Shown here piece by piece: positions 1 to 64,000 of a stretch of DNA of 64,000 bases. The notes beneath the pieces were generated by a model, which saw only the letters and a list, made by a program, of their open reading frames with translations, did no database searches and was not told where the DNA came from. The DNA lies in contig CAZNSZ010000002.1 in assembly GCA_964575865.1 (NCBI GenBank), forward strand, positions 390-64,389, in the 5' to 3' direction. Positions within the stretch are counted from its first letter, which is position 1. Each line of letters begins with the position of its first letter. Source of the DNA: an uncultured Bacteroides sp. (GTDB lineage: Bacteria; Bacteroidota; Bacteroidia; Bacteroidales; GCA-2748055). A program made the position numbers and the translations under genes.

Positions 1-1
1 T

Positions 2-1018
2 ACCACCAAGGGGCACATCGAGTTCAGAAAAGCCCGGGCGGTGGACTGCACCATCGATGCCGCAGGGGACACGTCACTGATCCACCCCTTCAAAGGGAAC
101 CTGAATGCCGGGAAACTGGAAACGGTCCTTCAGCAACACGGCCGGGAAAGGATCCCGCTGATCCTGGTCACCCTGACCTGCAACAGCACCGGGGGACAGC
201 CGGTGAGCATGGAGAACCTGCGAATGGTCCGTGCACTGGCGGACCGGTACGGGATCCCCGTCATCTTCGATGCCGCCCGGTTTGCAGAAAACGCCTATTT
301 CATCAAGACCCGGGAAGCGGGGTATGAAAACCATTCCATTCCGGAGATCGTGAAAGAGATGTTCTCCCTGGCCGACGGGATGACCATGAGCAGCAAGAAA
401 GATGGCATCGTCAATATCGGGGGGTTCATCGCCCTTCGCAGCGCCGGGCTCTACCGGGAAGCGGCCACCTACAACATCCTGTTCGAGGGCTACCTCACCT
501 ACGGAGGGATGTCGGGGCGCGATATGGCCGCCCTGGCGCAGGGCCTCAAAGAGGCGACCACCTGGACCTTCCTCGACAGCCGGGTCCGTCAGGTGGCCTA
601 CCTGGGTGAACAGCTCAAAGCGAGGGGGATCCCGGTGCAGGAGCCCTTCGGGGGACACGCTATTTTCGTGGACGCGGGCCGGTTCCTCCCCAGGGTCTCC
701 AAAGAAGAGTATGTGGCCCAGACACTGGCACTGGAGCTTTACAAAGAATCAGGGGTCAGGGCTGTGGAGATTGGCACGTTGCTGGCGGACCGGGATCCGG
801 ATACCCGGGAAAACCGCTACCCCGCCCTGGAGATGGTCCGGCTGACGATCCCCCGCAGGGTCTACACACGGAACCACATGGATTATGTGGCGGCGGCCCT
901 GGGGAACATCTTCCAGCGGCGCAGCGGGATCACCTCGGGATACCGGATCACCTATGAACCACCCCTCATGCGCCACTTTACGGTGGAGCTTGAACCTGCC
1001 GCGAAAGAGGCTCAGTAG
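2..1018 (+). CDS. Beta-eliminating lyase (tryptophanase / tyrosine phenol-lyase family), 5'-truncated by window edge
   Basis: The frame is open from nt 2 with no stop. It has the PLP-lysine motif MSSKKDGIVNIGG and the family-typical RLTIPRRVYT near the C-terminus. Trp versus Tyr specificity cannot be decided by eye. Confidence 0.85.
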   Translation, partial: TTKGHIEFRKARAVDCTIDAAGDTSLIHPFKGNLNAGKLETVLQQHGRERIPLILVTLTCNSTGGQPVSMENLRMVRALADRYGIPVIFDAARFAENAYFIKTREAGYENHSIPEIVKEMFSLADGMTMSSKKDGIVNIGGFIALRSAGLYREAATYNILFEGYLTYGGMSGRDMAALAQGLKEATTWTFLDSRVRQVAYLGEQLKARGIPVQEPFGGHAIFVDAGRFLPRVSKEEYVAQTLALELYKESGVRAVEIGTLLADRDPDTRENRYPALEMVRLTIPRRVYTRNHMDYVAAALGNIFQRRSGITSGYRITYEPPLMRHFTVELEPAAKEAQ

Positions 1019-2709
1019 CCGTAGTGCCACCCCATATGGTTCCGGCCGTGGCAGTTGAGGTAACACCTTCCGCTGAAGATTCCGGTGCTTTCGTACCGCA
1101 GTGACCCGTTGTTCGACGGGGAGACGATGTTCAGGTCAAAGTTGATCAGGTGGGAATGGTTGGTCGTGTTTCCCTGGGTATGGCTGATCCCGTGCGGATC
1201 GTGGCAGGCGTTACAGGGGGTCCGGAGGTCCCGGATGTGTTTGTCGTGGTCATCGAACGATTCGTTGTTCAGGATGCTGGTCCGGCTGTGGCAGCGGTAG
1301 CAGAGCTCATATGCTGAAGGGGATTCGGTGGTCATATCGGCTGTCAGGTACCTGTACCTTAGTTGCCCGGGATATACCGAACCGTGTGGACCCCGGGGGG
1401 CACCGGTCCCGTCACTCCCGTGGCAATCGGTACAATAGATCACCGATGATTCCGTGTAGGGCGGAATGAGGCTGGGCACATTGGGATTGGGCCCGGCCTG
1501 GGTGACGGCATGGTGTGAGGGATTGGCCGGATCGAATTCCAGGCGAACATTGTTCTGCACCACCTGCCGGGTGGTCCTGGCCGCCGGTTTCGAAGGGCTG
1601 TCCCCATGGCACCGGTAGCAGAGTTCGTAGGCATATTGCAGGGGATCCACCGGATTCCCGTTCTGGTCCACTCCCCTCACCCCTGCAAGGAATCCGCTGG
1701 CCGCCGGGGGTGAGGCAGGGGCATCACTGACGGCATGCGGATTGTGGCAGTCCTCGCACTCCACGTGCATGGAAAGCAGCAATGCAGGTTCAGCGGCATC
1801 GTGATCCAGGTTGTATCCGTACACGTTGTGCAGGTAGGGCTTGGTAAGCTGCGCCACCAGGTTGGTGGAAGCCACATTCCCGTTGTGGCATGGGAGGCAG
1901 TTGTTCTCTTCGGCCAGGTCATTCATCAAACGCAGCTTGTTCCCGGCATGGTGGGGATTGTGGCAGTTCTCACAGCCGTTTTCCGTCACGTTCTGGTAAT
2001 CGGACCGGGGCCAGGGATCGGTTCCGTTACCGTTCCAGGTGGCCGTGGAGAGCTGGTGCGAGGAAGCCATCCAGAAATTCCTGTCATGGCAGCTGGTGCA
2101 TAGTTCCGAATATTGCCGGGTGACCACCAGGAACCCTCCGGTCAGGTCGCGGTGGGGATCGTGGCAGGAGGTGCACTGTACCTTCCCCCTTTCCAGGGCC
2201 ACCGGGGGAAGCAGTGCGGAAGGATCCCTCAGCTGCCCGTCAGCCGATGCGAGCCCCGTATTGTACTCGAAGGAGATGGGATGGTCATCGGCCAGGTCAG
2301 TGGACATGTTGGAAGAACCGGCCGGAATGGTGGTGATCCCCCCCGTGAACCCGATGGTTGCAGAACGGCTCAGAACGCTGCCCAGGGCAGTGGTCCCGTC
2401 ATGACAGCTCAGGCACAGGATGGAGGATCCGTCGGGCTGTCCGGGTGCCGCCTGCACCGTGGAGCTGTGGTAAAGGGTGTAGGTGTATCCTGCTTCATCC
2501 CTGTTCCAGAGGGGGCTGGAGGGCTGACTGTGGTGGGGGGTGTGGCAGAAAATGCAGATCTCCGCTTCGGAGACGGCCCTTACCTCGCCCGGCCCGCTGG
2601 CCGAAAGATTATGCAGCGAGTTCACCACGCTCTGGGAGATCGCTGCCAGGTGGATCAGCAGTAGCAGTCCCGTGACCACTCCGCGTGGTTGTAGATGGAT
2701 CGTACTCAT
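1012..2709 (-). CDS. Multihaem c-type cytochrome, 11 CXXCH + 1 CX3CH (MHC12)
   Basis: Has an N-terminal hydrophobic signal/anchor. Motifs are CIFCH, CLSCH, CTSCH x2, CENCH, CLPCH, CEDCH, CYRCH x2, CTDCH, CNACH and a terminal CYLNCH. The N-terminus resembles the doubled-CXXCH arrangement (CxxCHTPH ... LCLSCHDGT). The ATG overlaps the upstream stop by 4 nt. Confidence 0.9.
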   Translation of the reverse strand: MSTIHLQPRGVVTGLLLLIHLAAISQSVVNSLHNLSASGPGEVRAVSEAEICIFCHTPHHSQPSSPLWNRDEAGYTYTLYHSSTVQAAPGQPDGSSILCLSCHDGTTALGSVLSRSATIGFTGGITTIPAGSSNMSTDLADDHPISFEYNTGLASADGQLRDPSALLPPVALERGKVQCTSCHDPHRDLTGGFLVVTRQYSELCTSCHDRNFWMASSHQLSTATWNGNGTDPWPRSDYQNVTENGCENCHNPHHAGNKLRLMNDLAEENNCLPCHNGNVASTNLVAQLTKPYLHNVYGYNLDHDAAEPALLLSMHVECEDCHNPHAVSDAPASPPAASGFLAGVRGVDQNGNPVDPLQYAYELCYRCHGDSPSKPAARTTRQVVQNNVRLEFDPANPSHHAVTQAGPNPNVPSLIPPYTESSVIYCTDCHGSDGTGAPRGPHGSVYPGQLRYRYLTADMTTESPSAYELCYRCHSRTSILNNESFDDHDKHIRDLRTPCNACHDPHGISHTQGNTTNHSHLINFDLNIVSPSNNGSLRYESTGIFSGRCYLNCHGRNHMGWHYGY

Positions 2710-3707
2710 TGTGTTTCCAGTTGAAAGATCTGAACCCTTGCGTTGTAACTGTCTGCCACGTAAATGCGGTCCTGGCTGTCAATATAGACACCCGCGGGCA
2801 TCCAGAATTCTCCCTCTCCCCGGCCCTGTCCCCCGAAATTGGCAAGATACCGGCCCTCCCGGTCGAAGACCTGCACCACATGAAAGAGGGCATCGGCAAG
2901 GTAGATGTTCCCGTGGCTGTCGGTGGCCACTCCCTTTGGTCTGGCCATCTGTCCGGTCCCGTCGCCATTCTCCCCGAAGCAGAAGAGAAAATTTCCCGAT
3001 GAATCCAGCACCTGAACCCTGAAATTCATGGAATCCACCACATAGATCCTCCCGGCTGCATCAATCCAGAGGAAGGTAGGGAAATTAAACTCCCCCTGAG
3101 CCGGTCCCCGCTTCCCGATCCGCCTGAGCAAGCGGCCCTCCCGGTCGAAAACAGCGATCCTGTGTCCAGCGGTTTCAGAGACCCAGATCTCACCGGTGCC
3201 CGGATGGTAAGCGATGCCCGTGGGCTGCAGCAGTTCGTCCGCACCGGACATCTCCCCGATCCCGTCCCCCTTCAGCCTGAAGAACCGGTTCAGCCTGGAG
3301 TCTGTAAAATAGAGTTCCCCCTCCCCTCCGCGGCACACCCCGACCAGGGAAGGATACGAAAGTTTGCTGCGGCTGAGGGCCCTGCTCATGCGCTCCCTGC
3401 CCTGCTCCACCTCCATGAAGGTCCCTGCTCCCTGATCAAGGACCCACAGGTCCCCCGGACCATCGGCCACCACACCGAATGGTTTCACCAGGGCCATCTG
3501 CTTTTCGCCGAAAAGGATCGCAGAGAACCGCTCTCCCCACTTCCGTTCACCCTCCCGGCCGGTGTCAGGGAACTGTCCGATCCATCCCACCGAATAATTC
3601 CCGTCCTCCTGGGCGCAGAGCACGCCTGGAATGGCCGTCATGGCCAGCACGCCCAGCCAGACAAACACCGGGATCCTCTCCTTATTCTTCCTATTCATTT
3701 CTTTCAT
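2706..3707 (-). CDS. NHL-repeat beta-propeller protein, secreted
   Basis: Has a signal peptide (VLAMTAIPGVLCAQ). It carries repeated NHL-like units such as GEFNFPTFLWIDAAGRIYVVDSMNFRVQVLD, MARPKGVATDSHGNIYLADALFHVVQVFD and FWMPAGVYIDSQDRIYVADSYNARVQIF. The start could be 3707 or 3698. Confidence 0.85.
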   Translation of the reverse strand: MKEMNRKNKERIPVFVWLGVLAMTAIPGVLCAQEDGNYSVGWIGQFPDTGREGERKWGERFSAILFGEKQMALVKPFGVVADGPGDLWVLDQGAGTFMEVEQGRERMSRALSRSKLSYPSLVGVCRGGEGELYFTDSRLNRFFRLKGDGIGEMSGADELLQPTGIAYHPGTGEIWVSETAGHRIAVFDREGRLLRRIGKRGPAQGEFNFPTFLWIDAAGRIYVVDSMNFRVQVLDSSGNFLFCFGENGDGTGQMARPKGVATDSHGNIYLADALFHVVQVFDREGRYLANFGGQGRGEGEFWMPAGVYIDSQDRIYVADSYNARVQIFQLETQ

Positions 3708-4578
3708 ACGATTCTTTCCGGTGGCAGCCCGGCTGGCACGATCCTCCGTTGCCGGACGGGGTGAAACGGATCTCCATCTGCCACGATCCGAATGGGACCT
3801 TCTCCGCCATCAGATAAGGCTGTGTCGAACCGTGCAGGTTATGGCACAGGCGGCAGTTCCTTCCTTTGGCCCCCCGGATATGCAGCTGATGCAGGTTGAT
3901 GGCCCCATCCCTGAACCCGGTCGCCCATTCGGTTTCTGCCGCCTCCAGGAGATCCGTGTCATGACAGAGGAAGCAGAGCTCAAAATTCTCAACGGATGCG
4001 GCCGGGTAATTTTCCTCCGGGTAGGCGGCTGCAAGCAATGCCCGCTGTTCCGACCCGTGGGCCAGGTGGCATGAGATGCAGCCTCCGCCCGGGATTGCAC
4101 TGTGGGGCAGGCAGGTTCCGGTAACGAGGGAGCGGATATCGGCGCTCCCGCCACTTCCAGAGCCCTCCCCGCCGTGACAGGTCAGGCAGAGTTCCACCTC
4201 CGGCCGGGTCAGCAGCCGGTATTCGGAGGAAGCGTGCACATCATGGCAGTCCAGGCAGGCACCCTCCTGCACGGGTTCGTGGCCGGATGCAGGGGAGAGG
4301 GGACCTTCATGGCAGTAGAAGCAGAGGTCCGGCAACCTGTCCATCAGGGTGAATCCCGCACTGTCAGAACCCGGATGCGTTGCGCCGGTGGGCATGTGGC
4401 AGTTGTCGCACGCATCGGCAGCGACCGGATGGACCACCTCACGGTCCAAAAGGTCACCGTGGCACTCCAGGCAATCCGGCTCCTGACGGTACCCGGTTTT
4501 TGCAGGTCCCTCTGCCCTTTCGGGGCGGATCACCGCCATCAGAAGCATCAGGAGGGGTATGAGGGCATAACTCTTCAT
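3691..4578 (-). CDS. Multihaem c-type cytochrome, 8 CXXCH + 1 CX3CH (MHC9)
   Basis: Has a signal peptide. Motifs are CLECH, CDNCH, CFYCH, CLDCH, CLTCH, CISCH, CFLCH, CRLCH and a terminal CQPGCH. Confidence 0.9.
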   Translation of the reverse strand: MKSYALIPLLMLLMAVIRPERAEGPAKTGYRQEPDCLECHGDLLDREVVHPVAADACDNCHMPTGATHPGSDSAGFTLMDRLPDLCFYCHEGPLSPASGHEPVQEGACLDCHDVHASSEYRLLTRPEVELCLTCHGGEGSGSGGSADIRSLVTGTCLPHSAIPGGGCISCHLAHGSEQRALLAAAYPEENYPAASVENFELCFLCHDTDLLEAAETEWATGFRDGAINLHQLHIRGAKGRNCRLCHNLHGSTQPYLMAEKVPFGSWQMEIRFTPSGNGGSCQPGCHRKESYERNE

Positions 4579-4595
4579 AGGATGGGCGCTCGGTT

Positions 4596-6557
4596 TTAAA
4601 ATCTTCTGGTGATCTGGACATAGGCCCCGTTAAATATAAACTGACTCTCCCGGTAGATCCGCCGGTACATTTCCAGGCCCACGCTCAGGTAAAGGCTCCG
4701 GTAGCTGGTGGTGAACTCCGTTCTTGAAGTCAGGAGGTCCAGGTCAATGTTCCTCCCTCTTTGGCGCAGGTAACCCCCGCTCAGGCTCCAGCGCATCCCC
4801 GGCCTGATCGTCCATGTGAGCTTACCTGAGGCATTGGCATACAGCTGATCCACCTCATCGGCGATCATCCGGTAATCCCTGACGTTCCCGTTCACGGTGA
4901 CCAGCAGCCTTGAATGCAGGTTCCAGTTCATGTCCAGGTAGTACCGCCACATGCGGTAGGGAATAATGCTGCTCCGGTAAAGGTCCGATTCGATCCCCGC
5001 ACGGGCCATTCCCAGATCGAATCGGATCCCGTATACATGCTGGTGATAGTAGTTGAGCGTGAGCAGGTCACCGTCCACCACCCTGGGATAGTCCTGGACC
5101 GCGTAATGGTAGTAAAGCTCCACCAGCCGGTTGAAGAGCTGAACACTGGCGCTGAAATAGTTGTTGTTGGAACCGTATGAAAATGTTCCCGGCTGCCGGT
5201 AGGTATAATCGATATAGACGCTCCCGTTATCGGGGATCTGCCCCCCGGGGATCCGCTGGATCTCCACATAGCTGGCGCGCTGGATCAGCGTGTAATCAAA
5301 TTCCGGCTGGAAGATGATCGCACCGCTCACATCCCTCACCACCACCGAAGGAAGCTCCACGTAGGGCCTGTTGAGCAGGGTCACGGAACCATCCGTCAGG
5401 ACCTGCTCCTCGTTCAGGACCCGCACTGTTCCGCTCTCCCCTTCTGTCCGGTGCCGGTGCCGGTAATACCGGTATGCCAGCTGCAGCGTCCCTGTGGGGA
5501 TCTTCTTGGTGTACCTGAGGTCGACCCCTCCCCGGACATCCTGTTCATCATGGCTGAGCCCTGCCTGCTGGCCCACCTTGCCGTATTCGGCAAAAATCCT
5601 GGAGGTGAGGCTTTTGAACAGTTGATGCTGGAGCTCCGCACGGATCCTGTTCTGGTTCAGTTCCTGCACCGGATCCTTTAACCGGAACAGGTTCCAGTTG
5701 GCGGTCAGCCGCAAATGGTGCGGAAGCCTGAACATGATTCCTTCCAGCACCTCGAACCGGTTGAATGAAGTGGTGCCGCTCTGGTCATAAAAGGTGATCC
5801 TCGAATTCAGGCTGTAATTCTTCGCCGAGTCCAGGTAGATGTTGTTGTTGAGTGCGACCCGGTTGGTCAGGTGGGCTGTCTGATGCAGCCCGGAATAGGT
5901 ATACAGGTAATTGTTGCGGGAATAGATCAGTTCGTTTTTATCCCTCGATCCGAAGGACCTGGAGGCCCTGACCTGGATGTTCTCCTGGTCCATCTGGAAA
6001 TGTCTCCCGGTCTGTGTCTCCCGCTGATCCCAGGCCGTGTTCCTGTAAGTGACACTCAGCGGAAGAATCCTGTTGTTCAGTGAGATCATTCCTCCCCACA
6101 GGAGGTTTTCCGATCGCACATTGGTAAGCAGCTCACGGTTGAAATAATTCTGGTCATAATTGAAAAAACCCTGGAGTGTGACCGGCCGGTTGTTGCAAAA
6201 GGTGGTTCGGAGATCCACCTTTTTCAGGGTCCTTACTTCGGAACGGTCGGGAACTGCAATGTATTTCTCATCCCGGGCCTCGGGGCTGTAGGCTCCTCCC
6301 AGGTCGATCCTGATCACGTCGGGATCCCAGAGATAACTGCTGGTCTGGAGTTTGATCCCTCCCGTCAGATAGCTGCTCCTCTGATCCTCCTCCACTTCGT
6401 TGAAAGCGCTCTCAAGCTGCCTGTACTGTCCCCTGAATCCCACTTCTCCTGAAACGGCCTGCAGCGTCCATGGTCCCCACCTGAGTACCGGCTGGGAGAG
6501 GGTACCTTCCAGGGGGAAGAGCAGCAGGAGGAGCGCTATGGTACAGGTTCTGGTCAT
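4596..6557 (-). CDS. Large outer-membrane beta-barrel protein (putative porin component of the cytochrome operon)
   Basis: Start chosen at the internal ATG 6557 (MTRTCTIALLLLLFPLEG signal peptide), which avoids overlap with the upstream gene. The protein is about 650 aa. It has pervasive alternating hydrophobic/polar strands rich in Y/R/N/G and a C-terminal aromatic residue (ITRRF). I saw no recognisable TonB box or plug. Confidence 0.7.
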   Translation of the reverse strand: MTRTCTIALLLLLFPLEGTLSQPVLRWGPWTLQAVSGEVGFRGQYRQLESAFNEVEEDQRSSYLTGGIKLQTSSYLWDPDVIRIDLGGAYSPEARDEKYIAVPDRSEVRTLKKVDLRTTFCNNRPVTLQGFFNYDQNYFNRELLTNVRSENLLWGGMISLNNRILPLSVTYRNTAWDQRETQTGRHFQMDQENIQVRASRSFGSRDKNELIYSRNNYLYTYSGLHQTAHLTNRVALNNNIYLDSAKNYSLNSRITFYDQSGTTSFNRFEVLEGIMFRLPHHLRLTANWNLFRLKDPVQELNQNRIRAELQHQLFKSLTSRIFAEYGKVGQQAGLSHDEQDVRGGVDLRYTKKIPTGTLQLAYRYYRHRHRTEGESGTVRVLNEEQVLTDGSVTLLNRPYVELPSVVVRDVSGAIIFQPEFDYTLIQRASYVEIQRIPGGQIPDNGSVYIDYTYRQPGTFSYGSNNNYFSASVQLFNRLVELYYHYAVQDYPRVVDGDLLTLNYYHQHVYGIRFDLGMARAGIESDLYRSSIIPYRMWRYYLDMNWNLHSRLLVTVNGNVRDYRMIADEVDQLYANASGKLTWTIRPGMRWSLSGGYLRQRGRNIDLDLLTSRTEFTTSYRSLYLSVGLEMYRRIYRESQFIFNGAYVQITRRF

Positions 6558-6574
6558 TGCAGCTTCATGGGTAT

Positions 6575-7150
6575 TCAATAGAGCATGTACTGGTCCTCTC
6601 CTCCGTGTGGATTGTGACAGTCGGTACACGCCATCCCGTCCAGTCCCTCATGCATCTCGTTCTTCATCACATCCTCTTCCGTATGGCAGTAGAAGCAGAG
6701 CTCCTGCCCGGTGAACCTGAGCAAAGCGGGACCCGGGGAGGAATGCGGATCGTGGCATGCGGTGCAATAACCGCCCCCCACCGGTCCGTGCAGGACGGGG
6801 TAAACCGAACCCAGTTCTTCATGGCACATGTAACAGAGCGCCGGTTGGGGCTCCAGCATGCGTCCCAGGGACCCGGGATCGTGGCACATGCTGCACTCCC
6901 GTTCGGCATAAGGATAGTGCACCACCAGGGAGGACCTCTCCTCAACCGTTCCCTCGGTTGCTTCTCCGGCCATGGGGCCTGTGGCCAGGGTGTCCGAAGA
7001 CGCAACCGGGAGCTGCGAATCCTGCGCGGGCACCCCGTCAAAAAACAGGGTGAGCAGGCTTCTTCCGGTCTTCGGCGCACACTGGTGCAGAGTGACCGGG
7101 AACCCGGCCATCACCATGAACAACCATGCTGCTCTGGAGCTTTTTCCCAT
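6575..7150 (-). CDS. Pentahaem c-type cytochrome (MHC5), possible lipoprotein
   Basis: Motifs are CSMCH, CYMCH, CTACH, CFYCH and CTDCH. Start chosen at ATG 7150 (MGKSSRAAWLFMVMAGFPVTLHQC), 4 nt after the upstream stop. The cysteine after the hydrophobic stretch could be a lipobox Cys, but this is weak. Confidence 0.85.
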   Translation of the reverse strand: MGKSSRAAWLFMVMAGFPVTLHQCAPKTGRSLLTLFFDGVPAQDSQLPVASSDTLATGPMAGEATEGTVEERSSLVVHYPYAERECSMCHDPGSLGRMLEPQPALCYMCHEELGSVYPVLHGPVGGGYCTACHDPHSSPGPALLRFTGQELCFYCHTEEDVMKNEMHEGLDGMACTDCHNPHGGEDQYMLY

Positions 7151-7154
7151 CTGA

Positions 7155-8285
7155 TTATAAACCGGTTTCCTTTTCCTCAACAAATCCGTACACATTGACC
7201 TTGGCCGGCCCGTACTGGTTGGTGACGAAAATCAGGTGCTTCAACTCGAAATGCTCATCCACATAGGGCCTGAAGTAATCGAGGTTCTCGTAGCTCACCG
7301 CAATTCCGGCCGGGAGCCACATGGCGCCCGGACCATTGTATGATCCCCCGAAATGCATCAGCAACTGCCCGTCGGGATTGAATATCTGAACATTCTGAAA
7401 TGCGGCATCCACCACGTAAAGATTTCCTTCCTTGTCCAGGTCAAGACCTTTAGGTCGGGTAAACTGGCCCGGTCCGTTGCCATAACTTCCGATCCTGCCA
7501 CCGAACCGGCCGGTGGTCGAAATCTTTTTCACATTGAAATCCCCGAAATCAGAAACATACAACAGATGGTCCCCCATGGCCAGGTTGGTGGGTTGCCTGA
7601 CAAATCCCTCCGATCCCTGGTCCCCTCCTTCAAGCATGCCCAGCTTCTCATAATTCCGCGCGCTGTAGAGATGGATGCGGTGTTCCTGCACACTGACCAC
7701 ATATAGGGTGTCGTTCCGGACCAGCACATCGGTGGGTTTGAATCCTTCCCCGTCCCCGATGGCATCCAGGAAATTCCTGTCCCGGTCGAAGATGACCACC
7801 TGCCTGCGGTTGGCATCGGCCACAAACAGGTTTCCGCTCTCATCGGTGCAACAGTTGACAGGCAACTGGAGCTGTCCCCTGCCCCCGGGGATCCAGGTAT
7901 CGTAGCTCCCCCTGGCCAGGTCCATGACCACGAGTCCCCCCTGTCCCGTATCGCAAATGTAAATCCTGTTCCCGTGAACCGCGATCCCGTAGGGTTTGAC
8001 CAGCATCCTGGGTTCTTCCTTCCCAAACAGGTACTGGTGGAACCTTCCCTTCTGCCGGACCATGTCGGCCGATCCGGAAATATGGGTCAGGTACTGGATC
8101 CTGGTGGGAGCAGGGGGCGGGGGGTAGATCACCAGGTTTTCGGGGGAGGGGCTCAGTGAAGCGTTCCGGCTGCATCCGGACAGCACCCCGGTGAGGAGCG
8201 GAACGACCAGGCACAGAACCAGCACCCCCGGCATGAGAACCCCTGCCCTGCCGCGTCCCCGGACAGGGTTGCTCGGAGAGATCAT
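7155..8285 (-). CDS. NHL-repeat beta-propeller lipoprotein
   Basis: Has the lipobox LTGVLSGC. NHL-like units include SGNLFVADANRRQVVIFD, RPKGLDLDKEGNLYVVDAAFQNVQIFNPDG and HLLYVSDFGDFNVKKI. The ATG overlaps the upstream stop (ATGA). Confidence 0.85.
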   Translation of the reverse strand: MISPSNPVRGRGRAGVLMPGVLVLCLVVPLLTGVLSGCSRNASLSPSPENLVIYPPPPAPTRIQYLTHISGSADMVRQKGRFHQYLFGKEEPRMLVKPYGIAVHGNRIYICDTGQGGLVVMDLARGSYDTWIPGGRGQLQLPVNCCTDESGNLFVADANRRQVVIFDRDRNFLDAIGDGEGFKPTDVLVRNDTLYVVSVQEHRIHLYSARNYEKLGMLEGGDQGSEGFVRQPTNLAMGDHLLYVSDFGDFNVKKISTTGRFGGRIGSYGNGPGQFTRPKGLDLDKEGNLYVVDAAFQNVQIFNPDGQLLMHFGGSYNGPGAMWLPAGIAVSYENLDYFRPYVDEHFELKHLIFVTNQYGPAKVNVYGFVEEKETGL

Positions 8286-8929
8286 TTGTTGTGACAGGTG
8301 AGACAGAGTTCGCTGTTCACATTGGACATATTCAGAAGATGGGGCACCCCGTACCGGTTGTGCACATCATGGCAGGATGCACACTCCATCCGTCCGTTGA
8401 ACAACAGATCGTTGTCAATGGTGCTGCCCAGGCCGCTGTTGGTTGTGGTGGGAGGAAAGAGCCCCCCGTCACTCACTGCCAGCGCATCGGTATAATCAAA
8501 GGAGATGGGATGATCGGTACTGAGATCGTTCCCGGCCACTCCACCGATGCGGGCAGACGGATCGATGAAATTGGTCCCGCTTGTAATCCCCCCGAAATTC
8601 TCCAGGGCAACGGTACCGTCGTGGCAGCTGAGGCAAAGGCGGGAACTGGCCCCGGGATCCGTAATGGAGGAGCTGCCATCGAAGGTGGGAGAATCGTACA
8701 GGGTGTACCCTGCCACCACCGTGGTCTCATGGTTCCACAGGGGAGCACTCAACAGGTTAATGGCCTGGTGGGTGGTATGACACACCCCGCAACCCCGGTT
8801 GGTGGACGGGGCCCAGGACTCGGTGGAAAAATCATGCGCGGTACCTGCGATCTGGGAAATCCCGGTTTGCCAGGCAGCCAGGCAGAAAAGAGCCAGCAAG
8901 ATCTGCCGGCAACGTGTGAAGGTGTTCAT
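8282..8929 (-). CDS. Tetrahaem c-type cytochrome (MHC4), first gene of operon
   Basis: Has a signal peptide. Motifs are CGVCH, CLSCH, CASCH and CLTCH. The N-terminal half is homologous to the N-terminus of MHC12 (CxxCHTxH ... PLWN ... YTLY ... LCLSCHDGT.AL ... DHPISF.Y). Confidence 0.9.
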   Translation of the reverse strand: MNTFTRCRQILLALFCLAAWQTGISQIAGTAHDFSTESWAPSTNRGCGVCHTTHQAINLLSAPLWNHETTVVAGYTLYDSPTFDGSSSITDPGASSRLCLSCHDGTVALENFGGITSGTNFIDPSARIGGVAGNDLSTDHPISFDYTDALAVSDGGLFPPTTTNSGLGSTIDNDLLFNGRMECASCHDVHNRYGVPHLLNMSNVNSELCLTCHNK

Positions 8930-9140
8930 AGCAAATAATTGTTAAATGTTGGAGTAAAGGGTGGATGTCTCTTGACCGAAAATACATGCCGGGGTGCAGT
9001 TTTCCGAGGTTCAAACGACTATCTTACAAAATTTTGGGCGGAATAAAAAGTATTCTGTTCTCAAACACGCTCCAACTGTTTCTCCCGAACACTTCTCAAA
9101 TCAGCAGATTTTAGCGACCTTTACCCGCTTAAACCGACCC

Positions 9141-10541
9141 ATGAGGGATCTGACACAGGGCAGCGAGGGCAGGAATATCTTCCGGTTTGCCATTCCCATG
9201 CTGGTGGGACACATGTTCCAGCAGCTCTATACGTTTGTGGACCAGATCATCGTGGGACGTTTCCTGGGAAAGGAAGCGCTGGCTTCGGTAGGCGCCTCCT
9301 TTCCGGTGATCTTCACCCTCATCGCCCTGATCATCGGGATCGCCACCGGGGGGACCATCGTCATTTCGCAATTCTTCGGAGCAAAGAATTACGACAAGGT
9401 GAAGCGGGCCATCGACACCATCTTCATTGTCATGGGAATCTTTGCGGTGATCATGACCGTGGTGGGCGTCACCTTCTCCGAGGAGATATTCCGTGCCATG
9501 AAACTCCCCGAGGAGCTGATGGACACGGCCAATACCTATTTCTCCATTTATGTATCCGGACTGGTGGTCTTTTTTGGGTACAACGGGGTGGCCGCGGTAC
9601 TCAGGGGGCTCGGGGATTCGACCACCCCGCTCTATTTCCTGGTGCTGGCCACCATACTGAACATCGGGCTGGACCTGCTCTTTATCGTCAAACTGGGAAT
9701 GGGCATTGAGGGGGCTGCCCTGGCCACCATCATTGCACAGGGGGTAGCCTTCGCGGTGGCGGTGGTATACCTGAACCACAACCATGAATTGATCCGTTTC
9801 AACATCAAGGAGTTCTCCTTCGACTGGGAGATCTTTAAGCAGAGCCTCCGCATAGGGCTCCCAACCGGTTTGCAGCAAACATTCGTTGCCCTTGGAATGG
9901 TGGCGCTCATGGGGATTGTGAACGGTTTCGGCACCAATGTGGTGGCTGCCTACACTGCTGCCGGCCGCCTCGACAGCCTTGCCATCATCCCCTCCATGGT
10001 GTTCTCCCAGGCCCTCTCTACCTTCGTGGGTCAGAACATCGGGGCCGGAAAGATCGAACGGGTCAGGAAAGGCCTGCACCGCACCATGCTGATGGCCTCG
10101 GGAACCGCCGTACTCATCACCCTGCTGGTCCTCATCTTCAGGGTTCCGCTCATGTCCCTTTTTACAGAGGATACGGCGGTGATCCGCACAGGAGGGGAGT
10201 ACCTGACCATCGTCACCTCCTTTTACCTCCTTTTCACGGGCATGTTCATTTACAGCGGGGTCATGCGGGGCGCCGGTGACACGCTCATTCCCATGTTCCT
10301 TACCCTGATCTCCCTATGGCTCGTCCGGATTCCTGCGGCACTCTTCCTGAGCAAGGAAAGCGTGGAACTCTTCGGCTTGACGATCAGGGGGGCCAACCTT
10401 GGTGAATCGGGGATCTGGTGGTCCATCCCCGCTGGCTGGGGCATCGGATTGCTGCTGTCCTTTCTCTATTACCGGACCGGCAGGTGGAAAACAAAGACCG
10501 TGGTCAAGGTGAAAGTGGAACCTGCGACCATCACCCGTTAG
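9141..10541 (+). CDS. MATE family efflux transporter
   Basis: Internal ATG at 9141 gives MRDLTQGSEGRNIFRFAIPMLVGHMFQQLYTFVDQIIVGRFLG, a typical MATE N-terminus. About 12 hydrophobic segments follow. Confidence 0.9.
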   Translation: MRDLTQGSEGRNIFRFAIPMLVGHMFQQLYTFVDQIIVGRFLGKEALASVGASFPVIFTLIALIIGIATGGTIVISQFFGAKNYDKVKRAIDTIFIVMGIFAVIMTVVGVTFSEEIFRAMKLPEELMDTANTYFSIYVSGLVVFFGYNGVAAVLRGLGDSTTPLYFLVLATILNIGLDLLFIVKLGMGIEGAALATIIAQGVAFAVAVVYLNHNHELIRFNIKEFSFDWEIFKQSLRIGLPTGLQQTFVALGMVALMGIVNGFGTNVVAAYTAAGRLDSLAIIPSMVFSQALSTFVGQNIGAGKIERVRKGLHRTMLMASGTAVLITLLVLIFRVPLMSLFTEDTAVIRTGGEYLTIVTSFYLLFTGMFIYSGVMRGAGDTLIPMFLTLISLWLVRIPAALFLSKESVELFGLTIRGANLGESGIWWSIPAGWGIGLLLSFLYYRTGRWKTKTVVKVKVEPATITR

Positions 10542-11085
10542 ACGGGGGGGAAGCGGGCTGTTCCACCTCGATGAGCGGTTCCAGGTCATACCCCCTCTTC
10601 ACAGCCCGGTCAAGCAGCATGCGGTAGACCACGGGGTCCATTTGCGGCGTTCTGCTCAGGATCCAGAAATAGCGCGGGCTCGAACTCCCGATCATGGCCC
10701 AGCGGTACCCTTTGTCCAGTTCAAGCACAAAATAATCACCATAGAAGAACAGAAAAAAGGAGACTTTCAGCTTACCTGGCTCACCGGGATCCGGAATCTT
10801 TGCTTTCCCCACCGCCCTGGAGAATTTGCCGTCCAGTGAACCTTTGTAACCGGCATTGACCACCTTGATCTTCCCGTCCTTCCGCATGCTGTAAGTGGCT
10901 GTGACCCCGGCCAGGTCCTTTTCAAAAGAATGGGGGAACCTGGCGATTTCGTACCAGGTCCCCAGGTAACGGTCCAGGTCCAGGGAATCAACGGTGGTGG
11001 TGTCTATCTGATTCATGGCGATGGGATTGGAACAGGATGCCATCAAAAGGAGAAGCAATCCTGCCGCGCATATGGATTTTGTCAT
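10531..11085 (-). CDS. blc: Bacterial lipocalin (Blc-type outer-membrane lipoprotein)
   Basis: Has the lipobox LLMASC and the lipocalin signature YLGTWYEIARFP. The size, about 180 aa, fits. Confidence 0.9.
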   Translation of the reverse strand: MTKSICAAGLLLLLMASCSNPIAMNQIDTTTVDSLDLDRYLGTWYEIARFPHSFEKDLAGVTATYSMRKDGKIKVVNAGYKGSLDGKFSRAVGKAKIPDPGEPGKLKVSFFLFFYGDYFVLELDKGYRWAMIGSSSPRYFWILSRTPQMDPVVYRMLLDRAVKRGYDLEPLIEVEQPASPPSNG

Positions 11086-11311
11086 ACATCAGTGATCTGT
11101 TCCGGTAAAGGTAGGGATTTGAATTGAAGCCGGATTGCTAAATGGATGTTAATCGATGCTTCCCGCTGTAACAGATCCCCCTGGTGATCGTCCTATAACC
11201 GGGGAATCCTAACATATTTTAACTTCTTTTGATTGTGAATCAATGCCTGATTGGCTAACTTGGATCGGATTTCCGAACGCACCGAAACCCTGAGAACCTG
11301 CTGTTAACCGG

Positions 11312-14300
11312 ATGAGTTTTCGAAGCTGCAGCCTTTTTGTATTGATCCTGCTACTGAGCATTCCGGGGTGGGGGCAGGAGGATTATGTGCGTTTTAAGAG
11401 GCTCACCATCAATGACGGACTCTCCCTCAGCTCCATTTATTGCATTTACCAGGACTCCAAGGGATTCATCTGGTTCGGCACCGAGGACGGTCTGAATAAA
11501 TTTGACGGGCAATCCATCACGGTGTACGGAGCCACCACAGATCAATACAACATCCTGGCCAACAAATGGATCGAATTGATCTATGAGGACAAATCCGGGA
11601 TGATCTGGCTGGGTTCGAGGGGCGGACTGACCAAATACAATCCCAGGAACGGCAATTTCTCCGTGATCAGGAACGATCCCTCCGATGCCCGGACACTCTC
11701 CAATGATACGGTGACCGCCATCACCACCGACCTGCAGAATGAGGTGTGGGTGGGAACGGTCAGGGGATTGAACCGGGTGAACCGGATCACCAACGAGGTG
11801 GAGAGGATCGAGCCGGATGAGCCGGAGCTGGCAGGGCTAGCCGGAACGATCACCTCGCTGATCCAGGATGAAGCCGGGGTGCTGTGGATCGGAACAGGAC
11901 AGGGTCTTTACAGCTACGATTACAAATCAAAACTGTTCTTCGCCGAGACAGCCGGAGACCTGATCAGCCCGGACACCCCCATCCGCTGCATGTCATACAG
12001 TGACAACAGCATCCTGCTCAATACCCCGGTGGGGCTGGTCAGGATGGACCTATCCATCGCCGGGGACCACGATCTGCTTTCGATTCCCCCAGAACTTCAA
12101 CAGGATGAGCAGGGGGTGATGTCCGTTCTTACCGACGAAACCGGGCAGGTATGGTTCCAGACCGGTAAGGGTCTCTTTTTGCTCAGAACGGAGACCGGCG
12201 AAGCCCGGCAGATCATCACTGCTGAGGGGACCACCCATTCCCTGGCCCTGCGGCCGGTCCCTCCCCTGATGACGGACCTCCAGGGATTTATCTGGTACGG
12301 AACATTCGGCGAAGGGGTATACCGGATCGATCCCGCCTCCCTGGAGGTCCGCCACTACGCCCACAATCCGGCAGATCCGCAGAGCCTCTCGGAGAATTCC
12401 GTCAACTGCATCTTTCAGGACCGCTCAGGGACCATGTGGTTCGGTACTTTCGGGGCCGGTGTCAGCATTCTGGATCCCCGTTCCAACAAGTTCACACTGT
12501 TCAAGAACGATCCTTTCAATCCCAACAGCATGGCCAGTTCATTTGTATGGACCGTGATGGAAACCTCTTCGGGAAACCTCTGGTTCGGCACCAATGCGCA
12601 CGGGATCAGCCGTTATAACCCACAAACCGGCATCTTCACCCATTATGACCATGATCCTGCCGATCCAGGCTCCCTGGCCCATTCTTCGGTCCGGAAACTT
12701 TACCAGGACAGCAGGGGCAGGATCTGGGTGGGGACCGACGGAGGGGGACTTGACCTTTTCCGCCCCCGGAGCGGGACCTTCACCCATTTCAGGCATGATC
12801 CGGACGATCCCTCCTCCATTTCAAGCAATTCGGTCCGTGCCATCTATGAGGATCCCAACGGCAGGATCTGGGTAGGGACCCGGGACGGTCTCAACCTGAT
12901 GGATGAAGCCAGCGGGACGTTTACCAGGTACCTGAGAGAGGCTCCCGGAGACGGCTCCCCTCCCCACAACTTCATCTACTCCTCCATCTACATGGACCAG
13001 GACAATATCCTCTGGGTGGGGACTTACGGGGGAGGTTTGTGCAGGTTCGATCCGGATGACGGCAGCTGCATCAGCTATCACCACGATCCGGATGATCCCA
13101 CCACCATTTCCGACAACATTGTGTACAGCATCTTCGAGGATCCTTATGGCAGGTTCTGGATCGGGACCAACAACGGGCTCAACATGTTTTACCCGGCCAC
13201 GGAGTCGTTCCGCAGGTTCGGTGTGGGAGAGGGACTGGCCAACGAGGTGATATACGGGGTGCTCCCGGATGATTTTAACCGCATCTGGCTCAGCTCCAAC
13301 ATGGGGATTTCCCGGTTCGACCTGGAAACCTTCCAGGTGAAGAATTTTGACATGAACGACGGACTTCAGAGCAATGAATTCAACGGCGGGGCCTTTCACA
13401 GGGGACACAGCGGGAAGCTTTATTTCGGAGGAGTATATGGCCTCAATGTGATCGATCCGGAAGCCATTGAACCCGACAGGAACGTGACCCAGGTCACCCT
13501 CACTAAACTGGAGGTGCTGGGCCAGGAGGTCCGGGTGGCGGGCGTGGAGCTGGAGGAGGAGTTCCTGGGCCATCCCGGACGTGTGGTGGAGCATGAAGGT
13601 GCCTTCTACAGCAAGGAAAACGTCACCTATATGGAGGAGATCGAACTGGATTACAAACACCGTTTCTTTTCCATTGAATTCTCGGCCCTGAACAACCTGC
13701 AGACCGGCAAACTGAGGTATTCCTACATCATGGAGAACCTGGAGGAGGACTGGAACAATGCGGGGAGCAGGAATTATGTTTCCTATGCCAACATGAAGGC
13801 AGGATCGTACCTGCTGAAGGTGGTGGCAGAGAATGCGGACGGGTTCAGGAGCGATCCGCCCATGCAGCTGAGCATTCTGATCACACCCCCCTTCTGGCTT
13901 TCGTGGTGGTTCATCCTGCTGGAGATCCTGGTGGCCACGGCCATTGCCATCATGATCTACATCTACCTGGTGAAGATCCGGACCAACCGGCTGCTCACCT
14001 TCCAGAACCAGCAGATCAGGGAGGCCAATGAAGCGCTGCGCGAATCCGAGAAGAACCTGATGGAACTGAATGCCACAAAAGACAAGTTCTTTTCCATCAT
14101 CTCCCATGACCTGAAGAATCCTTTCGCCAGTTTGCTCTCCATCAGCGAACTGATGGTGGAGAGTTTCGATGCCGCCGACCGGGAGGATCACAGGGCGGGA
14201 TTCAAAAAGATCAACAATTCGGTCAAACACCTCCTGGACCTGCTGGAGAACCTGCTCACATGGTCCAGGTCCCAGCGTGGCCGTATCAAATATGATCCCA

Positions 14301-14755
14301 CCCGCTTCAACCTGTCCACCCTGATCCAGGAGAATGTGAACCTGCATAAGCTGCTGGCGGAGAAAAAGGGGATCATGCTGCTTTCCCCCGATAACCGTGA
14401 TGTGTATGCCTACGGGGACCGCGACATGATCAACAGTGTCGTGCGGAACCTGATGACCAATGCGGTCAAGTTCACCGAAGCCAACAAACGGGTGGAGGTC
14501 AGGGTTGAGCCGGGCGAAGTTGAAGTGGCCGTAAGCGTGGTGGACGAAGGTGTCGGTATCGACAGTGAAAACCTGCAGAAGCTTTTCCGGATCGATGAGA
14601 AGTTCAAATCCACCGGTACCGCCGGGGAGCGGGGCACGGGACTGGGACTGATCATCTGCAGGGAATTCGTGGAAAAGCACGGTGGTCAGCTCAGGGTAAA
14701 AAGTGAACCGGGTCATGGAAGCACATTCACCTTCACCCTTCCCCTGGCCAACTGA
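11312..14755 (+). CDS. Sensor histidine kinase with large periplasmic two-component-regulator propeller/Y_Y_Y-type domain
   Basis: Has a signal peptide and many repeats of the G.IW.GT..GL..Y/F type. A single TM (WWFILLEILVATAIAIMIYIYLV) follows, then a coiled coil, the HisKA H-box FFSIISHDLKNP, and HATPase N/G boxes (NLMTNAVKF, GTGLGL). There is no receiver or AraC domain. Confidence 0.9.
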   Translation: MSFRSCSLFVLILLLSIPGWGQEDYVRFKRLTINDGLSLSSIYCIYQDSKGFIWFGTEDGLNKFDGQSITVYGATTDQYNILANKWIELIYEDKSGMIWLGSRGGLTKYNPRNGNFSVIRNDPSDARTLSNDTVTAITTDLQNEVWVGTVRGLNRVNRITNEVERIEPDEPELAGLAGTITSLIQDEAGVLWIGTGQGLYSYDYKSKLFFAETAGDLISPDTPIRCMSYSDNSILLNTPVGLVRMDLSIAGDHDLLSIPPELQQDEQGVMSVLTDETGQVWFQTGKGLFLLRTETGEARQIITAEGTTHSLALRPVPPLMTDLQGFIWYGTFGEGVYRIDPASLEVRHYAHNPADPQSLSENSVNCIFQDRSGTMWFGTFGAGVSILDPRSNKFTLFKNDPFNPNSMASSFVWTVMETSSGNLWFGTNAHGISRYNPQTGIFTHYDHDPADPGSLAHSSVRKLYQDSRGRIWVGTDGGGLDLFRPRSGTFTHFRHDPDDPSSISSNSVRAIYEDPNGRIWVGTRDGLNLMDEASGTFTRYLREAPGDGSPPHNFIYSSIYMDQDNILWVGTYGGGLCRFDPDDGSCISYHHDPDDPTTISDNIVYSIFEDPYGRFWIGTNNGLNMFYPATESFRRFGVGEGLANEVIYGVLPDDFNRIWLSSNMGISRFDLETFQVKNFDMNDGLQSNEFNGGAFHRGHSGKLYFGGVYGLNVIDPEAIEPDRNVTQVTLTKLEVLGQEVRVAGVELEEEFLGHPGRVVEHEGAFYSKENVTYMEEIELDYKHRFFSIEFSALNNLQTGKLRYSYIMENLEEDWNNAGSRNYVSYANMKAGSYLLKVVAENADGFRSDPPMQLSILITPPFWLSWWFILLEILVATAIAIMIYIYLVKIRTNRLLTFQNQQIREANEALRESEKNLMELNATKDKFFSIISHDLKNPFASLLSISELMVESFDAADREDHRAGFKKINNSVKHLLDLLENLLTWSRSQRGRIKYDPTRFNLSTLIQENVNLHKLLAEKKGIMLLSPDNRDVYAYGDRDMINSVVRNLMTNAVKFTEANKRVEVRVEPGEVEVAVSVVDEGVGIDSENLQKLFRIDEKFKSTGTAGERGTGLGLIICREFVEKHGGQLRVKSEPGHGSTFTFTLPLAN

Positions 14756-14810
14756 CCTTGTCCGTCTGCCACAATGAACCTTGGACATTAGCCCGTTCCA
14801 CCCTTTTTGC

Positions 14811-14818
14811 TAATTTTG
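14811..14818 (+). promoter_or_regulatory. Bacteroidota-type -7 promoter box TAATTTTG (TAnnTTTG) upstream of yicC
   Basis: Exact match to TAnnTTTG, 23 nt upstream of ATG 14841 in a short intergenic gap. The motif is short, so chance matches are expected elsewhere. Confidence 0.45.
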
Positions 14819-14840
14819 CGCTGAACGAGCAGAAGAACCG

Positions 14841-15716
14841 ATGATCCGATCCATGACAGGCTATGGGAAAGCCGAATGTATACTCCCCCGGAAAAAGCTG
14901 GCCATCGAAATCCGGTCCCTCAACAGCAAACAGATGGACGCCAGTGTCCGTGTTCCCTCCATTTACAAGGAGAAGGAACTGGAAATCCGTCAGATGATCG
15001 CGGCGGAGCTGGAGCGGGGAAAAGTCGAATGCACCCTGTTCCTTGAACTCAACGGGGAAGAGGGTCCTGCTGTGATCAATGAACCGGTCGTCCGGAAATA
15101 TTATGAACAGCTTTACCGGATATCCGGGGAACTGGGTCTTGAATCCTCACTGGAGCTGCTGGGTATGGTGATGAGAATGCCCGATGCACTGAGAACCGAA
15201 AAGGCGGAACTGGGCGAGGAGGAGTGGGCCGCGGTCCGGTCAGGGCTCCTGGAGGCCCTCGGCAAAGTGCAGCAGTTCAGGAACGATGAGGGGAAAGCCC
15301 TGGAGAGGGATCTGAAGGAAAGGGTGGAATCCATTTCCGCCAGGCTCGCACAGGTGGACCGGTACGAAGAGGAACGGATCCGCCAGATCCGGGAACGGAT
15401 AGGGAACAACCTTGCGGTCTTTCTGTCAAAGGATGAAGTGGACCAGAACCGGTTGGAGCAGGAGCTGATCTTCTACCTGGAGAAGCTGGATATCTCGGAA
15501 GAGAAAGTGAGGCTCTCCAAACATTGCAGTTATTTCCTGGAAACCATGGCCGAGGAGCGGACCGTGGGCAAAAAACTGGGCTTCATCTCCCAGGAGATGG
15601 GAAGGGAGATCAACACCCTCGGTTCGAAAGCCAACCACGCCGGGATCCAGAAGCTGGTGGTGGAGATGAAAGATGAACTGGAACGGATCAAGGAACAGGT
15701 CCTCAATGTCCTCTGA
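14841..15716 (+). CDS. yicC: YicC family stress-induced protein
   Basis: Has the N-terminus MIRSMTGYGKA and the conserved C-terminal FISQEMGREINTLGSKAN motif. Confidence 0.9.
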   Translation: MIRSMTGYGKAECILPRKKLAIEIRSLNSKQMDASVRVPSIYKEKELEIRQMIAAELERGKVECTLFLELNGEEGPAVINEPVVRKYYEQLYRISGELGLESSLELLGMVMRMPDALRTEKAELGEEEWAAVRSGLLEALGKVQQFRNDEGKALERDLKERVESISARLAQVDRYEEERIRQIRERIGNNLAVFLSKDEVDQNRLEQELIFYLEKLDISEEKVRLSKHCSYFLETMAEERTVGKKLGFISQEMGREINTLGSKANHAGIQKLVVEMKDELERIKEQVLNVL

Positions 15717-16282
15717 TGGCCGGTAAACTATTCATATTCAGCGCCCCGTCCGGATCAGGGAAATCCACCATCGTGCAGCACCTGATGGAACGGGACCTGG
15801 GGCTGGAATTCAGTATCTCGGCCACATCCAGGCCGCCCAGGGCAAATGAGCAGGACGGGAGGGAATATCATTTCCTCTCTCCGGATGCCTTCAGGGAGCG
15901 CATCAGCAGGGACGAGTTCGTTGAATGGGAGGAGGTCTACCCGGGGAAATATTACGGAACCCTGCGGAGCGAGCTGGACCGGATCTGGGCCGGAGGGAAC
16001 CATGCCCTGTTCGATATCGATGTGATGGGCGGCCTCAACCTGAAAAAACAGTTCGGTACACAGGCCTGTGCCATTTTCGTCAGTCCCCCTTCCATGGAAG
16101 TGCTGGAGCAGCGGCTCAGGTCCAGGGGCACCGATCCGGAAGCCTCCATCAGTGAACGGCTGGCCAAAGCAGAGGAGGAGATGCGGTTCGCCCCCCGGTT
16201 CGATCACATCCTGGTGAACGACCGGCTGGAAACCGCCCTGGAGGAGGCGGAGCAGCTGGTCAGAAACTTCCTGGCATCATGA
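15716..16282 (+). CDS. gmk: Guanylate kinase
   Basis: Has the P-loop SAPSGSGKST, TSRPPR.E..G..Y.F and typical length. The start overlaps the yicC stop. Confidence 0.93.
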   Translation: MAGKLFIFSAPSGSGKSTIVQHLMERDLGLEFSISATSRPPRANEQDGREYHFLSPDAFRERISRDEFVEWEEVYPGKYYGTLRSELDRIWAGGNHALFDIDVMGGLNLKKQFGTQACAIFVSPPSMEVLEQRLRSRGTDPEASISERLAKAEEEMRFAPRFDHILVNDRLETALEEAEQLVRNFLAS

Positions 16283-16854
16283 CCATCGGCCTCTATTTCG
16301 GCTCTTTCAATCCCATCCACATCGGGCACATGGCCATTGCCAATTACATGGTGGAGTACGGGGGACTGGACCAGCTCTGGTTTGTGGTAAGCCCGCAGAA
16401 TCCGCTGAAAGAGAAGAAATCGCTGCTGAAGGATTACCACCGGCTGGAAATGGTGAGGCTGGCCATCGAGGGGGACGACCGCCTCAGGGCCTCCGACATC
16501 GAGTTCCGCCTTCCCCGCCCCTCCTACACCATCGACACGCTGACTTACCTGGAAGAGAAACACCCGGATCATGAATTCCGGCTGATCATGGGTGCCGACG
16601 GGCTGAAGACCTTCCACAAATGGAAGCATGCGGACCTGATCGCCGGGAAATACCACCGGCTGATCTATCCCAGGCCCGGAACCGACCTATCGCTGTTCTC
16701 CCCGCTGAAGAACGCCACCATCGTCGACGCCCCCTTGATGGAGATCTCCTCCAGCTTCATCCGGAAAGCAGTCCGCCAGGGAAAGGACATCCGGCACCTG
16801 ATGCCCGCTGAGGCCTACCGCTACATGCGCGAGATGCACTTCTACGAGAATTGA
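16279..16854 (+). CDS. nadD: Nicotinate-nucleotide adenylyltransferase
   Basis: Has the GSFNPIHIGH (H/T)xGH motif and ISSSFIRK near the C-terminus. There is a 4-nt overlap with gmk. Confidence 0.92.
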   Translation: MTIGLYFGSFNPIHIGHMAIANYMVEYGGLDQLWFVVSPQNPLKEKKSLLKDYHRLEMVRLAIEGDDRLRASDIEFRLPRPSYTIDTLTYLEEKHPDHEFRLIMGADGLKTFHKWKHADLIAGKYHRLIYPRPGTDLSLFSPLKNATIVDAPLMEISSSFIRKAVRQGKDIRHLMPAEAYRYMREMHFYEN

Positions 16855-16883
16855 TCCGGAAATACGATTCAAATATCAATCAC

Positions 16884-18791
16884 ATGAAAAAAACAATGTC
16901 GTTCCTGCTGGTCTTCCTCACTGCCCTGTTTTCCATCATGCCGCCTGCCCTGTCACAGGACAGCAATGACCGGCCCAACATCCTGTGGATCACCAGCGAG
17001 GACAACAGTCCCATGCTGGGGTGCTACGGAGACCAGCAGGCCACCAGCCCGAACCTGGACCAGCTGGCCAGGGAAGGTTTCAGGTATACCCGGGCGTATG
17101 CCAACTGCCCTGTGTGTGCGCCGGCAAGGAATACGATCATTACGGGGGTATACGCCGCCTCCAACGGCAACGAGCAGATGCGCAGCACCTACCGGAAATC
17201 TGACCGGGTCCGTACCTATGCAGAGCTGTTGCGCCGGGACGGATACTACTGTACCAACAATGTGAAGACAGATTACAATACGCCCGATATCGATCCGGCC
17301 GCGATCTGGGATGAAAGCAGCAACACCGCACACTATAAGAACCGGCCTGATGGAAAACCCTTCTTTGCCATTTTCAACCTGACGGAATCGCATGAGAGCT
17401 CCATCTTCCAGAGAAATCCGGTCACCGGCCAGGAGATCCCGGTCAACATGGCCCCTCCCAAACACAACCCGGCCAGGGTGGTCCTTCCCCCCTACCATCC
17501 GGACATCCCTGAGATGCGGCATGACTGGGCCCTCTATTATGATAAGATCGAGATCATGGACCGCCGTGTCGGGGAGCTTCTGAGGGAACTGGACCGGCTG
17601 GGAGAAGCCGAAAACACCATCGTTTTCTACTATGCCGATCACGGAGGTATACTGGCGCGCAGCAAAAGGTACCTCTACGAAACCGGGACCAGGGTCCCTT
17701 TCATTGTCCGGGTCCCTGAAAAATTCAAATCGCTCTATCCCGGAAAGGGCCCGGGCAGTGCGGTGGACCGGCCGGTCAGTTTTGTGGACCTGGCTCCCAC
17801 ACTGCTCAGCATCGCCGGAGCGGAGATTCCCGGCTATATGCAGGGGGATGCCTTCCTGGGTGCTGCCACCGCTGAAGCCCCTGAATATGTCCACATGACC
17901 AGGGGCAGGATGGACGAACGGATCGACATGAGCCGTGCGGTCAGGGACAGGGAGTACCGCTACATCAGAAATTATATGCCCTTCAGGATCCCGTTGCAGC
18001 ACCTGGCCTATCTCTTCACGGCCCCATCGGCGCAGGCCTGGGAGGACCTGTTCAGGGCAGGAAAGACCAATGCCCTTCAGAGCGTGCCTTTTCAGCCCAA
18101 GGCTGTGGAGGAGTTATACGATACGGAAAATGACCCCTGGGAGGTGAACAACCTGGCTTCAGATCCCGCATATGCTGAGGTCCTGCAGCGCCTGCGTGAC
18201 GAGAACCGCGCATGGATGGCCAAAATCAGGGATGTGGGACTGATCCCGGAGACTGAGTATTCCAGCCTGGCCGGTGACGGCTCCATGTATGGGTATATGA
18301 GGTCGGAAGCATGTCCATTCGAAGAGATCCTGGAGGCCGCTGAAAAGGCGACCGTACCGGACAATGGGGACATCAGTGCCTATATGAAATCCCTGAAAAG
18401 CAACCATCCCGCCATCCGATACTGGGGGGTCACCGGACTGCTGATCCATCTGGAGGAATCCACCATGGCCATCCCTGCACTGCAGAAGGCCGCCAGAGAC
18501 CCGTCCTCTTCCGTGGCCTCGCTTGCAGCGGAGGCGCTCTTCCGGCTGGACCGGAAAGATCTGGCAGTGGAAACCTACATCCGGATCCTGACGGACCCCT
18601 CCTGCGGGATGATGGACCGGAACTTTGCCCTCAACAGCGTGGATGCCATTCACGTGACCGATCCGGCGCTCACTGGCGTCGTGAAAAGAATATACGAGGA
18701 TCAGAATGGACAGCTGAGCGGATGGGAACGGTTCAATAACTTCGATTTCCTGATGGCTGAATACCTGTTGAAGCAATGGGGCGAGATCTGA
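16884..18791 (+). CDS. Sulfatase (formylglycine-dependent) with C-terminal HEAT-like extension
   Basis: Internal ATG 16884 gives the signal peptide MKKTMSFLLVFLTALFS. It has the sulfatase core NILWITSEDNSP and the Cys-type FGly motif CAPARNTIITG. The C-terminal ~150 aa are helical repeats (HPAIRYWGVTGL ... SSVASLAAEALFRL). Confidence 0.88.
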   Translation: MKKTMSFLLVFLTALFSIMPPALSQDSNDRPNILWITSEDNSPMLGCYGDQQATSPNLDQLAREGFRYTRAYANCPVCAPARNTIITGVYAASNGNEQMRSTYRKSDRVRTYAELLRRDGYYCTNNVKTDYNTPDIDPAAIWDESSNTAHYKNRPDGKPFFAIFNLTESHESSIFQRNPVTGQEIPVNMAPPKHNPARVVLPPYHPDIPEMRHDWALYYDKIEIMDRRVGELLRELDRLGEAENTIVFYYADHGGILARSKRYLYETGTRVPFIVRVPEKFKSLYPGKGPGSAVDRPVSFVDLAPTLLSIAGAEIPGYMQGDAFLGAATAEAPEYVHMTRGRMDERIDMSRAVRDREYRYIRNYMPFRIPLQHLAYLFTAPSAQAWEDLFRAGKTNALQSVPFQPKAVEELYDTENDPWEVNNLASDPAYAEVLQRLRDENRAWMAKIRDVGLIPETEYSSLAGDGSMYGYMRSEACPFEEILEAAEKATVPDNGDISAYMKSLKSNHPAIRYWGVTGLLIHLEESTMAIPALQKAARDPSSSVASLAAEALFRLDRKDLAVETYIRILTDPSCGMMDRNFALNSVDAIHVTDPALTGVVKRIYEDQNGQLSGWERFNNFDFLMAEYLLKQWGEI

Positions 18792-18848
18792 ATCCCATGA
18801 TCCGTGAATCCTTCCCCCCGGGTGTGAGGAAGGTTCCGCGGGCAGTAT

Positions 18849-19403
18849 TCAGGCCGTAAGTTTGGCCTCATGGACGATCTCCATTCCCCGCTGGATCGCC
18901 TTCTCGTTGACGGGGATCAGGTGGTGGTGCCTCTCGGGCAGCGATTTCCGCAGTCCTTTGATCACGTTTTCGAAGTCGACCACCGGTTTGACCTTGATAA
19001 AGGCCCCCAGCACCACCATATTAAAGGTGACAGGCGCTTTCATCCGGGCTGCCTCGGCCGCTGCCTCCACCTGGAAAATACGAATATCGTCGCGCTCCGG
19101 GTGGCGGGTGATCCCGTTGGGATCGTAGATCATCAGGCCGCCCGGTTTTACTTTCGGTTCAAATTTGTCCAGCGACTGCTGGTTCAGCAGGATGGCCGTA
19201 TCGTAGCTCTGCAGTACCGGGGAACTGACCCGGTCGTCGCTCAGGATGACAGTCACGTTGGCGGTCCCGCCCCTCATCTCGGGCCCGTAGGAGGGCATCC
19301 AGCTCACCTCCTGTTCCTGCATGATCCCGGAATAGGCCAGGATCTTCCCCATGGAGAGGACCCCCTGTCCCCCGAATCCCGCGATAATGATTTCTTCGGT
19401 CAT
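18849..19403 (-). CDS. 2-oxoacid:ferredoxin oxidoreductase, gamma subunit
   Basis: IIIAGFGGQGVLSMGKILA at the N-terminus is typical of the POR/KOR gamma subunit. It is the last gene of the delta-alpha-beta-gamma string. Confidence 0.9.
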   Translation of the reverse strand: MTEEIIIAGFGGQGVLSMGKILAYSGIMQEQEVSWMPSYGPEMRGGTANVTVILSDDRVSSPVLQSYDTAILLNQQSLDKFEPKVKPGGLMIYDPNGITRHPERDDIRIFQVEAAAEAARMKAPVTFNMVVLGAFIKVKPVVDFENVIKGLRKSLPERHHHLIPVNEKAIQRGMEIVHEAKLTA

Positions 19404-19430
19404 AATATCCTGGTTCTTGTTAATATCTGT

Positions 19431-19493
19431 AGGTTAGAGGTTAGAGGTTAGAGGTTAGATATTTTTCTAACTCCTAACGGCTAACGGCTAACC
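19431..19493. repeat. Heptamer tandem repeat (AGGTTAG x4) plus imperfect inverted copy (CTAAC-nn x4) forming a potential long hairpin in the beta/gamma junction
   Basis: Read directly: aggttag aggttag aggttag aggttag at 19431-19458, then the spacer atatttttc, then taactcctaacggctaacggctaacc. The right arm runs into the last codons and stop of the beta-subunit gene. Confidence 0.7.
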
Positions 19494-20260
19494 AGCTCGC
19501 CTGCTACTTTTATATCCCCCATGGGATAGAAAGGGAACATGTGTTCCTCCATCCAATTGTTGGAATCGTTGGGGCTCATCCGCCAGCCGGAGTTGCAGTT
19601 GGAGACAAATTCAATGAAGGTCATCCCCTTCTTGTCCCGCTGCGCCTCCAGGGCGATGCGGATCGCCTTTTTTGCCTTCCGCACCGGGCCCGGTTTGTGC
19701 ACCGCCTGGCGGGTCACATAGTATACGCCGGGCAACTGCGCGATCATCTCGGTGATCTTGTAGGGCGGGCCCATGGTCTGGCTGTTCCGGCCGTAGGGCG
19801 AGGTGGTCGATTTCATCCCGTCCAGGGTGGTGGGGGCCATCTGCCCGCCGGTCATCCCGTAGATGCCGTTGTTCACGAAAAAGATGGTAAAATTCTCCCC
19901 GCGGTTGCAGGCATGGATCGTTTCGGCGGTCCCTATGGCGGCCAGGTCCCCGTCCCCCTGGTAGGTGAAGACGAATTTCTCGGGCCAGAGGCGCTTGATG
20001 CCGGTGGCCACTGCAGGGGCCCTACCGTGGGCCGCCTGTGAGAAATCCACATCCATGAAATCGTAGGCCAGCACCGAGCAGCCCACCGGGGCGATCCCGA
20101 TGGTCTCTTCCTGGATCCCCATCTCCTCGACCACCTCCATGATCAGCCGGTGGATCGTTCCGTGTCCGCATCCCGGACAGTACGAGAGGGTGGCATCGGT
20201 CATGAGCGGCGTCCGCCGGTAGACCAGGTTCTCCTCCCTGATGATCTCTTTGACTTCCAT
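19481..20260 (-). CDS. 2-oxoacid:ferredoxin oxidoreductase, beta subunit (TPP-binding)
   Basis: Has CPGCGHG near the N-terminus and the GDG...NN TPP motif (YQGDGDLAAIG ... FFVNNGIYGMTGGQ). Confidence 0.92.
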   Translation of the reverse strand: MEVKEIIREENLVYRRTPLMTDATLSYCPGCGHGTIHRLIMEVVEEMGIQEETIGIAPVGCSVLAYDFMDVDFSQAAHGRAPAVATGIKRLWPEKFVFTYQGDGDLAAIGTAETIHACNRGENFTIFFVNNGIYGMTGGQMAPTTLDGMKSTTSPYGRNSQTMGPPYKITEMIAQLPGVYYVTRQAVHKPGPVRKAKKAIRIALEAQRDKKGMTFIEFVSNCNSGWRMSPNDSNNWMEEHMFPFYPMGDIKVAGELVSR

Positions 20261-21328
20261 TTAAAATCCTCCTGTAAATTTTTCTTCAACCGCATCCATC
20301 ACATCTTCCGGGGAAGGGATCCTTCCGCCGGGGGTTCCCCAGTGATAGACCGGGACCCTTCCATTCACAGCCAGCTTTACATCCTCCACCATTTGCCCCG
20401 CACTCAGTTCCACGGCCATCATCCCCTTCACCCTGCGGCCCAGCCGGGCCAGCTCCTCGCTGGGGAACGGGAACAGCGTCTGCGGGCGGAGCAGTCCCAG
20501 CCGCATCCCTTTATTCCGTGCCAGTTCCACAACCTTCTGGCAGATCCTGGCACTGGATCCGTAGGCCACCAGCAGGAATTCCGCATCGTCGCACTGGAAT
20601 TTCTCGAACATGACATCCTGGCTCATGCTCCGGTACTTCTCCTGGAGCTTCAGGTTGTGTTCATATTGCAGGTCGGGATCCAGGTTCAGCGAAGTGATGA
20701 TGTTCCGCTCGCGGTTCTTCTTACCGGTGATCACCCAGGACTGGTCGAATTCGGTGACACGGGGCTTCTGGGGCGGCAGCTCCACCTTCTCCATCATCTG
20801 CCCGATCAGTCCGTCGCTGAGGATCAGGGCAGGATTGCGGTATTTGAACGCCAGGGTGAAGGCCAGGTCCACAAAATCGGCCATCTCCTGGACAGAGGCC
20901 GGGGCCAGCACGATCAGGTGGTAATCACCGTGACCGCCTCCCTTGGTGGACTGGAAATAGTCGGCCTGCGAGGGCTGGATGGTTCCCAGCCCGGGACCGC
21001 CCCTGACCACATTGACGATCAGGCAGGGCAGCTCCGCTCCCGCGATGTAGCTGATCCCCTCCTGCATCAGGCTGATGCCCGGACTGGAGGAGGAGGTCAT
21101 TACCTTTTTTCCTGTCCCTGCTGCACCGTAGATCATGTTGATAGAGGCCACTTCGCTCTCTGCCTGGAGCACCACCATGCCGGTCCGTTCCTCCGGTTTC
21201 TGGAGGGTCAGGTATTCCAGTACCTCCGACTGGGGAGTGATCGGATACCCGAAATAGGCATCCACACCCGCCCGGATGGCCGCTTCGGCAATGGCCTCGT
21301 TTCCCTTCATTAATGCCAGTTCCTTCAT
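20261..21328 (-). CDS. 2-oxoacid:ferredoxin oxidoreductase, alpha subunit
   Basis: Start chosen at internal ATG 21328 (MKELALMKGNEAIAEAAIRAGVDAYFGYPITP), 12 nt after the delta stop. The ORF-track extension to 21526 overlaps the delta gene. Confidence 0.9.
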   Translation of the reverse strand: MKELALMKGNEAIAEAAIRAGVDAYFGYPITPQSEVLEYLTLQKPEERTGMVVLQAESEVASINMIYGAAGTGKKVMTSSSSPGISLMQEGISYIAGAELPCLIVNVVRGGPGLGTIQPSQADYFQSTKGGGHGDYHLIVLAPASVQEMADFVDLAFTLAFKYRNPALILSDGLIGQMMEKVELPPQKPRVTEFDQSWVITGKKNRERNIITSLNLDPDLQYEHNLKLQEKYRSMSQDVMFEKFQCDDAEFLLVAYGSSARICQKVVELARNKGMRLGLLRPQTLFPFPSEELARLGRRVKGMMAVELSAGQMVEDVKLAVNGRVPVYHWGTPGGRIPSPEDVMDAVEEKFTGGF

Positions 21329-21339
21329 CGCTCTCCGAT

Positions 21340-21567
21340 TTATTTGTTTTTGACCCGGTATACCGTGATCACTCCGTCCGGGCAGACGACGGCGCAATTG
21401 GTACAACCTGTACAATATTCCGGATTCTTCATATACGCATAGTGGTATCCCTTCCCGTTCACCTCTTCGGCCATGCCGATGGTATCGGTTGGACAGTTCA
21501 CCATGCAGACCTGGCACCCCTTGCACCGCTCCACATCCACCACGATGGCGCCTTTCGCTTTTGCCAT
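21340..21567 (-). CDS. 2-oxoacid:ferredoxin oxidoreductase, delta subunit (2x[4Fe-4S] ferredoxin)
   Basis: Has two CxxCxxCxxxCP motifs (CKGCQVCMVNCP, CTGCTNCAVVCP) in 75 aa. Confidence 0.9.
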   Translation of the reverse strand: MAKAKGAIVVDVERCKGCQVCMVNCPTDTIGMAEEVNGKGYHYAYMKNPEYCTGCTNCAVVCPDGVITVYRVKNK

Positions 21568-21592
21568 GCTATGCAGTTTTAATGATCAACTC

Positions 21593-21600
21593 CCAAATGT
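21593..21600 (-). promoter_or_regulatory. -7 promoter box TACATTTG (TAnnTTTG) upstream of the oxidoreductase delta gene
   Basis: The reverse complement of caaatgta is an exact match, 25 nt upstream of ATG 21567. Confidence 0.4.
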
Positions 21601-21674
21601 AACAATTCTCAAAAACCCTGCTCCCTGTTCTTGGACAGGTTTGCCGCATCCCCCGTTTTTTGGGATGAAAAATC

Positions 21675-22997
21675 CTATTCCGGGACGGGGTGATTCTCCT
21701 GAAAGCATTTCAACCGCTCTTCAAGCCGGGGGAACTGATCCCTCCTGACCTGTGATACACAGGCCCTTAGACCTTCGATCCGGGTACTTCCCGTAATGCC
21801 GAGTGAGATGGCACTGATGCCGTAGTAGAGCAGCTCCTCCACCAGCTGGGGGCCCTGAAAACCAGGATAGGACAGGGTGAAATAGAAGCCGTCAGCGATG
21901 GGTTCCTCCAGGTCCATGTCATAGACGATCCGGAAGCCGTATTTCTGAAACAGCGCTTTCATGATCCGTGCCTTCTCCCCGTATTCGCGTACCTCGTTGA
22001 TGTAATTGTAGGTGCCGTCGTTCACCGCCTTGAAGATGGCGGCCAGGGCATACTGGGCCGTGTGTGAAGCCCCGGCGGAAAGAGAGTAGAGTGCCCCGTA
22101 CACCATGGCGTGCCCGAACTTGTCGGAGGTATAGTACCGTTTCAGATCGGGGTATTTCCGGTCGAACAGGGCGGGGGCCATGACAAGCATCCCGATCCGC
22201 TGTCCTGCGTAACTGAACGCTTTTGAGCTGGAGATCAGCAACAGGTAGTTATCGGTGTAGCGTGCCACCGTGGGCTGGTAAGGAGGCTTTCCCGGCCGGG
22301 AAAGGTCTTTGCGGAAATCCATTCCGAAATAGGCCAGGTCCTCGATCACGGTCACGTCATACTTTCTGGAGATCTCTCCGATGACCTTCAGCTCCTGTTC
22401 ATTGAGGCAGATCCACGAGGGGTTGTTCGGGTTTGAATAGAGGATCGAGGAGTAATGGCCTTTCTCGATCTCCTCCTCCATCTTGTCCATTAATTTATCT
22501 CCCCTGAAATCGTACAGGTCAAAGGATCCGTATTCGTGTCCCAGCACCAGGCACTGCTGTTTCTGCACCGGAAAGCCGGGATCGAGGAACAGCGTTCCCG
22601 TGCGTGTCCGGTCCGAACGGTTCACCACCATGAAGGCGGCCATTCCCCCCATCATTGATCCCACCGTGGGGACGCAGTGCATGGGATCGACCTCCACATC
22701 GAGGAACAGCCTGATGAATCGGGCTGCTTCCTCCTTCAGTGGTTTGATCCCTTCGATGTTGGGATACTTGGAGGCCACTCCTTTCCTGAGGGCGATCATT
22801 TCCGCCTCGGTCCCCACGAAGGTGGGATCCAGTCCCGGCACCCCCATTTCCATGCGGATAAACTCCTCCCCTGTGATCCCCTCGATATCGTTCACGATTT
22901 TCACCAGTTCGCGGATGGTCGCATTCCCTGCGGGATGGATGCCAAATGCATCGATCACCTCGTTGACGACTTCGGATGGGATGGGGGTGGATTTCAT
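21675..22997 (-). CDS. PLP-dependent aminotransferase, class I/II
   Basis: Has the PLP-lysine context LLISSSKAFSYAGQRIGML and is about 440 aa. Substrate is not assignable by eye. Confidence 0.85.
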   Translation of the reverse strand: MKSTPIPSEVVNEVIDAFGIHPAGNATIRELVKIVNDIEGITGEEFIRMEMGVPGLDPTFVGTEAEMIALRKGVASKYPNIEGIKPLKEEAARFIRLFLDVEVDPMHCVPTVGSMMGGMAAFMVVNRSDRTRTGTLFLDPGFPVQKQQCLVLGHEYGSFDLYDFRGDKLMDKMEEEIEKGHYSSILYSNPNNPSWICLNEQELKVIGEISRKYDVTVIEDLAYFGMDFRKDLSRPGKPPYQPTVARYTDNYLLLISSSKAFSYAGQRIGMLVMAPALFDRKYPDLKRYYTSDKFGHAMVYGALYSLSAGASHTAQYALAAIFKAVNDGTYNYINEVREYGEKARIMKALFQKYGFRIVYDMDLEEPIADGFYFTLSYPGFQGPQLVEELLYYGISAISLGITGSTRIEGLRACVSQVRRDQFPRLEERLKCFQENHPVPE

Positions 22998-23075
22998 CGG
23001 ATCTTTCTGGTTGGTAGGGCGAATTTAGCCAATGAAAAGTGAATGCCGGGTGTCTTATAGCATAAGGGGGATGTG

Positions 23076-25142
23076 TTATAAAACGGGTCTGCCGGTCCGG
23101 ATCCGGGCATCCACCACCCTCAGCAGGTCCCCGCTCCCCATGATGGGATTCAGATCCAGTTCAACGATCTCCGGGGTGTGCAGGAGCACCCCTGACAGCC
23201 TCGCCAGGATTTCCGCATAGGCACTGGTTTCGATCCCGGCCTGGCCCCTCCACCCCTCCAGGATGCGGTACCCTTTCAGGGAGCGGATCATGCCTTCTGC
23301 TTCGGGCACGGAGAGCGGAGCGAGCCCCGTGGCCAGGTCCCTGACCGCCTCCACGTAAACGCCGCCAAGACCGCACATGACCAGGTGGCCGTAACCGGGT
23401 TCAGCCACCGCTCCGGCAAAAAGCTCAAGCCCGCCAGCCATGGGTTGCAGGAGTACCCCGGTTGCTCCGCTGATCCCCATCATCCGGCGGAAGTGGCCCG
23501 TCAGGTCGGCGTCATTGCCGATGCCCAGGGCCACCCCTCCCACATCGGACTTGTGCACCGGGCCCGTTACTTTCATCACCAGGGGATACCCCAGCTCACG
23601 GGCTGCCGGTTCCAGACCGGCCTCCTCACTGACCACCCGCTCTTCCACCCGGGGGATCCCTGCCGCGTCAAGGAATGCCTGGACATCAGCCGGACCAAGG
23701 TATCCCTCCGGACGTCCCTCAATGAGCATTCTGACAGCCTCCAGGTCCACCCCCTCCAGGAAAGGTTCACTGCCCGACGGCGGGGGGGTGTTGCGGATCC
23801 GGGTGAGTGCCTGGCCGAAAACAACCTCGTCCGGGAAATTGATGTGGCCGTGGGACAGGAAGGCTTTGACCTCCTCACTGGCGGTGGTGACCGAAGGAAG
23901 GACCGGGAAGATGGGCTTGGTGGAGCGCTTCATCTTCTCGTGGAGCACCTTATACACATCGAACACAGGGGCCAGCCCGGGGGTCCCGAATATGACCACG
24001 ATACCGTCTATCTCCGGAAAGTACCGCTCACAGAAATCAATACTCAGTCCCACGTGCTCTGCGGTCCCGGTGGCCAGGATATCAATGGGATTGGCGGCCG
24101 AGGATCCGGGAAACAGATGCTCCAGCAACCGGTCCGCTTCCGGCCCGCTGAGCCGGGGAACCTCCATCCCTCCGTTCTCCAGCACATCGGTCAGCATCAC
24201 GGCGGGACCGCCGGCATGGGTGATGATGGCCAGGTTCTTTTCGGGGAGCCGCTCATTGAGCATCACCGAAGCGACGGTGGTCAGCTCTTCCCTGCCGTAA
24301 CACCTGACGATCCCCGCCTTGCGGAACAGGGCATCCACAGCCATATCCGAGCTGGCCATGGCCCCGGTATGGGAGGAGGCGGCCCGGCTTCCCGCCTTGG
24401 TGGTCCCTGCTTTAATGGCTGCGATCCGGCATCCTTTCCTGATCAGGGAAGTGGCATGGGCCAGCAACTTGCCGGGATGTTTGATGGTTTCGAAATAGAG
24501 GATCTTCACCCGGGAGGAGGAGCCCTCCCGGAATGTGTCGTCAAGGTATTGCAGCACATCCTCCACACCCAGCTGTGCGGAATTACCCACGGAGAAGACC
24601 TGGTTGAAGGTGAGCCCCTTCTGAAGTCCCGCCTCCATGATGAACACCGCGGTGGCCCCGCTGCCGGAGATGAAATCGCATCCCCGTGGATCGAGCCGCG
24701 GAATGGGCAGGGTGAAGACACCCTGGTACCCGGGGGTCATGACCCCGATGCAGTTGGGACCGATCAGGGCTGCCCCGTGTTTCCTGCAGATCCCTGCGAT
24801 CTCCTTTTCGATGGCAGCCCCCCCGGCACTCTCCTCCCCGAATCCAGCGGAGACAATGATAAATGCCCTGGTCTGCCGGGTCTCCGCCAGTTCCCTCACC
24901 ATCTCCGCACAGAGCGAGGCGGGAATGGCCAGGATGGCCAGGTCGCAGTCGGGCAGGTCCTTCACTTCGCGGAAGGAGGGAAGGCCCTGGATGGTGTCCT
25001 CTTTCGGGTTCAGTGCATAGAGGTCACCCGCGAAGGTGCCGGTCCGGATGTTGTAAAAAAGTTTTCCCCCGGGCTTGGCCAGGTTGTTGGACGCGCCAAC
25101 CACCACGATGCTTCCCGGGTCGATGAGTTGCCGGTTGACCAT
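23076..25142 (-). CDS. ADP-forming acyl/acetyl-CoA synthetase (fused alpha-beta, CoA-binding + ATP-grasp)
   Basis: Has the N-terminal CoA-binding fold PGSIVVVGASNNLAKPGG, a succinyl-CoA-synthetase-like middle region (GPNCIGV, phosphohistidine loop region SSHTGAMAS) and a C-terminal ATP-grasp (YPLVMKVTGPVHKSDVGGV). Confidence 0.88.
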   Translation of the reverse strand: MVNRQLIDPGSIVVVGASNNLAKPGGKLFYNIRTGTFAGDLYALNPKEDTIQGLPSFREVKDLPDCDLAILAIPASLCAEMVRELAETRQTRAFIIVSAGFGEESAGGAAIEKEIAGICRKHGAALIGPNCIGVMTPGYQGVFTLPIPRLDPRGCDFISGSGATAVFIMEAGLQKGLTFNQVFSVGNSAQLGVEDVLQYLDDTFREGSSSRVKILYFETIKHPGKLLAHATSLIRKGCRIAAIKAGTTKAGSRAASSHTGAMASSDMAVDALFRKAGIVRCYGREELTTVASVMLNERLPEKNLAIITHAGGPAVMLTDVLENGGMEVPRLSGPEADRLLEHLFPGSSAANPIDILATGTAEHVGLSIDFCERYFPEIDGIVVIFGTPGLAPVFDVYKVLHEKMKRSTKPIFPVLPSVTTASEEVKAFLSHGHINFPDEVVFGQALTRIRNTPPPSGSEPFLEGVDLEAVRMLIEGRPEGYLGPADVQAFLDAAGIPRVEERVVSEEAGLEPAARELGYPLVMKVTGPVHKSDVGGVALGIGNDADLTGHFRRMMGISGATGVLLQPMAGGLELFAGAVAEPGYGHLVMCGLGGVYVEAVRDLATGLAPLSVPEAEGMIRSLKGYRILEGWRGQAGIETSAYAEILARLSGVLLHTPEIVELDLNPIMGSGDLLRVVDARIRTGRPVL

Positions 25143-25240
25143 GAGAATCAGGATTGCTGATCCAAAGATAAGAAAGCTGAATGCGGAGATTTCTGAATCG
25201 GGGGTGTCTTAGAACATGGAAGATGATGCTGTTCAGCGGT

Positions 25241-25303
25241 GAGAAAAAAAAGAAGGCAAGTTGCTACTCTCCCTAAAACCCTCAAAAGATTCGCAACTTG
25301 CCT
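25241..25303 (-). terminator. Candidate intrinsic terminator after the hydrogenase/rex/regulator string
   Basis: A perfect 12-bp inverted repeat AAGGCAAGTTGC (25252-25263) / GCAACTTGCCTT (25292-25303). On the minus strand it is followed by CTTTTTTTTCT. The loop is long (28 nt), which lowers confidence. Confidence 0.5.
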
Positions 25304-25400
25304 TGCACCCCAACAATTACTTTCCAATTGTATGACCAAAAATGAGAAATATTGTTGAAATAGAAAAGCGATTTAACAACCGAAACCTGTTTTTTAACAT

Positions 25401-25643
25401 TTATCCCACCAGCACCGATTTCACCTTCACCCCCTCCACTCTTCCCAGTTTTCCCGTAAGGGATCCGATCCTGTCGGTATCCCCCTCCACCACAAGGGAA
25501 ATGACATTGGTGGTCCGTTCCCTGAGGGGGATGCCCTGCCTTCCGAGGATGATGGATGCATGCTCCGAAATGATGGTATTGACCCGGTGTATGTCGCATG
25601 CGGGTGTAACCAGGAGAATGACAGAACCGATCCTGGATTCCAC
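25401..25643 (-). CDS. TM1266-type putative iron-only hydrogenase system regulator (small ACT-like protein)
   Basis: It is 80 aa. The pattern ...LGRQGIPLRE...ISLVVEGDTDRIGSLTGKLGRVEGVKVKSV matches my recollection of the TM1266 family. It has a GTG start overlapping the rex stop by 1 nt. Confidence 0.75.
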   Translation of the reverse strand: MESRIGSVILLVTPACDIHRVNTIISEHASIILGRQGIPLRERTTNVISLVVEGDTDRIGSLTGKLGRVEGVKVKSVLVG

Positions 25644-26263
25644 TATTTCTTTCCCGTTTTTACGAAATAGGCCACCTTCTCAAGGGAGGTGATCATATCA
25701 TATTCATCCAGGTATACCTGGGGTGAGAGGTTCAGGGGAACCGTGGTGAAATTCAGAACACCTCTTATTCCCGCTTCCACCAGCAGCCGGGAAACTTCCT
25801 GTGCCGAATCTGCCGGAACGGTCATGATGGCAATGGAGATCTGCAGCTCTTCCGCCACCTCCTTCAGCCGGCTCAAGGGGTAACACTTCACCCCTGCGAT
25901 CACCCGGTCGATCTTGTTGGTATCCACATCGAATGTGGCAATGATGTTCAGCTTGGACCGCTTTCCTATGAAATAGGTGGTGATGGCCCTTCCCAGGTTT
26001 CCCACACCGACCACCGCCACATTCAGCCCCTTCTCCGAATCGAGGATCTCACCGATCACCTGGATCAGTTCGCGGACATCATACCCTTTGCGCTGCATGC
26101 TGCTGTAGCCGATGAACATAATGTCCCGGCGCACCTGAACGGCGGTATTGTGATGCAGTTCGGCCAGCTCGTGCGAATAGATGTGTGTCTTCCCCTCCTC
26201 CAGACATTGTAAAAGGCTCCTCCGGTATTCACTGAGTCTTTCGACGGTACGTTCTGGTAACAT
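25643..26263 (-). CDS. rex: Redox-sensing transcriptional repressor Rex
   Basis: Has the winged-helix N-terminus (TVERLSEYRRSL) and the Rossmann motif VAVVGVGNLGRA. Start at ATG 26263 (MLPERT) is preferred, but 26290 is possible. Confidence 0.9.
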   Translation of the reverse strand: MLPERTVERLSEYRRSLLQCLEEGKTHIYSHELAELHHNTAVQVRRDIMFIGYSSMQRKGYDVRELIQVIGEILDSEKGLNVAVVGVGNLGRAITTYFIGKRSKLNIIATFDVDTNKIDRVIAGVKCYPLSRLKEVAEELQISIAIMTVPADSAQEVSRLLVEAGIRGVLNFTTVPLNLSPQVYLDEYDMITSLEKVAYFVKTGKK

Positions 26264-26302
26264 GATCAATGGGTCATGGTGATGATACAATAGTACGAAA
26301 TA

Positions 26303-26320
26303 TTGTTAATTTAATCACAC
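26303..26320. promoter_or_regulatory. Candidate Rex operator upstream of rex (TTGTTAA-TTTA-ATCACAC)
   Basis: An 18-bp site with a perfect TTGTTAA half-site, a 4-nt spacer and a second half two mismatches from TTCACAA. It lies in the hydA-rex intergenic gap. The call rests on my recollection of the consensus TTGTGAAnnnnTTCACAA / TTGTTAAnnnnTTAACAA. Confidence 0.35.
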
Positions 26321-26344
26321 CCGGACGGTGAAAACTGCCGGCGG

Positions 26345-28051
26345 TCAGCGCCGCTCCCCGTAGAGCAGACGGTTCATTCCTTCCTGACCCGTCGCATCGG
26401 TCAGCTGCCTCTGGAGTTCCCGGAGCTTCTGGATGGGAAATGGAAAGGAAGAGCGCGGCCCACCGTCCATTTCCTGCAGGCTCCGGTTCCATAAGGCCGC
26501 ATTCCCGCCGGCGGCAGGCACAGGCTGTCCGCCCCCGTTGATGCATCCGTTCGGACAGGCCATGACCTCCAGGTAATCGAGCTGCACCTTTCCCTCTTTC
26601 AGCTCCCCGATCAGCCCGGCTGCGTTGGAAAGCCCGCTGACGGCCCCGGTCCGGTATCCGCCACCATCACTTTCCAGGAGCATTTCCCGGTAGGGCCGCT
26701 GCATTCTGAACCGGTGGAACTTTTTAAGATTCAAATGCTTACCTGTTTTCATCAGGTGCAGCAGCCTCATCACCGCCTCGGACTCCCCTCCCGCAAGGGC
26801 GGACATCCTGCCTGTGGCTCCGGCAGGCAACAACAGTGAAGCTTCAGGGTCAGGGTGCACCGAACCCGGATCAATGCCCAGCATGGCCACCAGCCTGATC
26901 ACCTCCCGGGCGGAGATCACAAGGTCGATGACCGGTTTCCCCTCCCAGGTATTGCGCTCCTCCAGGGCCTCCCTTTTGGCAGCGGTACAGGAGGTGACAA
27001 GGACCGATACCAGTTCCCGCGGGGATCCCCCTGTTCCGGTCATATGGTACTCCCTGATCACCCTTCCCATGACCTGCTGGGGCGAAAGCAGCGGGACCAG
27101 TGCAGCGGTCAGTTCCGGATCGGTCTGCTCCAGGTAGCGGACCCATGCCGGGCAAGAGGCGGAGATCAGGGGCCATTCTCCGTGAAGGGGGCCCCGGGTT
27201 TCAAGGAGCCGCGCCAGTTCCATGATCATGAGGGCAGTACCGGTAGTGGTTTCAAATACCCGGTCAAATCCGCACCGGTAAAGCAGCCCCCGGAAGAAAT
27301 CCGGAAGGGCTTTCCCCGGTTTGATATCCATCATGGACGAAACAGAAGCGGCCGAGGCAGGGGTAAACTGAACCGCCACCTCTTTACCGGGATCATTCAG
27401 GAAATCCAGCAACTGTTCCAGTGCGGATTTCTCTGTGAGGGCCGCCGTCGGACAGGAGACCAGGCACTGCCCGCAGGAGGTGCAGTTTGAAAACTGAACC
27501 GGCTGCCCGAGGGTCGTGCTGATCCTCATTTCGTTCCCCCGGAAGGCAAAATCAAAGGTGGAGGTGTTCATGATCTCCTCACATACCCGGACACAGCGAC
27601 CGCACAGGATGCATTTGGAGGGATCCCTGACCACCGCCGGATCCGATTGGTCCCTGGGCAGATGCCGTTTGGTCCCGGGAAGCTGCCTTCGCCGGATATT
27701 CATCTCCTCCGCAAGTGCCTGCAATTCGCACGTACCGTTCCGGTCACAGTAGAGGCAGTCATCCGGGTGATTGGACAGGAGCAGCTCCACGTTGGTCCTT
27801 CTGGCCTTCATCACCCTGGGCGAGTGGGAGGTGACCGAGATGGGTCCTTCGAGGGAGAACGAGCAGGAGGGGACCAGCCTGTCCAGCCCCTCCACTTCCA
27901 CCACGCAAAGCCTGCAGGCACCCGAGGGAGATAATCCCTCCATGCTGCAGAGGGTCGGCACCCGGAGCCCTGCCCGTCTCAGCACGGTGAGGAGGGTCTC
28001 CCCTTTCTGTGCCCTGTGGCCCGTTCCGTTTACCGTCACTGTGATCTCCAT
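26345..28051 (-). CDS. [FeFe]-hydrogenase large subunit (HydA-like) with non-canonical H-domain motifs
   Basis: The N-terminal 2Fe-2S fold starts MEITVTVNG.... It also has the His-ligated cluster HPDDCLYCDRNGTCE and two 4Fe-4S motifs (CILCGRCVRVC, CTSCGQCLVSCP). The H-cluster motif P3 is intact (EVMACPNGCINGGGQP). P1 reads SASCPAW instead of TSCCPxW, and P2 reads TSCTAAKRE instead of MPCxxKKxE. Confidence 0.85.
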   Translation of the reverse strand: MEITVTVNGTGHRAQKGETLLTVLRRAGLRVPTLCSMEGLSPSGACRLCVVEVEGLDRLVPSCSFSLEGPISVTSHSPRVMKARRTNVELLLSNHPDDCLYCDRNGTCELQALAEEMNIRRRQLPGTKRHLPRDQSDPAVVRDPSKCILCGRCVRVCEEIMNTSTFDFAFRGNEMRISTTLGQPVQFSNCTSCGQCLVSCPTAALTEKSALEQLLDFLNDPGKEVAVQFTPASAASVSSMMDIKPGKALPDFFRGLLYRCGFDRVFETTTGTALMIMELARLLETRGPLHGEWPLISASCPAWVRYLEQTDPELTAALVPLLSPQQVMGRVIREYHMTGTGGSPRELVSVLVTSCTAAKREALEERNTWEGKPVIDLVISAREVIRLVAMLGIDPGSVHPDPEASLLLPAGATGRMSALAGGESEAVMRLLHLMKTGKHLNLKKFHRFRMQRPYREMLLESDGGGYRTGAVSGLSNAAGLIGELKEGKVQLDYLEVMACPNGCINGGGQPVPAAGGNAALWNRSLQEMDGGPRSSFPFPIQKLRELQRQLTDATGQEGMNRLLYGERR

Positions 28052-28067
28052 GGTTTATCCTTTGCTC

Positions 28068-29993
28068 CTATTGATAATATACCGCTGTAAATTTGCAGAC
28101 TTCATAACAGATGCCGCACCCTATGCACTTCTCCTGCACGATGAAATAAGGGTGCCTCGGCGTACCGATGATCGCTTCGGCGGGGCACTTTTTCGCGCAG
28201 ATGGAGCACCCGGTACAGAGGTCCACATCGATGAACCATTTTCTCAGTTCCTTGCACTGATTGGTGGCACAGCGGCGGTCGAACAGGTGCTCTTCGAATT
28301 CCTTCCTGAAGTGGGTAAGGGCACTCACCACAGGATTGGGCGCATTCTGCCCAAGTCCGCACAGGGAGGTATCCCTCATCACCCCGGCCAGTTCTTCCAG
28401 CTGGACCACCGTCCGGAACCGGTCCAGCTCACCGGTTTCCCCGCTGGTGGCAGTTTTGCGGGTCAGGCTGCCCATGATCTCCGCCATCCGGCGTGTTCCC
28501 TCCCGGCAGGGGATGCATTTTCCGCAGCTCTGCATATCCACATACTCCATGAAATACCGCGTGGTATCGACCACACAGCTCCGGTCATCCAGTACCAGGA
28601 TCCCCCCCGAACCCATCACCAGCCCTTTTGATTTCAGGTTCTCATAGGAAATGGGGATATTCATCAGCCGGGGCGGCACCACACATCCCGCCGGTCCCCC
28701 CACATGGATGGCCTTCAGGCTGCGTCCCTTCCTGACGCCTCCTGCCATGTCCTGGATAATGGTCCGGTAGGTGGTCCCCATGGGGACCTCCACCAGGCCG
28801 GTGACCCTGGCCCTGCCTGCGATGCTGAACAGTTTGGTGCCGGTGCAGTGGCTGAGCCCGACAGAACGGAACCATTGGGGACCATTCCTCACAATGGCGG
28901 GCAAATTGGAGAGTGTTTCCACGTTGTTAACCACCGTGGGACGGCCCATGTACCCCGAAGTTGTCGGATAGGGTGGTTTGGTAGAGGGCATGCCCCTCCG
29001 GCCCTCCAGGCTGGCAATCAGGGCAGTCTCCTCCCCGCAGACAAAAGCTCCCGGACCCTTCCGGAGCGAGATCTGGAGGGTATACCCGCTATCCATGATG
29101 TTGTCTCCCAGCCATCCGGCCTCCCTCAGGGTCAGGATGGCCTGGGTAATGCGTTCAACCGCTTCCCTGTATTCGCTGCGGATGTAGATATATGCCCGGT
29201 TGGACCCGATGGCATAGGCGGCAATGGCGATCCCTTCCAGCAGCTGATAGGGATTTCCCTCCATGAGGGTCCGGTCCGTAAAGGCTCCCGGATCGCTCTC
29301 CTCCGCGTTGCATATGAGGTATTTCTGGTCCGAAGGCATGCCATAAGCCTCCTTCCATTTCAGACCTGTGGGGTATCCCCCTCCGCCCCTTCCCCGAAGA
29401 CCGCTCTCCACCACCAGGCCGCATACCTCTTCGAAGGTCCTGTTCCGGATGATCCCCAGGAAGGCCGAATATCCCCCCCCGGCCACATACGCTTCCAGCG
29501 ATCCCGGATCGATGAGGCCGCAGTGCTCCATCACGATCCGTTTCTGAACGGCAAAAAACGGATGTTCGTCCAGAAAAGGGATTCCGGGCCACGGTTCCTG
29601 TTCCTCCTCCCGGATCTGGCCGATGACCTGCTGGCGGGGCACCACATGGTGGAACACATCGTCAAGGAGGGCCTCCACCTTCTGAGCGGTGATCTTTCCA
29701 AAGAGCAGCCGGGTCCTTCCCGGCATCTGGACGGAGACCACCGGTTCCTCCGAATTCAATCCGATGCTTCCGGTCCGGCACAGCTCCGCTTTAACGGACC
29801 GTTCGGAAATATACTGTTCCACAGCCTGCCAGGTATCCAGGGCCCCTGCCACCCTGCCGGGGGTGGAACAATCGACCATGATCAGGGGATGTTGCACGAG
29901 GGTCCGGTTCAATAGAGCCCTTCTCTCCCGGTCGTCCTGTGTAAGTCCGTCTTCCCCGGCCAGGGCCATTTTCACCAGGAATTCCCTATCCAT
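28068..29993 (-). CDS. NuoF-like flavoprotein subunit of hydrogenase (HydB/HndC type)
   Basis: Has the FMN/NAD site GLRGRGGGGYPTGLKW, the NuoF 4Fe-4S motif SCGKCIPCREG ... LCGLGQ, and a C-terminal 2x[4Fe-4S] ferredoxin (CTGCSICAKKCP, CIGCGICYEVC). The N-terminal thioredoxin-like domain lacks the usual Cys set. Confidence 0.9.
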   Translation of the reverse strand: MDREFLVKMALAGEDGLTQDDRERRALLNRTLVQHPLIMVDCSTPGRVAGALDTWQAVEQYISERSVKAELCRTGSIGLNSEEPVVSVQMPGRTRLLFGKITAQKVEALLDDVFHHVVPRQQVIGQIREEEQEPWPGIPFLDEHPFFAVQKRIVMEHCGLIDPGSLEAYVAGGGYSAFLGIIRNRTFEEVCGLVVESGLRGRGGGGYPTGLKWKEAYGMPSDQKYLICNAEESDPGAFTDRTLMEGNPYQLLEGIAIAAYAIGSNRAYIYIRSEYREAVERITQAILTLREAGWLGDNIMDSGYTLQISLRKGPGAFVCGEETALIASLEGRRGMPSTKPPYPTTSGYMGRPTVVNNVETLSNLPAIVRNGPQWFRSVGLSHCTGTKLFSIAGRARVTGLVEVPMGTTYRTIIQDMAGGVRKGRSLKAIHVGGPAGCVVPPRLMNIPISYENLKSKGLVMGSGGILVLDDRSCVVDTTRYFMEYVDMQSCGKCIPCREGTRRMAEIMGSLTRKTATSGETGELDRFRTVVQLEELAGVMRDTSLCGLGQNAPNPVVSALTHFRKEFEEHLFDRRCATNQCKELRKWFIDVDLCTGCSICAKKCPAEAIIGTPRHPYFIVQEKCIGCGICYEVCKFTAVYYQ

Positions 29994-30450
29994 GCTCCCC
30001 CTCCCCGTAAAGACTGATGAGCTCCCGGAGCTCCCGGAGGGTCACCCCCGTGTAATAGGTGCCATTCAGGGAGAGCACGGGTGAGTGCCCGCAGGCACCG
30101 ATACAGGACTGGATCTCCAGGCTGAAGCGTCCGTCACGGGTGGTCTGCCCGTCGCCGATCCCCAGCCACTTGGTGATCTCGTCAAGGAGATCCCCGGATC
30201 CCGAAAGGTGGCAGGAAGTACCGTTGCACACCAGGATATGGATTTTTCCCTTGGGACTGAAAGTGAACTGGTTATAAAAAGTGGCCAGTCCGTACACCTT
30301 GCTGGGGGGGAGGGCGAGGTGCGTGCCGATCCGGTGGACCGCCTCCTCGGGAATGTAGCCGAAGGCATCCTGAACAGCCTGCAGGATGGGTACCAGCGCA
30401 TTTCTCTTCACCCGGGGGTACCGTTCAAGGATTTCCTCCAGCTTGTTCAT
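29986..30450 (-). CDS. NuoE-like [2Fe-2S] subunit of hydrogenase (HydC/HndA type)
   Basis: Has the family motifs LVPILQAVQD, VCNGTSCHLSG and SCIGACGHSPV. Start is placed at ATG 30450; the ORF-track GTG 30459 is also possible. Confidence 0.9.
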   Translation of the reverse strand: MNKLEEILERYPRVKRNALVPILQAVQDAFGYIPEEAVHRIGTHLALPPSKVYGLATFYNQFTFSPKGKIHILVCNGTSCHLSGSGDLLDEITKWLGIGDGQTTRDGRFSLEIQSCIGACGHSPVLSLNGTYYTGVTLRELRELISLYGEGEHG

Positions 30451-30480
30451 GTGATTCACAATTCAGGTAAATATATTGAA

Positions 30481-30488
30481 TATGTTTG
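30481..30488 (+). promoter_or_regulatory. -7 promoter box TATGTTTG (TAnnTTTG) for the divergent sensor operon
   Basis: Exact match, about 50 nt upstream of ATG 30540 in the divergent hydC / ferredoxin intergenic region. Confidence 0.4.
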
Positions 30489-30503
30489 TTATTCAGCAAA
30501 CAA
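30486..30503. promoter_or_regulatory. Candidate Rex operator in divergent hydrogenase promoter region (TTGTTAT-TCAG-CAAACAA)
   Basis: An 18-bp imperfect palindrome matching 15 of 18 positions of TTGTTAAnnnnTTAACAA. It overlaps the TAnnTTTG box and lies between hydC (30450) and the 2Fe-2S gene (30540). Confidence 0.35.
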
Positions 30504-30539
30504 TACAATAATTTATTACCTTTATCCAGTTCCGGACCG

Positions 30540-30833
30540 ATGGCAGCCACAAAGAAAGAAATAATGATCTGCATGGGCAGTTCCTGCTTCAGCAGGGGAA
30601 ACAGGGGCAGCCTGCCCATGATCCAGAAATACCTCAGGGAACACGGGCTGGAGGGGGAGGTGATCCTGAAGGGGAACCACTGTTTCAGCAATTGCAGCGA
30701 GGGACCGGTACTGAAAATCGGCGGGAAGATCTACACCCGCGTCACGGGTGAACGGATCCCCGGGATCATGGAGAATGAATTCGGAGCATCAAAACCAGCA
30801 GAGGATGGAACCCCTTCTGACAATCAGCAGTGA
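30540..30833 (+). CDS. Thioredoxin-like [2Fe-2S] ferredoxin domain protein
   Basis: Start at ATG 30540 (MAATKKEIMICMGSSCFSRGN). The Cys pattern is CMGSSC ... CFSNC followed by EGPVL. It is about 97 aa. Confidence 0.8.
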   Translation: MAATKKEIMICMGSSCFSRGNRGSLPMIQKYLREHGLEGEVILKGNHCFSNCSEGPVLKIGGKIYTRVTGERIPGIMENEFGASKPAEDGTPSDNQQ

Positions 30834-32664
30834 GACCTGTGTGGCCTGTTATGCCTGTGTACGCTCCTGTCCGGTAAAGGCCATCCGCGTACAGCAGGAC
30901 AAAAGCCACCCGGAGATCATCCCGGGACGGTGCATCGGGTGCGGAAGCTGCCTGGCAGCCTGCAGTCCCGGTGCCATTCTGATCCGGAACAGCCGTGATG
31001 AACTGAAGCGGTTGCTGCAGGGTGACCTCCCGGTAGCGGCCCTGGTGGATCCCTCCATTGCAGGGGAATTCCCCGACATCACCGATTACCGCAAATTCGT
31101 ACAGATGTTGCGGGCCCTCGGATTCGCATTCGTTCATGAGGTGGCCTACGGGGTCGATCTGGTGGCCCGGGCTTACAGGCAGTTATTCTCAGATTCCAGG
31201 GGCAAGTATTACCTCATGTCCAACGATCCGGTCACGGTATCCTATGTGGAGAAATACAAACCGGGCCTGGTTTCCAACCTGGCACCCATCCTGCCGCCTG
31301 TCGCTGCCACCGCGGCAGCGGTGCGCAGGCGGATGAAGGAGGAGGCGCGGTTCGTTTACATCAGCCCGCTGATCGCCAGCAAGGACGAGATCGCCCGGTT
31401 CGGCGGAGAGAGCCGGGTCGACCTGGCCATCACGTTCGTGGAACTGCGGGAGATGTTCAGGGAGGCGGGGATCAACGAAACAGACCTGGAATACAGCGAT
31501 TTTGATCCACCCCTGGGATACAGGGGATCTTTCTTCCCCCTGGCCGCGGGCATCCTCCAGGCAGCGGGCATCCCGGAGGACCTTACCCGGAGCAGGGTGG
31601 TCACCGTCGAGGGGGAAGGGATCCTGAAAGCCATCGACGAGTTCGGGGAGAACATCAGGTTCATCAAACAGCACTTCAACTTGTTCTACAAGGAGTTCCT
31701 GATGGGAAGGGGGACCAGCATGGGCGGAAGAAGGATCCTTCGCAGGAGCCAGCTGCTCAGCTACGTGAACAAGCGGATGAAAACACTGGAAGTGAGCGCA
31801 TGGGAACAATGGATGGAAGATGATGCCGACCTGGACCTTTCCAGGACCTTCCAACCCGATGACCAGTCCCTTCCTGAACCTGACAGCGAGGTGGTCGCCG
31901 CCATCCTCAGGGAGCTGGAGCTGAAAGTGGGGACCAACCAGGGCTGTGGCGCTTGCGGGTATGCCAGCTGTGACGACTTTGCACGGGCCATTGCACAGGG
32001 GCTGGCCATTCCGGAGATGTGCACCACCTATTCCTCCCGGAACCGGCAGGAGCATATCCAGTCGCTTAAAATCACCAACGAGAAACTGGCACAGGCCCAG
32101 GAAGCACTTAAAAAATCGGAGAAACAGGCCAGGAAGGAGAAGGAAGCCGCCAGGGAAGCCTCGGAGATCGTCCACCGGATGCTTCACAAGCTTCCCTCTA
32201 TGGTGGTGATCTGTGACCAGCAGCTGAAAATCATTCACGCCAATGAGGGATTTATCCAGATGCTGGGCGAAGAGGCAATGGAAATCCACGAAGTGGTGCC
32301 CGGGCTGACCGGGGCCGATCTGAAAACCCTGCTGCCCTATCCGCTCTATACCCTGTTCAACTACGTACTGTCACAGCATGAACCGGTTACGAACCGGGAT
32401 GTGCAGTTCGAGGGCAAACTCCTCAATGTAAGCGTGTTCGTCATCGAGAAGGGAAAGATCGTGGGTGCGGTGATGAGGGATATGTCGGCTCCGGAGGTCC
32501 AGAAAGAGGAGGTGGTCAAACGGCTCACCGAAGTGATCGATAAAAACCTGGGGCTCGTTCAGCAGATCGGTTTCATCCTGGGAGAGGGAGCGGCGGAGAC
32601 CGAAAGGATGCTGAACTCGATCATCAGCTCATACCGGCAGAAAGGGGATACCACGGAGCCATGA
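30805..32664 (+). CDS. HydS-like sensory hydrogenase homologue (2x4Fe-4S + Fe-hydrogenase-like domain + 4-Cys domain + PAS) lacking H-cluster cysteines
   Basis: Has CVACYACVRSCP and CIGCGSCLAACSP, then a hydrogenase-like core (LVDPSIAGEF ... LRALGFAFVHEVAYGVDL). The equivalents of P1, P2 and P3 read MSNDPVTV, ISPLIASKDE and EFLMGRGTSMGG. Then come CGACGYASCDDFARAI, a coiled coil and a PAS-like domain. The start is uncertain (30748-30805). Confidence 0.8.
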   Translation: MEPLLTISSETCVACYACVRSCPVKAIRVQQDKSHPEIIPGRCIGCGSCLAACSPGAILIRNSRDELKRLLQGDLPVAALVDPSIAGEFPDITDYRKFVQMLRALGFAFVHEVAYGVDLVARAYRQLFSDSRGKYYLMSNDPVTVSYVEKYKPGLVSNLAPILPPVAATAAAVRRRMKEEARFVYISPLIASKDEIARFGGESRVDLAITFVELREMFREAGINETDLEYSDFDPPLGYRGSFFPLAAGILQAAGIPEDLTRSRVVTVEGEGILKAIDEFGENIRFIKQHFNLFYKEFLMGRGTSMGGRRILRRSQLLSYVNKRMKTLEVSAWEQWMEDDADLDLSRTFQPDDQSLPEPDSEVVAAILRELELKVGTNQGCGACGYASCDDFARAIAQGLAIPEMCTTYSSRNRQEHIQSLKITNEKLAQAQEALKKSEKQARKEKEAAREASEIVHRMLHKLPSMVVICDQQLKIIHANEGFIQMLGEEAMEIHEVVPGLTGADLKTLLPYPLYTLFNYVLSQHEPVTNRDVQFEGKLLNVSVFVIEKGKIVGAVMRDMSAPEVQKEEVVKRLTEVIDKNLGLVQQIGFILGEGAAETERMLNSIISSYRQKGDTTEP

Positions 32665-33845
32665 GCGATCCGGTCTATATTGAGGTGGCCTGTGAACAGC
32701 GCAACTTCGGCGGAGAACGCATCTGCGGGGACGTATTCATCAGCAGGAAGGTCAAGGAGGAGAACCGGACCATTGTGGTGCTTTCCGACGGCATGGGGCA
32801 CGGGGTCAAGGCCAATGTGCTGGCCACCCTGACAGCCACCCTGGCGGTAAATTTCACCATGGAGCACAAGGCGGTGGACAGGATCGCCGACATGATCATG
32901 AATACCCTCCCGGTCTGCAGTGAGCGGAAGATGAGTTATTCCACCTTTACCATCGTGGATATCGAGCACGAGGGGCCCACCTCCATCCTGGAGTTCGACA
33001 ACCCACGGGCCATCATCATCCGTGACGGAAGATCCCTGGAACCGGGCTGGAAGAAGGTGGTCATCTCCCAGGGGAAGAACAGGGGCAAGGAGATTTTCTC
33101 CTGCACCCTGTTCCCGGAAAAGGAAGACCGGATCATTCTCTGCACGGACGGGGTCACCCAGGCCGGACTGGGAACCGACCGTTTTCCGCTTGGATGGGGC
33201 CGGGAGCCGGTCCAGGAGTTTGCCCTGAAGCTGACCGCAGACACCCCCCACCTCTCTGCAGACAACCTGGCATTGAAACTGGTGAACATGGCCCACGAAT
33301 TTGACCAGTACAATTCCAGGGACGATACCAGCTGTGCCGCCATCTACTTCAGGGAACCCAGGAAACTGCTGGTGGTGACCGGTCCCCCGTATGAGCTGGC
33401 CGATGACCGGCGGCTGGGGGAGACGGTCCGGCAGTTCCAGGGCAGGAAGGTGATCTGCGGGGCCACCACCGCCGACATTATTGCCAGGGAGCTGGGGCTG
33501 GAGATCGAGGACAGCCTGGTCTTCGATGATCCGGAACTCCCTCCCGTCTCCCGCATGGAGGGGATCGACCTGGTTACCGAGGGGATCCTCACCCTGACCA
33601 AGGTCACCCGGATCCTGAAAGCTGCGCCTCCCCCCTCCGCACCCGGGAAAGGACCGGCCGAGCTCATCGTCAGGCTGCTGAGACAGAGCGACCAGATCCA
33701 TTTCCTCATCGGAACCCGGGTGAATGTGGCCCACCAGGATCCCAGCCTTCCGGTCGACCTGGAACTCAGGAGAACCGTGGTGAACCGCATGGCCCGCGAA
33801 CTGGAGGAGCGGTACCTGAAAGAGGTGACCATCCGCTATATCTGA
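32661..33845 (+). CDS. PP2C/SpoIIE-family serine phosphatase with C-terminal extension
   Basis: Has GDVFISRK ... VVLSDGMGHGVKAN ... ILCTDGVTQAG ... DDTSCAAIYF, the PPM metal-binding pattern. There is a 4-nt overlap with the upstream gene. I do not recognise the C-terminal ~170 aa. Confidence 0.85.
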   Translation: MSDPVYIEVACEQRNFGGERICGDVFISRKVKEENRTIVVLSDGMGHGVKANVLATLTATLAVNFTMEHKAVDRIADMIMNTLPVCSERKMSYSTFTIVDIEHEGPTSILEFDNPRAIIIRDGRSLEPGWKKVVISQGKNRGKEIFSCTLFPEKEDRIILCTDGVTQAGLGTDRFPLGWGREPVQEFALKLTADTPHLSADNLALKLVNMAHEFDQYNSRDDTSCAAIYFREPRKLLVVTGPPYELADDRRLGETVRQFQGRKVICGATTADIIARELGLEIEDSLVFDDPELPPVSRMEGIDLVTEGILTLTKVTRILKAAPPPSAPGKGPAELIVRLLRQSDQIHFLIGTRVNVAHQDPSLPVDLELRRTVVNRMARELEERYLKEVTIRYI

Positions 33846-33914
33846 TTTACCGCGCCCGGACCCGCATTCCTGCACGCCCTTCACCCGAGAACAAAACCGG
33901 GTACTGATACGTAT

Positions 33915-33922
33915 TATCTTTG
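33915..33922 (+). promoter_or_regulatory. -7 promoter box TATCTTTG (TAnnTTTG) upstream of lon
   Basis: Exact match. It argues that the ORF-track start at 33920 is not real and that lon begins downstream. Confidence 0.4.
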
Positions 33923-33988
33923 GCACGTTTATTGTCCTGTTGGACGGGTCCGCTCCGCCAGGAAGATCCTGACAGTTTGACGGACGGA

Positions 33989-36454
33989 ATGAAAGAGGAG
34001 AAGACAGACATGCAAGGTATTTTCGGCAATATGGATCAGTGGATGATCCCCCTGGACGAAGAAACAGAATATATCCCATTGCTTTCGGAGGAGGAGGAAG
34101 AGGATCTGAAGAAGATGAACATCCCCGATGTCCTTCCCATTCTCCCCCTGCGGAACACGGTGTTGTTCCCGGGGGTGGTGATCCCCATCACCGTGGGCAG
34201 GGATAAATCGCTGAGGCTGATCCAGGAGGTCTTTAAGAAAAACAAGATCCTCGGTGCGGTGGCCCAGAGGAACGGCACCATCGAGGATCCTGAACTGGAG
34301 GACCTCTACCGGGTGGGTACGGTGGCCCAGATCCTGAAGATCCTGGAGATGCCCGACGGGTCCACTTCGGTGATCATTCAGGGGAGAAAGCGGTTCCGGC
34401 TGGATGACCTGCTGACCGACAAGCCCTACCATGTGGCCAGGATCACGCCCCTGGAGGATAAGGAGGACAAGCCCGCCGGGGAGTCCAAAGCGGTGGCTGC
34501 TGCACTGAAGGAGCTGGCTATCAAGATCATCAAGTTGTCTTCCAACATCCCTACAGAAGCCACTTTCGCGGTCAAGAACATCGAAAGCCCTTCATTCCTG
34601 GTCAATTTCCTGGCATCCAACAGCGAGCTGAACCTGAAGCAAAAACAGGATTTGCTGGAGACCCACAGTGTTTCCAAAAGGGGATTCATCCTTCTGGAGA
34701 GCCTCTCCAAAGAAGCACAGATGCTGGAGCTGAAAAACGACATCCAGACCAAGGTAAAAAGTGACCTGGACCAGCAACAGCGGGAGTTCCTGCTGCACCA
34801 GCAGATGAAGACCATCCAGGATGAGCTCGGGGGATCGCCCCAGGACCAGGAGGTGATGGAATATAAAAAGAAAGGGTCCAAAAAGAAGTGGAACAGGGAG
34901 GTAGCCATTGCCTTCGAGAAGGAGCTGGACAAACTGACCCGGCTCAATCCTGCCACAGGCGAGTATTCGGTACAGGTCAATTATATACAAACCCTCCTGG
35001 ACCTCCCGTGGAACGAATTTACCCGTGATAATTTCAATCTTAAAAGGGCCAGCCGGATCCTGGAGAAGGACCACTTCGGTCTGGAGAAGGTGAAGGACAG
35101 GATCCTGGAACACCTGGCAGTGCTGAAACTCAAAGGGGATCTCAAATCCCCGATCCTTTGCCTGGTAGGCCCCCCCGGCGTGGGGAAGACCTCACTGGGC
35201 AGGTCCATCGCCGAAGCCCTGAACAGAAAGTATGTCAGAATGTCACTGGGGGGACTCCATGACGAGGCGGAGATCAGGGGGCACCGGAAAACCTATATCG
35301 GGGCTATGCCCGGACGGGTGATTCAGAACCTGAAGAAGGTGAAATCCTCCAACCCGGTATTCGTGCTCGACGAAATTGACAAGGTGGGCAGGGATGCCCA
35401 GGGAAATCCGGCATCAGCGTTGCTGGAGGTCCTGGACCCCGAGCAGAACAGCACTTTCCATGACAACTTCCTGGAACTTGATTACGATCTGTCCCGGGTG
35501 ATGTTCATCGCCACGGCCAACACCACCGCAGGGATCAACCCGGCCCTGCTCGACCGTATGGAGGTAATCGAGCTTTCGGGGTATATCGTGGAAGAGAAGA
35601 TTCAGATCGCCAAGCGGCACCTGATCCCCAAGCAGCTGGAAAACCACGGTCTGACCAGTAAACACCTCTCTTTCCCTGCCAGAACCCTCGAGTACATCAT
35701 CGAGAGTTATACCAGGGAGTCCGGGGTGCGGCAGCTGGACAAACAGATCGCCAAACTGGTGAGGGTAGCCGCCAAGCACATCGCCTTCGAGGACGAATAC
35801 GAGCGCAAACTGACCCCTTCGCGGGTGCTCGAAGTCCTTGGACCGCCCCGTTACCTCAGGGATAAATACGACGGGAACAAACACGCCGGAGTGGTCACCG
35901 GCCTGGCCTGGACGGCCACCGGCGGGGAGATCCTGTTCGTGGAGACCTCGCTGAGCCAGGGTGAGGGCAAGCTGACCCTGACCGGGAACCTGGGTGATGT
36001 GATGAAGGAGTCCGCGGTGCTGGCTCTGGAATACCTCAAATCCCACGCACTGGAGGTGGGGATCGGATCCGACCTGTTCAAAAAATACAACGTGCATGTG
36101 CATGTGCCGGAAGGTGCCATCCCCAAGGACGGTCCTTCGGCGGGGGTGGCCATGATGACCTCCATCGCCTCCGCCTTCACCCAGCGCAAGGTCAGGGACC
36201 AGATGGCCATGACCGGTGAGATCACCCTCCGGGGAAAGGTCCTGCCGGTCGGGGGTATCAAAGAGAAGATCCTTGCAGCCAAACGGGCTGGGATCACCGA
36301 CATTGCCATTTCGGTCGAAAACCGGAAGGATGTGGAGGAGATCAACGAGATTTACAGGGAAGGGCTCAAATTCCGCTACCTGAATGACGTTTCCGAGCTG
36401 ATGGAATTTGCGCTACTCAAAGAAATGGTGGATCATCCGATGCCTATCGGCTAG
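33989..36454 (+). CDS. lon: ATP-dependent Lon protease (LonA)
   Basis: Has the LON substrate-binding N-domain ([23 protein letters not shown]), Walker [10 protein letters not shown], and the protease site [11 protein letters not shown] with the catalytic Ser. The start is approximate (ATG 33989; later ATGs are possible). Confidence 0.93.
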
Positions 36455-36621
36455 CAGATCAGCAGCTTGGCAGTCTCGATCCCGTGAGCTTTCCTGATCC
36501 TCACAAAGTAGATGCCGCATGGAAGGCCTTTCCCCTCCAGGTCGGAGAGGACAAATGATTTCTCCTCCTGGGAGCGAATCTTGTATACCGGCATTCCTTC
36601 AAGGTTAAATACTTCCACCAT
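36451..36621 (-). pseudogene. Orphan 56-codon ORF resembling only a T9SS C-terminal sorting domain (likely gene remnant)
   Basis: My own translation is [56 protein letters not shown]. This shows the typical CTD pattern (..V.D..G..V... L....L..GIYFVRI......T.KLL). An in-frame TAA lies 18 nt upstream of the ATG, so no passenger domain is attached. The ORF overlaps the lon stop by 4 nt. Confidence 0.5.
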
Positions 36622-36766
36622 GGTTGTGAATTTAGGGTGTTACCTGGGCTTTGCTGGGGTCTAAATTAGGGCACCCGGGAACCAAAGTAAAGGGAAATCG
36701 TACTTATTGTGTGAACCGGGGTGTCTGCAGCTTGAACCCGGTATTTTCATGGATAAATCGGCCGGC

Positions 36767-37519
36767 TCAGGAAAAGTTCGATTCGAGCATTTTGATCTTT
36801 TGTGCCGGAATGCGCACGGCACAGGAGCCTCCCGGGTACTCCAGGTGGCAATTGCAGCTTTTTCTGTCGACACGGGCCAGGTAACGCAGGTTGACCAGGT
36901 AGGAACGGCTTGCCCTGAAAAAGCTGCTCCCGGCAAACAGCTCCTCAAGGGACCCCAGGTTCTGGGTGGTCAGTTCGCGGGTTCCGTTGGTCATCTGCAG
37001 GTAGGTGTAGTTGCCGTCCGCTTCACAGTACACGATATCATTGGGATGAATGAGCATATACCCTGCCCTGGAGTTGAGCTTTACTTTGTCAGGGCCCGAC
37101 TGTTTCAGCAGCCTGATCAGTTCCCCGATATCCTGCCTGCGCTCTTTCTCCAGCCGGTTGCGGAAACGGTGGACCGACTGCAGAAGCTCCTCCCGCCTGA
37201 CCGGCTTAAGGATGTAATCGAACACCGAATTGCGGATGGCCTGGATGGCGTAGTGCTCATATGCAGTGACGAATACAATGCCCGGATCGAATCCTTCCCT
37301 GTGGAGCAGTTCAATGAAATGGAACCCATCCTTGTCCGGCATCTGGATGTCCAGAAAGACCAGATCGGCCCGTTCCTTCTTCATCATGCCAAGTGCCTCG
37401 TCCACGTGTCCGGCCATCCCCACCACTGCGATCCCGCGTTCGTCCTGCAGCATATAATGCATCAGCTCCCGCGCCTCCGGTTCGTCATCGACAATGAGGA
37501 TTCTGATCAGCTCTTCCAT
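36767..37519 (-). CDS. LytTR-family response regulator (receiver + LytTR DNA-binding)
   Basis: Start at ATG 37519 (MEELIRILIVDDEPEAREL). It has the receiver residues DLVFLDIQMPDKDG and a C-terminal LytTR domain (IVYCEADGNYTYLQMTNG ... FRASRSYLVNL). No cognate kinase is adjacent. Confidence 0.9.
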   Translation of the reverse strand: MEELIRILIVDDEPEARELMHYMLQDERGIAVVGMAGHVDEALGMMKKERADLVFLDIQMPDKDGFHFIELLHREGFDPGIVFVTAYEHYAIQAIRNSVFDYILKPVRREELLQSVHRFRNRLEKERRQDIGELIRLLKQSGPDKVKLNSRAGYMLIHPNDIVYCEADGNYTYLQMTNGTRELTTQNLGSLEELFAGSSFFRASRSYLVNLRYLARVDRKSCNCHLEYPGGSCAVRIPAQKIKMLESNFS

Positions 37520-37589
37520 GGATCCCGACGGGCTGTTAGGTTCTTCGGCCGAAAGATATAAAATTCCCGTGAGGACAAAAAAAAAGGCC

Positions 37590-37616
37590 CCGGACTGGCG
37601 GGTTCGGTTTTTTTTT
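37590..37616 (+). terminator. Terminator-like hairpin + U-run in the 5' leader of the permease gene
   Basis: CCGGAC-TGGCGG-GTTCGG forms a 6-bp stem with one G-U pair. T9 follows directly at 37608-37616, and A9 precedes at 37577-37585. It sits 35 nt upstream of ATG 37651, with no upstream plus-strand gene to terminate. Confidence 0.35.
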
Positions 37617-37650
37617 GTATTCTTCACACTGATTTCTTGACGGGGATCCC

Positions 37651-39879
37651 ATGCAGCACTCTCATCCACAGAGAACAGGAGCCAATTTCGGCACCCTTCC
37701 GGTCTTCATGACCACCATCTCAACTATCCTGGGTGCCATTCTGTTCCTGAGGTTCGGTTACGCCGTGGGCCACCAGGGTTTTCTGGGTGCCATCGGGATC
37801 ATTCTGCTGGGACACATGGTGACCATACCCACGGCCATGGCCGTGGCCGAGATCGCCACCAACCAGAAGGTACAGGGGGGAGGGGCCTATTACATCATCA
37901 GCCGCTCCTTCGGCCTCAACATCGGATCGGCCATCGGGATCGCCCTCTTCCTGAGCCAGGCCATCAGCGTGGCCTTCTACGTCATCGCATTCTCGGAGGC
38001 GTTCGATCCCCTGATCCGTTACCTCCACTACGAACTGAATGTGCCCCTCATCGATAAACGGTGGATCGGACTGGCCTCCATGGGGCTGCTCTCGGTCATC
38101 ATCCTCACGCGCGGGGCCAACATGGGGATGAAGGCGCTCTATTTCGTTGTGGCGCTGCTGTTCACCTCGCTGCTCTTTTTCTTCATGGGTAATTCCACCA
38201 CCCCGGAAGGGCCCCTGGTCCTGAACGCGCAGATCGAGAATCCCGACAATTTCTTTTTTGTCTTCACCATCATATTCCCCGCCTTTACGGGACTGGTGGC
38301 CGGACTGGGACTGTCGGGCGATCTGAAGAATCCCAGCCTGTCAATCCCCCGCGGCACCCTCTGGGCCACCATGGGTGGATTCGTGGTCTATATCCTCGTC
38401 AGTTATAAACTGGCCATCAGCGCTACCCCCGGGGAGCTGGCCTCGGACCAGCTCATCATGGAAAAAATCGCCCTCTGGGGACCCATCATTCCCATCGGGC
38501 TGGCAGCGGCTTCCCTCTCTTCCGCATTGGGGTCCATCATGGTGGCACCGCGCACCCTGCAGGCCATGGGATATGACGATGTGTTTCCCGGCCTGCGACT
38601 TAACCGCTGGCTCTCAAAAGGGAAAGCAAAAGACAACGATCCCACCAATGCAGGGGTGATCAGCATCGTCATCGCATTTGTCTTTGTCGCCTTCGGGGAT
38701 ATTGATTTCGTGGCCAGGATCATCTCCATGTTCTTCATGGTGACCTACGGTGTCATTTGCCTGATCTCGCTGCTGGAGCACTTTGCAGCCGATCCTTCCT
38801 ACCGGCCCACCTTCAAATCACGCTGGTACATCTCCCTGATCGGGGCCGTTACCTCTTTCTGGCTCATGTTCAAAATGAATGCCCCCTATGCGGTCCTTTC
38901 CCTGATGGTCATGGTCGGGATCTACCTGATGGTTTCCAGCTATAAAAAGAAAGAGAAAGGACTGGTCAACCTCTTCCGGGGAGTGATCTTCCAGGCAAGC
39001 CGACAGCTTCAGATCCTGGCCCAGCGGGCTGACCGGGAGGACCTGGACGAGCACTGGCGGCCGTTCACCATCTGCGTCTCCCAGGATACCTTCATGCGCA
39101 GGAGCGCGTTCGACATGCTCCGCTGGATCTCCCTGAAGTACGGGTTCGGGACCTACATCCATTACATCAAGGGATTCCTGACTGAGGAGACCAACCAGGA
39201 ATCCCGGGAGATCCTCAACAAACTGATCCACCTTGCGGCCGGAAGCAAGAACCGGGTCTACCTGGATACCATCATCAGTCCCTCCTACACCTCAGCCATC
39301 GCCCAGGTGATCCAGCTGTCGGGCATCTCGGGGAAGGGGAACAACATGATCCTTTTCGAATGTTCCCAGGGGAGTCCCGAAACCCTCCAGGAAGCCCTGA
39401 ACACCCATGACATCCTCTATGCCACCGGATTCGACCTCTGCATTCTGAGCACTTCCTATAAAGGATTCGGTTACAAGAAACAGATCCACATCTGGATCAC
39501 CCCCACCGACAACGACAACGCCAACCTGATGATCCTCCTGGGGTACATCATCCTGGGACATCCCGAATGGAAAGAGGGGATCATCAAGATCTTCGCCCTT
39601 TACAGGCAGGAAGAGACCTCCCAGAGAAGGGAGGAACTGAAGGAACTCATACGCGAAGGCCGGCTCCCCATCTCACTGGGGAACATCAACCTGGTCAGCG
39701 CCGAGAAAGACAGGGAGGCGCGGGAAGTGATCGGGGAGGTATCAGTGGATGCCGACCTGACCGTCGTGGGATTCAGGCACGAACAGGTAAAGACCGAAGG
39801 ATACAGGCTGTTTACGGGATACGATAAGCTGGGGAATGTCCTCTTCGTAAGCGCCAACAAAAAGAAAGAAATCAAGTAA
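37651..39879 (+). CDS. APC-superfamily permease of cation-chloride cotransporter (SLC12-like) type with cytoplasmic C-terminal domain
   Basis: Has about 12 TM segments, amino-acid-permease-like motifs (GTLPVFMTTISTILGAILFLRFGY) and a soluble C-terminal domain of about 280 aa, as in bacterial CCC homologues. Confidence 0.8.
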   Translation: MQHSHPQRTGANFGTLPVFMTTISTILGAILFLRFGYAVGHQGFLGAIGIILLGHMVTIPTAMAVAEIATNQKVQGGGAYYIISRSFGLNIGSAIGIALFLSQAISVAFYVIAFSEAFDPLIRYLHYELNVPLIDKRWIGLASMGLLSVIILTRGANMGMKALYFVVALLFTSLLFFFMGNSTTPEGPLVLNAQIENPDNFFFVFTIIFPAFTGLVAGLGLSGDLKNPSLSIPRGTLWATMGGFVVYILVSYKLAISATPGELASDQLIMEKIALWGPIIPIGLAAASLSSALGSIMVAPRTLQAMGYDDVFPGLRLNRWLSKGKAKDNDPTNAGVISIVIAFVFVAFGDIDFVARIISMFFMVTYGVICLISLLEHFAADPSYRPTFKSRWYISLIGAVTSFWLMFKMNAPYAVLSLMVMVGIYLMVSSYKKKEKGLVNLFRGVIFQASRQLQILAQRADREDLDEHWRPFTICVSQDTFMRRSAFDMLRWISLKYGFGTYIHYIKGFLTEETNQESREILNKLIHLAAGSKNRVYLDTIISPSYTSAIAQVIQLSGISGKGNNMILFECSQGSPETLQEALNTHDILYATGFDLCILSTSYKGFGYKKQIHIWITPTDNDNANLMILLGYIILGHPEWKEGIIKIFALYRQEETSQRREELKELIREGRLPISLGNINLVSAEKDREAREVIGEVSVDADLTVVGFRHEQVKTEGYRLFTGYDKLGNVLFVSANKKKEIK

Positions 39880-39885
39880 AACACT

Positions 39886-39893
39886 ACCTTTGA
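39886..39893 (+). promoter_or_regulatory. -7 promoter box TACCTTTG (TAnnTTTG) upstream of coaD
   Basis: Exact match, 11 nt before ATG 39905. Confidence 0.35.
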
Positions 39894-39904
39894 TCCAAAA
39901 GCCC

Positions 39905-40375
39905 ATGCAGAAGATCGCAGTATTTCCCGGATCGTTCGATCCATTTACCGTGGGGCATGAAAGCATCGTACTCCGTTCGCTGAGCCTGTTCGACCAGGTC
40001 ATCGTGGCCGTCGGGGTACATTCCACCAAGACCCCCCTGCTGAATATCGATGCCAGGGTGGAGATCGTCAGAAAAGTCTTCAGCAAATACGACAAGGTGA
40101 GGGCCGACTCATTCAGGGGCCTCACCGTCGATTACTGCAGGAAGGTGAACGCCACCCATATGCTCAGGGGAATACGGACCGCTGCCGATTTCGAATATGA
40201 AAGGGCCATTGCACAGATCAACAAACGCATGTTGCCGACCGTGGAATCCATCTTCCTGCTCACCTCACCGGAACATACACCGGTGAATTCAACCATCATC
40301 CGGGATATCATCCGCAATGGCGGAGACGCCACGCAGTTCCTTCCGCAGGGGATCAACATACAGGAGTACCTTTGA
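39905..40375 (+). CDS. coaD: Pantetheine-phosphate adenylyltransferase
   Basis: MQKIAVFPGSFDPFTVGHE contains the (T/H)xGH motif. ISSTIIRD is seen as NSTIIRD. It is about 156 aa. Confidence 0.93.
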   Translation: MQKIAVFPGSFDPFTVGHESIVLRSLSLFDQVIVAVGVHSTKTPLLNIDARVEIVRKVFSKYDKVRADSFRGLTVDYCRKVNATHMLRGIRTAADFEYERAIAQINKRMLPTVESIFLLTSPEHTPVNSTIIRDIIRNGGDATQFLPQGINIQEYL

Positions 40376-41811
40376 TGACCGGAAAAGCGATCATTGCCGC
40401 CTGGCTGATTGTGTGGGGTGCCGGGGCGGTGCCCGGACAGGAGGTCTCCATCGAAGGCAGCGGAGAAGGGTACGGGAACCGTGCCGTTCAGCTCTCCGTA
40501 TCATTCAATCCTTTTATCTCCGAGCCCGCCTACAGCGAGACCCTGCAGTTCGACGGGGAAGGACGGCTCCGGCACAGCTTCCGGCTGGAGACGGGCAGGG
40601 TGGTCCAGTTCGAAACCGGGGTTTACCAGGCCTACCTCTACATGGAGCCCGGGTACCATTACGAGGTGGAATTCCCGACCTTCAGGGAAAAACGATACGA
40701 GGAGTTCATGTCCCCTTACTACCAGCCTGCATTTGTGCCGCTGCAGGTCCGCTCCAGAACAGACCTCAGCACCGGGACCCGCGTGCCGGGTACACGGGAT
40801 GTCAATGACCGCATTGCGCGCTTTGATACCCTCTTCAGCACGGCCAACGAGCAGGTGATCCTGGACCGGAGACTGGGAAGGCCCACCTCCCGCGATTCCC
40901 TGGAAAGGGCCATGGAGGAACGGTTCGCGGCAGACTCCTCCCTTTTCTTCTCCGAATACCGCAAATACCGTTACGGGCTGATGGCCCTGAACGAGGGGAA
41001 GACCGGGCTGGCGGAGATCAGCAGGCGGTACCTTGGACCGGTGATCAGGGAGACCCATCCCGGATTCGTGGAGCTATTCCGCAACATGTTCCGCGATTTC
41101 ATCTTCTACTACTCCAGCACCCCGGAAGGAAGCGGCCTGAGGAGGTACATCAACCGGACCCACCAGCTGGACAGCATCCGGTTCACCCTGATGCGCCATC
41201 CCTCCATCTGGTGCGATACCCTGGCCGAGCTGGTGCTGCTGCAGGAGTTGTCGGATATCTTCTACAGCGGTGATGTTCACAAGGAATCGGTCCTGATCCT
41301 GCTCGACTCCATGGCAACGGATCCCGTATCTCCCCGGCTTGCCACCTATGCCGGACAGGTCAGGGAGAGGCTTTCAAGCCTGATGGCAGGACATGCCCCG
41401 CCCCGCTTCAGGCTTCCGGACCTCGGCGGCGAGGTGGTCACACCGGAGACGCTGAAAGGGAAGTACACCTACCTGTTCTTTTGCACACCGGACCATTATG
41501 GCTGCATGATGGAATATCCCTTTCTGCAGTCCTTTCAGGAAAAACATGCAGACTATCTCCAGGTGGTCAGCGTGATGGTGGCCGCCTCCGAACAGGAAGT
41601 ATCCGATTTTGTTGAGCGGAACAGGTACGGTTGGAGGATCCTCTATTATGGTGGCGATACCGGGATTCTGAGGGATTACCAGGTTCGGGCCTTCCCCACC
41701 GCCTACCTCATCGGTCCGGAGGGAAAGCTGATCCTCTCGCCTTCCTCCCTGCCCTCCGACGGATTCGAGCAGCAGCTCTTCCGCATCATGCGCTCACGGG
41801 GCGAGATCTAG
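40375..41811 (+). CDS. Secreted protein with C-terminal thioredoxin-fold (TlpA/AhpC-TSA-like) domain lacking CXXC
   Basis: Has a signal peptide. The C-terminal ~130 aa show the redoxin pattern (F.LPDL.G..V....LKGKYTYLFF ... FPT.YLIGPEGK), but the active site reads CTPDHYGC rather than WCxxC. Confidence 0.65.
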   Translation: MTGKAIIAAWLIVWGAGAVPGQEVSIEGSGEGYGNRAVQLSVSFNPFISEPAYSETLQFDGEGRLRHSFRLETGRVVQFETGVYQAYLYMEPGYHYEVEFPTFREKRYEEFMSPYYQPAFVPLQVRSRTDLSTGTRVPGTRDVNDRIARFDTLFSTANEQVILDRRLGRPTSRDSLERAMEERFAADSSLFFSEYRKYRYGLMALNEGKTGLAEISRRYLGPVIRETHPGFVELFRNMFRDFIFYYSSTPEGSGLRRYINRTHQLDSIRFTLMRHPSIWCDTLAELVLLQELSDIFYSGDVHKESVLILLDSMATDPVSPRLATYAGQVRERLSSLMAGHAPPRFRLPDLGGEVVTPETLKGKYTYLFFCTPDHYGCMMEYPFLQSFQEKHADYLQVVSVMVAASEQEVSDFVERNRYGWRILYYGGDTGILRDYQVRAFPTAYLIGPEGKLILSPSSLPSDGFEQQLFRIMRSRGEI

Positions 41812-41816
41812 CCCCT

Positions 41817-42431
41817 TCAGAGCACCTCCCTGAAGTAAAGCACATCCAGGATGCTTCCGTAGCTGTTCTTCCTGATAAAATCGGTGTATCCCGGCCTCAC
41901 CCACCGGTATTCAGTGATCTGTTCCGAATCCTGCAGGACCGGATCCTCCTTTCCCCGGTACTCCATTTCGAACCAGCGCGTCTTTTTAAGGATCCTTTCG
42001 CTCCCCAGCTGGTAGGTATGGTAGGTGGACATCAATGACTGGACCGGGCGCAGACCCTGCAGTCCCGTTTCCTCCTCCACCTCCCGAAGGGCCGCCTGCC
42101 CGAATGATTCCCCCTTCTCAAGCTTGCCCTTGGGCAGGTCCCACACCTCCCTCCTGCGGATCACCAGGAATTCGCCCTGCCCGTTAAACACCAGTCCTCC
42201 CGCGGCCTCCACCATGGTGAAGCACGCTTTGAACTCCTCGATCAGCTGAAGCATGTCCGTATGGAAAATGTAGAGGTTCCGGATCTGGCTGAGGGAGGCA
42301 AAAAGACCGATCAGTTCGTTGAGCTCCTGGATATTATTGAATTTATAAAAGAGCCCCTTGTTTCGCCTGAAGGCCCTGGAGAAGTTGTCGCCGAAATAGA
42401 CGGTCCGATCGTTGAAAAAAACTTTATACAT
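41817..42431 (-). CDS. NUDIX hydrolase
   Basis: Has the Nudix box GKLEKGESFGQAALREVEEETGL. The first ATG is at 42431; the ORF-track TTG at 42452 is also possible. Confidence 0.85.
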   Translation of the reverse strand: MYKVFFNDRTVYFGDNFSRAFRRNKGLFYKFNNIQELNELIGLFASLSQIRNLYIFHTDMLQLIEEFKACFTMVEAAGGLVFNGQGEFLVIRRREVWDLPKGKLEKGESFGQAALREVEEETGLQGLRPVQSLMSTYHTYQLGSERILKKTRWFEMEYRGKEDPVLQDSEQITEYRWVRPGYTDFIRKNSYGSILDVLYFREVL

Positions 42432-42438
42432 TTGTTGG

Positions 42439-43083
42439 ATGCCAGAAATCAAACATCAGGTGGCCGGCTACCTGTTGCAAAGTAAAGCAATAATCCTCGA
42501 ACCCGCAAAACCGTTCACATGGGCTTCAGGCTGGAGGTCACCCATTTACTGTGACAACCGCATCACCCTTTCCTACCCTGAGATCAGGGAAACCATCAAG
42601 GAGTCGTTCATACAGATGATCGGAAGGCATTTTCCGGGACCGGATGTGGTGGCAGGCGTGGCCACCGGTGCCATTGCACAGGGTGCGCTGGTGGCCGACG
42701 GACTGAAGCTGCCTTTCGTCTATGTGCGGTCCTCCGCCAAGGAGCACGGAAGGAAGAACCTGGTGGAAGGACGGCTCGGCGAAGGCCAGAAAGTGGTGGT
42801 GGTGGAGGACCTGGTCAGTACGGGAGGAAGCTCCCTGAAAGCGGTGGAAGCCCTGAGGGAGGCCGGTGCTGAGGTCACCGGCATGGTGGCCATTTTTTCC
42901 TACGGATTCCCGGAAGCCGGCAACAATTTCAGCAAAGCCGGCGTGAAGCTCGTTACCCTGACCGATTACCAAACGCTCATCGAAGTGGCACTCCGCTCAG
43001 GCGAGATCCGGCAGGAGGAGGTGGAGATGCTGCGTGAATGGAGAAAGGATCCTGCCGGCTGGACACCGCCAAATCAACTTTGA
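42439..43083 (+). CDS. pyrE: Orotate phosphoribosyltransferase
   Basis: Has the PRPP-binding loop VVVVEDLVSTGGSSL and FTWASGWRSPIYCDNR. The N-terminus is aligned by eye to MPEIK. Confidence 0.92.
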   Translation: MPEIKHQVAGYLLQSKAIILEPAKPFTWASGWRSPIYCDNRITLSYPEIRETIKESFIQMIGRHFPGPDVVAGVATGAIAQGALVADGLKLPFVYVRSSAKEHGRKNLVEGRLGEGQKVVVVEDLVSTGGSSLKAVEALREAGAEVTGMVAIFSYGFPEAGNNFSKAGVKLVTLTDYQTLIEVALRSGEIRQEEVEMLREWRKDPAGWTPPNQL

Positions 43084-43085
43084 TT

Positions 43086-43508
43086 GTGAAAATCGAAAGC
43101 AGAATAGGAAAATCGCCTTACCGGGACTGCGAGATCTTCGGATTCATCACCGATTTCAATAACTTCAGGTCCCTGCTACCGGAGGGCAGGGTGAGCGGTT
43201 TCGAGACATCGGGGGACCAGTGCAGCTTCCAGGTGGAGCCACTGGGCCGCACCGGGCTGAGGATCATGGAAAAATCGCCCTGCAAGCTGGTGAAATACGC
43301 CTCGGTACCGGAGTTTTCAAAGTACCAGTTCACCATATGGATCCAGCTGAAGCAGGTGGCCGAGAAGGATACCCGCATCAGGATCACGGTGGAGCCCCAT
43401 GTCAGTCCCATGCTGATTCCCATGATCAGGGGACCCCTGAAACTTTTTGTGAACGGACTGGTGGATAAAATGGAGGGATTTGAGTTCTCTCCTCCCGAAC
43501 AAGGATAG
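43086..43508 (+). CDS. Hypothetical protein, possibly SRPBCC-fold
   Basis: A small (~140 aa) protein that looks beta-rich by eye, starting VKIESRIGKSPYRDCEIFGFITDFNNF. The start is a GTG/TTG just after the pyrE stop. The fold assignment is a guess. Confidence 0.45.
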   Translation: MKIESRIGKSPYRDCEIFGFITDFNNFRSLLPEGRVSGFETSGDQCSFQVEPLGRTGLRIMEKSPCKLVKYASVPEFSKYQFTIWIQLKQVAEKDTRIRITVEPHVSPMLIPMIRGPLKLFVNGLVDKMEGFEFSPPEQG

Positions 43509-43531
43509 GACCCTGCCAGTTGCAGGCGTTT

Positions 43532-44323
43532 TCAGCGGGGGGACTGAATCAGGCTGATGGCATGCATGCCGTAGGACTTTACCGTTCCCTCCGATTCAAC
43601 AAGCAGTTCCCCGAATTCACTGATCCCCCTGATCACCCCGGTGAATACCTGTCCCTCCGACTGGTATTCGGCAGGGATATTCAGGTTGTGAAGACGTTCC
43701 AGGTACTCCTGGCGGAAGGCCTCATCACGGCCCGCTTTCAGTCCCTCGTACCGGTCCATCAGCAAGCCGGCAAGCCTGGTGGCCAGCTCCTCCGTTTCAA
43801 ACAGCCGCGCGGTTTCCAGGGCCAGCGAGGTGGCCTTCACAGGGAAAACAGGGAACTTGGCCTGGTTCACGTTGAGACCGATCCCGATCACCGAATGGGA
43901 GAATGTCCCTCCCAGGATCCCGTTCTCGATCAGGATTCCCGCAATCTTGCCTGTTCTGACCAGCATATCATTGGGCCATTTGATCACCGGCTGAAGGGAT
44001 TCCTCCTTCAGCAGGTCAGCAATGGCCAGGCTGGTGATCACCGAGAGGCTGAATTGTCGCGAGGCTGACAAAAATGCAGGGTACAGCAAAAAACTCATCA
44101 GCAGGTTCCTCCCCGGTTCACTGACCCAGGTATGCTCCCCCTGTCCCTTTCCATGGCTTTGATAATCAGCAACTAATGCAATTTCCTGCCCGAACGGGTT
44201 TCCTGTGACCCTTTCCGAAAGGTAGGCATTGGTCGAAGAAACAGCATCCAGATGTACCCACTGCAGATCCACGGTATAATTTTTGTCCTGTATGATGCCA
44301 GAATGGCAACAATTGGCGCCCAA
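43532..44323 (-). CDS. birA: Biotin--[acetyl-CoA-carboxylase] ligase
   Basis: Has VSSTNAYL and GKGQGEHTWVSEPG (GRGRxGRxW-type motif), then LKWPND seen as IKWPND. There is no N-terminal HTH. It has a TTG start. Confidence 0.88.
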   Translation of the reverse strand: MGANCCHSGIIQDKNYTVDLQWVHLDAVSSTNAYLSERVTGNPFGQEIALVADYQSHGKGQGEHTWVSEPGRNLLMSFLLYPAFLSASRQFSLSVITSLAIADLLKEESLQPVIKWPNDMLVRTGKIAGILIENGILGGTFSHSVIGIGLNVNQAKFPVFPVKATSLALETARLFETEELATRLAGLLMDRYEGLKAGRDEAFRQEYLERLHNLNIPAEYQSEGQVFTGVIRGISEFGELLVESEGTVKSYGMHAISLIQSPR

Positions 44324-44389
44324 TCATGTTATCCTTTTCAGGACATGGCGGGCGCACCCAATTTACGAAATTGTAACGTCTAAAATGAT

Positions 44390-44397
44390 TACCTTTG
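44390..44397 (+). promoter_or_regulatory. -7 promoter box TACCTTTG (TAnnTTTG) upstream of rsfS
   Basis: Exact match. It overlaps the ORF-track TTG start, which favours ATG 44413 as the true start. Confidence 0.4.
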
Positions 44398-44412
44398 TTA
44401 ATAAAAGTGCAG

Positions 44413-44784
44413 ATGGAGGATAGCGAACCGTTGCAGGTGGAAGAGAAAAGTCGTCTGATCATAGAAGCCATTCGGGAAAAGAAAGGACATCAGATTGTTA
44501 CCATCGACCTGACCGCTGTCGAAAATTCCATCTGCGATTGTTTTATCATCTGTCACGGCGAATCGGTGACACAGGTTGGAGCGATCGCGGAGTCCGTTGA
44601 AAGAAAGTTGAAGGAGGAAGCCAGCATCCGGGCCCACCATGTGGAAGGCCTCAGGAACAGCCAGTGGGTCCTGATCGATTACTTCGATGTGCTGGTGCAT
44701 GTGTTCCAGCAGGACTTCAGGTCCTTTTACAGGCTTGAGGAACTCTGGGCTGACGGTAAAGTAGTACAGGTTGAAGAGGGTTAG
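44413..44784 (+). CDS. rsfS: Ribosome silencing factor RsfS
   Basis: KKGHQIVTIDL ... DCFIICHGESVTQV ... WVLIDYFDVLVHVF is the typical RsfS/Iojap pattern. Confidence 0.9.
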   Translation: MEDSEPLQVEEKSRLIIEAIREKKGHQIVTIDLTAVENSICDCFIICHGESVTQVGAIAESVERKLKEEASIRAHHVEGLRNSQWVLIDYFDVLVHVFQQDFRSFYRLEELWADGKVVQVEEG

Positions 44785-44797
44785 CAATTAAGAAATT

Positions 44798-47002
44798 ATG
44801 GCAGAGAAGAGAAATACACCGGGCGGTTTCCCGGGATCCGGTCCGGGCAACAGGCAGGGCGGCCCCAATAAGCCCAAGTTCAATTCATACTGGATCATCG
44901 GCATCATTCTGCTGGCAATGATCGGGATTCAGTTCCTGAGCTCCAGCGGCGGGCTGAAGGAGATCGATTCCAACCGCTTTTTTCAGATCCTGAAGCGGGG
45001 AGACATCGAAAAGATCGTGATCGTCAACAAGGAGAAGGTGGAGATCTACATCAAACCGGACCGCCTGTCCGATCCGGCCTACGATGACATCAAATCCCAG
45101 AAGACCAATACGGTGCTGGGACAATCGGTTCCCCAGTATTACTTCAACATCATCAGCCAGGATGTCTTTGTGGGTGACCTGAACCGGGTCATGAACGAAC
45201 TGCCCCCTGAAGACAGGCCCTCCCAGACCACGGTAACGCGGCGCAACTATTTCGGGGAGATCCTCCTCTGGGTGCTTCCTTTCCTGCTGATCCTGGGGAT
45301 CTGGATCTACATGCTGCGCAGGATGGGGGGAGGCGGTGGCGCCGGGGGTTCCAACATCTTCAGTGTCGGTAAATCAAAAGCCCAGATCTTCGATAAAGAG
45401 ACCAGTGTAAAGGTGGACTTTCACGATGTGGCTGGACTTGAGGAGGCCAAGATCGAGATCCGCGAGATCGTTGAATTCCTGAAGAATCCCAGGAAATATA
45501 CAGATCTTGGCGGGAAGATCCCAAAGGGTGCCCTGCTGGTCGGCCCTCCCGGTACCGGAAAGACCCTGCTGGCCAAAGCAGTGGCAGGAGAAGCCAATGT
45601 GCCCTTCTTCTCCATGTCGGGATCCGATTTCGTGGAAATGTTCGTGGGGGTGGGTGCCTCCAGGGTACGCGACCTTTTCAAACAGGCCAAGGAGAAAGCC
45701 CCCTGTATCGTCTTCATCGATGAGATCGATGCGGTGGGTCGCGCCCGTGGCAGGAATCCCAATTTCGGGTCCAATGACGAAAGGGAGAATACCCTGAACC
45801 AGCTGCTGACCGAAATGGACGGATTCAGCAGCAACAGCGGGGTGATTATCCTGGCAGCCACCAACCGGGCCGATGTGCTGGACAAGGCGCTGCTCCGGGC
45901 AGGCAGGTTCGACAGGCAGATCCACGTGGAGCTTCCGGATCTGAATGAACGAAAGGCCATTTTCGAGGTCCATACCAAGCCGATCAAGGTGGATTCATCG
46001 GTCGATGTGGCTTTCCTGGCCAAACAGACCCCCGGATTCTCCGGGGCCGACATTGCCAATGTCTGCAACGAGGCTGCACTGATCGCCGCCAGAAAGGACA
46101 AGAAAGCAGTGGAGCGCCAGGACTTCCTGGATGCCGTGGACAGGATCATCGGGGGACTGGAGAAGAAGAACAAGATCATCAAGGAGGAGGAGAAGCGGAC
46201 CATTGCATGGCACGAAGCGGGGCACGCAACGGTGAGCTGGTTGCTCGAACATGCCAATCCCCTGGTGAAAGTCACCATTATCCCCAGGGGCAGGGCACTG
46301 GGGGCAGCCTGGTACCTGCCGGAGGAGAGGCAGATCACCACCACTGAACAGATGCTCGATGAAATGTGTGCCACCCTCGGGGGACGTGCTTCCGAAGAGA
46401 TCACCTTCAGCAAGATCAGCACGGGGGCTCTGAACGACCTGGAGCGGGTGACCAAACAGGCCTATGCCATGATCTCCTACTTCGGAATGAGCGACAAGAT
46501 CGGGAACCGGAGCTACTATGATTCCAGCGGGCAGCAGGATTTTGCCTTTAACAAACCGTACAGCGAAAAGACCGCCGAAACCATCGATGAGGAGGTCAAG
46601 GGACTGATCGACGTCCAGTACGAAAGGGCCAAATCGATCCTTAAAAAGAACCGCAAAGGACTCGATCAGCTGGCTTCCATCCTGCTGGAAAAGGAGGTGA
46701 TCTTCAGTGATGACCTGGAGAAGATTTTCGGGAAACGCCCCTGGAGCACCGAGGAACCGCTGCCTGAAAAACCCCGGGAGCTGAAAACAGCGGACGATTC
46801 CCTCTCCGGGGGGACCGGTCCTGAGGGAGCAGACGGAAACCAGGCCGGCCAGGATGTTGCGGCCGGTACCGGGGATGGATCAGCAACGAAGAAAAAAAGA
46901 TCCGGGGGGAACGCAGGGAAGACGGTCCGAAAGAAGAAGGCCTCCGGGGAGGACGCTGAAGAAGAGCTTCCTTTTGCCAGGCAGGACGAAAAAGGGGCGT
47001 AA
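44798..47002 (+). CDS. ftsH: ATP-dependent zinc metalloprotease FtsH
   Basis: Has two N-terminal TMs, Walker A GPPGTGKT, Walker B IVFIDEID, the SRH motif and the zinc site HEAGHA. The C-terminal tail is low-complexity and K/G/E-rich. Confidence 0.95.
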
Positions 47003-47208
47003 TGGCGACGGACCTGGTCAGGATCTACTCGGTGGACAAATTGTATCAGGCAGAACTGCTGCGGCAGCTGCTGACTGACCACAACATCCACTCCTTCATT
47101 GTCAACAAACAGGATTCGGCATATAAATTCGGGGACATTGAGCTGTTCGTCCACCGCGATGATGTGATGAAAGCCAAGATGTTGATCCGTGAATTCGAAA
47201 CCCCTTGA
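47002..47208 (+). CDS. Small DUF2007-like putative signal-transducing protein
   Basis: It is 68 aa. The pattern VRIYSVDKLYQAELLRQLLTDHNIHSFIVNKQDS...ELFVHRDDVMKAKMLI matches my recollection of this family. The start overlaps the ftsH stop (TAATG). Confidence 0.65.
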   Translation: MATDLVRIYSVDKLYQAELLRQLLTDHNIHSFIVNKQDSAYKFGDIELFVHRDDVMKAKMLIREFETP

Positions 47209-47999
47209 AAGAACTTTTCATTCGAACGCTCACCGGGATTCAGCTCATCGTGCTGGTGGCCGGAGCCATCCTCCTGGGGCCCCTGGTCCTGGCAGGCATG
47301 CTGCTGGTGATCGCCCTGGTGGGAATGGACGAGCTCAGGAAAATGGAACGGCTCAAGGCAACCCCGCCCCTGCTCGCCATGGGTTTCTCAGCGGCGCTCC
47401 TGATCCCTGTCACCCTGCTTGTATGGCGTTACCAGTGGAGCCCATGGTGGTTCGCCGTGGTCCTTCCGGGATGGCTGGCGGGAATGGCCTGGTCGCGCCT
47501 GCCGCGCCCCGGTGTGCTGATGCTGCTCTGGATCGCACTTCCACTGGCCTCCTTCCTGGCCCTCGGATATGCAGGGGGAGATGGGAGATACCTTTCCCCT
47601 CTTCCCCTCTCCGTGATCGCACTGATCTGGATCAATGATACCTTTGCATACCTCTCCGGATCAGGACTGGGCCGCCATCCGATGACTCCCGGCCTTTCCC
47701 CCGGAAAGACCTGGGAGGGAATGGCAGGAGGGTTGATGGCCACCCTGCTGGGGGGATTCGCGCTCAGCAAACTCACCGGATTATTCGTGGAGGGGCGCTG
47801 GGCCCTTGTTGCACTCCTGGTCTCTCTGCTTGCCCTCGCCGGTGACCTCTTCGAATCGGCCATGAAGCGACAAGCGAAGGTGAAGGATTCCGGTTCCCTC
47901 CTGCCCGGTCACGGCGGTGTCCTCGACCGGTTCGACTCCCTTCTTTTTGTGAGCCCGGTATTGCTTCTTTTGTTTCATCTTTTTAACAGCCTGATATGA
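47205..47999 (+). CDS. cdsA: Phosphatidate cytidylyltransferase
   Basis: Multi-TM protein with the signature SAMKRQAKVKDSGSLLPGHGGVLDRFDS. It has a TTG start overlapping the upstream stop. Confidence 0.9.
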   Translation: MKELFIRTLTGIQLIVLVAGAILLGPLVLAGMLLVIALVGMDELRKMERLKATPPLLAMGFSAALLIPVTLLVWRYQWSPWWFAVVLPGWLAGMAWSRLPRPGVLMLLWIALPLASFLALGYAGGDGRYLSPLPLSVIALIWINDTFAYLSGSGLGRHPMTPGLSPGKTWEGMAGGLMATLLGGFALSKLTGLFVEGRWALVALLVSLLALAGDLFESAMKRQAKVKDSGSLLPGHGGVLDRFDSLLFVSPVLLLLFHLFNSLI

Positions 48000-48649
48000 T
48001 CAAGATTCACCGCGAAGGCCGGCTGATCGTAGCCCTTACGTTTCTGATCCTGCTAGTGCTGGTGGTTCTCACCGGTCTCTTCCTCCCATCCGCCTTTAAC
48101 TACATTGTCTCAGCCATCGCCCTGCTGGTCCTGATCCTGGTGATCCGGTTCTTCCGTGTTCCACGACGGAATCCCTTCAGGGATGAGCGCAGCATCGTAT
48201 CACCGGCCGATGGACAGGTGGTGGCCATTGAGAAGGTATACCAGGAAGAGTTCCTTGAAACAGAGTGCCTCCAGGTCTCCATCTTCATGAGCATCCATGA
48301 TGTGCACATCAATTATTACCCGGTGAGCGGATCCGTGGGGTACGTCCGTTACCATCCGGGGAAGTACCTGCTGGCGCGACATCCCAAATCCTCCACCCTC
48401 AACGAGCGCCAGTCCGTCGGCATCAGGGCCTCCTGGGGACCGCTTCTCGTCAGGCAGGTGGCAGGCACCGTTGCGCGCAGGATCAGATGCTATGCCTCCC
48501 CCCACCAGCAGGTGGAGCAGGGATCGGAAATGGGGTTCATCAGGTTCGGTTCCAGGCTCGACCTCTTCCTCCCGCTGGATGCCGAGATAAAGGTTAAACT
48601 CCGGGAGCGGGTGATGGGCGGGGTCACCACCCTGGCCAGGATCAAATAA
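47996..48649 (+). CDS. psd: Phosphatidylserine decarboxylase family protein
   Basis: Has two N-terminal TMs, SPADG and the C-terminal FGSR region of the short Bacteroidota/archaeal-type Psd. There is a 4-nt overlap with cdsA. Confidence 0.85.
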   Translation: MIKIHREGRLIVALTFLILLVLVVLTGLFLPSAFNYIVSAIALLVLILVIRFFRVPRRNPFRDERSIVSPADGQVVAIEKVYQEEFLETECLQVSIFMSIHDVHINYYPVSGSVGYVRYHPGKYLLARHPKSSTLNERQSVGIRASWGPLLVRQVAGTVARRIRCYASPHQQVEQGSEMGFIRFGSRLDLFLPLDAEIKVKLRERVMGGVTTLARIK

Positions 48650-48744
48650 AAGACCCGAAACTCTTTTTTAACATCTGCTTAACAACTGCCAGGGATTCCG
48701 GGGGTTATCTTGCACCCATTGTTTACCTCAAAAAATTAACGACC

Positions 48745-49014
48745 ATGAAAAAAGTATTAGCAGTTCTGACGCTGGCATTATTCATCGGTGGGATCACTGT
48801 ACCGGCAGTGGCAGCCATCAACAACAATATGACCGTGATCACCATGACTGAAGAGGATCCGGCCAAGAAGACCACCGAGAAGAAATCAGAAACCAAAGCC
48901 AAAAGTGGTGATTGCGCCGCTCCGGCCGAGAAGAGTGAAACCGCCAAGAAAGCCGAGAAGAAAGGTGGCGACTGCTCCACTCCCGCCGAGGGAAGCGAGA
49001 CCGCAAAAAAGTAG
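48745..49014 (+). CDS. Small secreted K/E-rich protein with internal duplicated GDCxxPAExSETAKK unit
   Basis: Has the signal peptide MKKVLAVLTLALFIGGITVPAVAA and two copies of K(S/G)GDC(A/S)(A/T)PAE(K/G)SETAKK. I recognise no family. Confidence 0.6.
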   Translation: MKKVLAVLTLALFIGGITVPAVAAINNNMTVITMTEEDPAKKTTEKKSETKAKSGDCAAPAEKSETAKKAEKKGGDCSTPAEGSETAKK

Positions 49015-49069
49015 GCTCAAGATCCTTAAAAGTAAGGTCCGTTACATTCAGATTGTGAGTTTTCAGAAA

Positions 49070-49099
49070 CTGTCCCGCGCTTGCGGGACAGTTTTTTTT
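49070..49099 (+). terminator. Rho-independent terminator
   Basis: The 9-bp stem CTGTCCCGC / GCGGGACAG has a 4-nt loop and is followed by T8. It lies about 55 nt after the stop of the small secreted protein gene. Confidence 0.85.
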
Positions 49100-49114
49100 A
49101 TGCCCCGGCTTGGC

Positions 49115-49122
49115 TATATTTG
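49115..49122 (+). promoter_or_regulatory. -7 promoter box TATATTTG (TAnnTTTG) upstream of flavodiiron gene
   Basis: Exact match, 20 nt upstream of ATG 49143 and directly after the terminator. Confidence 0.45.
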
Positions 49123-49142
49123 CACTCAAACCGAACGGATCC

Positions 49143-50351
49143 ATGAATAAGAAACAAATATTGAGCGTTTCCGAAGATGTCAGCTGGATCGGGGTGCTGG
49201 ACAGGGAACTGGTCACTTTCGACATTGTGATGGAAACCAAGTACGGAACCACCTACAATTCCTACTTCATCGATGCACAGAAAAAGACCCTCATCGATAC
49301 CGTCAAGGAGAGCTTCTGGCCATCTTACCGTGAAAAGATCCTGGCCCTGACCGATCCTTCCGAGATCGAATACATCGTTTTCAACCACACCGAACCGGAC
49401 CATTCAGGATCGCTTCCCCATTTGCTTGAACTGGCCCCCAATGCCACTGTAGTGGGGAGCGGGCAGGCATTGACGTACCTTTCCGAAATGATGGAAAGGC
49501 CATTCCACTCCCTGAGGGTGAAGGACGGGGATGTGATCGATCTGGGGAACAAAAAACTGAGGGTGATCGGTGCACCAAACCTCCACTGGCCCGACACCAT
49601 TTACACCTATCTCGAAGAGGAGGGACTGCTGTTCACCTGCGATTCCTTCGGGGCCCATTACGCGGACGAAAGGATGATGGATGACCTGGTGGACGATTAC
49701 TCCGATGCCTATTCCTACTATTTCAACGTCATCCTGAAGCCTTACAGCAAGTTCATGATGAAGGCCATTGAAAAGATCAGGCCGCTTCCGCTGGATATGA
49801 TCTGTCCGGGGCACGGTCCCATCCTCCGCTCCGGGTGGAAAGAGAAGCTGGGGCTCGCCGAAAAAATGGCCGGAGCGTATCTGAACGAGACCATGAAGCA
49901 AAACAGGGTCCTCGTGGCCTATATATCTGCCTACGGGTACACCCGGGCCATGGCCGAACAGGTGGCAGAGGGGCTGAGGAAATCAGGGCTGGTTCAGGTG
50001 GAGGTGGTCGACATTGAACACATCCTGCTGGGGGAGCTGGAGGAACACCTGGTCCGGGCCGACGGGTTGCTCATCGGGTCGCCCACCATCAACCAGAACA
50101 CCCTGCTGCCGGTCTACAGGCTCTTTTCGGTCATCAATCCCATCCGCGATAAAGGAAAACCGGCTGCTGTATTCGGCTCATTCGGCTGGAGCGGCGAAGC
50201 TGTCGGGCTGATTGAGGATCACCTGAGGAACCTGAAGCTGAATGTGATTTGTGAAGGACAGATGGCCAGGTTCCAGCCGGGACAGGAGGATGCCCGGAAG
50301 CTGGTCAGCCTGGGTGAAGAATTCAGCAGGGCCCTGCAGGCAGAAGCCTGA
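49143..50351 (+). CDS. Flavodiiron protein (FprA/ROO type: metallo-beta-lactamase-like + flavodoxin domains)
   Basis: Has the diiron motif NHTEPDHSG and a C-terminal flavodoxin domain (VLVAYISAYGYTRAMAE ... GSPTINQN). There is no rubredoxin domain. Confidence 0.88.
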   Translation: MNKKQILSVSEDVSWIGVLDRELVTFDIVMETKYGTTYNSYFIDAQKKTLIDTVKESFWPSYREKILALTDPSEIEYIVFNHTEPDHSGSLPHLLELAPNATVVGSGQALTYLSEMMERPFHSLRVKDGDVIDLGNKKLRVIGAPNLHWPDTIYTYLEEEGLLFTCDSFGAHYADERMMDDLVDDYSDAYSYYFNVILKPYSKFMMKAIEKIRPLPLDMICPGHGPILRSGWKEKLGLAEKMAGAYLNETMKQNRVLVAYISAYGYTRAMAEQVAEGLRKSGLVQVEVVDIEHILLGELEEHLVRADGLLIGSPTINQNTLLPVYRLFSVINPIRDKGKPAAVFGSFGWSGEAVGLIEDHLRNLKLNVICEGQMARFQPGQEDARKLVSLGEEFSRALQAEA

Positions 50352-53300
50352 TCAGCGTGCCTTCATCAGTTTACCACGGCCTTTGATCACCCCGCCTTCT
50401 TCCCACAGCACCAGGTAGATCCCGTGCGACAGCCGGCTGATATCAAGCTCGTACCTGGTCTGTCCCGGCACGGTCTCCATTGCATCCACCGTTCTTCCCG
50501 AAAGGTCCGTCACCCAGAGGGTGCCCTTTCCGTTACGGCCCTCCGCCATTTCAATGGTTACCCTGTCGGTGGCGGGATTGGGGTAAAGCCGGAGGTCCGC
50601 CGGACTGTTCCTGCGGTCCGGACTGCTTACCTGCGGGGAGCGGTAATCTGCAGTGGCCTGCAGGAACTCCCTGGTATCGCGGTTCTGGATGAAAGCGACC
50701 ACCGCCAGATCCTCAGGATCCTCCACAAAAGCGGGGTATGACCAGTTAAAGGTCCTGGATTCGGACATCCAGGCCGACCAGGCATTCCCGAGCAGTGTTC
50801 CGGTGGGTGAGGGGAGCATGTCCATGACCACGTTGCGGAACGCGGTATCCTGGTTGAGCCCCGTATAGGCGGTCACTTCTGTCTCGATAACCGCCACATA
50901 CAACTGGATGCTGGAGGTGAAGGTATCCGCCAGGCATGTGACCGTGGCCGTAGCCTCCAGGGCACCCTCCGACCACTCTACCTGAATACCCACATTGAAT
51001 GCGGGTATTTCCAGGGAGGCCTGTTTCAGTGCCTCTTCGCTGGGCATCTGTCCCGGTCCCGAGAAATCATACTGTGTACCCGGTGCGGTTCCCCCGTTCA
51101 GCACGGCAAAGGGGACTTCCTGAATCCCGTAATTGAACACCCTGGTGGCGGCGGGATACGGATTATTCTGGTTCATGGGATCGGCACCGGGGAATGCGGT
51201 ATGGTACTGGATATCGATCACACTTTTGCTGTTGGAAGCGGCGAACTCATCGGTGATGTCGTCGGCACCGGCACAGAGGAAACTGGAGGAATTGGTGAAA
51301 TGCTCCAGCACAGAGGTGCGTACCCGGTCGCCGATAAAGATGTTGTCAAATGCAAAACCCTGGTTCCCCATCTGCCTCGTCCCGCCGGTGGCCACGGCAA
51401 TCCTGAGCCTGGCCTGCGGGAGTCCCGAGAGCATCTCCAGGTCATGGGTGGCGGTGACCCACTCCTCATCGGGATCGAACAGCGGCAGGCCCCATCCGGC
51501 CGGGCTGCCACCCGGCAGGTTGATGAGGCTGGCTGCATTGTACCAGTTGCTCCCCTCCCCCACGGAACCGATGGTCTTCCATCCGTCGGTCACCGATTCC
51601 TGGTACTGGAGCACCGCACCGTCGAAACCGGGCACAAAACTCTTCATCAGGTCCAGCTTGATCAGCGGATTCTGGCTGTTCCTGAAGTCAAAACAGGGGC
51701 TCTGCACCCAGGAGTGCTCCAGGTAGTCACCGGATGCCGGTGGCAGGTCCGTGTACCAGGCGTCATCCCCGGCCACCGGCTGGAACCCTGTAAAATCGGG
51801 TTCACCCAGGGTCCAGCTCATGGACGTATCCGCGGAGACAGGGAGCCATCCTGAATCACCGCCGTTGAAGTCCTCGTTGTATCCTGCCGTCAGCTTATAG
51901 GTGGGCTGCAGTGTGATCTCCTTCCGGATCGCATCCGTGCACCCCGAGCTGTTCTCCACCTGCAGGTCCACCGTATAGGTGCCCAGCACCGTGAAGGGGA
52001 TCTCCACCGTGTCCGAACCGGTCCCGATCATCCCCAGGAAACCCCCGTCGGCGGTCCGGAAGGTCCAGATCAGCGTATCCACGGGGGCGGCCCCCGATGC
52101 GGAAACGTTCAGGAAGGTGATTTTCTTTCCGGGCACAAAGCAGTCGGTGAGCCATATGAAATCGGCCACCGGTTCGTCAGAGAGGATGGTGTCCACCGTG
52201 TGGACCGATGCACACCCGTTGGGGGCGGTGGCTGTGAGGCTGATGGTCACAGGTCCCAGGTTCTCATAAAAATGAGACGGATTCTCCAGGGTGCTTTCGT
52301 TCTCCGGACCGCTGCCTGGATCGCCGAAATCCCATAGCCAGCTCTGAACAGAATCCCTGTCCGTGGTGGTGTTGCTGAACTCCACCAGTCCCCCGTCCGC
52401 AGGCAGGCACACCGGTGAAAGGGTGAATCCCGCTTCCGGGGAAAAACGGTTGGTTAACGTAAAGGAGACACCGGCGGAACATCCGTTGGAAGCGTCGTAC
52501 TGCAGGTTGATTTCCGATTCCCCCAGCACTGCCCCTGGATCCCCCGGATCATAGTAGAACCCTTCCTCCTGGTTGCCGGTAACGCCCGGTCCGGTAAAGA
52601 GGTACACAGCAGCGCTATCGGTCTCCGCCAGGCTGGGGACCAGGGGGTAGGGATCGTCGCTGCTGCAGAGGGTTTCGGGCAGTCCCGGAATGGTGATCTC
52701 GCTGAGGCTGTTCACCGAAAAGCGGAATGTTTTGACCAGTTCCAGCCCCTCCCGCCCGTACCGGTACTCCAGGTCATAACTCCCCTGCAACCCTTCCGGG
52801 GCCAGGGTTGCCTCGTTGTCGTCGGGATCCTCATCGGTGATGTAGCCCCCCACTTCGGCACCCGAACCGGCTTCCTTCAGAGCAAAGGTGCCCGTCAGCC
52901 CGTCGTTGTTGGTTCCCCTGATCAGATAGGTTCTTCCGTCGTCACACAGGTTGTCCACGGTATCGCTTCCGTCAAGCAGTGCCACCCCGCCTTCTCCGTA
53001 TAATACGTATAGCGCTGCTTCATCCTTGCTGGCACACCCGAACTGGTTGTAATAGGTATAGGTGATGGTGTGGGGCGATCCCACCGGGGTGGCGATGCGC
53101 GGGTAGAACCTGTTGGCCGATACCCCGACCCCCGTAAAACTGCCACCGGCAGGATCGCCGGTGAGGGGGATCCCCGACTCACTGACAAGGTATGCCCTTC
53201 GTGCCAGAAGGATGGTCACCGGTGTGGTGGGGTTCACACTCAGGGCCACCTGGCCGAATGAGGTACCGGTCACCCCGAACCGGTCCACCACCCGGGTGAT

Positions 53301-53627
53301 CCGGTATATATTGTCCTCCTGGGGGCTCAGCTGGATGGGATGCGGCGAGCTGATGCCGTTGAGCGAGAGGTAAACGCTGTCTTTATCACTCACCTCCACA
53401 CTCCAGGGTCCGTCACCCGACAGGTAGATGTAGGCCGTCACGGAACCTCCCTGGCACACCTCTGTCTCACTGGAGTAAATGGTGGCTGTCGGCGCCAGCA
53501 CGGACTGTGCGGAATTCTGCACCGGCACCTGTCCCCGGGTACGGGCGGGGTGCCCCGTCATGATCATAAGGACCAGGACCAATGCCAGGAACCCCGGTCC
53601 CCTTGTGCTGCGCGCTGCCTTTCCCAT
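50352..53627 (-). CDS. Large T9SS-secreted surface protein (Ig-like/PKD repeats + MAM/LamG-like region + T9SS C-terminal sorting domain)
   Basis: Has a signal peptide and a PKD signature (WLWDFGDPGSGPENESTLENPSHFY ... ISLTAT). The C-terminal CTD reads LRLYPNPATDRVTIEM ... LSHGIYLVLWEEGGVIKGRGKLMK. The ATG overlaps the upstream stop by 1 nt (TGATG). Confidence 0.85.
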   Translation of the reverse strand: MGKAARSTRGPGFLALVLVLMIMTGHPARTRGQVPVQNSAQSVLAPTATIYSSETEVCQGGSVTAYIYLSGDGPWSVEVSDKDSVYLSLNGISSPHPIQLSPQEDNIYRITRVVDRFGVTGTSFGQVALSVNPTTPVTILLARRAYLVSESGIPLTGDPAGGSFTGVGVSANRFYPRIATPVGSPHTITYTYYNQFGCASKDEAALYVLYGEGGVALLDGSDTVDNLCDDGRTYLIRGTNNDGLTGTFALKEAGSGAEVGGYITDEDPDDNEATLAPEGLQGSYDLEYRYGREGLELVKTFRFSVNSLSEITIPGLPETLCSSDDPYPLVPSLAETDSAAVYLFTGPGVTGNQEEGFYYDPGDPGAVLGESEINLQYDASNGCSAGVSFTLTNRFSPEAGFTLSPVCLPADGGLVEFSNTTTDRDSVQSWLWDFGDPGSGPENESTLENPSHFYENLGPVTISLTATAPNGCASVHTVDTILSDEPVADFIWLTDCFVPGKKITFLNVSASGAAPVDTLIWTFRTADGGFLGMIGTGSDTVEIPFTVLGTYTVDLQVENSSGCTDAIRKEITLQPTYKLTAGYNEDFNGGDSGWLPVSADTSMSWTLGEPDFTGFQPVAGDDAWYTDLPPASGDYLEHSWVQSPCFDFRNSQNPLIKLDLMKSFVPGFDGAVLQYQESVTDGWKTIGSVGEGSNWYNAASLINLPGGSPAGWGLPLFDPDEEWVTATHDLEMLSGLPQARLRIAVATGGTRQMGNQGFAFDNIFIGDRVRTSVLEHFTNSSSFLCAGADDITDEFAASNSKSVIDIQYHTAFPGADPMNQNNPYPAATRVFNYGIQEVPFAVLNGGTAPGTQYDFSGPGQMPSEEALKQASLEIPAFNVGIQVEWSEGALEATATVTCLADTFTSSIQLYVAVIETEVTAYTGLNQDTAFRNVVMDMLPSPTGTLLGNAWSAWMSESRTFNWSYPAFVEDPEDLAVVAFIQNRDTREFLQATADYRSPQVSSPDRRNSPADLRLYPNPATDRVTIEMAEGRNGKGTLWVTDLSGRTVDAMETVPGQTRYELDISRLSHGIYLVLWEEGGVIKGRGKLMKAR

Positions 53628-54847
53628 CAAATCCCTCCGGTGTCGTTGGTTTTGATCAGAGAGATCATCCCTGTTTCTTCATAATTGCTGGTTCCGAGTA
53701 TCACCGTGCCGCCATCCTCCGACAGTTCGATATCGGCACCGGACTGGTCGCCTGCCGCCCCGAACAGCACCTGTCCGTCGGGGATATAATCGGAATTGAG
53801 GAACTGCAGGAAGATCTGCCTGTCCCCTCCCGATTCCCTGGTACCCACAATGGCGTACCTGCCGTCTTCGGTCTTCACCATCCGTTCCCCGGACAGGTCC
53901 ACGTCACTTTCGGAGATGGTGGTCAGCAATGCGGAGTTGACTATGGTGGTCCCGTCATTGGTCTCCACCTGGTGGATCACGATCTCGCTGCGGCCTGATA
54001 CAATCCGGTTCCCCAGGAAAAGGAACTGGTTGGGCGCGTCCTCGATCACACAGCTTCCCTTTTCATTTGAAGCCCCCATAGTTAGGAACCTGGGACTTGG
54101 CTTCAGGTCATCGTTAAAACTGATGGCCAGGATATCGGTCACACCTCCCGTTTCATTGAATTTATCAAAGGTACAGGCACAGAGGTACCTGTTTCCCGAG
54201 GTGATGATAAAATTTGCCTGGTTGTTCCTGGGGGTGGGATTCACATAATCAAAGGGGAGACGGACGGAATCCCCTTCCTGCTCCACACCCATGATCAGCA
54301 GGTCCGACCTTCCGTCCCTGACCTTGTAGCCGGCCAGCATGAAGCCGGAGGAGATCCCCTCGGTGGCGCTCAGGATCACCTCGTCATAAACGGAACCGTA
54401 GATCCGGTTCCAGCTCTCCGTCCCGTTGCTTGAAACCTTCACCAGGAAGATGTCCTTCTGGAAGGTGGCGGTTCCCGCCACGGGACGCTCGATGTATCCT
54501 GCCAGGAGAAATCCGCCCTGTCCGCCGCGGATCGTAACGATGGAATTGGCGACCGTCTCCATCTCCATATCCGTTTCCGGATAAAACTTGGGAAACCCCG
54601 ATCTCAGGTTCCCGTACCTGTCGGTGACCATCAGAACCATCCGTTTCCCCAGGTCCGGGAGGGTGGCGGTCCCGCAGATGGCGTACCCGCCGTCGTCAAG
54701 GGCAGCCAGGTCCCGGCCCTCATCCATCAGGTAATCGCCATAGAATTTTATGAACTGATCCGCCTGCTCCGGCGAGATCTCCTGCTCACAGGAGAGCAGT
54801 GCCGCCGCCATCAGGGGAATGACCATGAATTTGAGTGTCCGCTTCAT
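53627..54847 (-). CDS. Lipoprotein with repeated beta-propeller-like units
   Basis: ATG 54847 gives MKRTLKFMVIPLMAAALLSC (lipobox). The protein has recurring units of the type DGGYAICGT / GGFLLAGY / SGFMLAGY / DGRYAIVGT / DGGTVILGT separated by 40-60 aa. Confidence 0.65.
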   Translation of the reverse strand: MKRTLKFMVIPLMAAALLSCEQEISPEQADQFIKFYGDYLMDEGRDLAALDDGGYAICGTATLPDLGKRMVLMVTDRYGNLRSGFPKFYPETDMEMETVANSIVTIRGGQGGFLLAGYIERPVAGTATFQKDIFLVKVSSNGTESWNRIYGSVYDEVILSATEGISSGFMLAGYKVRDGRSDLLIMGVEQEGDSVRLPFDYVNPTPRNNQANFIITSGNRYLCACTFDKFNETGGVTDILAISFNDDLKPSPRFLTMGASNEKGSCVIEDAPNQFLFLGNRIVSGRSEIVIHQVETNDGTTIVNSALLTTISESDVDLSGERMVKTEDGRYAIVGTRESGGDRQIFLQFLNSDYIPDGQVLFGAAGDQSGADIELSEDGGTVILGTSNYEETGMISLIKTNDTGGI

Positions 54848-54859
54848 AACCGCCAATCT

Positions 54860-55984
54860 TTAAAGGTTCCATGCCATGCCGAGGAGCAGGCTCACCTGTT
54901 GCATTCTGAAATCGCTGTCCACATGGTAAAGGATCCACGTAAGGTCCTGGTTGTCGTACCGGTTTTCTTCCCGGTTGACCTGGAGAATCCCGTAGGTGTA
55001 CCTCCCCTCGATGAAGAGGAAGGAGTTCTCAAACGGGATCCGTACCCCGATGCCGCCAAGACCGCTCAGGTTCAGGGACCTCCTGGCATCTTTTACCGGG
55101 ACCGGCTCCACCTCCACATCCCTGAGGAACTCTTCGTAGCTTCTTGTTCCCGATCCTGACGCACTGAGCATGTAATCGCCCGCCACACCGGCACGGAGGT
55201 ACACGCTCACGCGGTCCGCACGCGGATTCAGCCTGAACAGGAAGGAAGCCGGGACCTGGATGTGGTACTGGTGCTCTGTGTATTCATAGGTGGCGAATGA
55301 GAGGGGAGCAGCATTGTAGGAGAAACTGGTGCGGTTGAAGTGCAGCCCGAAACCGGTTTCCACCACCTCCCCCAGCCTCAGGTTCATGACCATCCCTGCC
55401 TGGAAACCGGGCAACATTCCGAAGCTTCCCTCATCCAGGGTGGGATCGCCCACACTGAACCGCTCCAGCAGCTGGGGAAAACTGGCCAGGAATCCCAGCT
55501 GAAATCCCATGGAGTTCCCGTATTCAAAAGGGGGCCTGACGGGTTCCTGCCTCACCGGCCGCTGGACCGGTCGTTGTACCACGGGCTCCTGCTCCACTTC
55601 CGGCTCCTCCTGCAGGTCAGGATCGATTCCCCTTTCCCTCAGCTTCGCGTCCAGCAGGAGGACGAATTCCGCCTGGTCCGTATCCTGTCCCCTGTAATCA
55701 GGGAACTCCTCCACGAACCGCTCCATCATGCCGGCTGCCTCATCCGGAAGAAAATCGAACAGGTAGGCATTGATCACCAGCTTGTATGCCTCCTGACGTG
55801 CCCTTCCGGAAAGCCCGCCCGGTTCGAGGCACGGTACCAGCAGGTCGGGTACCAGTTCCACCATCCCCGCATCATAGGCTTCCCTGGCATCCTGGAACAG
55901 CTGGTTGCAGCTGACCGGATCCTGTGCCTTCAGGGAGAACCCTGTGAGAAAAAGCGGAAATACAATCAGAATCCATTTGCGCAT
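54860..55984 (-). CDS. Outer-membrane protein: N-terminal helical domain + Pro/Glu/Val-rich linker + C-terminal small beta-barrel
   Basis: Has a signal peptide (MRKWILIVFPLFLTGFSLKAQ) and the linker EEPEVEQEPVVQRPVQRPVRQEPVRPP. The C-terminal ~220 aa have alternating strands ending ...LLGMAWNL. The family is not recognised with certainty (PorT/OmpA-like barrel guess). Confidence 0.6.
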   Translation of the reverse strand: MRKWILIVFPLFLTGFSLKAQDPVSCNQLFQDAREAYDAGMVELVPDLLVPCLEPGGLSGRARQEAYKLVINAYLFDFLPDEAAGMMERFVEEFPDYRGQDTDQAEFVLLLDAKLRERGIDPDLQEEPEVEQEPVVQRPVQRPVRQEPVRPPFEYGNSMGFQLGFLASFPQLLERFSVGDPTLDEGSFGMLPGFQAGMVMNLRLGEVVETGFGLHFNRTSFSYNAAPLSFATYEYTEHQYHIQVPASFLFRLNPRADRVSVYLRAGVAGDYMLSASGSGTRSYEEFLRDVEVEPVPVKDARRSLNLSGLGGIGVRIPFENSFLFIEGRYTYGILQVNREENRYDNQDLTWILYHVDSDFRMQQVSLLLGMAWNL

Positions 55985-55995
55985 GTCGGGTTGTT

Positions 55996-58900
55996 TTATT
56001 GGTTCAGACCGGGACAGGTCGCTTCATAGGGGAAGTCATCCCCGAAATACTGGTCCCATTCGGCCACTGTCAGGTTCCGGCTCAGCAGTGAACAGAAATC
56101 ACCCACCATCACCGATGCCTCGGAAGGCCTTCCCACCAGCCTGGGGTAGTCCACGCTCCCGCTGTAAAAATAACGGCTGTTCGCGCTGAAACAAACAGCC
56201 AGTACAAAACCGTTGTTCTCCGAGAATACAAGGGGTGACGCTCCCCAGTCGGAACTGCTCCACAGGTAGACATTCCCGTCATGGGATGCCGCGGCCATGA
56301 AACGGCCATCGGGACTGAATGCCAGATCGCTCACCCTGCTTCCGGGTCCGCTCAGCGTGGACTGTACCTGGCGTCCGTTGCCTGACAGCACCCGGAGGCT
56401 TCCGTCCAGCAGTCCGGCCACCAGTACCTGCCCGTTTGGGCTGAAAGCCAGTGAACGCACATGGTTGCTGCCGAAATCGGTGACCTGGGCAGGCTCGCCG
56501 GATCCGCCTGCATTGACGATAAACAGCTTGCCGTCCCGGGTTCCGTATGCGACCCTTCCCCCGTCTGCTGTGGCAGCCAGTGCGGAAGGCCGCGACGGGG
56601 TGGTGGCCAGGACATTGCTTTCACGGCTCTGGTAGTTCCATAACAGGATCCTGTTCTCCGTCCCCGCGGAAACAAAATTCCCCGAATTGCCCAGGTTCTC
56701 AAGGAACAGCACAATGGTGCCCTGTTCCGTATCGCTGTGGACCACCGTTCCCCTGTTCTCCAGTTCAAGGAAGAGCAGTCCGCCTCCGTTGGTCCCCACC
56801 ACTGCCAGCCGACCGTCGGGGCTTACAGCCAGGCACTCGTTGTTCAGCCCGGTATTGGCCAGTGTGATCTGGGAAGCCCGGTTGGCCAGGTTGCCCGACA
56901 TGATCTTTACCGAACCGTCGCTGCTGATGGTCAGGATACTGCCCGACCTGCGCAACCACTCGATGCCCTTGATGGAATTCCTCAGGTTGGGATAGATGTT
57001 GTAGGCCGGTGAGACCAGTTTCTTGGTGGCCTGGTACAGGCCGTCATAGATCACGGCATTGAACGGATCCCCGCCGTTCCTCTCATGCAGCCGGTAAGCC
57101 TGGTATGCCAGCAATCCCTGTACTTCCGGGTCCCTGTCGATGCTGATGGACTGACTGGCCACCAGCGATGCGGTGGTCAGGGCCCTTCTTCTGGCATCAA
57201 GCCTGGCCCTTTCGGCTGCTTCCCGCTCCCTGCGCTCCCTTTCCGCCGCTGAAGTGCCGGAAGTTTCACGGTCCGGAGGCACCACGGCCTCTGTGCGCTG
57301 CGGTTCGGGTTGCCGCTGTTCAACGATCGTGACCGGGTCCCGCTGCCGGTTGACTTCCTCCTCCACTTCCCCGGACGGATCATTCAATGCCTCACCGCCG
57401 GTTGTCTCCGCAACCGTTCCCGGTGCCGTTTCAGGTAGTGTTTCAGGTACCGACCCGTTGTCACTCAACTCCCCGCCGGGATTTTCCTGAATCCGGGAAG
57501 GAAACTGTTCCCCCTGGGCCAGATCCTCATAGGTCTCTGTGGCCGGGTCCTGGGCCGCTTCTTCCGCAGGCCGGTTCCTTCCGGTGAAAAAGACCACGGC
57601 GAGCACCACCACCAGGAGACCGAGGAATACCGTAATGGCCCGGTTCATGATCAGCCGCCGCCGCTGGAGGACGATCTTGCGCTCCTGTTCCCAGGCATGC
57701 TCCTCCTCGCTGGTGGTCAGGAACACCATGGCCCTTTCAAACGCAGGATTGTACTGGACCCCCCAGGCGGGACTTGGTTTCTGTGTGTTTCTCCAGATAA
57801 TGGCCTGCTGCAGCTCCGGTGGTCTCCAGAGTTCGGTCCTCCCCTGCTGGTAAAGGGCAGAGGCCTCCGATAGTTTCATGTACATGCTGATCGACTCGGC
57901 CTCCTCGTCCACCCATTCCTGTAAACGGGGCCAGAGGTGCACAAGGGCCTCGTGTGAAAGCTCGATCTCACTTTCCGTTTCGAGGACCACCGGGGCCTGG
58001 GGTGCAATGAATGCCCTTCCCGGCTTTCTGAACACCTCCACCACATCGGTGAGCTCTTCCGTGCTGCACTGGGCAATCCTGGCTATGGTGCTCAGGGCCG
58101 ACTGCTTCCGGAAGACCTGGTTCTGCTCGCCTTTGTAGGTGATCGACTTGAAGAGCCGTTCGCATATCTCCTTCTGGAACTGGTTCAACTCCTGGTAGGC
58201 CTCTTCCAGGTGGTCTCCCAGGGCGTTTTTCAGGGTGCCGACGGACTGGTAGTCACTGATGGTGATCGGCTGGTCCCTTTTCCGGTGGTGGCTCCAGTAG
58301 TCCCATGTGCGCATCAGCGCGTGCTGAAGCATGGGCAGGGGCTGTTCCACCTCCTCCAGATCATCCAGCAGGTACTCCTCAAACCCTGCCTCCACGCTGG
58401 CCCCCGCCAGCCGGACCGGTCCTGCAATGGCCCTGGACAGGGCATCCCTGGTCATGGGGGCCAGCAGGTACTTGCTTTTGTTCATCTGCTCCGCCAGGGA
58501 GCGGTAAAGCGAACAGGCATCCATGAAATCGGAACGGATGCTGATCATCACATAGACGGCGGGGCGTTCCGCCTCCACCGCACCCAGCAACAGATCGACC
58601 AGGCGTGTGGTTTCCGGATGCCTTCCGCTTTTCTTTTTCTTCCTGACGGTGGGCCAGCTGATGAACAGTTCCTCAAACTGATCCACCACCAGGTAGAAAT
58701 GGTGGCCTTCCAGACCTTTCCCGGCCACAAGGTCCGCCAGGCTCATGGTGCTGGTGAGGAATGTCTGTACATCCGTCTCGGTGATCTGGTGCGGAAAAAC
58801 CTGCTGGAACCCGCGGGCCAGGTTCTCTATGGGGTTCATTCCGGGCCTGATGGTGATGGGCACCCAGTCCTGTTTCTTGCTGGTGATCAGATCAGGAATG

Positions 58901-59106
58901 ATCCCCGACTGGATCAGTGAGGTCTTTCCACTCCCCGAAGGCCCTACCAGCGCACAGAACCTGTTGGTCTTCAGCAGGCCGAGCACCTCATTGACCGCCG
59001 ATTCGCGACCGAAGAAATATTTATCCTCGGCAGAGGTAAATGACCTGATGCCAGGGAATGGATTTCTTTCAAGCACACCGGTATTGGTTATGGAGGGTTC
59101 GCCCAT
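55996..59106 (-). CDS. STAND-type P-loop NTPase - single TM - WD40-like beta-propeller protein
   Basis: The N-terminus NPFPGIRSFTSAEDKYFFGRE precedes Walker A GPSGSGKTS and Walker B FYLVVDQFEELF. Then come a helical arm, the TM AITVFLGLLVVVLAVVFF, an acidic/Pro-rich and R/E-rich linker, and finally repeated FSPDG/SxDG...W units (LAFSPNGQVLVAG, LAFSPDGRFMAAASHDGNVYLW). Confidence 0.8.
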   Translation of the reverse strand: MGEPSITNTGVLERNPFPGIRSFTSAEDKYFFGRESAVNEVLGLLKTNRFCALVGPSGSGKTSLIQSGIIPDLITSKKQDWVPITIRPGMNPIENLARGFQQVFPHQITETDVQTFLTSTMSLADLVAGKGLEGHHFYLVVDQFEELFISWPTVRKKKKSGRHPETTRLVDLLLGAVEAERPAVYVMISIRSDFMDACSLYRSLAEQMNKSKYLLAPMTRDALSRAIAGPVRLAGASVEAGFEEYLLDDLEEVEQPLPMLQHALMRTWDYWSHHRKRDQPITISDYQSVGTLKNALGDHLEEAYQELNQFQKEICERLFKSITYKGEQNQVFRKQSALSTIARIAQCSTEELTDVVEVFRKPGRAFIAPQAPVVLETESEIELSHEALVHLWPRLQEWVDEEAESISMYMKLSEASALYQQGRTELWRPPELQQAIIWRNTQKPSPAWGVQYNPAFERAMVFLTTSEEEHAWEQERKIVLQRRRLIMNRAITVFLGLLVVVLAVVFFTGRNRPAEEAAQDPATETYEDLAQGEQFPSRIQENPGGELSDNGSVPETLPETAPGTVAETTGGEALNDPSGEVEEEVNRQRDPVTIVEQRQPEPQRTEAVVPPDRETSGTSAAERERREREAAERARLDARRRALTTASLVASQSISIDRDPEVQGLLAYQAYRLHERNGGDPFNAVIYDGLYQATKKLVSPAYNIYPNLRNSIKGIEWLRRSGSILTISSDGSVKIMSGNLANRASQITLANTGLNNECLAVSPDGRLAVVGTNGGGLLFLELENRGTVVHSDTEQGTIVLFLENLGNSGNFVSAGTENRILLWNYQSRESNVLATTPSRPSALAATADGGRVAYGTRDGKLFIVNAGGSGEPAQVTDFGSNHVRSLAFSPNGQVLVAGLLDGSLRVLSGNGRQVQSTLSGPGSRVSDLAFSPDGRFMAAASHDGNVYLWSSSDWGASPLVFSENNGFVLAVCFSANSRYFYSGSVDYPRLVGRPSEASVMVGDFCSLLSRNLTVAEWDQYFGDDFPYEATCPGLNQ

Positions 59107-59138
59107 ATCTACATTCCTTATCTCATTGCTGCGGTTCC

Positions 59139-62100
59139 CTAAACCGATGAACCACCGTTCCGGTTCAGGAAATCACAAAAAACGTGCAATAAACTCCTCT
59201 CATCAAACAATAGTTCAATGAATTTTCCCCTTTCAATCAGGTAGGCTTCGCACGTTCCGATCGCACCAAGATAACGAATTTGCTCCAGAATTTCCGGTTG
59301 GTGTTCCGCAATAATTGCCATACCCGATGAAAGCGGGGAAAAATCCTCTGCCGATGCCGATCGTGCCAGCACCACGTCCTCCGGTTCCGAAAGCTGCTCA
59401 CCGGACCATGGCCTGAGCTCCGAAACCAGTTTGAAAAGAGCATTTATTCCAACCTTCATAAACAACTTCCATGCGGCCAGTTTCATGGTCGTATTCACAT
59501 ACCAGCCGGCAGCGTCTTCGTGCCCCGGAAAACTGTTATCCGGAAAATCGAGCCGCTCCGTCACCATATGGTACCGCTCGGGTTCATTTTTACGCAATAT
59601 TTGGGCTGCGGTTTCACGTATTTTGGGATTCGGGTGAAATCCCTGGGCGATAATTTGTTGTTCATCGTAAAATCTCTCCACATTCCCCATGCGTTCAAGC
59701 ACGCAGATGCGGATATAATCTCCCATCTGGGTACCGTCGCGGTTGAGGATCCGCTTCAGCAACATCTCCACCGGGAAGATATGGATCGGGTACAGTTCCC
59801 TCAGTCTATCAATCTTTTCCCGCACCGTTACATCATGAAAATAGGCGATAAGGACCGATTTCAGCGGTTCTCCAAGCAACAGGTCCAGCAATTCGATGGC
59901 CATTCCACGGTCGTCCGTCTGCCGGTCGAGCAGAATGGCCCGGATCCGCTGCACCGATTTGCGGTCGTAGATCAAAGACATCAGCATCAGGATCAGTTCG
60001 TTCACATCCCAGATCTCATGCTCGATGGCCTGAGCCAGGCTTCCTCCCGGATCGTCCGTCCGGACGGAGATGCGTGCGGCCATGTTCCAGGTCCCGTTGT
60101 GGACCATCCGGATGATGGCATTCTGCACCAGGGCCACCTGGATCTCGGAAGCATGGAACTGATTGTCATAAAGGCCGCGCACCACCGCTGCAAAAACCTC
60201 CCGGTGATGGTAATCCAGTTTATCCAGCAGCAGCTGTGCAGAACGTCCCCCTCCGATGGCCGAGATGACAGAAACGATGCGCAGCTGAAGTCTGGTCCCC
60301 GCCCCCGGCTTGTAAAAGGCAGTTTCCAGTTCATCCAGGACCGATTCTCCCTGTTTCACCAGAGCGGACCATGCAATGGCATAGTGCCGGGGATGATCGA
60401 GGAATTCGATCAGCCTGGTTCCGCTGTTCCCCTCCGGGATCACCCCTGCAGTGGAAATGGCCACACTCTGAATGTCCGGATCCCTGTCCCTGAAAAGGGA
60501 AACAACCTCTGGAAGGAACGAACGGTCCCGTTTCTCTGCCACGTGATACAGGGCGGCGAAGACCTCATTGCTCACCCCCGAATTAAAGGCCTCCCCGATG
60601 ACGTTCTCAGGCTCCGCCTTCTCCCTGATGAACCTGTCCAGCCGCTCCTTGATAAACGCCTCCTGGAGGCCCAGGCGGCTCCGCAGTTTCCGTTTGCTCA
60701 GCATCCTGATCCGCTCCCTGATCCTCGGCACCTTCTCCCTGACCATCAGCTGGTTGATGGTCAGTTCCGGAAGGCCGGGCGAGGATTGAAGCAGGTGGTC
60801 CCAGATCTTTTCACGTACCCCTGCGTGCGGGTGGGTAAGCAGACCAATGAGGTGCTCCCGGGAGGTATAGTGAAAGAAATAGGGATTGAATTCCAGGGCC
60901 TCGGCGGGAAATGCAGTCCTTCCCAGGTCAGCCTTGACCAGCTGGGAAAGCCCCACATCCACCGCTTCGGTAAAACGGTCCGATTCCAGTGTCACCTTGA
61001 GGAGTTTGTGGTAATGCTTGTAAAGGGCGAGGCCCACGAAAAACCAGATGAGCAGGAACAGGAAGAGGATATAGGTCACATGATAGATCTCCACGAAACT
61101 GAGCATCACAAAAAATGCCAGAAGCAGTCCTGCAGCGAAAAGGGCCACCTGGCTCAGCACTCCTTCGATCCCCGATTTGACATGGTGCCGCTCCCTGGGA
61201 TCCAGTGCTTTGTAAATCAGGTTCAGGGAGGGATCTTCCAGGGCATCCTTCATGGTCCGTCCGGAGAACCTGGAAAGCACCACGAGGATGAAAAAATAGG
61301 TGAAGAAATGGGCCTCTGCCGAGAAGCCGTACCGCTCACCCGCCACTGCCGTACCGATGGTCAGGAGCAGAAGCAGGACCGGTGACAGCAACAGGGTGAC
61401 CTGCATCCCGAACTTCTGCTTGATCCAGCCGAAAAGGAACCGTTTCATCATCCAGGCCAGTGCCGCGGCCACAGCCGAAAAATAGCCCAGGAAATAGACC
61501 AGCTCCACCCCGCCCGGATACCGGATCTCGGTCACCGAAAGAAAAAGGAAATGGAGCATCACGGTAACCGCCACCCCCATCACGGCGAAAGAGGCGATCA
61601 ACCCCGTGAAACGGTGAGAAAAAAGCCGGATGGGACCGGTGCTGAAGATCCGCTTCTTGAACCGGGTGTGCCTTTTCCCGATTTTATTCAGGACAAAGAG
61701 CTGTGCACCGGTGGCCGCGATCAGACTGGCCATGACCAGGTAGAGGATCTCCCTGAGGGGCAGGCCCAGGCGCACCAGAAGGGGAGTGGCCACAAAAGCC
61801 AGGATCATCCCTCCGGCCAGGGTGGCTTCGATCAGGCCCCGCAGCTGCTTGCTCCTGCTGGGAGACAGGAATTCCCTGACGGTGATCCAGAAACCGAGCA
61901 GGGTGATCAGGGCGAGGGGCCCTGCAAAGACGAATACCAGGAAATCGAAATGGCCGGGATCCAGCAGGTGGAATCCCAAGAAAAGTGCCGCGGTGATGGC
62001 CAGTGCGGCCACCAGGTTCAGGATGCCGAACGGCCGGACACCAAGCTGTTTGCTGAAATAGCTGTAGATAGTGGCCATGAGGATCCCGGTCAATCCGGAG

Positions 62101-62276
62101 ATCATCATGGCCAGCGGGATCCGGTCCGCCTCAAATGCCTCCAGGAACGCCGCATTGGCTTCCAGCTCCAGTCCGCCTGCAAACAGTCCGGTGGCCAGAG
62201 ACTGCACCAGCAGTGCCAGGATCAACGGGCGGTCACCCTGACCGATCTGCAACAACCTGCCAATACCTGTCCTCAT
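59139..62276 (-). CDS. Fusion protein: 12-TM MFS/nucleotide-translocase-like domain + long HEAT/ARM-like helical region + C-terminal cNMP-binding-like domain
   Basis: Twelve hydrophobic helices can be counted in the first ~430 aa. About 450 aa of helical repeats follow. The last ~110 aa loosely fit a cyclic-nucleotide-binding beta-roll (...GMAIIAEHQ...IRYLGAIGTCEAYLIERGKFIELL). Domain names are by-eye guesses. Confidence 0.6.
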   Translation of the reverse strand: MRTGIGRLLQIGQGDRPLILALLVQSLATGLFAGGLELEANAAFLEAFEADRIPLAMMISGLTGILMATIYSYFSKQLGVRPFGILNLVAALAITAALFLGFHLLDPGHFDFLVFVFAGPLALITLLGFWITVREFLSPSRSKQLRGLIEATLAGGMILAFVATPLLVRLGLPLREILYLVMASLIAATGAQLFVLNKIGKRHTRFKKRIFSTGPIRLFSHRFTGLIASFAVMGVAVTVMLHFLFLSVTEIRYPGGVELVYFLGYFSAVAAALAWMMKRFLFGWIKQKFGMQVTLLLSPVLLLLLTIGTAVAGERYGFSAEAHFFTYFFILVVLSRFSGRTMKDALEDPSLNLIYKALDPRERHHVKSGIEGVLSQVALFAAGLLLAFFVMLSFVEIYHVTYILFLFLLIWFFVGLALYKHYHKLLKVTLESDRFTEAVDVGLSQLVKADLGRTAFPAEALEFNPYFFHYTSREHLIGLLTHPHAGVREKIWDHLLQSSPGLPELTINQLMVREKVPRIRERIRMLSKRKLRSRLGLQEAFIKERLDRFIREKAEPENVIGEAFNSGVSNEVFAALYHVAEKRDRSFLPEVVSLFRDRDPDIQSVAISTAGVIPEGNSGTRLIEFLDHPRHYAIAWSALVKQGESVLDELETAFYKPGAGTRLQLRIVSVISAIGGGRSAQLLLDKLDYHHREVFAAVVRGLYDNQFHASEIQVALVQNAIIRMVHNGTWNMAARISVRTDDPGGSLAQAIEHEIWDVNELILMLMSLIYDRKSVQRIRAILLDRQTDDRGMAIELLDLLLGEPLKSVLIAYFHDVTVREKIDRLRELYPIHIFPVEMLLKRILNRDGTQMGDYIRICVLERMGNVERFYDEQQIIAQGFHPNPKIRETAAQILRKNEPERYHMVTERLDFPDNSFPGHEDAAGWYVNTTMKLAAWKLFMKVGINALFKLVSELRPWSGEQLSEPEDVVLARSASAEDFSPLSSGMAIIAEHQPEILEQIRYLGAIGTCEAYLIERGKFIELLFDERSLLHVFCDFLNRNGGSSV

Positions 62277-62427
62277 GTGGGTTGCTTTCGCGAATCTGAT
62301 AAACAGTACAATTAAGAAAATTAATGGACACCATTTGAAACAAGTAATGAACAGTGGGACCCGGTTGAACGTTCTGAAGCAGTGGTTGCAGAATTATCAC
62401 TATTTTTAAAACTTGCATTCAGCATTC

Positions 62428-63213
62428 ATGTTTGAACCCCACATCGAAGAGAACAGGAAGATCGCTGTCAGGCGCGAAATCGTGTTCGTTATCCTCTCCG
62501 GATTGTTCCTCGGATCGCTGGCCATTCTGAATATCCTGGGGATCTCCAGGCAGATCGACCTCTCCTTCAGCATCGGATCGGTCCGTATTCCTTTTGTGGT
62601 CTTCGTGGGAGTGCTGCCCTATCCCATTACCTTCCTCTGCACAGATTTCATCTCCGAACTGTACGGCAAAAGAAGGGCAAGCCTGCTGGTGTGGGTGGGA
62701 CTGGGCCTCAATATCTGGGTGCTCTTCATCCTCTGGCTGGGCGGGGTGCTTCCGCCGCGAACAGAACTGGGGCCGGACGGCCTGCCCCTCATCGATCACC
62801 CCGACCGCACCTTTTTTCAGATCAGGCAATGGACCAGCATGGCCACCATGGCGTCGATGATTGCCTACCTGACGGCCCAGCTGGTGGATGTGCACGTGTT
62901 CCACCTGCTGAAGAGACTGACCGGAGGGAAGGCGCTCTGGCTGAGGAACAACGGATCCACCCTGACCAGCCAGATGGTTGATTCCATAGCGGTGATCATG
63001 ATCACCTATTTCTTCACCAACGCCATCTCCATCACACCGGGTGAGACGGTGACCCACGGTCTGGTGATCCTGATCCTGTCCAATTATGTCTTCAAAATGA
63101 CCGCGGCACTCTTCGATACCATCCCCTTTTACATAGGGACCAGATGGTTGTCAAATTATCTGCAGATCGATCCCAACCGGGGATACCGGAGTAAGAAAGA
63201 CCGTTCTGTTTAA
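62428..63213 (+). CDS. yhhQ: Queuosine-precursor transporter (YhhQ/VUT, DUF165 family)
   Basis: Has YPITFLCTDFISELYGKRRA and QLVDVHVFHLLK ... RNNGSTLTSQMVDS, typical of YhhQ. The first ATG is at 62428; the ORF-track TTG is at 62413. Confidence 0.85.
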   Translation: MFEPHIEENRKIAVRREIVFVILSGLFLGSLAILNILGISRQIDLSFSIGSVRIPFVVFVGVLPYPITFLCTDFISELYGKRRASLLVWVGLGLNIWVLFILWLGGVLPPRTELGPDGLPLIDHPDRTFFQIRQWTSMATMASMIAYLTAQLVDVHVFHLLKRLTGGKALWLRNNGSTLTSQMVDSIAVIMITYFFTNAISITPGETVTHGLVILILSNYVFKMTAALFDTIPFYIGTRWLSNYLQIDPNRGYRSKKDRSV

Positions 63214-63275
63214 CTATATGCGCTCTACTTTAAACAAAATGTGCTCAGGAGCGTTTCAGTAACAAAATCGATCCC

Positions 63276-64000
63276 GTGAAGACCCTGACCACCCATCTGA
63301 ACACTGCCTCCGAACAGTTCAGCAGCAGGCAACTGTACCACAAGAAGCTGGCAGAGGGACTGAAAACCAAGCTCGCAAAGGTGATCCGCGGCGGTGCGCC
63401 CGGGGCCAGGGAAAAACACCTGGCCAGGGGAAAACTGCTGGCCAGGGACCGGATCAATCTCCTGGTGGATCCCAATACCCCGTTCCTTGAACTGAGCCCG
63501 CTGGCTGCCTTCGACCAGTACGACAACCAGTTTCCCTCGGCGGGGATCGTGACCGGCATCGGCCTGATTCACGGCAAGGAAGCGGTCATCATTGCCAACG
63601 ATGCCACCGTGAAGGGGGGGACCTACATCAAGGAGACCATCAAAAAACACCTCCGCGCCCAGGAGATTGCCCTGCAGAACAGGCTTCCCCTGGTCTACCT
63701 GGTCGATTCGGGCGGGGTCTTCCTTCCCAACCAGGCCGAGGTGTTCCCGGACCGGGACGATTTCGGGAGGATCTTCTATTACCAGGCGCGGCTCTCTGCA
63801 GCGGGGATCCCCCAGGTGGCAGTGGTCATGGGATCATGCACCGCCGGGGGAGCTTATGTACCGGCAATGAGCGATGAGACCATCATCGTCCGGGAACAGG
63901 GTACCATTTTCCTGGGAGGACCGCCGCTGGTGAAGGCTGCCACCGGAGAGGAGGTGACCGCCGAGGAACTGGGAGGCGGACAGGTGCATGCTTCCATTTC
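63276..64000 (+). CDS. Acyl-CoA carboxylase carboxyltransferase (beta) subunit, methylcrotonyl/propionyl-CoA carboxylase type, 3'-truncated by window edge
   Basis: This ORF is not in the ORF track because it is open-ended. My own translation from GTG 63276 is VKTLTTHLN...[27 protein letters not shown]...[12 protein letters not shown]...[10 protein letters not shown]...[19 protein letters not shown]...[16 protein letters not shown]. An in-frame TAA lies at 63231. The start codon is tentative. Confidence 0.85.

Follow-up and report, generated by a model that had tools for sequence, protein, structure and literature searches.

Closest described systems

Proteins of the HydS/HfsB type are held to be regulators (PMC5707799; PMC10838669; PMC8924675). 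The group C sensory [FeFe]-hydrogenases (M2f: TmHydS, R. albus HydS and T. saccharolyticum HfsB) combine two [4Fe-4S] motifs, an H-domain, a Cx2Cx4Cx16C motif and a PAS domain, in that order; their residues C299 and M353 (CpI numbering is used for all motif positions) are not conserved, and a PP2C phosphatase gene and a HydABC-type operon are adjacent, with Rex nearby. The Cx2Cx4Cx16C motif has been described for M2e and M2f enzymes (PMC8163306). In the characterised sensory enzymes, all four cysteine ligands and the residues that stabilise the [2Fe] subsite are present, and the H-cluster they bind is spectroscopically normal (PMC10055695). How H2 binding is converted into a signal in HydS-type proteins, and what role the C-terminal [4Fe-4S] cluster plays, are presented as open questions in two reports (PMC8163306; PMC13104023).

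We compared these systems with a HydS-like protein encoded in the window, i.e. the whole stretch of 64,000 nucleotides that was analysed. Homology with group C is clear: the protein has the homologous H-domain, the N-terminal pair of [4Fe-4S] motifs, the Cx2Cx4Cx16C motif, the PAS domain and the link to a phosphatase and a group A operon, and it likewise lacks conserved C299 and M353. In contrast to the characterised members, all four H-cluster cysteines are missing from it, as is an equivalent of the [2Fe]-stabilising residue K358, and its motif L3 carries a deletion. Group D (M2e) TamHydS, a proposed sensor adjacent to a bifurcating HydABC, shares the N-terminal clusters, the H-domain and a C-terminal four-Cys cluster, but binds an active H-cluster and has no PAS domain (PMC8163306).

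Two further kinds of H-domain homologue are known outside the sensory groups. According to the literature, the eukaryotic Nar1/NARF/CIAO3 proteins are non-hydrogenases acting in Fe-S protein assembly, with neither a PAS domain nor a PP2C link; they retain the H-site cysteines with an Fe-S cluster and have no [2Fe] subsite, whereas the H-domain of the window protein is free of cysteine. HylA is reported to have no H-cluster site (Wang et al. 2013). This bacterial HydA homologue belongs to the "hydrogenase-like" HylABC-formate dehydrogenase complex (PMC6085437). It serves there in metabolic electron transfer as a subunit of HydA-type architecture, and not as a signalling protein with a PAS domain. 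No published description of a Cys-less HydS was found in the literature searched.

Organisation of the locus

The genes of the locus are as follows.

25401..25643, minus strand, TM1266-family putative iron-only-hydrogenase system regulator (TIGR03959, E 6.5e-26, above cut-off)
25643..26290, minus strand, Rex redox-sensing repressor (Pfam; NCBIfam Rex)
26345..28051, minus strand, hydA (Pfam, NCBIfam)
28068..29993, minus strand, hydB, NuoF-like flavoprotein (Pfam)
29986..30459, minus strand, hydC, NuoE-like, first gene of the divergent operon (Pfam)
30540..30833, plus strand, small thioredoxin-like [2Fe-2S] protein, Cx4C…Cx3C (Pfam 2Fe-2S_thioredx)
30805..32664, plus strand, HydS/HfsB-like pseudo-hydrogenase (ATG start, 619 aa, intact ORF)
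32661..33845, plus strand, PP2C phosphatase of SpoIIE/RsbU/RsbX type with a Rossmann-like C-terminal domain (Pfam SpoIIE; 394 aa)

The HydS-like ORF could alternatively start at an in-frame GTG at 30748. The thioredoxin-like [2Fe-2S] gene lies directly upstream, overlaps the sensor start and is present at most related loci. At the other end, the ATG of the PP2C gene overlaps the HydS-like stop codon as ATGA, so that the original prediction of an intact frame translationally coupled to the phosphatase was borne out. This arrangement is conserved: HK-HydS or Rex, hydA, hydB and hydC on one side, and divergently the thioredoxin-like gene, the sensor and PP2C on the other, is kept at 80 species-representative loci, judged where the contig extends far enough. 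PP2C adjoins the sensor at 78 of the 80, that is, at every locus with enough downstream sequence.

The PP2C half of the phosphatase has the fold (Foldseek matches to 3ke6, 5mqh and 3w40) and the metal-binding Asp motifs (DGMGHG and DDTS) of RsbU/SpoIIE/RsbX-type enzymes, but neither a STAS protein nor a Ser/Thr (RsbW-type) kinase, their usual partners, was found among the ORFs flanking the locus. The Rossmann-like half gave just weak UbiX-like matches (probability 0.6) by homology search, AF2 and Foldseek. Pfam searches of about 30 large ORFs revealed no hydE, hydF or hydG in the window. In the divergent intergenic region, a role of the palindrome TGTGATTCACA as an operator of Rex or CRP-like type was set aside, 11 nt in 80 nt being within chance.

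Domain architecture of the HydS-like protein

Pfam and AF2 give the order of two [4Fe-4S] motifs, an [FeFe]-hydrogenase H-domain, Cx2Cx4Cx16C, a long helix and PAS. Together with the SpoIIE match downstream, this agrees with the group C sensory order followed by a PP2C phosphatase that had been proposed from the sequence. All features are on the plus strand.

30820..30978, plus strand, two N-terminal [4Fe-4S] ferredoxin motifs (Pfam Fer4 families, residues 6-58)
30991..31839, plus strand, Cys-free H-domain of [FeFe]-hydrogenase fold, residues ~63-345 (Fe_hyd_lg_C, AF2, Foldseek, dN/dS)
31216..31230, plus strand, remnant of motif L1, MSNDP: C299 to N140, C300 to D141 (HMMER to 7p5h, MSAs)
31363..31389, plus strand, remnant of motif L2, SPLIASKDE: M353 to S187, C355 to L189, K358 to S192 (HMMER to 7p5h, MSAs)
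31684..31719, plus strand, remnant of motif L3, FYKEFLMGRGTS: C499 to K296, C503 to F298, one-residue deletion, P to R302 (orthologue-guided alignment)
31945..32022, plus strand, Cx2Cx4Cx16C (C381, C384, C389, C406), predicted [4Fe-4S] site (Pfam PF04060, residues 381-407)
32012..32187, plus strand, long linker helix, residues ~403-461, the coiled coil of the original prediction (AF2 helices 403-421 and 427-461, low pLDDT)
32173..32487, plus strand, PAS domain (Pfam PAS_8, E 4e-6, and PAS_9, residues 457-561)
32491..32661, plus strand, conserved helical C-terminal tail containing NLGLVQQIGFILGEGAAETERMLNSI (invariant columns in alignment; hhalign)

The 12 remaining Fe-S cysteines, all outside the H-domain, are 98-100% conserved, and their clusters are predicted from the motifs: the eight N-terminal ligands (C12, C15, C18, C22; C43, C46, C49, C53) are each at least 98% conserved, and C381, C384, C389 and C406 reach 100%. 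AF2 places a PAS-like beta-sheet core at residues 466-559, and hhalign finds the helical tail in Cys-containing HydS relatives as well.

The H-domain is predicted to retain its fold. The Fe_hyd_lg_C match covers residues 77-270 (profile 3-211 of 245, E 6e-26), AF2 predicts residues 60-250 with a pLDDT of about 90, [FeFe]-hydrogenases account for each of the top 50 Foldseek matches in the PDB (lowest E 4e-19), and hhalign aligns the protein to its Cys-containing relatives with probability 100 over 553 columns.

Loss of the H-cluster ligands

There is no cysteine between C53 and C381, and thus none in the H-domain. When the protein is aligned by HMMER with T. maritima HydA (7p5h), MSNDPVTV falls on TSCCPAWV and SPLIASKDE on MPCTAKKFE, which puts D141 at C300 and L189 at C355, as the original prediction had read by eye. 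Motif L3 remained unaligned by HMMER against both PDB and Pfam, the Pfam match ending at profile position 211 of 245, and orthologue-guided MSAs were therefore used. Motif-bearing orthologues about 51% identical (NLFYCEGCIMGPGTS) align to NLFYKE-FLMGRGTS, so that C499 corresponds to K296 and C503 to F298, with a one-residue deletion; the earlier assignment of M and T to these columns was an error of register. Since the hhalign register differs, with both cysteines falling within a 7-column deletion, the exact equivalents of C499 and C503 are somewhat ambiguous, and AF2 models the L3 loop with low confidence (pLDDT 33). The loss of the ligands holds in either register, because no cysteine occurs from C53 to C381.

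The central claim, that all four ligand columns lack cysteine, is thus upheld by HMMER, by the MSAs and by the Cys-free H-domain. The column of K358 is occupied by S192; in an alignment of 139 rows, made up of 137 relatives together with the query and the HydA of the window, 110 rows have K there. The premise that the characterised sensory enzyme retains an H-cluster also agrees with the published description of such enzymes, in which the ligating cysteines are kept (PMC10055695). With cysteine nowhere in the H-domain, the sequence predicts that a canonical H-cluster cannot be bound, as had been proposed, and that the protein has neither an H-cluster nor an H2 reaction.

Conservation and selection

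The search returned 2611 homologues at E<=1e-10, the best 120 of which are all full length and 70-98% identical. In the query and these 120 closest database clusters, the residues ND, L/I, K.F and R occupy the motif columns in 121 of 121 sequences, and the substituted motifs themselves are more than 95% conserved; among 137 more distant representatives, 128 retain all four cysteines. Every sequence of the carriers comes from MAGs or metagenomes, and no cultured carrier occurs among the named matches.

The gene is under purifying selection. Within the Cys-less clade, dN/dS is 0.06-0.20 for the H-domain (0.096 for the pair L004/L008, 0.149 for L015/L021) and 0.04-0.12 for the whole HydS-like gene; the reliable values come from three close pairs, since dS has reached saturation in most of the pairs that are 70-75% identical. 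The ranges for PP2C are 0.04-0.075 (Cys-less clade) and 0.026-0.115 (four-Cys clade). Mean identity in the Cys-less versus the four-Cys clade is 74% versus 84% for the H-domain and 64% versus 70% for the PAS region; measured against the PAS region, the H-domain diverges somewhat faster in the Cys-less clade, which would fit partial relaxation.

Considering these data, we rejected two explanations. That the gene is a decaying pseudogene, or has recently lost its function, could be argued from the disappearance of all catalytic ligands and from the L3 deletion, but the 120 clusters, like 18 species-representative genomes from the Cys-less clade, have an intact frame of ~619 aa, no truncation was seen in any of them, and the conserved substituted motifs and dN/dS of 0.04-0.2 make decay highly implausible. 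A sequencing, assembly or frameshift artefact in the window, for which no support was found, has a negligible probability, the same residues being present in more than 100 independent assemblies (NCBI, ENA, JGI, Logan). The conserved orthologues, the agreement between assemblies and the lack of truncations all speak for a maintained pseudo-enzyme, as do the predicted fold and the PP2C/hydCBA synteny in dozens of genomes.

Ligand loss across related loci

At least one ligand is lost in 36 of 81 PP2C-linked syntenic orthologues. Most related Bacteroidales loci (e.g. L001) also carry, beyond hydA, a HydS-histidine-kinase paralogue, which is absent from the 64-kb window. It is 35-40% identical to the sensor and shares its N-terminal clusters, H-domain and FeS motif, but its output is HisKA and HATPase_c instead of PAS and PP2C, it has Asp at the C299 position, and it keeps the four cysteines and K358 at 49 of 49 loci. 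Repeated ligand loss is hence confined to the PP2C-linked orthologue group and does not extend to the kinase-fused paralogue.

On an NJ tree, the changes C499 to N/D and C300 to D each have at least two origins; the independence of the C300 events rests on this tree, which carries no bootstrap support. The K358 equivalent is missing from all PP2C-linked orthologues; as this includes the four-Cys ones, loss of the [2Fe] site may have preceded that of the cysteines.

Functional interpretation

On balance, we consider it somewhat probable that the protein is a HydS-derived pseudo-hydrogenase with a cofactor-free H-domain, whose signalling still runs via PAS, PP2C and the Fe-S clusters that are left, and which responds to redox state and not to H2. 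Strong conservation in more than 100 related genomes indicates that it probably still signals, without direct hydrogen detection: since the four cysteines have been lost along with C299, K358 and one L3 residue, H2 should be neither bound nor activated at an H-cluster. The ancestor would have been a group C (HydS/HfsB-type) sensory [FeFe]-hydrogenase whose H-domain turned into a cofactor-free pseudo-enzyme domain, retained for a role in structure or docking. The signalling parts appear intact (N-terminal [4Fe-4S] sites, Cx2Cx4Cx16C site, linker helix, PAS, C-terminal helices and coupled PP2C). For the sensed signal and for PP2C as output, we infer that electron pressure is read via the remaining clusters, whose reductant might be ferredoxin, HydABC or the upstream thioredoxin-like [2Fe-2S] protein, and that sensor and PP2C together regulate the divergent hydCBA-rex operon.

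Other functions have been weighed against this one. The former H-cluster pocket (D141, N140, K296, R302, F298) might bind another metal or a small molecule, in which case the H-domain would still be sensing. Its replacement residues are near-invariant in 121 family members, two acidic/polar and two basic residues arose together, the conserved charged D141, K296 and R302 are candidate ligands, and the domain is clearly under purifying selection. However, the sister lineages with ligand loss use other residues (N, T or A at position 296, Y at 298, P or T at 302 and V at 189) and therefore share no common new binding motif, the charged pairs could equally form cavity-filling salt bridges, and the L3 loop is predicted at very low confidence, so that we find a new ligand site possible but rather unlikely. 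Pseudo-enzymes frequently act as scaffolds, and the translational coupling to the 394-aa PP2C, with which the protein strictly co-occurs, would suit an adaptor which senses nothing, tethers or allosterically controls PP2C or docks on HydABC, and uses its Fe-S clusters structurally only; this is unlikely, given that conservation of the 12 Fe-S cysteines and PAS at 98-100% goes beyond the expected need of a scaffold. An H-cluster or [4Fe-4S] cluster still held by non-cysteine ligands such as Asp141 is very improbable: aspartate does ligate [4Fe-4S] in some ferredoxins and D141 is invariant, but it is the one plausible ligand left, positions 189, 296 and 298 being Leu, Lys and Phe, and the bridging cysteine is absent.

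The large conserved clade of this protein offers a full signalling chassis without an H-cluster site, of which the relatives carry partly degraded versions, and both together form a comparison set for H-cluster-dependent versus accessory-cluster-dependent signalling. For metagenome surveys, a Fe_hyd_lg_C match alone is no proof of an H-cluster protein, and in habitats rich in Bacteroidales, Cys-less proteins could be counted among the "sensory hydrogenases" if the ligand columns go unchecked.

The neighbouring HydA is itself atypical. A motif table across loci reveals unusual active-site substitutions in the HydA beside the sensor in the clade of the window: C299, M353, P354 and K358 are lost and only the four [4Fe-4S]H/bridging cysteines are left. 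The hydA of the window has retained motif L3 and all four cysteines of the H-cluster, with C299 to S, M353 to T, P354 to S and K358 to A. This co-variation questions whether the neighbouring "bifurcating hydrogenase" is normal there. As a tentative and rather doubtful extension, the whole module may have shifted from H2 chemistry, HydABC being a very slow hydrogenase or a non-hydrogenase NADH/ferredoxin oxidoreductase and HydS-like/PP2C a pure redox regulator; related loci would then preserve intermediates in the conversion of a hydrogenase and its sensor.

Genomic context and domain architecture of the sensor

The sensor, a HydS/HfsB-like pseudo-hydrogenase, is encoded divergently from a hydCBA operon, with the following features in the window.

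30748 (GTG) or 30805 (ATG) to 32664, + strand: sensor, intact ORF (619 aa from the ATG)
Sensor residues 6-58: two 4Fe-4S ferredoxin motifs (Pfam)
Sensor residues 77-270: Fe_hyd_lg_C (Pfam, E 6e-26, profile positions 3-211 of 245 only)
Sensor residues 381-407: PF04060 'putative Fe-S cluster' domain (Pfam)
Sensor residues 457-561: PAS_8/PAS_9 (Pfam)
30540..30833: small thioredoxin-like [2Fe-2S] protein gene, just upstream and overlapping the sensor start
29986..30459, - strand: hydC, divergent to the sensor
28068..29993, - strand: hydB, divergent to the sensor
26345..28051, - strand: hydA, divergent to the sensor
25643..26290, - strand: Rex repressor
25401..25643, - strand: TM1266-family 'iron-only hydrogenase system regulator'

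Judged by homology and architecture, the sensor belongs to the HydS/HfsB lineage. The spacing of C381, C384, C389 and C406 is exactly that of the Cx2Cx4Cx16C motif reported from M2e/M2f sensory hydrogenases (PMC8163306), 12 cysteines are retained for three predicted [4Fe-4S] clusters together with the PAS domain, and the C-terminal helical tail can be aligned to Cys-containing HydS relatives (hhalign). The lone cysteine of the PAS domain, C470 (VVICD; window 32212-32214), is 99% conserved in the fully Cys-less clade, and its column is I/V/L in four-Cys and intermediate orthologues.

The sensor TGA and the ATG of a SpoIIE/PP2C phosphatase gene (394 aa) overlap as ATGA, and the two genes are co-inherited and translationally coupled. 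The N-terminal half of the phosphatase matches RsbU/SpoIIE/RsbX phosphatases (Foldseek); neither a STAS protein nor a Ser/Thr kinase is encoded near the locus. Residues ~235-394 of the phosphatase (window 33365-33845) form a highly conserved Rossmann-like domain that has neither a Pfam match nor a confident fold match in the PDB.

Loss of the H-cluster ligands

When aligned to T. maritima HydA (7p5h) by HMMER, the sensor has MSNDPVTV opposite TSCCPAWV (motif L1) and SPLIASKDE opposite MPCTAKKFE (motif L2), which gives, in CpI numbering, C299->N140, C300->D141, M353->S187, C355->L189 and K358->S192 and matches the original prediction of C300->D and C355->L. Motif L3 was left unaligned by both HMMER and Pfam and was therefore mapped through relatives. 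Of 4161 matches in a database of 1.84 billion cluster representatives, those of at least 400 aa were aligned (n=137, including P0200, which ends before L3). All four cysteines are kept in 128 of these 137, and multi-ligand loss like that of the query was found only in P0121 and the N-terminally truncated P0166. In orthologues ~51% identical, L3 reads NLFYCEGCIMGPGTS, where the query has NLFYKE-FLMGRGTS. The best mapping, of uncertain exact register, is C499->K296 and C503->F298 with a one-residue deletion and the neighbouring P->R302; the C499->M and C503->T proposed originally were a register error. Alternatively, hhalign places both L3 cysteines in a 7-column deletion. The ligand loss does not depend on the L3 register, because C53 is followed by no other cysteine until C381. 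On this residue inventory, canonical H-cluster ligation is impossible for the sensor, as had been predicted.

Conservation, selection and fold

In the big-database search, 2611 homologues reached E<=1e-10. The 120 best clusters, drawn from NCBI, ENA, JGI and Logan assemblies, are all ~619 aa and 70-98% identical. Including the query, the critical columns N-D, L/I, K-x-F and R are present in 121/121 sequences and residues 60-375 are cysteine-free in 83/121, the altered motifs (MSNDP, ISPLIASKdEI and HFNLFYKEFLMGRGTSxGG) being >95% conserved. Nei-Gojobori dN/dS (dS saturated for most pairs) of the H-domain in the Cys-less clade was 0.096 (loci L004/L008, dS 0.27), 0.149 (L015/L021, dS 0.09) and 0.20 (window/L083, dS 0.05), and 0.06-0.12 in more distant, partly saturated pairs. 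Whole-gene values were 0.04-0.12 in the Cys-less versus 0.02-0.09 in the four-Cys clade, and those of neighbouring genes 0.03-0.13. Mean identity of the H-domain versus the PAS region is 74% versus 84% in the Cys-less clade and 64% versus 70% in the four-Cys clade. Relative to the PAS region, the H-domain thus diverges slightly faster in the Cys-less clade, which may reflect mild relaxation, but the constraint is still clear.

A decaying gene is excluded by the uniform length in the best 120 clusters, the conserved altered motifs and the low dN/dS, in agreement with the earlier argument that an intact frame speaks against simple decay; the proposed orthologue comparison found conserved substitutions under purifying selection. 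A sequencing or assembly artefact is likewise excluded, the same columns recurring in all 121 sequences from the four sources. The closest relative, L083 (P0001, 98% identical; contig coverage 2.4x), has substituted ferredoxin-motif cysteines and a dN/dS of ~0.95 over the first 62 residues, most likely assembly noise.

The AlphaFold2 model (56-sequence alignment) has a mean pLDDT of 74, with ~90 for residues 60-250 and ~33 for the L3 loop (298-312). Searched against the PDB with Foldseek, the model has only [FeFe]-hydrogenases among its best 50 matches, such as CbA5H (E 4e-19) and DdH (target-length-normalised TM-score 0.64).

Distribution and history of the ligand loss

With each GTDB species represented by one genome, the scan identified 560 species that encode a relative. 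All carriers are uncultured, and the best 80 loci are all from Bacteroidales/Bacteroidota MAGs. Where contigs of these 80 reach far enough, the order [second HydS-like or Rex][hydA][hydB][hydC] <> [trx-2Fe2S][sensor][PP2C] is conserved, lon coming after PP2C in closer relatives.

Sensor residues at the C300/C355/C499/C503 columns in 81 syntenic orthologues, and state of the adjacent HydA
CCCC, four ligands kept: 45/81; HydA K or R at 358 in 30/31, C299 mostly C (20) or D (7)
Only C499 changed (N or D): 9/81
C300 kept, other three lost (CLKF, CLAY): 6/81; HydA similarly altered in 3/3 of the CLKF sister clade
All four lost, DLKF (window's clade): 18/81; HydA atypical in 15/15
All four lost, DL[NT]Y or DVNY: 3/81; HydA canonical in 2/2 (DL[NT]Y)

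In a neighbour-joining tree, lineages with C355/C499/C503 loss and the deletion form one clade, C300->D occurs in two separate sub-clades of it, and C499->N appears twice, separately, in the four-Cys part; because the tree carries no bootstraps, these event counts are tentative. The C499-only replacements (N, once D; L035, L044, L047, L048, L064-L066, L074, L079) belong to two separate lineages and may represent either [4Fe-4S]H sites held by three cysteines or this degeneration at an early stage.

K358 forms a hydrogen bond with a [2Fe]-subsite CN ligand, and when it is mutated [2Fe] is not inserted. Its equivalent is absent from all PP2C-linked orthologues, four-Cys ones included (GPCIQNKEE, GPCIAAKDE); if this role of K358 holds, the [2Fe] site may therefore have been lost earlier than the [4Fe-4S]H site.

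A second HydS-type paralogue lies beyond hydA on the - strand in L001 (~1-2000) and 48 other loci. Its H-domain is full-length (profile 2-245 of 245) and, together with an FeS motif, is fused to HisKA and HATPase_c; Asp occupies the C299 position (SSDCPAIV). Since it retains the four cysteines and K358 in 49/49 loci, the ligand loss is specific to the PP2C-linked copy, which fits subfunctionalisation after duplication. The window's 64 kb hold no second HydS-like copy; Rex and TM1266 occupy its place.

The adjacent HydA

The window HydA reads SASCPAWV / VTSCTAAKRE (C299->S, M353->T, P354->S, K358->A). In 15/15 loci of the window's sensor clade, HydA has a canonical L3 (EVMACPxGCxNGGGQP) and has lost none of the four ligating cysteines, with C299 = S, M353 = S/T, P354 = S and K358 = A (once D), under purifying selection (dN/dS 0.05-0.13). 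Most HydAs adjoining four-Cys sensors have the canonical SCCPAWV / MPCxAKKFE. In the window's clade and its CLKF sister, sensor ligand loss goes with an atypical HydA, as a correlation and not as statistics, because it represents essentially one phylogenetic event. The HydA of this lineage could possibly be a slow or non-canonical hydrogenase.

In the divergent intergenic region (~80 nt), the palindrome TGTGATTCACA (window 30450-30460) overlaps the start codon of hydC. It is a possible operator (Rex or CRP/FNR-like half-sites), but its occurrence is not beyond chance.

Comparison with known systems and proposed role

The sensor lacks the four ligating cysteines that define the HydS/HfsB family, and K358, and therefore should not be filed as a hydrogenase or H2 sensor; its homologues are labelled '4Fe-4S binding protein', '[Fe-Fe] hydrogenase large subunit C-terminal domain-containing protein', 'histidine kinase' or 'RnfB'. 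TmHydS and TamHydS, by contrast, retain the ligands and bind an H-cluster. Among H-domain proteins without hydrogenase function, Nar1/NARF keep their cysteines and HylA belongs to a metabolic complex as one of its subunits, both unlike the sensor. No description of a Cys-less HydS was found in the literature searched, and this large, conserved clade with natural intermediates should interest hydrogenase and signalling specialists.

HydS/HfsB have been proposed as regulators of the hydrogenase operon or of fermentation balance (PMC5707799, PMC10838669, PMC8924675). From the evidence, all of it computational, we infer that the sensor would still be the input module of such a phosphatase-based regulator, of hydCBA or of fermentation balance, reading redox state via its accessory clusters instead of H2. 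D141, K296 and R302 could instead form a new ligand site, but sister lineages carry different residues, which argues against a shared one; or the sensor could be a pure scaffold. With the sensor as a redox-reading PP2C input module, it would remain for the histidine-kinase paralogue to sense H2 directly, where this occurs, and for Rex to sense NADH.

Other features of the window

A 1036-aa nSTAND1 NTPase fused to WD40 repeats (55996-59106, - strand) adjoins a 1045-aa ORF (59139-62276) with no Pfam match. T9SS sorting domains, together with the names carried by homologues, assign the window to Bacteroidales/Bacteroidota. At 1012-8929 (- strand), multihaem c-type cytochromes (paired CXXCH, MtrC/MtrF-like domains) lie among NHL/six-bladed beta-propeller proteins; this cluster, unusual for Bacteroidales, suggests extracellular or periplasmic electron transfer. 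Downstream of hydCBA-rex on the - strand (18849-25643), the TM1266-family regulator is followed by an ADP-forming acetyl-CoA synthetase, an aminotransferase and 2-oxoacid:ferredoxin oxidoreductase alpha/beta/gamma; these genes look like an amino-acid/2-oxoacid fermentation module, which would supply HydABC with reduced ferredoxin, and their order is repeated in locus L082.

Follow-up and report, generated by a model that had tools for sequence, protein, structure and literature searches.

Introduction

NTPases of the nSTAND1 clade were defined in predicted bacterial conflict, or counter-invader, systems (Kaur, Iyer, Burroughs, Aravind 2021, PMC8195603; PMC10907252). These proteins and the Avs/NLR-like antiviral STAND proteins have a central nSTAND1 NTPase with intact Walker A/B motifs and a C-terminal WD40 sensor, and follow a ligand-triggered nucleotide-switch logic. 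The hybrid two-component sensors of Bacteroidota, containing Reg_prop and Y_Y_Y domains, are bitopic, with a periplasmic beta-propeller, a transmembrane helix, and a cytoplasmic signalling domain; their output is a histidine kinase and a response regulator. Transporters of the NTT/TLC type, including Chlamydia pneumoniae NTT1 and Arabidopsis AtNTT1 (PDB 9j3n, 9j3l), have a 12-helix MFS fold. In Pycsar PycTM-type effectors and CNB-regulated channels, a membrane domain is combined with a C-terminal CNB domain. T9SS cargo may have dedicated outer-membrane partners, as is the case for SprB with SprF/PorP-like proteins, and for PorE, which has TPR and WD40 domains. To our knowledge, there is neither a STAND NTPase nor an NTT-like protein among the known T9SS components. 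Ig_7 (CHU_C-associated), SprB-repeat, and Laminin_G_3 domains are typical of gliding and adhesion proteins.

Here, we describe a cassette of five genes that shares features with each of these systems. In agreement with the preliminary description of the DNA, searches of Pfam, NCBIfam, PADLOC, the PDB, and the literature found no characterised counterpart of the cassette.

Organization of the five-gene unit

Five open reading frames on the minus strand, g1 to g5, together fill positions 50352-62276 of the analysed window, a 64,000-nt stretch of DNA from an uncultured Bacteroidales genome. The gaps between g1 and g2, g2 and g3, and g3 and g4 are 32, 11, and 12 nt long, respectively, and g4 and g5 have one base in common in the sequence TGATG. 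The open reading frame coordinates bear out the gene number and junctions reported previously. Homologous cassettes are likewise tight, with median gaps of 36, 12, 1, and 25 nt. Apart from the 5' intergenic region at 62277..62412 (minus strand), no non-coding part of the unit exceeds 32 nt. This region presumably holds the promoter of the unit and has no match in Rfam. No convincing terminators or sigma-70 promoters were found inside the unit, which contains 15 terminator-like sites compared to 12.6 expected. The five genes are probably co-transcribed.

The presumed promoter region separates g1 from the divergent gene of a Vut_1 transporter upstream of the unit. Downstream, a convergent flavodiiron protein gene abuts the stop codon of g5. 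The flanking genes on both sides have housekeeping functions.

Domain organization of the encoded proteins

The g1 gene (59139..62276, minus strand) encodes an inner-membrane protein of 1045 aa, the AF2 model of which has a pLDDT of 82 and pTM of 0.77. Foldseek and the family profile identify residues 1-431 (nt 60984-62276) as an MFS domain of the NTT/TLC type. The top Foldseek matches are the ATP/ADP translocators AtNTT1 and CpNTT1 (E about 1e-7, TMt 0.65-0.69), and CpNTT1 is also the best family-profile match of the membrane domain (5.6e-22). Stretches of g1 resembling the FW...KR and Y..LD motifs align with those of the transporters. However, the identity is only 16-17%, g1 is below the Pfam TLC cut-off, and about 600 extra cytoplasmic residues are fused to the membrane domain. 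Both sequence and model characterize g1 as nucleotide-transporter-like, with transport itself putative. The additional residues form a HEAT solenoid (aa 443-908, nt 59553-60950; family profile match to alphaRep HEAT, 4e-27) and a C-terminal domain that is CNB-like but degenerate (aa 920-1045, nt 59142-59519). The latter is recognisable at the family-profile level only (PKG CNB domain, 1.6e-4), and its phosphate-binding cassette is deleted. A genuine cNMP_binding domain (PF00027, best E=1.4e-13) is present in 11 of 44 sampled members of the g1 family. Unlike in Pycsar-type systems, the cassette contains no cyclase gene, the g1 remnant lacks the phosphate-binding cassette, and the membrane domain has a transporter fold instead of a few pore-forming helices.

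The g2 gene (55996..59106, minus strand) encodes a bitopic nSTAND1 NTPase of 1036 aa, identified by Pfam. The cytoplasmic NTPase (aa 16-422, nt 57841-59061; PF20703, E=3.5e-87) is followed by a conserved juxtamembrane segment, a single transmembrane helix (aa 490-508, nt 57583-57639) with six K/R residues before it and two after, a Pro/Glu/Thr-rich linker (aa 515-645) that is hypervariable according to per-domain conservation, and a WD40 propeller with a cysteine-containing tail (aa 650-1036, nt 55999-57159; WD40 E=4e-22). Walker A and B are intact in g2. Among 95 complete homologs, Walker A is present in all 95, exactly one transmembrane helix occurs, at the same position, in 92, and at least two cysteines are located within the last 80 aa in 93. 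Since the helix lies between the NTPase and the WD40 domain, the sensor is predicted to be periplasmic, consistent with the positive-inside rule and the conserved cysteines. This helix distinguishes g2 from the conflict-system STAND proteins, as do the obligate NTT-HEAT membrane partner and the lack of an N-terminal effector or adaptor domain: g2 begins 15 aa ahead of the NTPase. The bitopic arrangement resembles that of hybrid two-component sensors, but a STAND NTPase takes the place of their output domains and the cassette has no DNA-binding output. The mean pairwise identity is 69.9% in the juxtamembrane segment, 66.3% in the C-terminal tail, 62.6% in WD40, 58.5% in the NTPase, and 16% in the linker. 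The WD40 domain is not diversifying. Because WD40, the tail, and the juxtamembrane segment exceed the NTPase in conservation, the pattern is more in line with an endogenous partner that stays constant than with a foreign ligand that varies.

The product of g3 (54860..55984, minus strand) is an outer-membrane protein of 374 aa with a signal peptide. A Pro/Glu/Gln linker (aa ~120-155) connects its helical, TPR-like periplasmic domain to a beta-barrel of the PorT class (aa 160-333, nt 54986-55507; OMP_b-brl_2, E=1.3e-9). Its match to the PorT/SprT model is weak, 13 bits compared to a cut-off of 125. The g3 orthologs from distant cassettes have OMP_b-brl_2 and weak TPR matches.

The g4 gene (53627..54847, minus strand) encodes a lipoprotein of 406 aa counted from the ATG (399 aa according to NCBI), with the lipobox LLSC and Cys20. 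The AF2 model (pLDDT 88.8, pTM 0.87) is a single beta-propeller, which in the PDB best matches that of CylK (E=2.9e-14, TMq 0.73, 13% identity). The protein has no match among Pfam or NCBIfam families, and none of its 267 homologs is annotated.

Pfam and NCBIfam identify the product of g5 (50352..53627, minus strand) as a T9SS-secreted surface protein of 1091 aa with a signal peptide. It is composed of an Ig-like N-terminal region, a pair of PKD domains (aa ~404-560, nt 51948-52418; PKD_4, 1.4e-15), an unassigned middle region, a weakly Omp28-like region (aa ~830-990; E=7e-5, below the cut-off of Omp28), and, at the C-terminus, a sorting domain of type A (aa 1015-1079, nt 50391-50585; Por_Secre_tail 4.1e-11; TIGR04183 27.8, cut-off 23). 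The family profile matches structures of the ColH PKD domain and T9SS CTD. Of the five genes, conservation is lowest for g5, with a median identity of 47%, and its length varies between 815 and over 4800 aa. The fifth gene in distant cassettes also encodes a large surface protein, with Ig_7, Laminin_G_3, or SprB repeats. Similarly to T9SS cargo with dedicated partners, g5 is encoded beside a barrel and a propeller lipoprotein. However, g3 is not PorP/SprF-like, and the g5 sorting domain is of type A, not type B.

The preliminary description had called g2 a STAND NTPase with one transmembrane helix and a WD40 half, g3 an outer-membrane beta-barrel, and g4 a lipoprotein with propeller-like repeats, all of which agree with the domains identified here. 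The 12 transmembrane helices and HEAT region proposed for g1 also stand, the former being specifically NTT/TLC-like, whereas the proposed cNMP-like end is a remnant. For g5, the PKD and sorting domains are confirmed; the MAM/LamG-like region has no support, and only the sub-threshold Omp28-like match is located there. As previously proposed, the predicted locations of the products span the inner membrane, periplasm, outer membrane, and cell surface.

Conservation of the cassette

The gene order of the cassette recurs in more than 100 independent loci, which is more than chance. Loci were classified according to g2 identity as A (at least 45%), B (34-45%), and C (below 34%), and presence was counted over testable loci; all but one of the carriers are uncultured MAGs. 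In class A, g1 is present in 82/82 loci, g3 in 58/58, g4 in 49/49, and g5 in 23/23. The corresponding counts are 8/8, 5/6, 4/5, and 3/4 in class B, and 27/27, 8/27, 5/25, and 2/15 in class C. Loss of synteny had been named beforehand as evidence against a single unit, and the full class A counts instead speak for one. The class A flanks are syntenic as well (flavodiiron gene in 23/23, Vut_1 conserved), and part of the conservation therefore reflects shared ancestry. However, full cassettes are also found in other genomic contexts (L082, L053, L123, L126, and L130), and L053 is from Splendidivirga corallicola of the class Cytophagia.

The g1 gene occurs together with g2 in 117/117 testable loci, down to 29% identity. 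Since the pair is kept in all class C loci at about 30% identity, some with other contexts, g1 and g2 are the invariant core of the cassette. In fen Bacteroidales, the pair occurs alone, between topoisomerase IV/shikimate kinase and iPGM genes. Genes g3-g5 are an accessory outer-membrane and surface arm, which many distant relatives lack or carry in a form no longer recognisable; wherever its members occur, the order g3-g4-g5 is fixed. The single apparatus proposed earlier is thus a conserved unit, but not a uniform one. As the arm is undetectable in most class C loci, the core works without it, and the arm could have a separate function and merely travel with the core.

In some relatives, the space between g1 and g2 accommodates genes of a HAMP-PP2C phosphatase, a TIR-like/DUF4062 protein, or both. 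The TIR-like/DUF4062 protein, which has DUF4062 as well as TIR_2-like regions, is encoded at this position in L053, L082, L130, L127, L047, and L057. In L082, g1, the TIR-like gene, and g2 are followed by genes of an outer-membrane barrel, a 476-aa protein, and a 4878-aa protein, and riboflavin genes adjoin. A recent report describes DUF4062 as an NADase effector in Avs-type defence (bioRxiv 10.64898/2026.09.04.749371). The previously noted absence of a recognisable effector holds for the window cassette, in which no effector domain was found, but not for these relatives. In L128, the place of g2 next to a g1-like gene is taken by a periplasmic-propeller sensor of the Reg_prop/Y_Y_Y type, which is the same logic with a different sensor.

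Function of the cassette

We propose, with a probability of roughly 45%, that g1-g5 constitute a single signalling module of Bacteroidota, which spans the envelope and is inherited vertically. It is unlikely that the cassette instead operates inside-out, with g3 and g4 anchoring or handling the T9SS cargo g5, and g1-g2 controlling how the adhesin is deployed, anchored, or released in response to the nucleotide status of the cytoplasm, in adhesion, gliding, or aggregation. The type A sorting domain, the giant adhesin-like counterparts of g5 such as that of L082, the PorT/OMP_b-brl_2 class of the g3 barrel, and the fixed order of the arm genes are consistent with such control. However, the g3 score far below the PorT/SprT cut-off and its dissimilarity to PorP/SprF argue against it, and since many genomes have the g1-g2 core without any of g3-g5, adhesin handling cannot be the primary role.

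By analogy to STAND/Avs systems and Pycsar-type CNB-TM effectors, the cassette might be an anti-phage, abortive-infection, or kin-recognition system. The STAND protein would sense invasion or envelope breach, g1 would be the effector draining or leaking nucleotides, and in relatives the TIR-like NADase would help. The otherwise known occurrence of nSTAND1 proteins in conflict systems and the TIR-like/DUF4062 gene in relatives speak against the signalling module. The genuine cNMP_binding domains fused to g1-family membrane domains and the divergence of g5 also favour conflict. Nevertheless, this role is doubtful. The window cassette has no effector, with only 15 aa ahead of the NTPase and 32 nt between g1 and g2 to accommodate one, and the CNB remnant of g1 lacks the phosphate-binding cassette. 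At the position presumed to hold the catalytic Glu in the TIR-like/DUF4062 protein, 4/5 complete homologs have Gln. PADLOC models detected nothing beyond P-loop and WD40 fragments. The presumed periplasmic sensor tops the NTPase in conservation, the opposite of antigen-type sensors. Throughout the clade, the cassette is found at the same site, flanked by housekeeping genes, and not in a variable island. These PADLOC, locus, and WD40 results agree with the earlier view that a classical defence role lacks support, and a signalling module is the most likely explanation.

Although the flanks are conserved in class A and the whole region is stable in the clade, it is highly improbable that the five genes are unrelated neighbours adjacent through shared ancestry, which is strongly disfavoured by the persistence of the linkage next to other flanking genes and in another class, the invariable pairing of g1 with g2, junctions too short for independent promoters, and the complementary predicted locations of the products.

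In the proposed signalling module, g2 would be an ATP-dependent STAND switch, the transmembrane helix and long flexible linker of which carry WD40 into the periplasm. Its inner-membrane partner would be g1, an MFS protein of the NTT type that carries a large HEAT platform on the cytoplasmic side. From the periplasm, WD40 may sense what state the surface protein and the outer-membrane complex are in, and this would cause the cytoplasmic NTPase to exchange nucleotide or oligomerise. Because g2 has no N-terminal effector, the NTPase would act on the HEAT domain of g1 and alter the activity of its transporter-like domain. Where related cassettes have a PP2C phosphatase or TIR-like gene between g1 and g2, its product may be a further target of the NTPase. 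In this lineage, the core would be coupled to an outer-membrane arm comprising g3, g4, and g5 as an adhesin-like surface protein delivered by the T9SS.

Organization of the predicted g1-g5 operon

The minus-strand genes g1-g5, numbered in the reading direction, occupy positions 50352-62276 of the window. They encode an NTT-HEAT-CNB-like membrane protein (g1, 59139-62276, 1045 aa), an nSTAND1-WD40 protein (g2, 55996-59106, 1036 aa), an outer-membrane barrel (g3, 54860-55984, 374 aa), a lipoprotein propeller (g4, 53627-54847, 406 aa from its ATG; the public annotation places the start methionine seven codons further in, giving 399 aa), and a T9SS cargo protein (g5, 50352-53627, 1091 aa). All five open reading frames are present as reported in the preliminary description, and its junctions, with only 32 nt between g1 and g2, 11 nt between g2 and g3, 12 nt between g3 and g4, and a one-base overlap of g4 and g5 (TGATG), were read directly from the sequence. 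The junctions of homologs are also tight, with median gaps of 36, 12, 1, and 25 nt. The unit is limited upstream by a divergent gene and downstream by a convergent gene, the stop codon of which abuts that of g5. The shared direction, the junctions too short for promoters, and the conserved gene order assign g1-g5 to a single predicted operon.

A consensus scan identified 15 terminator-like sites within the unit, compared with 12.6 expected, and neither terminator-like nor sigma-70-like sites are in excess over shuffled sequences; such scans are ill-suited to Bacteroidota promoters. An Rfam search of positions 49000-64000 for RNA elements gave chance-level matches only. An open frame of 621 aa (59520-61385, plus strand) runs antisense within g1, and shorter antisense frames are located within g2 and g5. 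They are taken for candidate shadow ORFs, which are common in GC-rich coding sequence.

The core-gene neighbours of g1-g5 encode a flavodiiron protein, a Vut_1 transporter, phosphatidylserine decarboxylase, CdsA, and FtsH, and genes for Lon, FeFe-hydrogenase subunits, and a multihaem cytochrome are positioned further out. There are no mobile-element genes near g1-g5 and no tRNA genes in the window. The window derives from the genome of an uncultured, Bacteroidales-type bacterium, and identical loci occur in two public sequencing runs (SRR7091317 and SRR22452310). The cluster at 26345-32664 is of the FeFe-hydrogenase type with a NuoF-like component (Fe_hyd_lg_C with Fer2/Fer4, Complex1_51K) and includes another hydrogenase-like protein, this one bearing a PAS domain; the cluster indicates an anaerobic, hydrogen-metabolising host. 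The cytochrome (1012-2709, minus strand, 565 aa) has paired CXXCH motifs and an MtrC/MtrF-like domain. The 677-aa ORF at 4596-6629 (minus strand) has no Pfam match at E<=1e-5.

Conservation of the gene cluster

The linkage was assessed in 79 loci anchored on g2, with one genome per species, and 49 loci from metagenomes anchored on g1. The five products and the flanking genes were located by tblastn, and the counts take only loci with a contig long enough. The loci were binned by the identity of their g2 to that of the window. In the 84 loci with at least 45% identity (class A), g1 (82/82), g3 (58/58), g4 (49/49), and g5 (23/23) are kept wherever testable, as is the flavodiiron gene (23/23), so that the five-gene set proposed from the window sequence is common to its close relatives. 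At 34-45% identity (class B), g1 is present in 8/8 loci, g3 in 5/6, g4 in 4/5, and g5 in 3/4. Below 34% (class C), g1 is present in 27/27 loci, g3 in 8/27, g4 in 5/25, and g5 in 2/15. Altogether, g2 is accompanied by g1 in each of the 117 testable loci of the sample. The linkage of g1-g5 is real and selected. The conservation pattern points to g1 and g2 as a putative two-gene inner-membrane core, around which an optional cytoplasmic insert (PP2C and/or TIR-like) and an outer-membrane and surface arm of g3-g5 would be arranged.

In Bacteroidales from fens and peat, the g1-g2 pair occurs by itself, flanked by topoisomerase IV/shikimate kinase genes on one side and iPGM/DUF3109 genes on the other. 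Full cassettes are found in unrelated contexts at five loci (L082, L053, L123, L126, and L130), of which L053 is from the cultured Splendidivirga corallicola BMA10 of the class Cytophagia. The order at L082 is g1 (with a Pfam cNMP_binding match), a 498-aa DUF4062/TIR_2-like protein, g2, an outer-membrane barrel, a 476-aa protein, and a 4878-aa protein, with riboflavin genes adjoining. The large fifth gene of these distant cassettes encodes Ig_7 (CHU_C-associated), Laminin_G_3, or SprB-repeat domains. Just downstream of the cassette at L130 are a Pvc16_N gene (contractile injection system/phage-tail-like; 21458-22030) and a GH18 chitinase gene, both probably unrelated to it. Three class A loci (L017, L022, and L037) have approximately 0.9-3.9 kb of extra sequence between g4 and the g5 match.

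Although g2 was always found with g1, some more distant g1-like genes occur without g2 (L128, L125, and L083), and the wider g1 family therefore has other partners. At L128 (2727-8342), the gene after a distant g1-like gene (NTT-HEAT type) encodes a Reg_prop/Y_Y_Y periplasmic-propeller sensor in place of the STAND protein, whereas the g1-like genes of L125 and L083 adjoin neither g2 nor such a sensor. The g1 family may pair generally with bitopic periplasmic-propeller sensors. The sensor class of L128 is also represented elsewhere in the window, by a 1147-aa sensor kinase (11312-14755, plus strand) with a Reg_prop/Y_Y_Y periplasmic double propeller, HisKA, and HATPase_c.

Membrane-anchored STAND protein g2

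The g2 protein matches nSTAND1 (PF20703) at aa 16-422 with 293.9 bits (cut-off 27.1, E=3.5e-87), covering positions 1-374 of the 379 in the profile, and has Pfam WD40 repeats at approximately aa 700-990. The Walker A and B residues G55, G60, K61, D142, and E145 are invariant among 26 homologs, and none of the 95 complete homologs lacks the Walker A motif (GxxxxGK[ST]). A search for solved structures related to the nSTAND1 domain matched P-loop fragments only. The protein contains exactly one hydrophobic helix (aa 490-508), preceded by six and followed by two K/R residues, and 92 of the 95 complete homologs have a single transmembrane helix at the same place. Since the NTPase has to be cytoplasmic and one helix separates the two halves, a periplasmic position is predicted for the WD40 half. 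This prediction fits the uniform architecture of the homologs, the 130-residue Pro/Glu/Thr-rich linker, which is hypervariable (mean pairwise identity 16%), and the invariant cysteines C972, C1005, and C1031; at least two cysteines are located within the last 80 residues in 93/95 homologs. Conservation is higher in the WD40 region than in the NTPase, with mean pairwise identities of 62.6% and 58.5%, respectively.

NTT-like membrane protein g1

Pfam detects only weak HEAT repeats in g1. In the AF2 model (pLDDT 82, pTM 0.77), 12 transmembrane helices are followed by an alpha-solenoid (aa 443-908) and a small C-terminal domain of the alpha/beta type. For the membrane domain, the top five Foldseek matches all belong to two ATP/ADP translocators, AtNTT1 and C. 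pneumoniae NTT1 (CpNTT1), with E of about 1e-7 and TMt of 0.65-0.69. The family profile matches CpNTT1 (5.6e-22) and a designed HEAT protein (alphaRep, 4e-27). The modelled membrane domain has a 12-helix MFS fold that is closest to NTTs; g1 shares this fold with NTT/TLC transporters but has no Pfam match to the TLC model (PF03219).

The end of g1 had been described as cNMP-like. Homology to the CNB domain (PF00027) holds, visible solely with the family profile, which matches the CNB domain of cGMP-dependent kinase (1.6e-4), but the phosphate-binding cassette segment (FGE...PR.A[ST]V in the compared sequences P0208 and P0209) is deleted. Because of this deletion, and because a Pfam search of the isolated C-terminus gave no match, the domain is regarded as a CNB remnant. 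Its model has three strands only, in contrast to the eight-stranded beta-roll of CNB domains. Cyclic nucleotide binding by the g1 of the window is unlikely given the deleted cassette and was rejected.

Among 44 diverse members of the g1 family, HEAT_2 matches 42, MFS_1 17, cNMP_binding 11 (best match 1.4e-13), and TLC three. The family comprises at least 504 clusters (50% identity, E<=1e-30), of which the best 150 are almost all 1000-1090 aa in length.

Predicted outer-membrane and surface proteins g3-g5

The g3 protein consists of a signal peptide, a helical domain of approximately 100 residues with weak TPR matches in orthologs, a Pro/Glu/Gln linker, and an OMP_b-brl_2 barrel. Its matches are to the generic OMP_b-brl_2 family only; it falls below the curated cut-off of the model for the T9SS outer-membrane protein PorT/SprT (NF052311; 13.1 bits versus 125). 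The g4 protein has the lipobox LLSC and 267 homologs, none of which is annotated. It is modelled with high confidence by AF2 as a single beta-propeller (pLDDT 88.8, pTM 0.87), and the closest structure is the CylK propeller, at 13% identity. A catalytic role based on this likeness was rejected, as the identity is low, the likeness is confined to the propeller scaffold, and many unrelated propellers match.

In g5, two PKD domains precede a type A sorting domain at aa 1015-1083 (PF18962, 43.4 bits versus 27; TIGR04183, 27.8 versus 23). Together with the visible hydrophobic N-terminal leader, a putative signal peptide, the sorting domain identifies g5 as predicted type A T9SS cargo. An Omp28-like region is below threshold. 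The MAM/LamG-like region of the preliminary description was dropped as unverified, since isolated aa 560-790 gave no Pfam match and the family profile likewise had no match in the PDB.

Inserted genes and relation to known systems

In class B, g1 and g2 are separated by an inserted gene for a 673-aa membrane protein of the HAMP+SpoIIE type (PP2C phosphatase), as at L043 (7906-9927). The same insert is found in L042, L045, L048-L050, L057, L058, L069, and the JGI contig of P0205. Where this insert is present, g2 is approximately 33-37% identical to that of the window, and the length of g5 is roughly doubled (1875-2232 aa). Cassettes of the Cytophagia type and some of those from Bacteroidales have, at the same place, a DUF4062 and TIR_2-like protein of approximately 450-500 aa (L053:8467-9957, L082:13313-14809, L130:13284-14645, L047:8554-9936, L057:7592-8950, and L127:9449-end); L047 and L057 have both genes. 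The position that we take to be that of the catalytic glutamate, a guess not anchored to a characterised DUF4062 protein, is occupied by glutamine in four of five inserts, and the TIR-like insert may therefore be inactive. The view that the locus lacks an effector thus holds for g1-g5 of the window but not for its relatives, which carry TIR-like/DUF4062 and/or PP2C genes.

The TIR-like/DUF4062 inserts help to keep alive the possibility that the cassette has an origin or a role in biological conflict. The nSTAND1 clade is conflict-associated (PMC8195603, PMC10907252), and DUF4062 was recently reported as an NADase effector of Avs-type systems (bioRxiv 10.64898/2026.09.04.749371), the glutamine substitutions being noted beside these points. 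Furthermore, the combination of a CNB and a membrane domain may be likened to cyclic-nucleotide-gated effectors. However, Avs-type STAND proteins have an N-terminal effector or adaptor domain, which Pfam does not find in g2, where the NTPase begins at aa 16. The cassette of the window has no effector, and its locus has a fixed position among housekeeping genes within the clade. At the level of the clade, neither a patchy, island-like distribution nor a fast-evolving sensor is seen, and the sensor has changed less than the NTPase. PADLOC gave no matches for four of the five proteins and only P-loop or WD40 fragment matches for g2, the best being HEAT-ARM_XIII (3.1e-10) over the WD40 region. These observations agree with the preliminary description, which found a classical defence role unsupported.

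All parts of the cassette are from known families: nSTAND1, NTT-like MFS, HEAT, OMP_b-brl_2 barrel, beta-propeller, and type A T9SS cargo. As anticipated from the sequence, no described counterpart of the combination was found in the searched profile libraries, defence models, or literature (STAND with WD40, T9SS, translocase, HEAT, periplasmic). The features that appear to be novel in combination are a membrane-anchored STAND protein with a predicted periplasmic, conserved WD40 region; its seemingly obligate pairing with an NTT-HEAT-CNB protein; and the putative coupling to an outer-membrane barrel, a lipoprotein, and T9SS cargo. The comparative sequence evidence for a widespread, uncharacterised module is solid.

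Putative trans-envelope signalling by g1-g5

The most economical mechanism for g1-g5 is trans-envelope signalling, in which we infer all steps beyond the architectures and the linkage. The flexibly tethered periplasmic WD40 sensor of g2 would contact the outer-membrane complex, and the contact would switch the cytoplasmic STAND NTPase. Because g2 itself lacks an effector, its NTPase would act on the HEAT platform of g1 or, in relatives, on the inserted enzymes. On the sequence evidence, the signal may run either outside-in or inside-out.

It is possible, with a probability of roughly one in four, that the module is a trans-envelope NLR-like switch. The periplasmic WD40 sensor would read the complex of the barrel and the lipoprotein bound to an adhesin delivered by the T9SS, and the NTPase would relay the signal by ATP-dependent oligomerisation to the NTT-type transporter with its HEAT docking platform. 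Contact of the cell surface would thereby alter nucleotide flux or nucleotide-based signalling, and the TIR-like or PP2C variants would be alternative outputs of one switch.

In the current understanding, a STAND/NLR switch is a sensor in the cytoplasm that triggers an effector attached to it. The version proposed here is distinguished by a sensor outside the cytoplasm, the absence of an attached effector, and a nucleotide-transporter-like membrane partner. If the NLR-like switch exists, its conserved and vertically inherited form would extend the STAND/NLR paradigm to envelope signalling. The large uncharacterised NTT-HEAT-CNB family would thereby gain a role, and T9SS surface proteins would be connected with a response inside the cell. 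The TIR-like and PP2C insert variants would represent a natural series joining a housekeeping-looking module to components of conflict systems.
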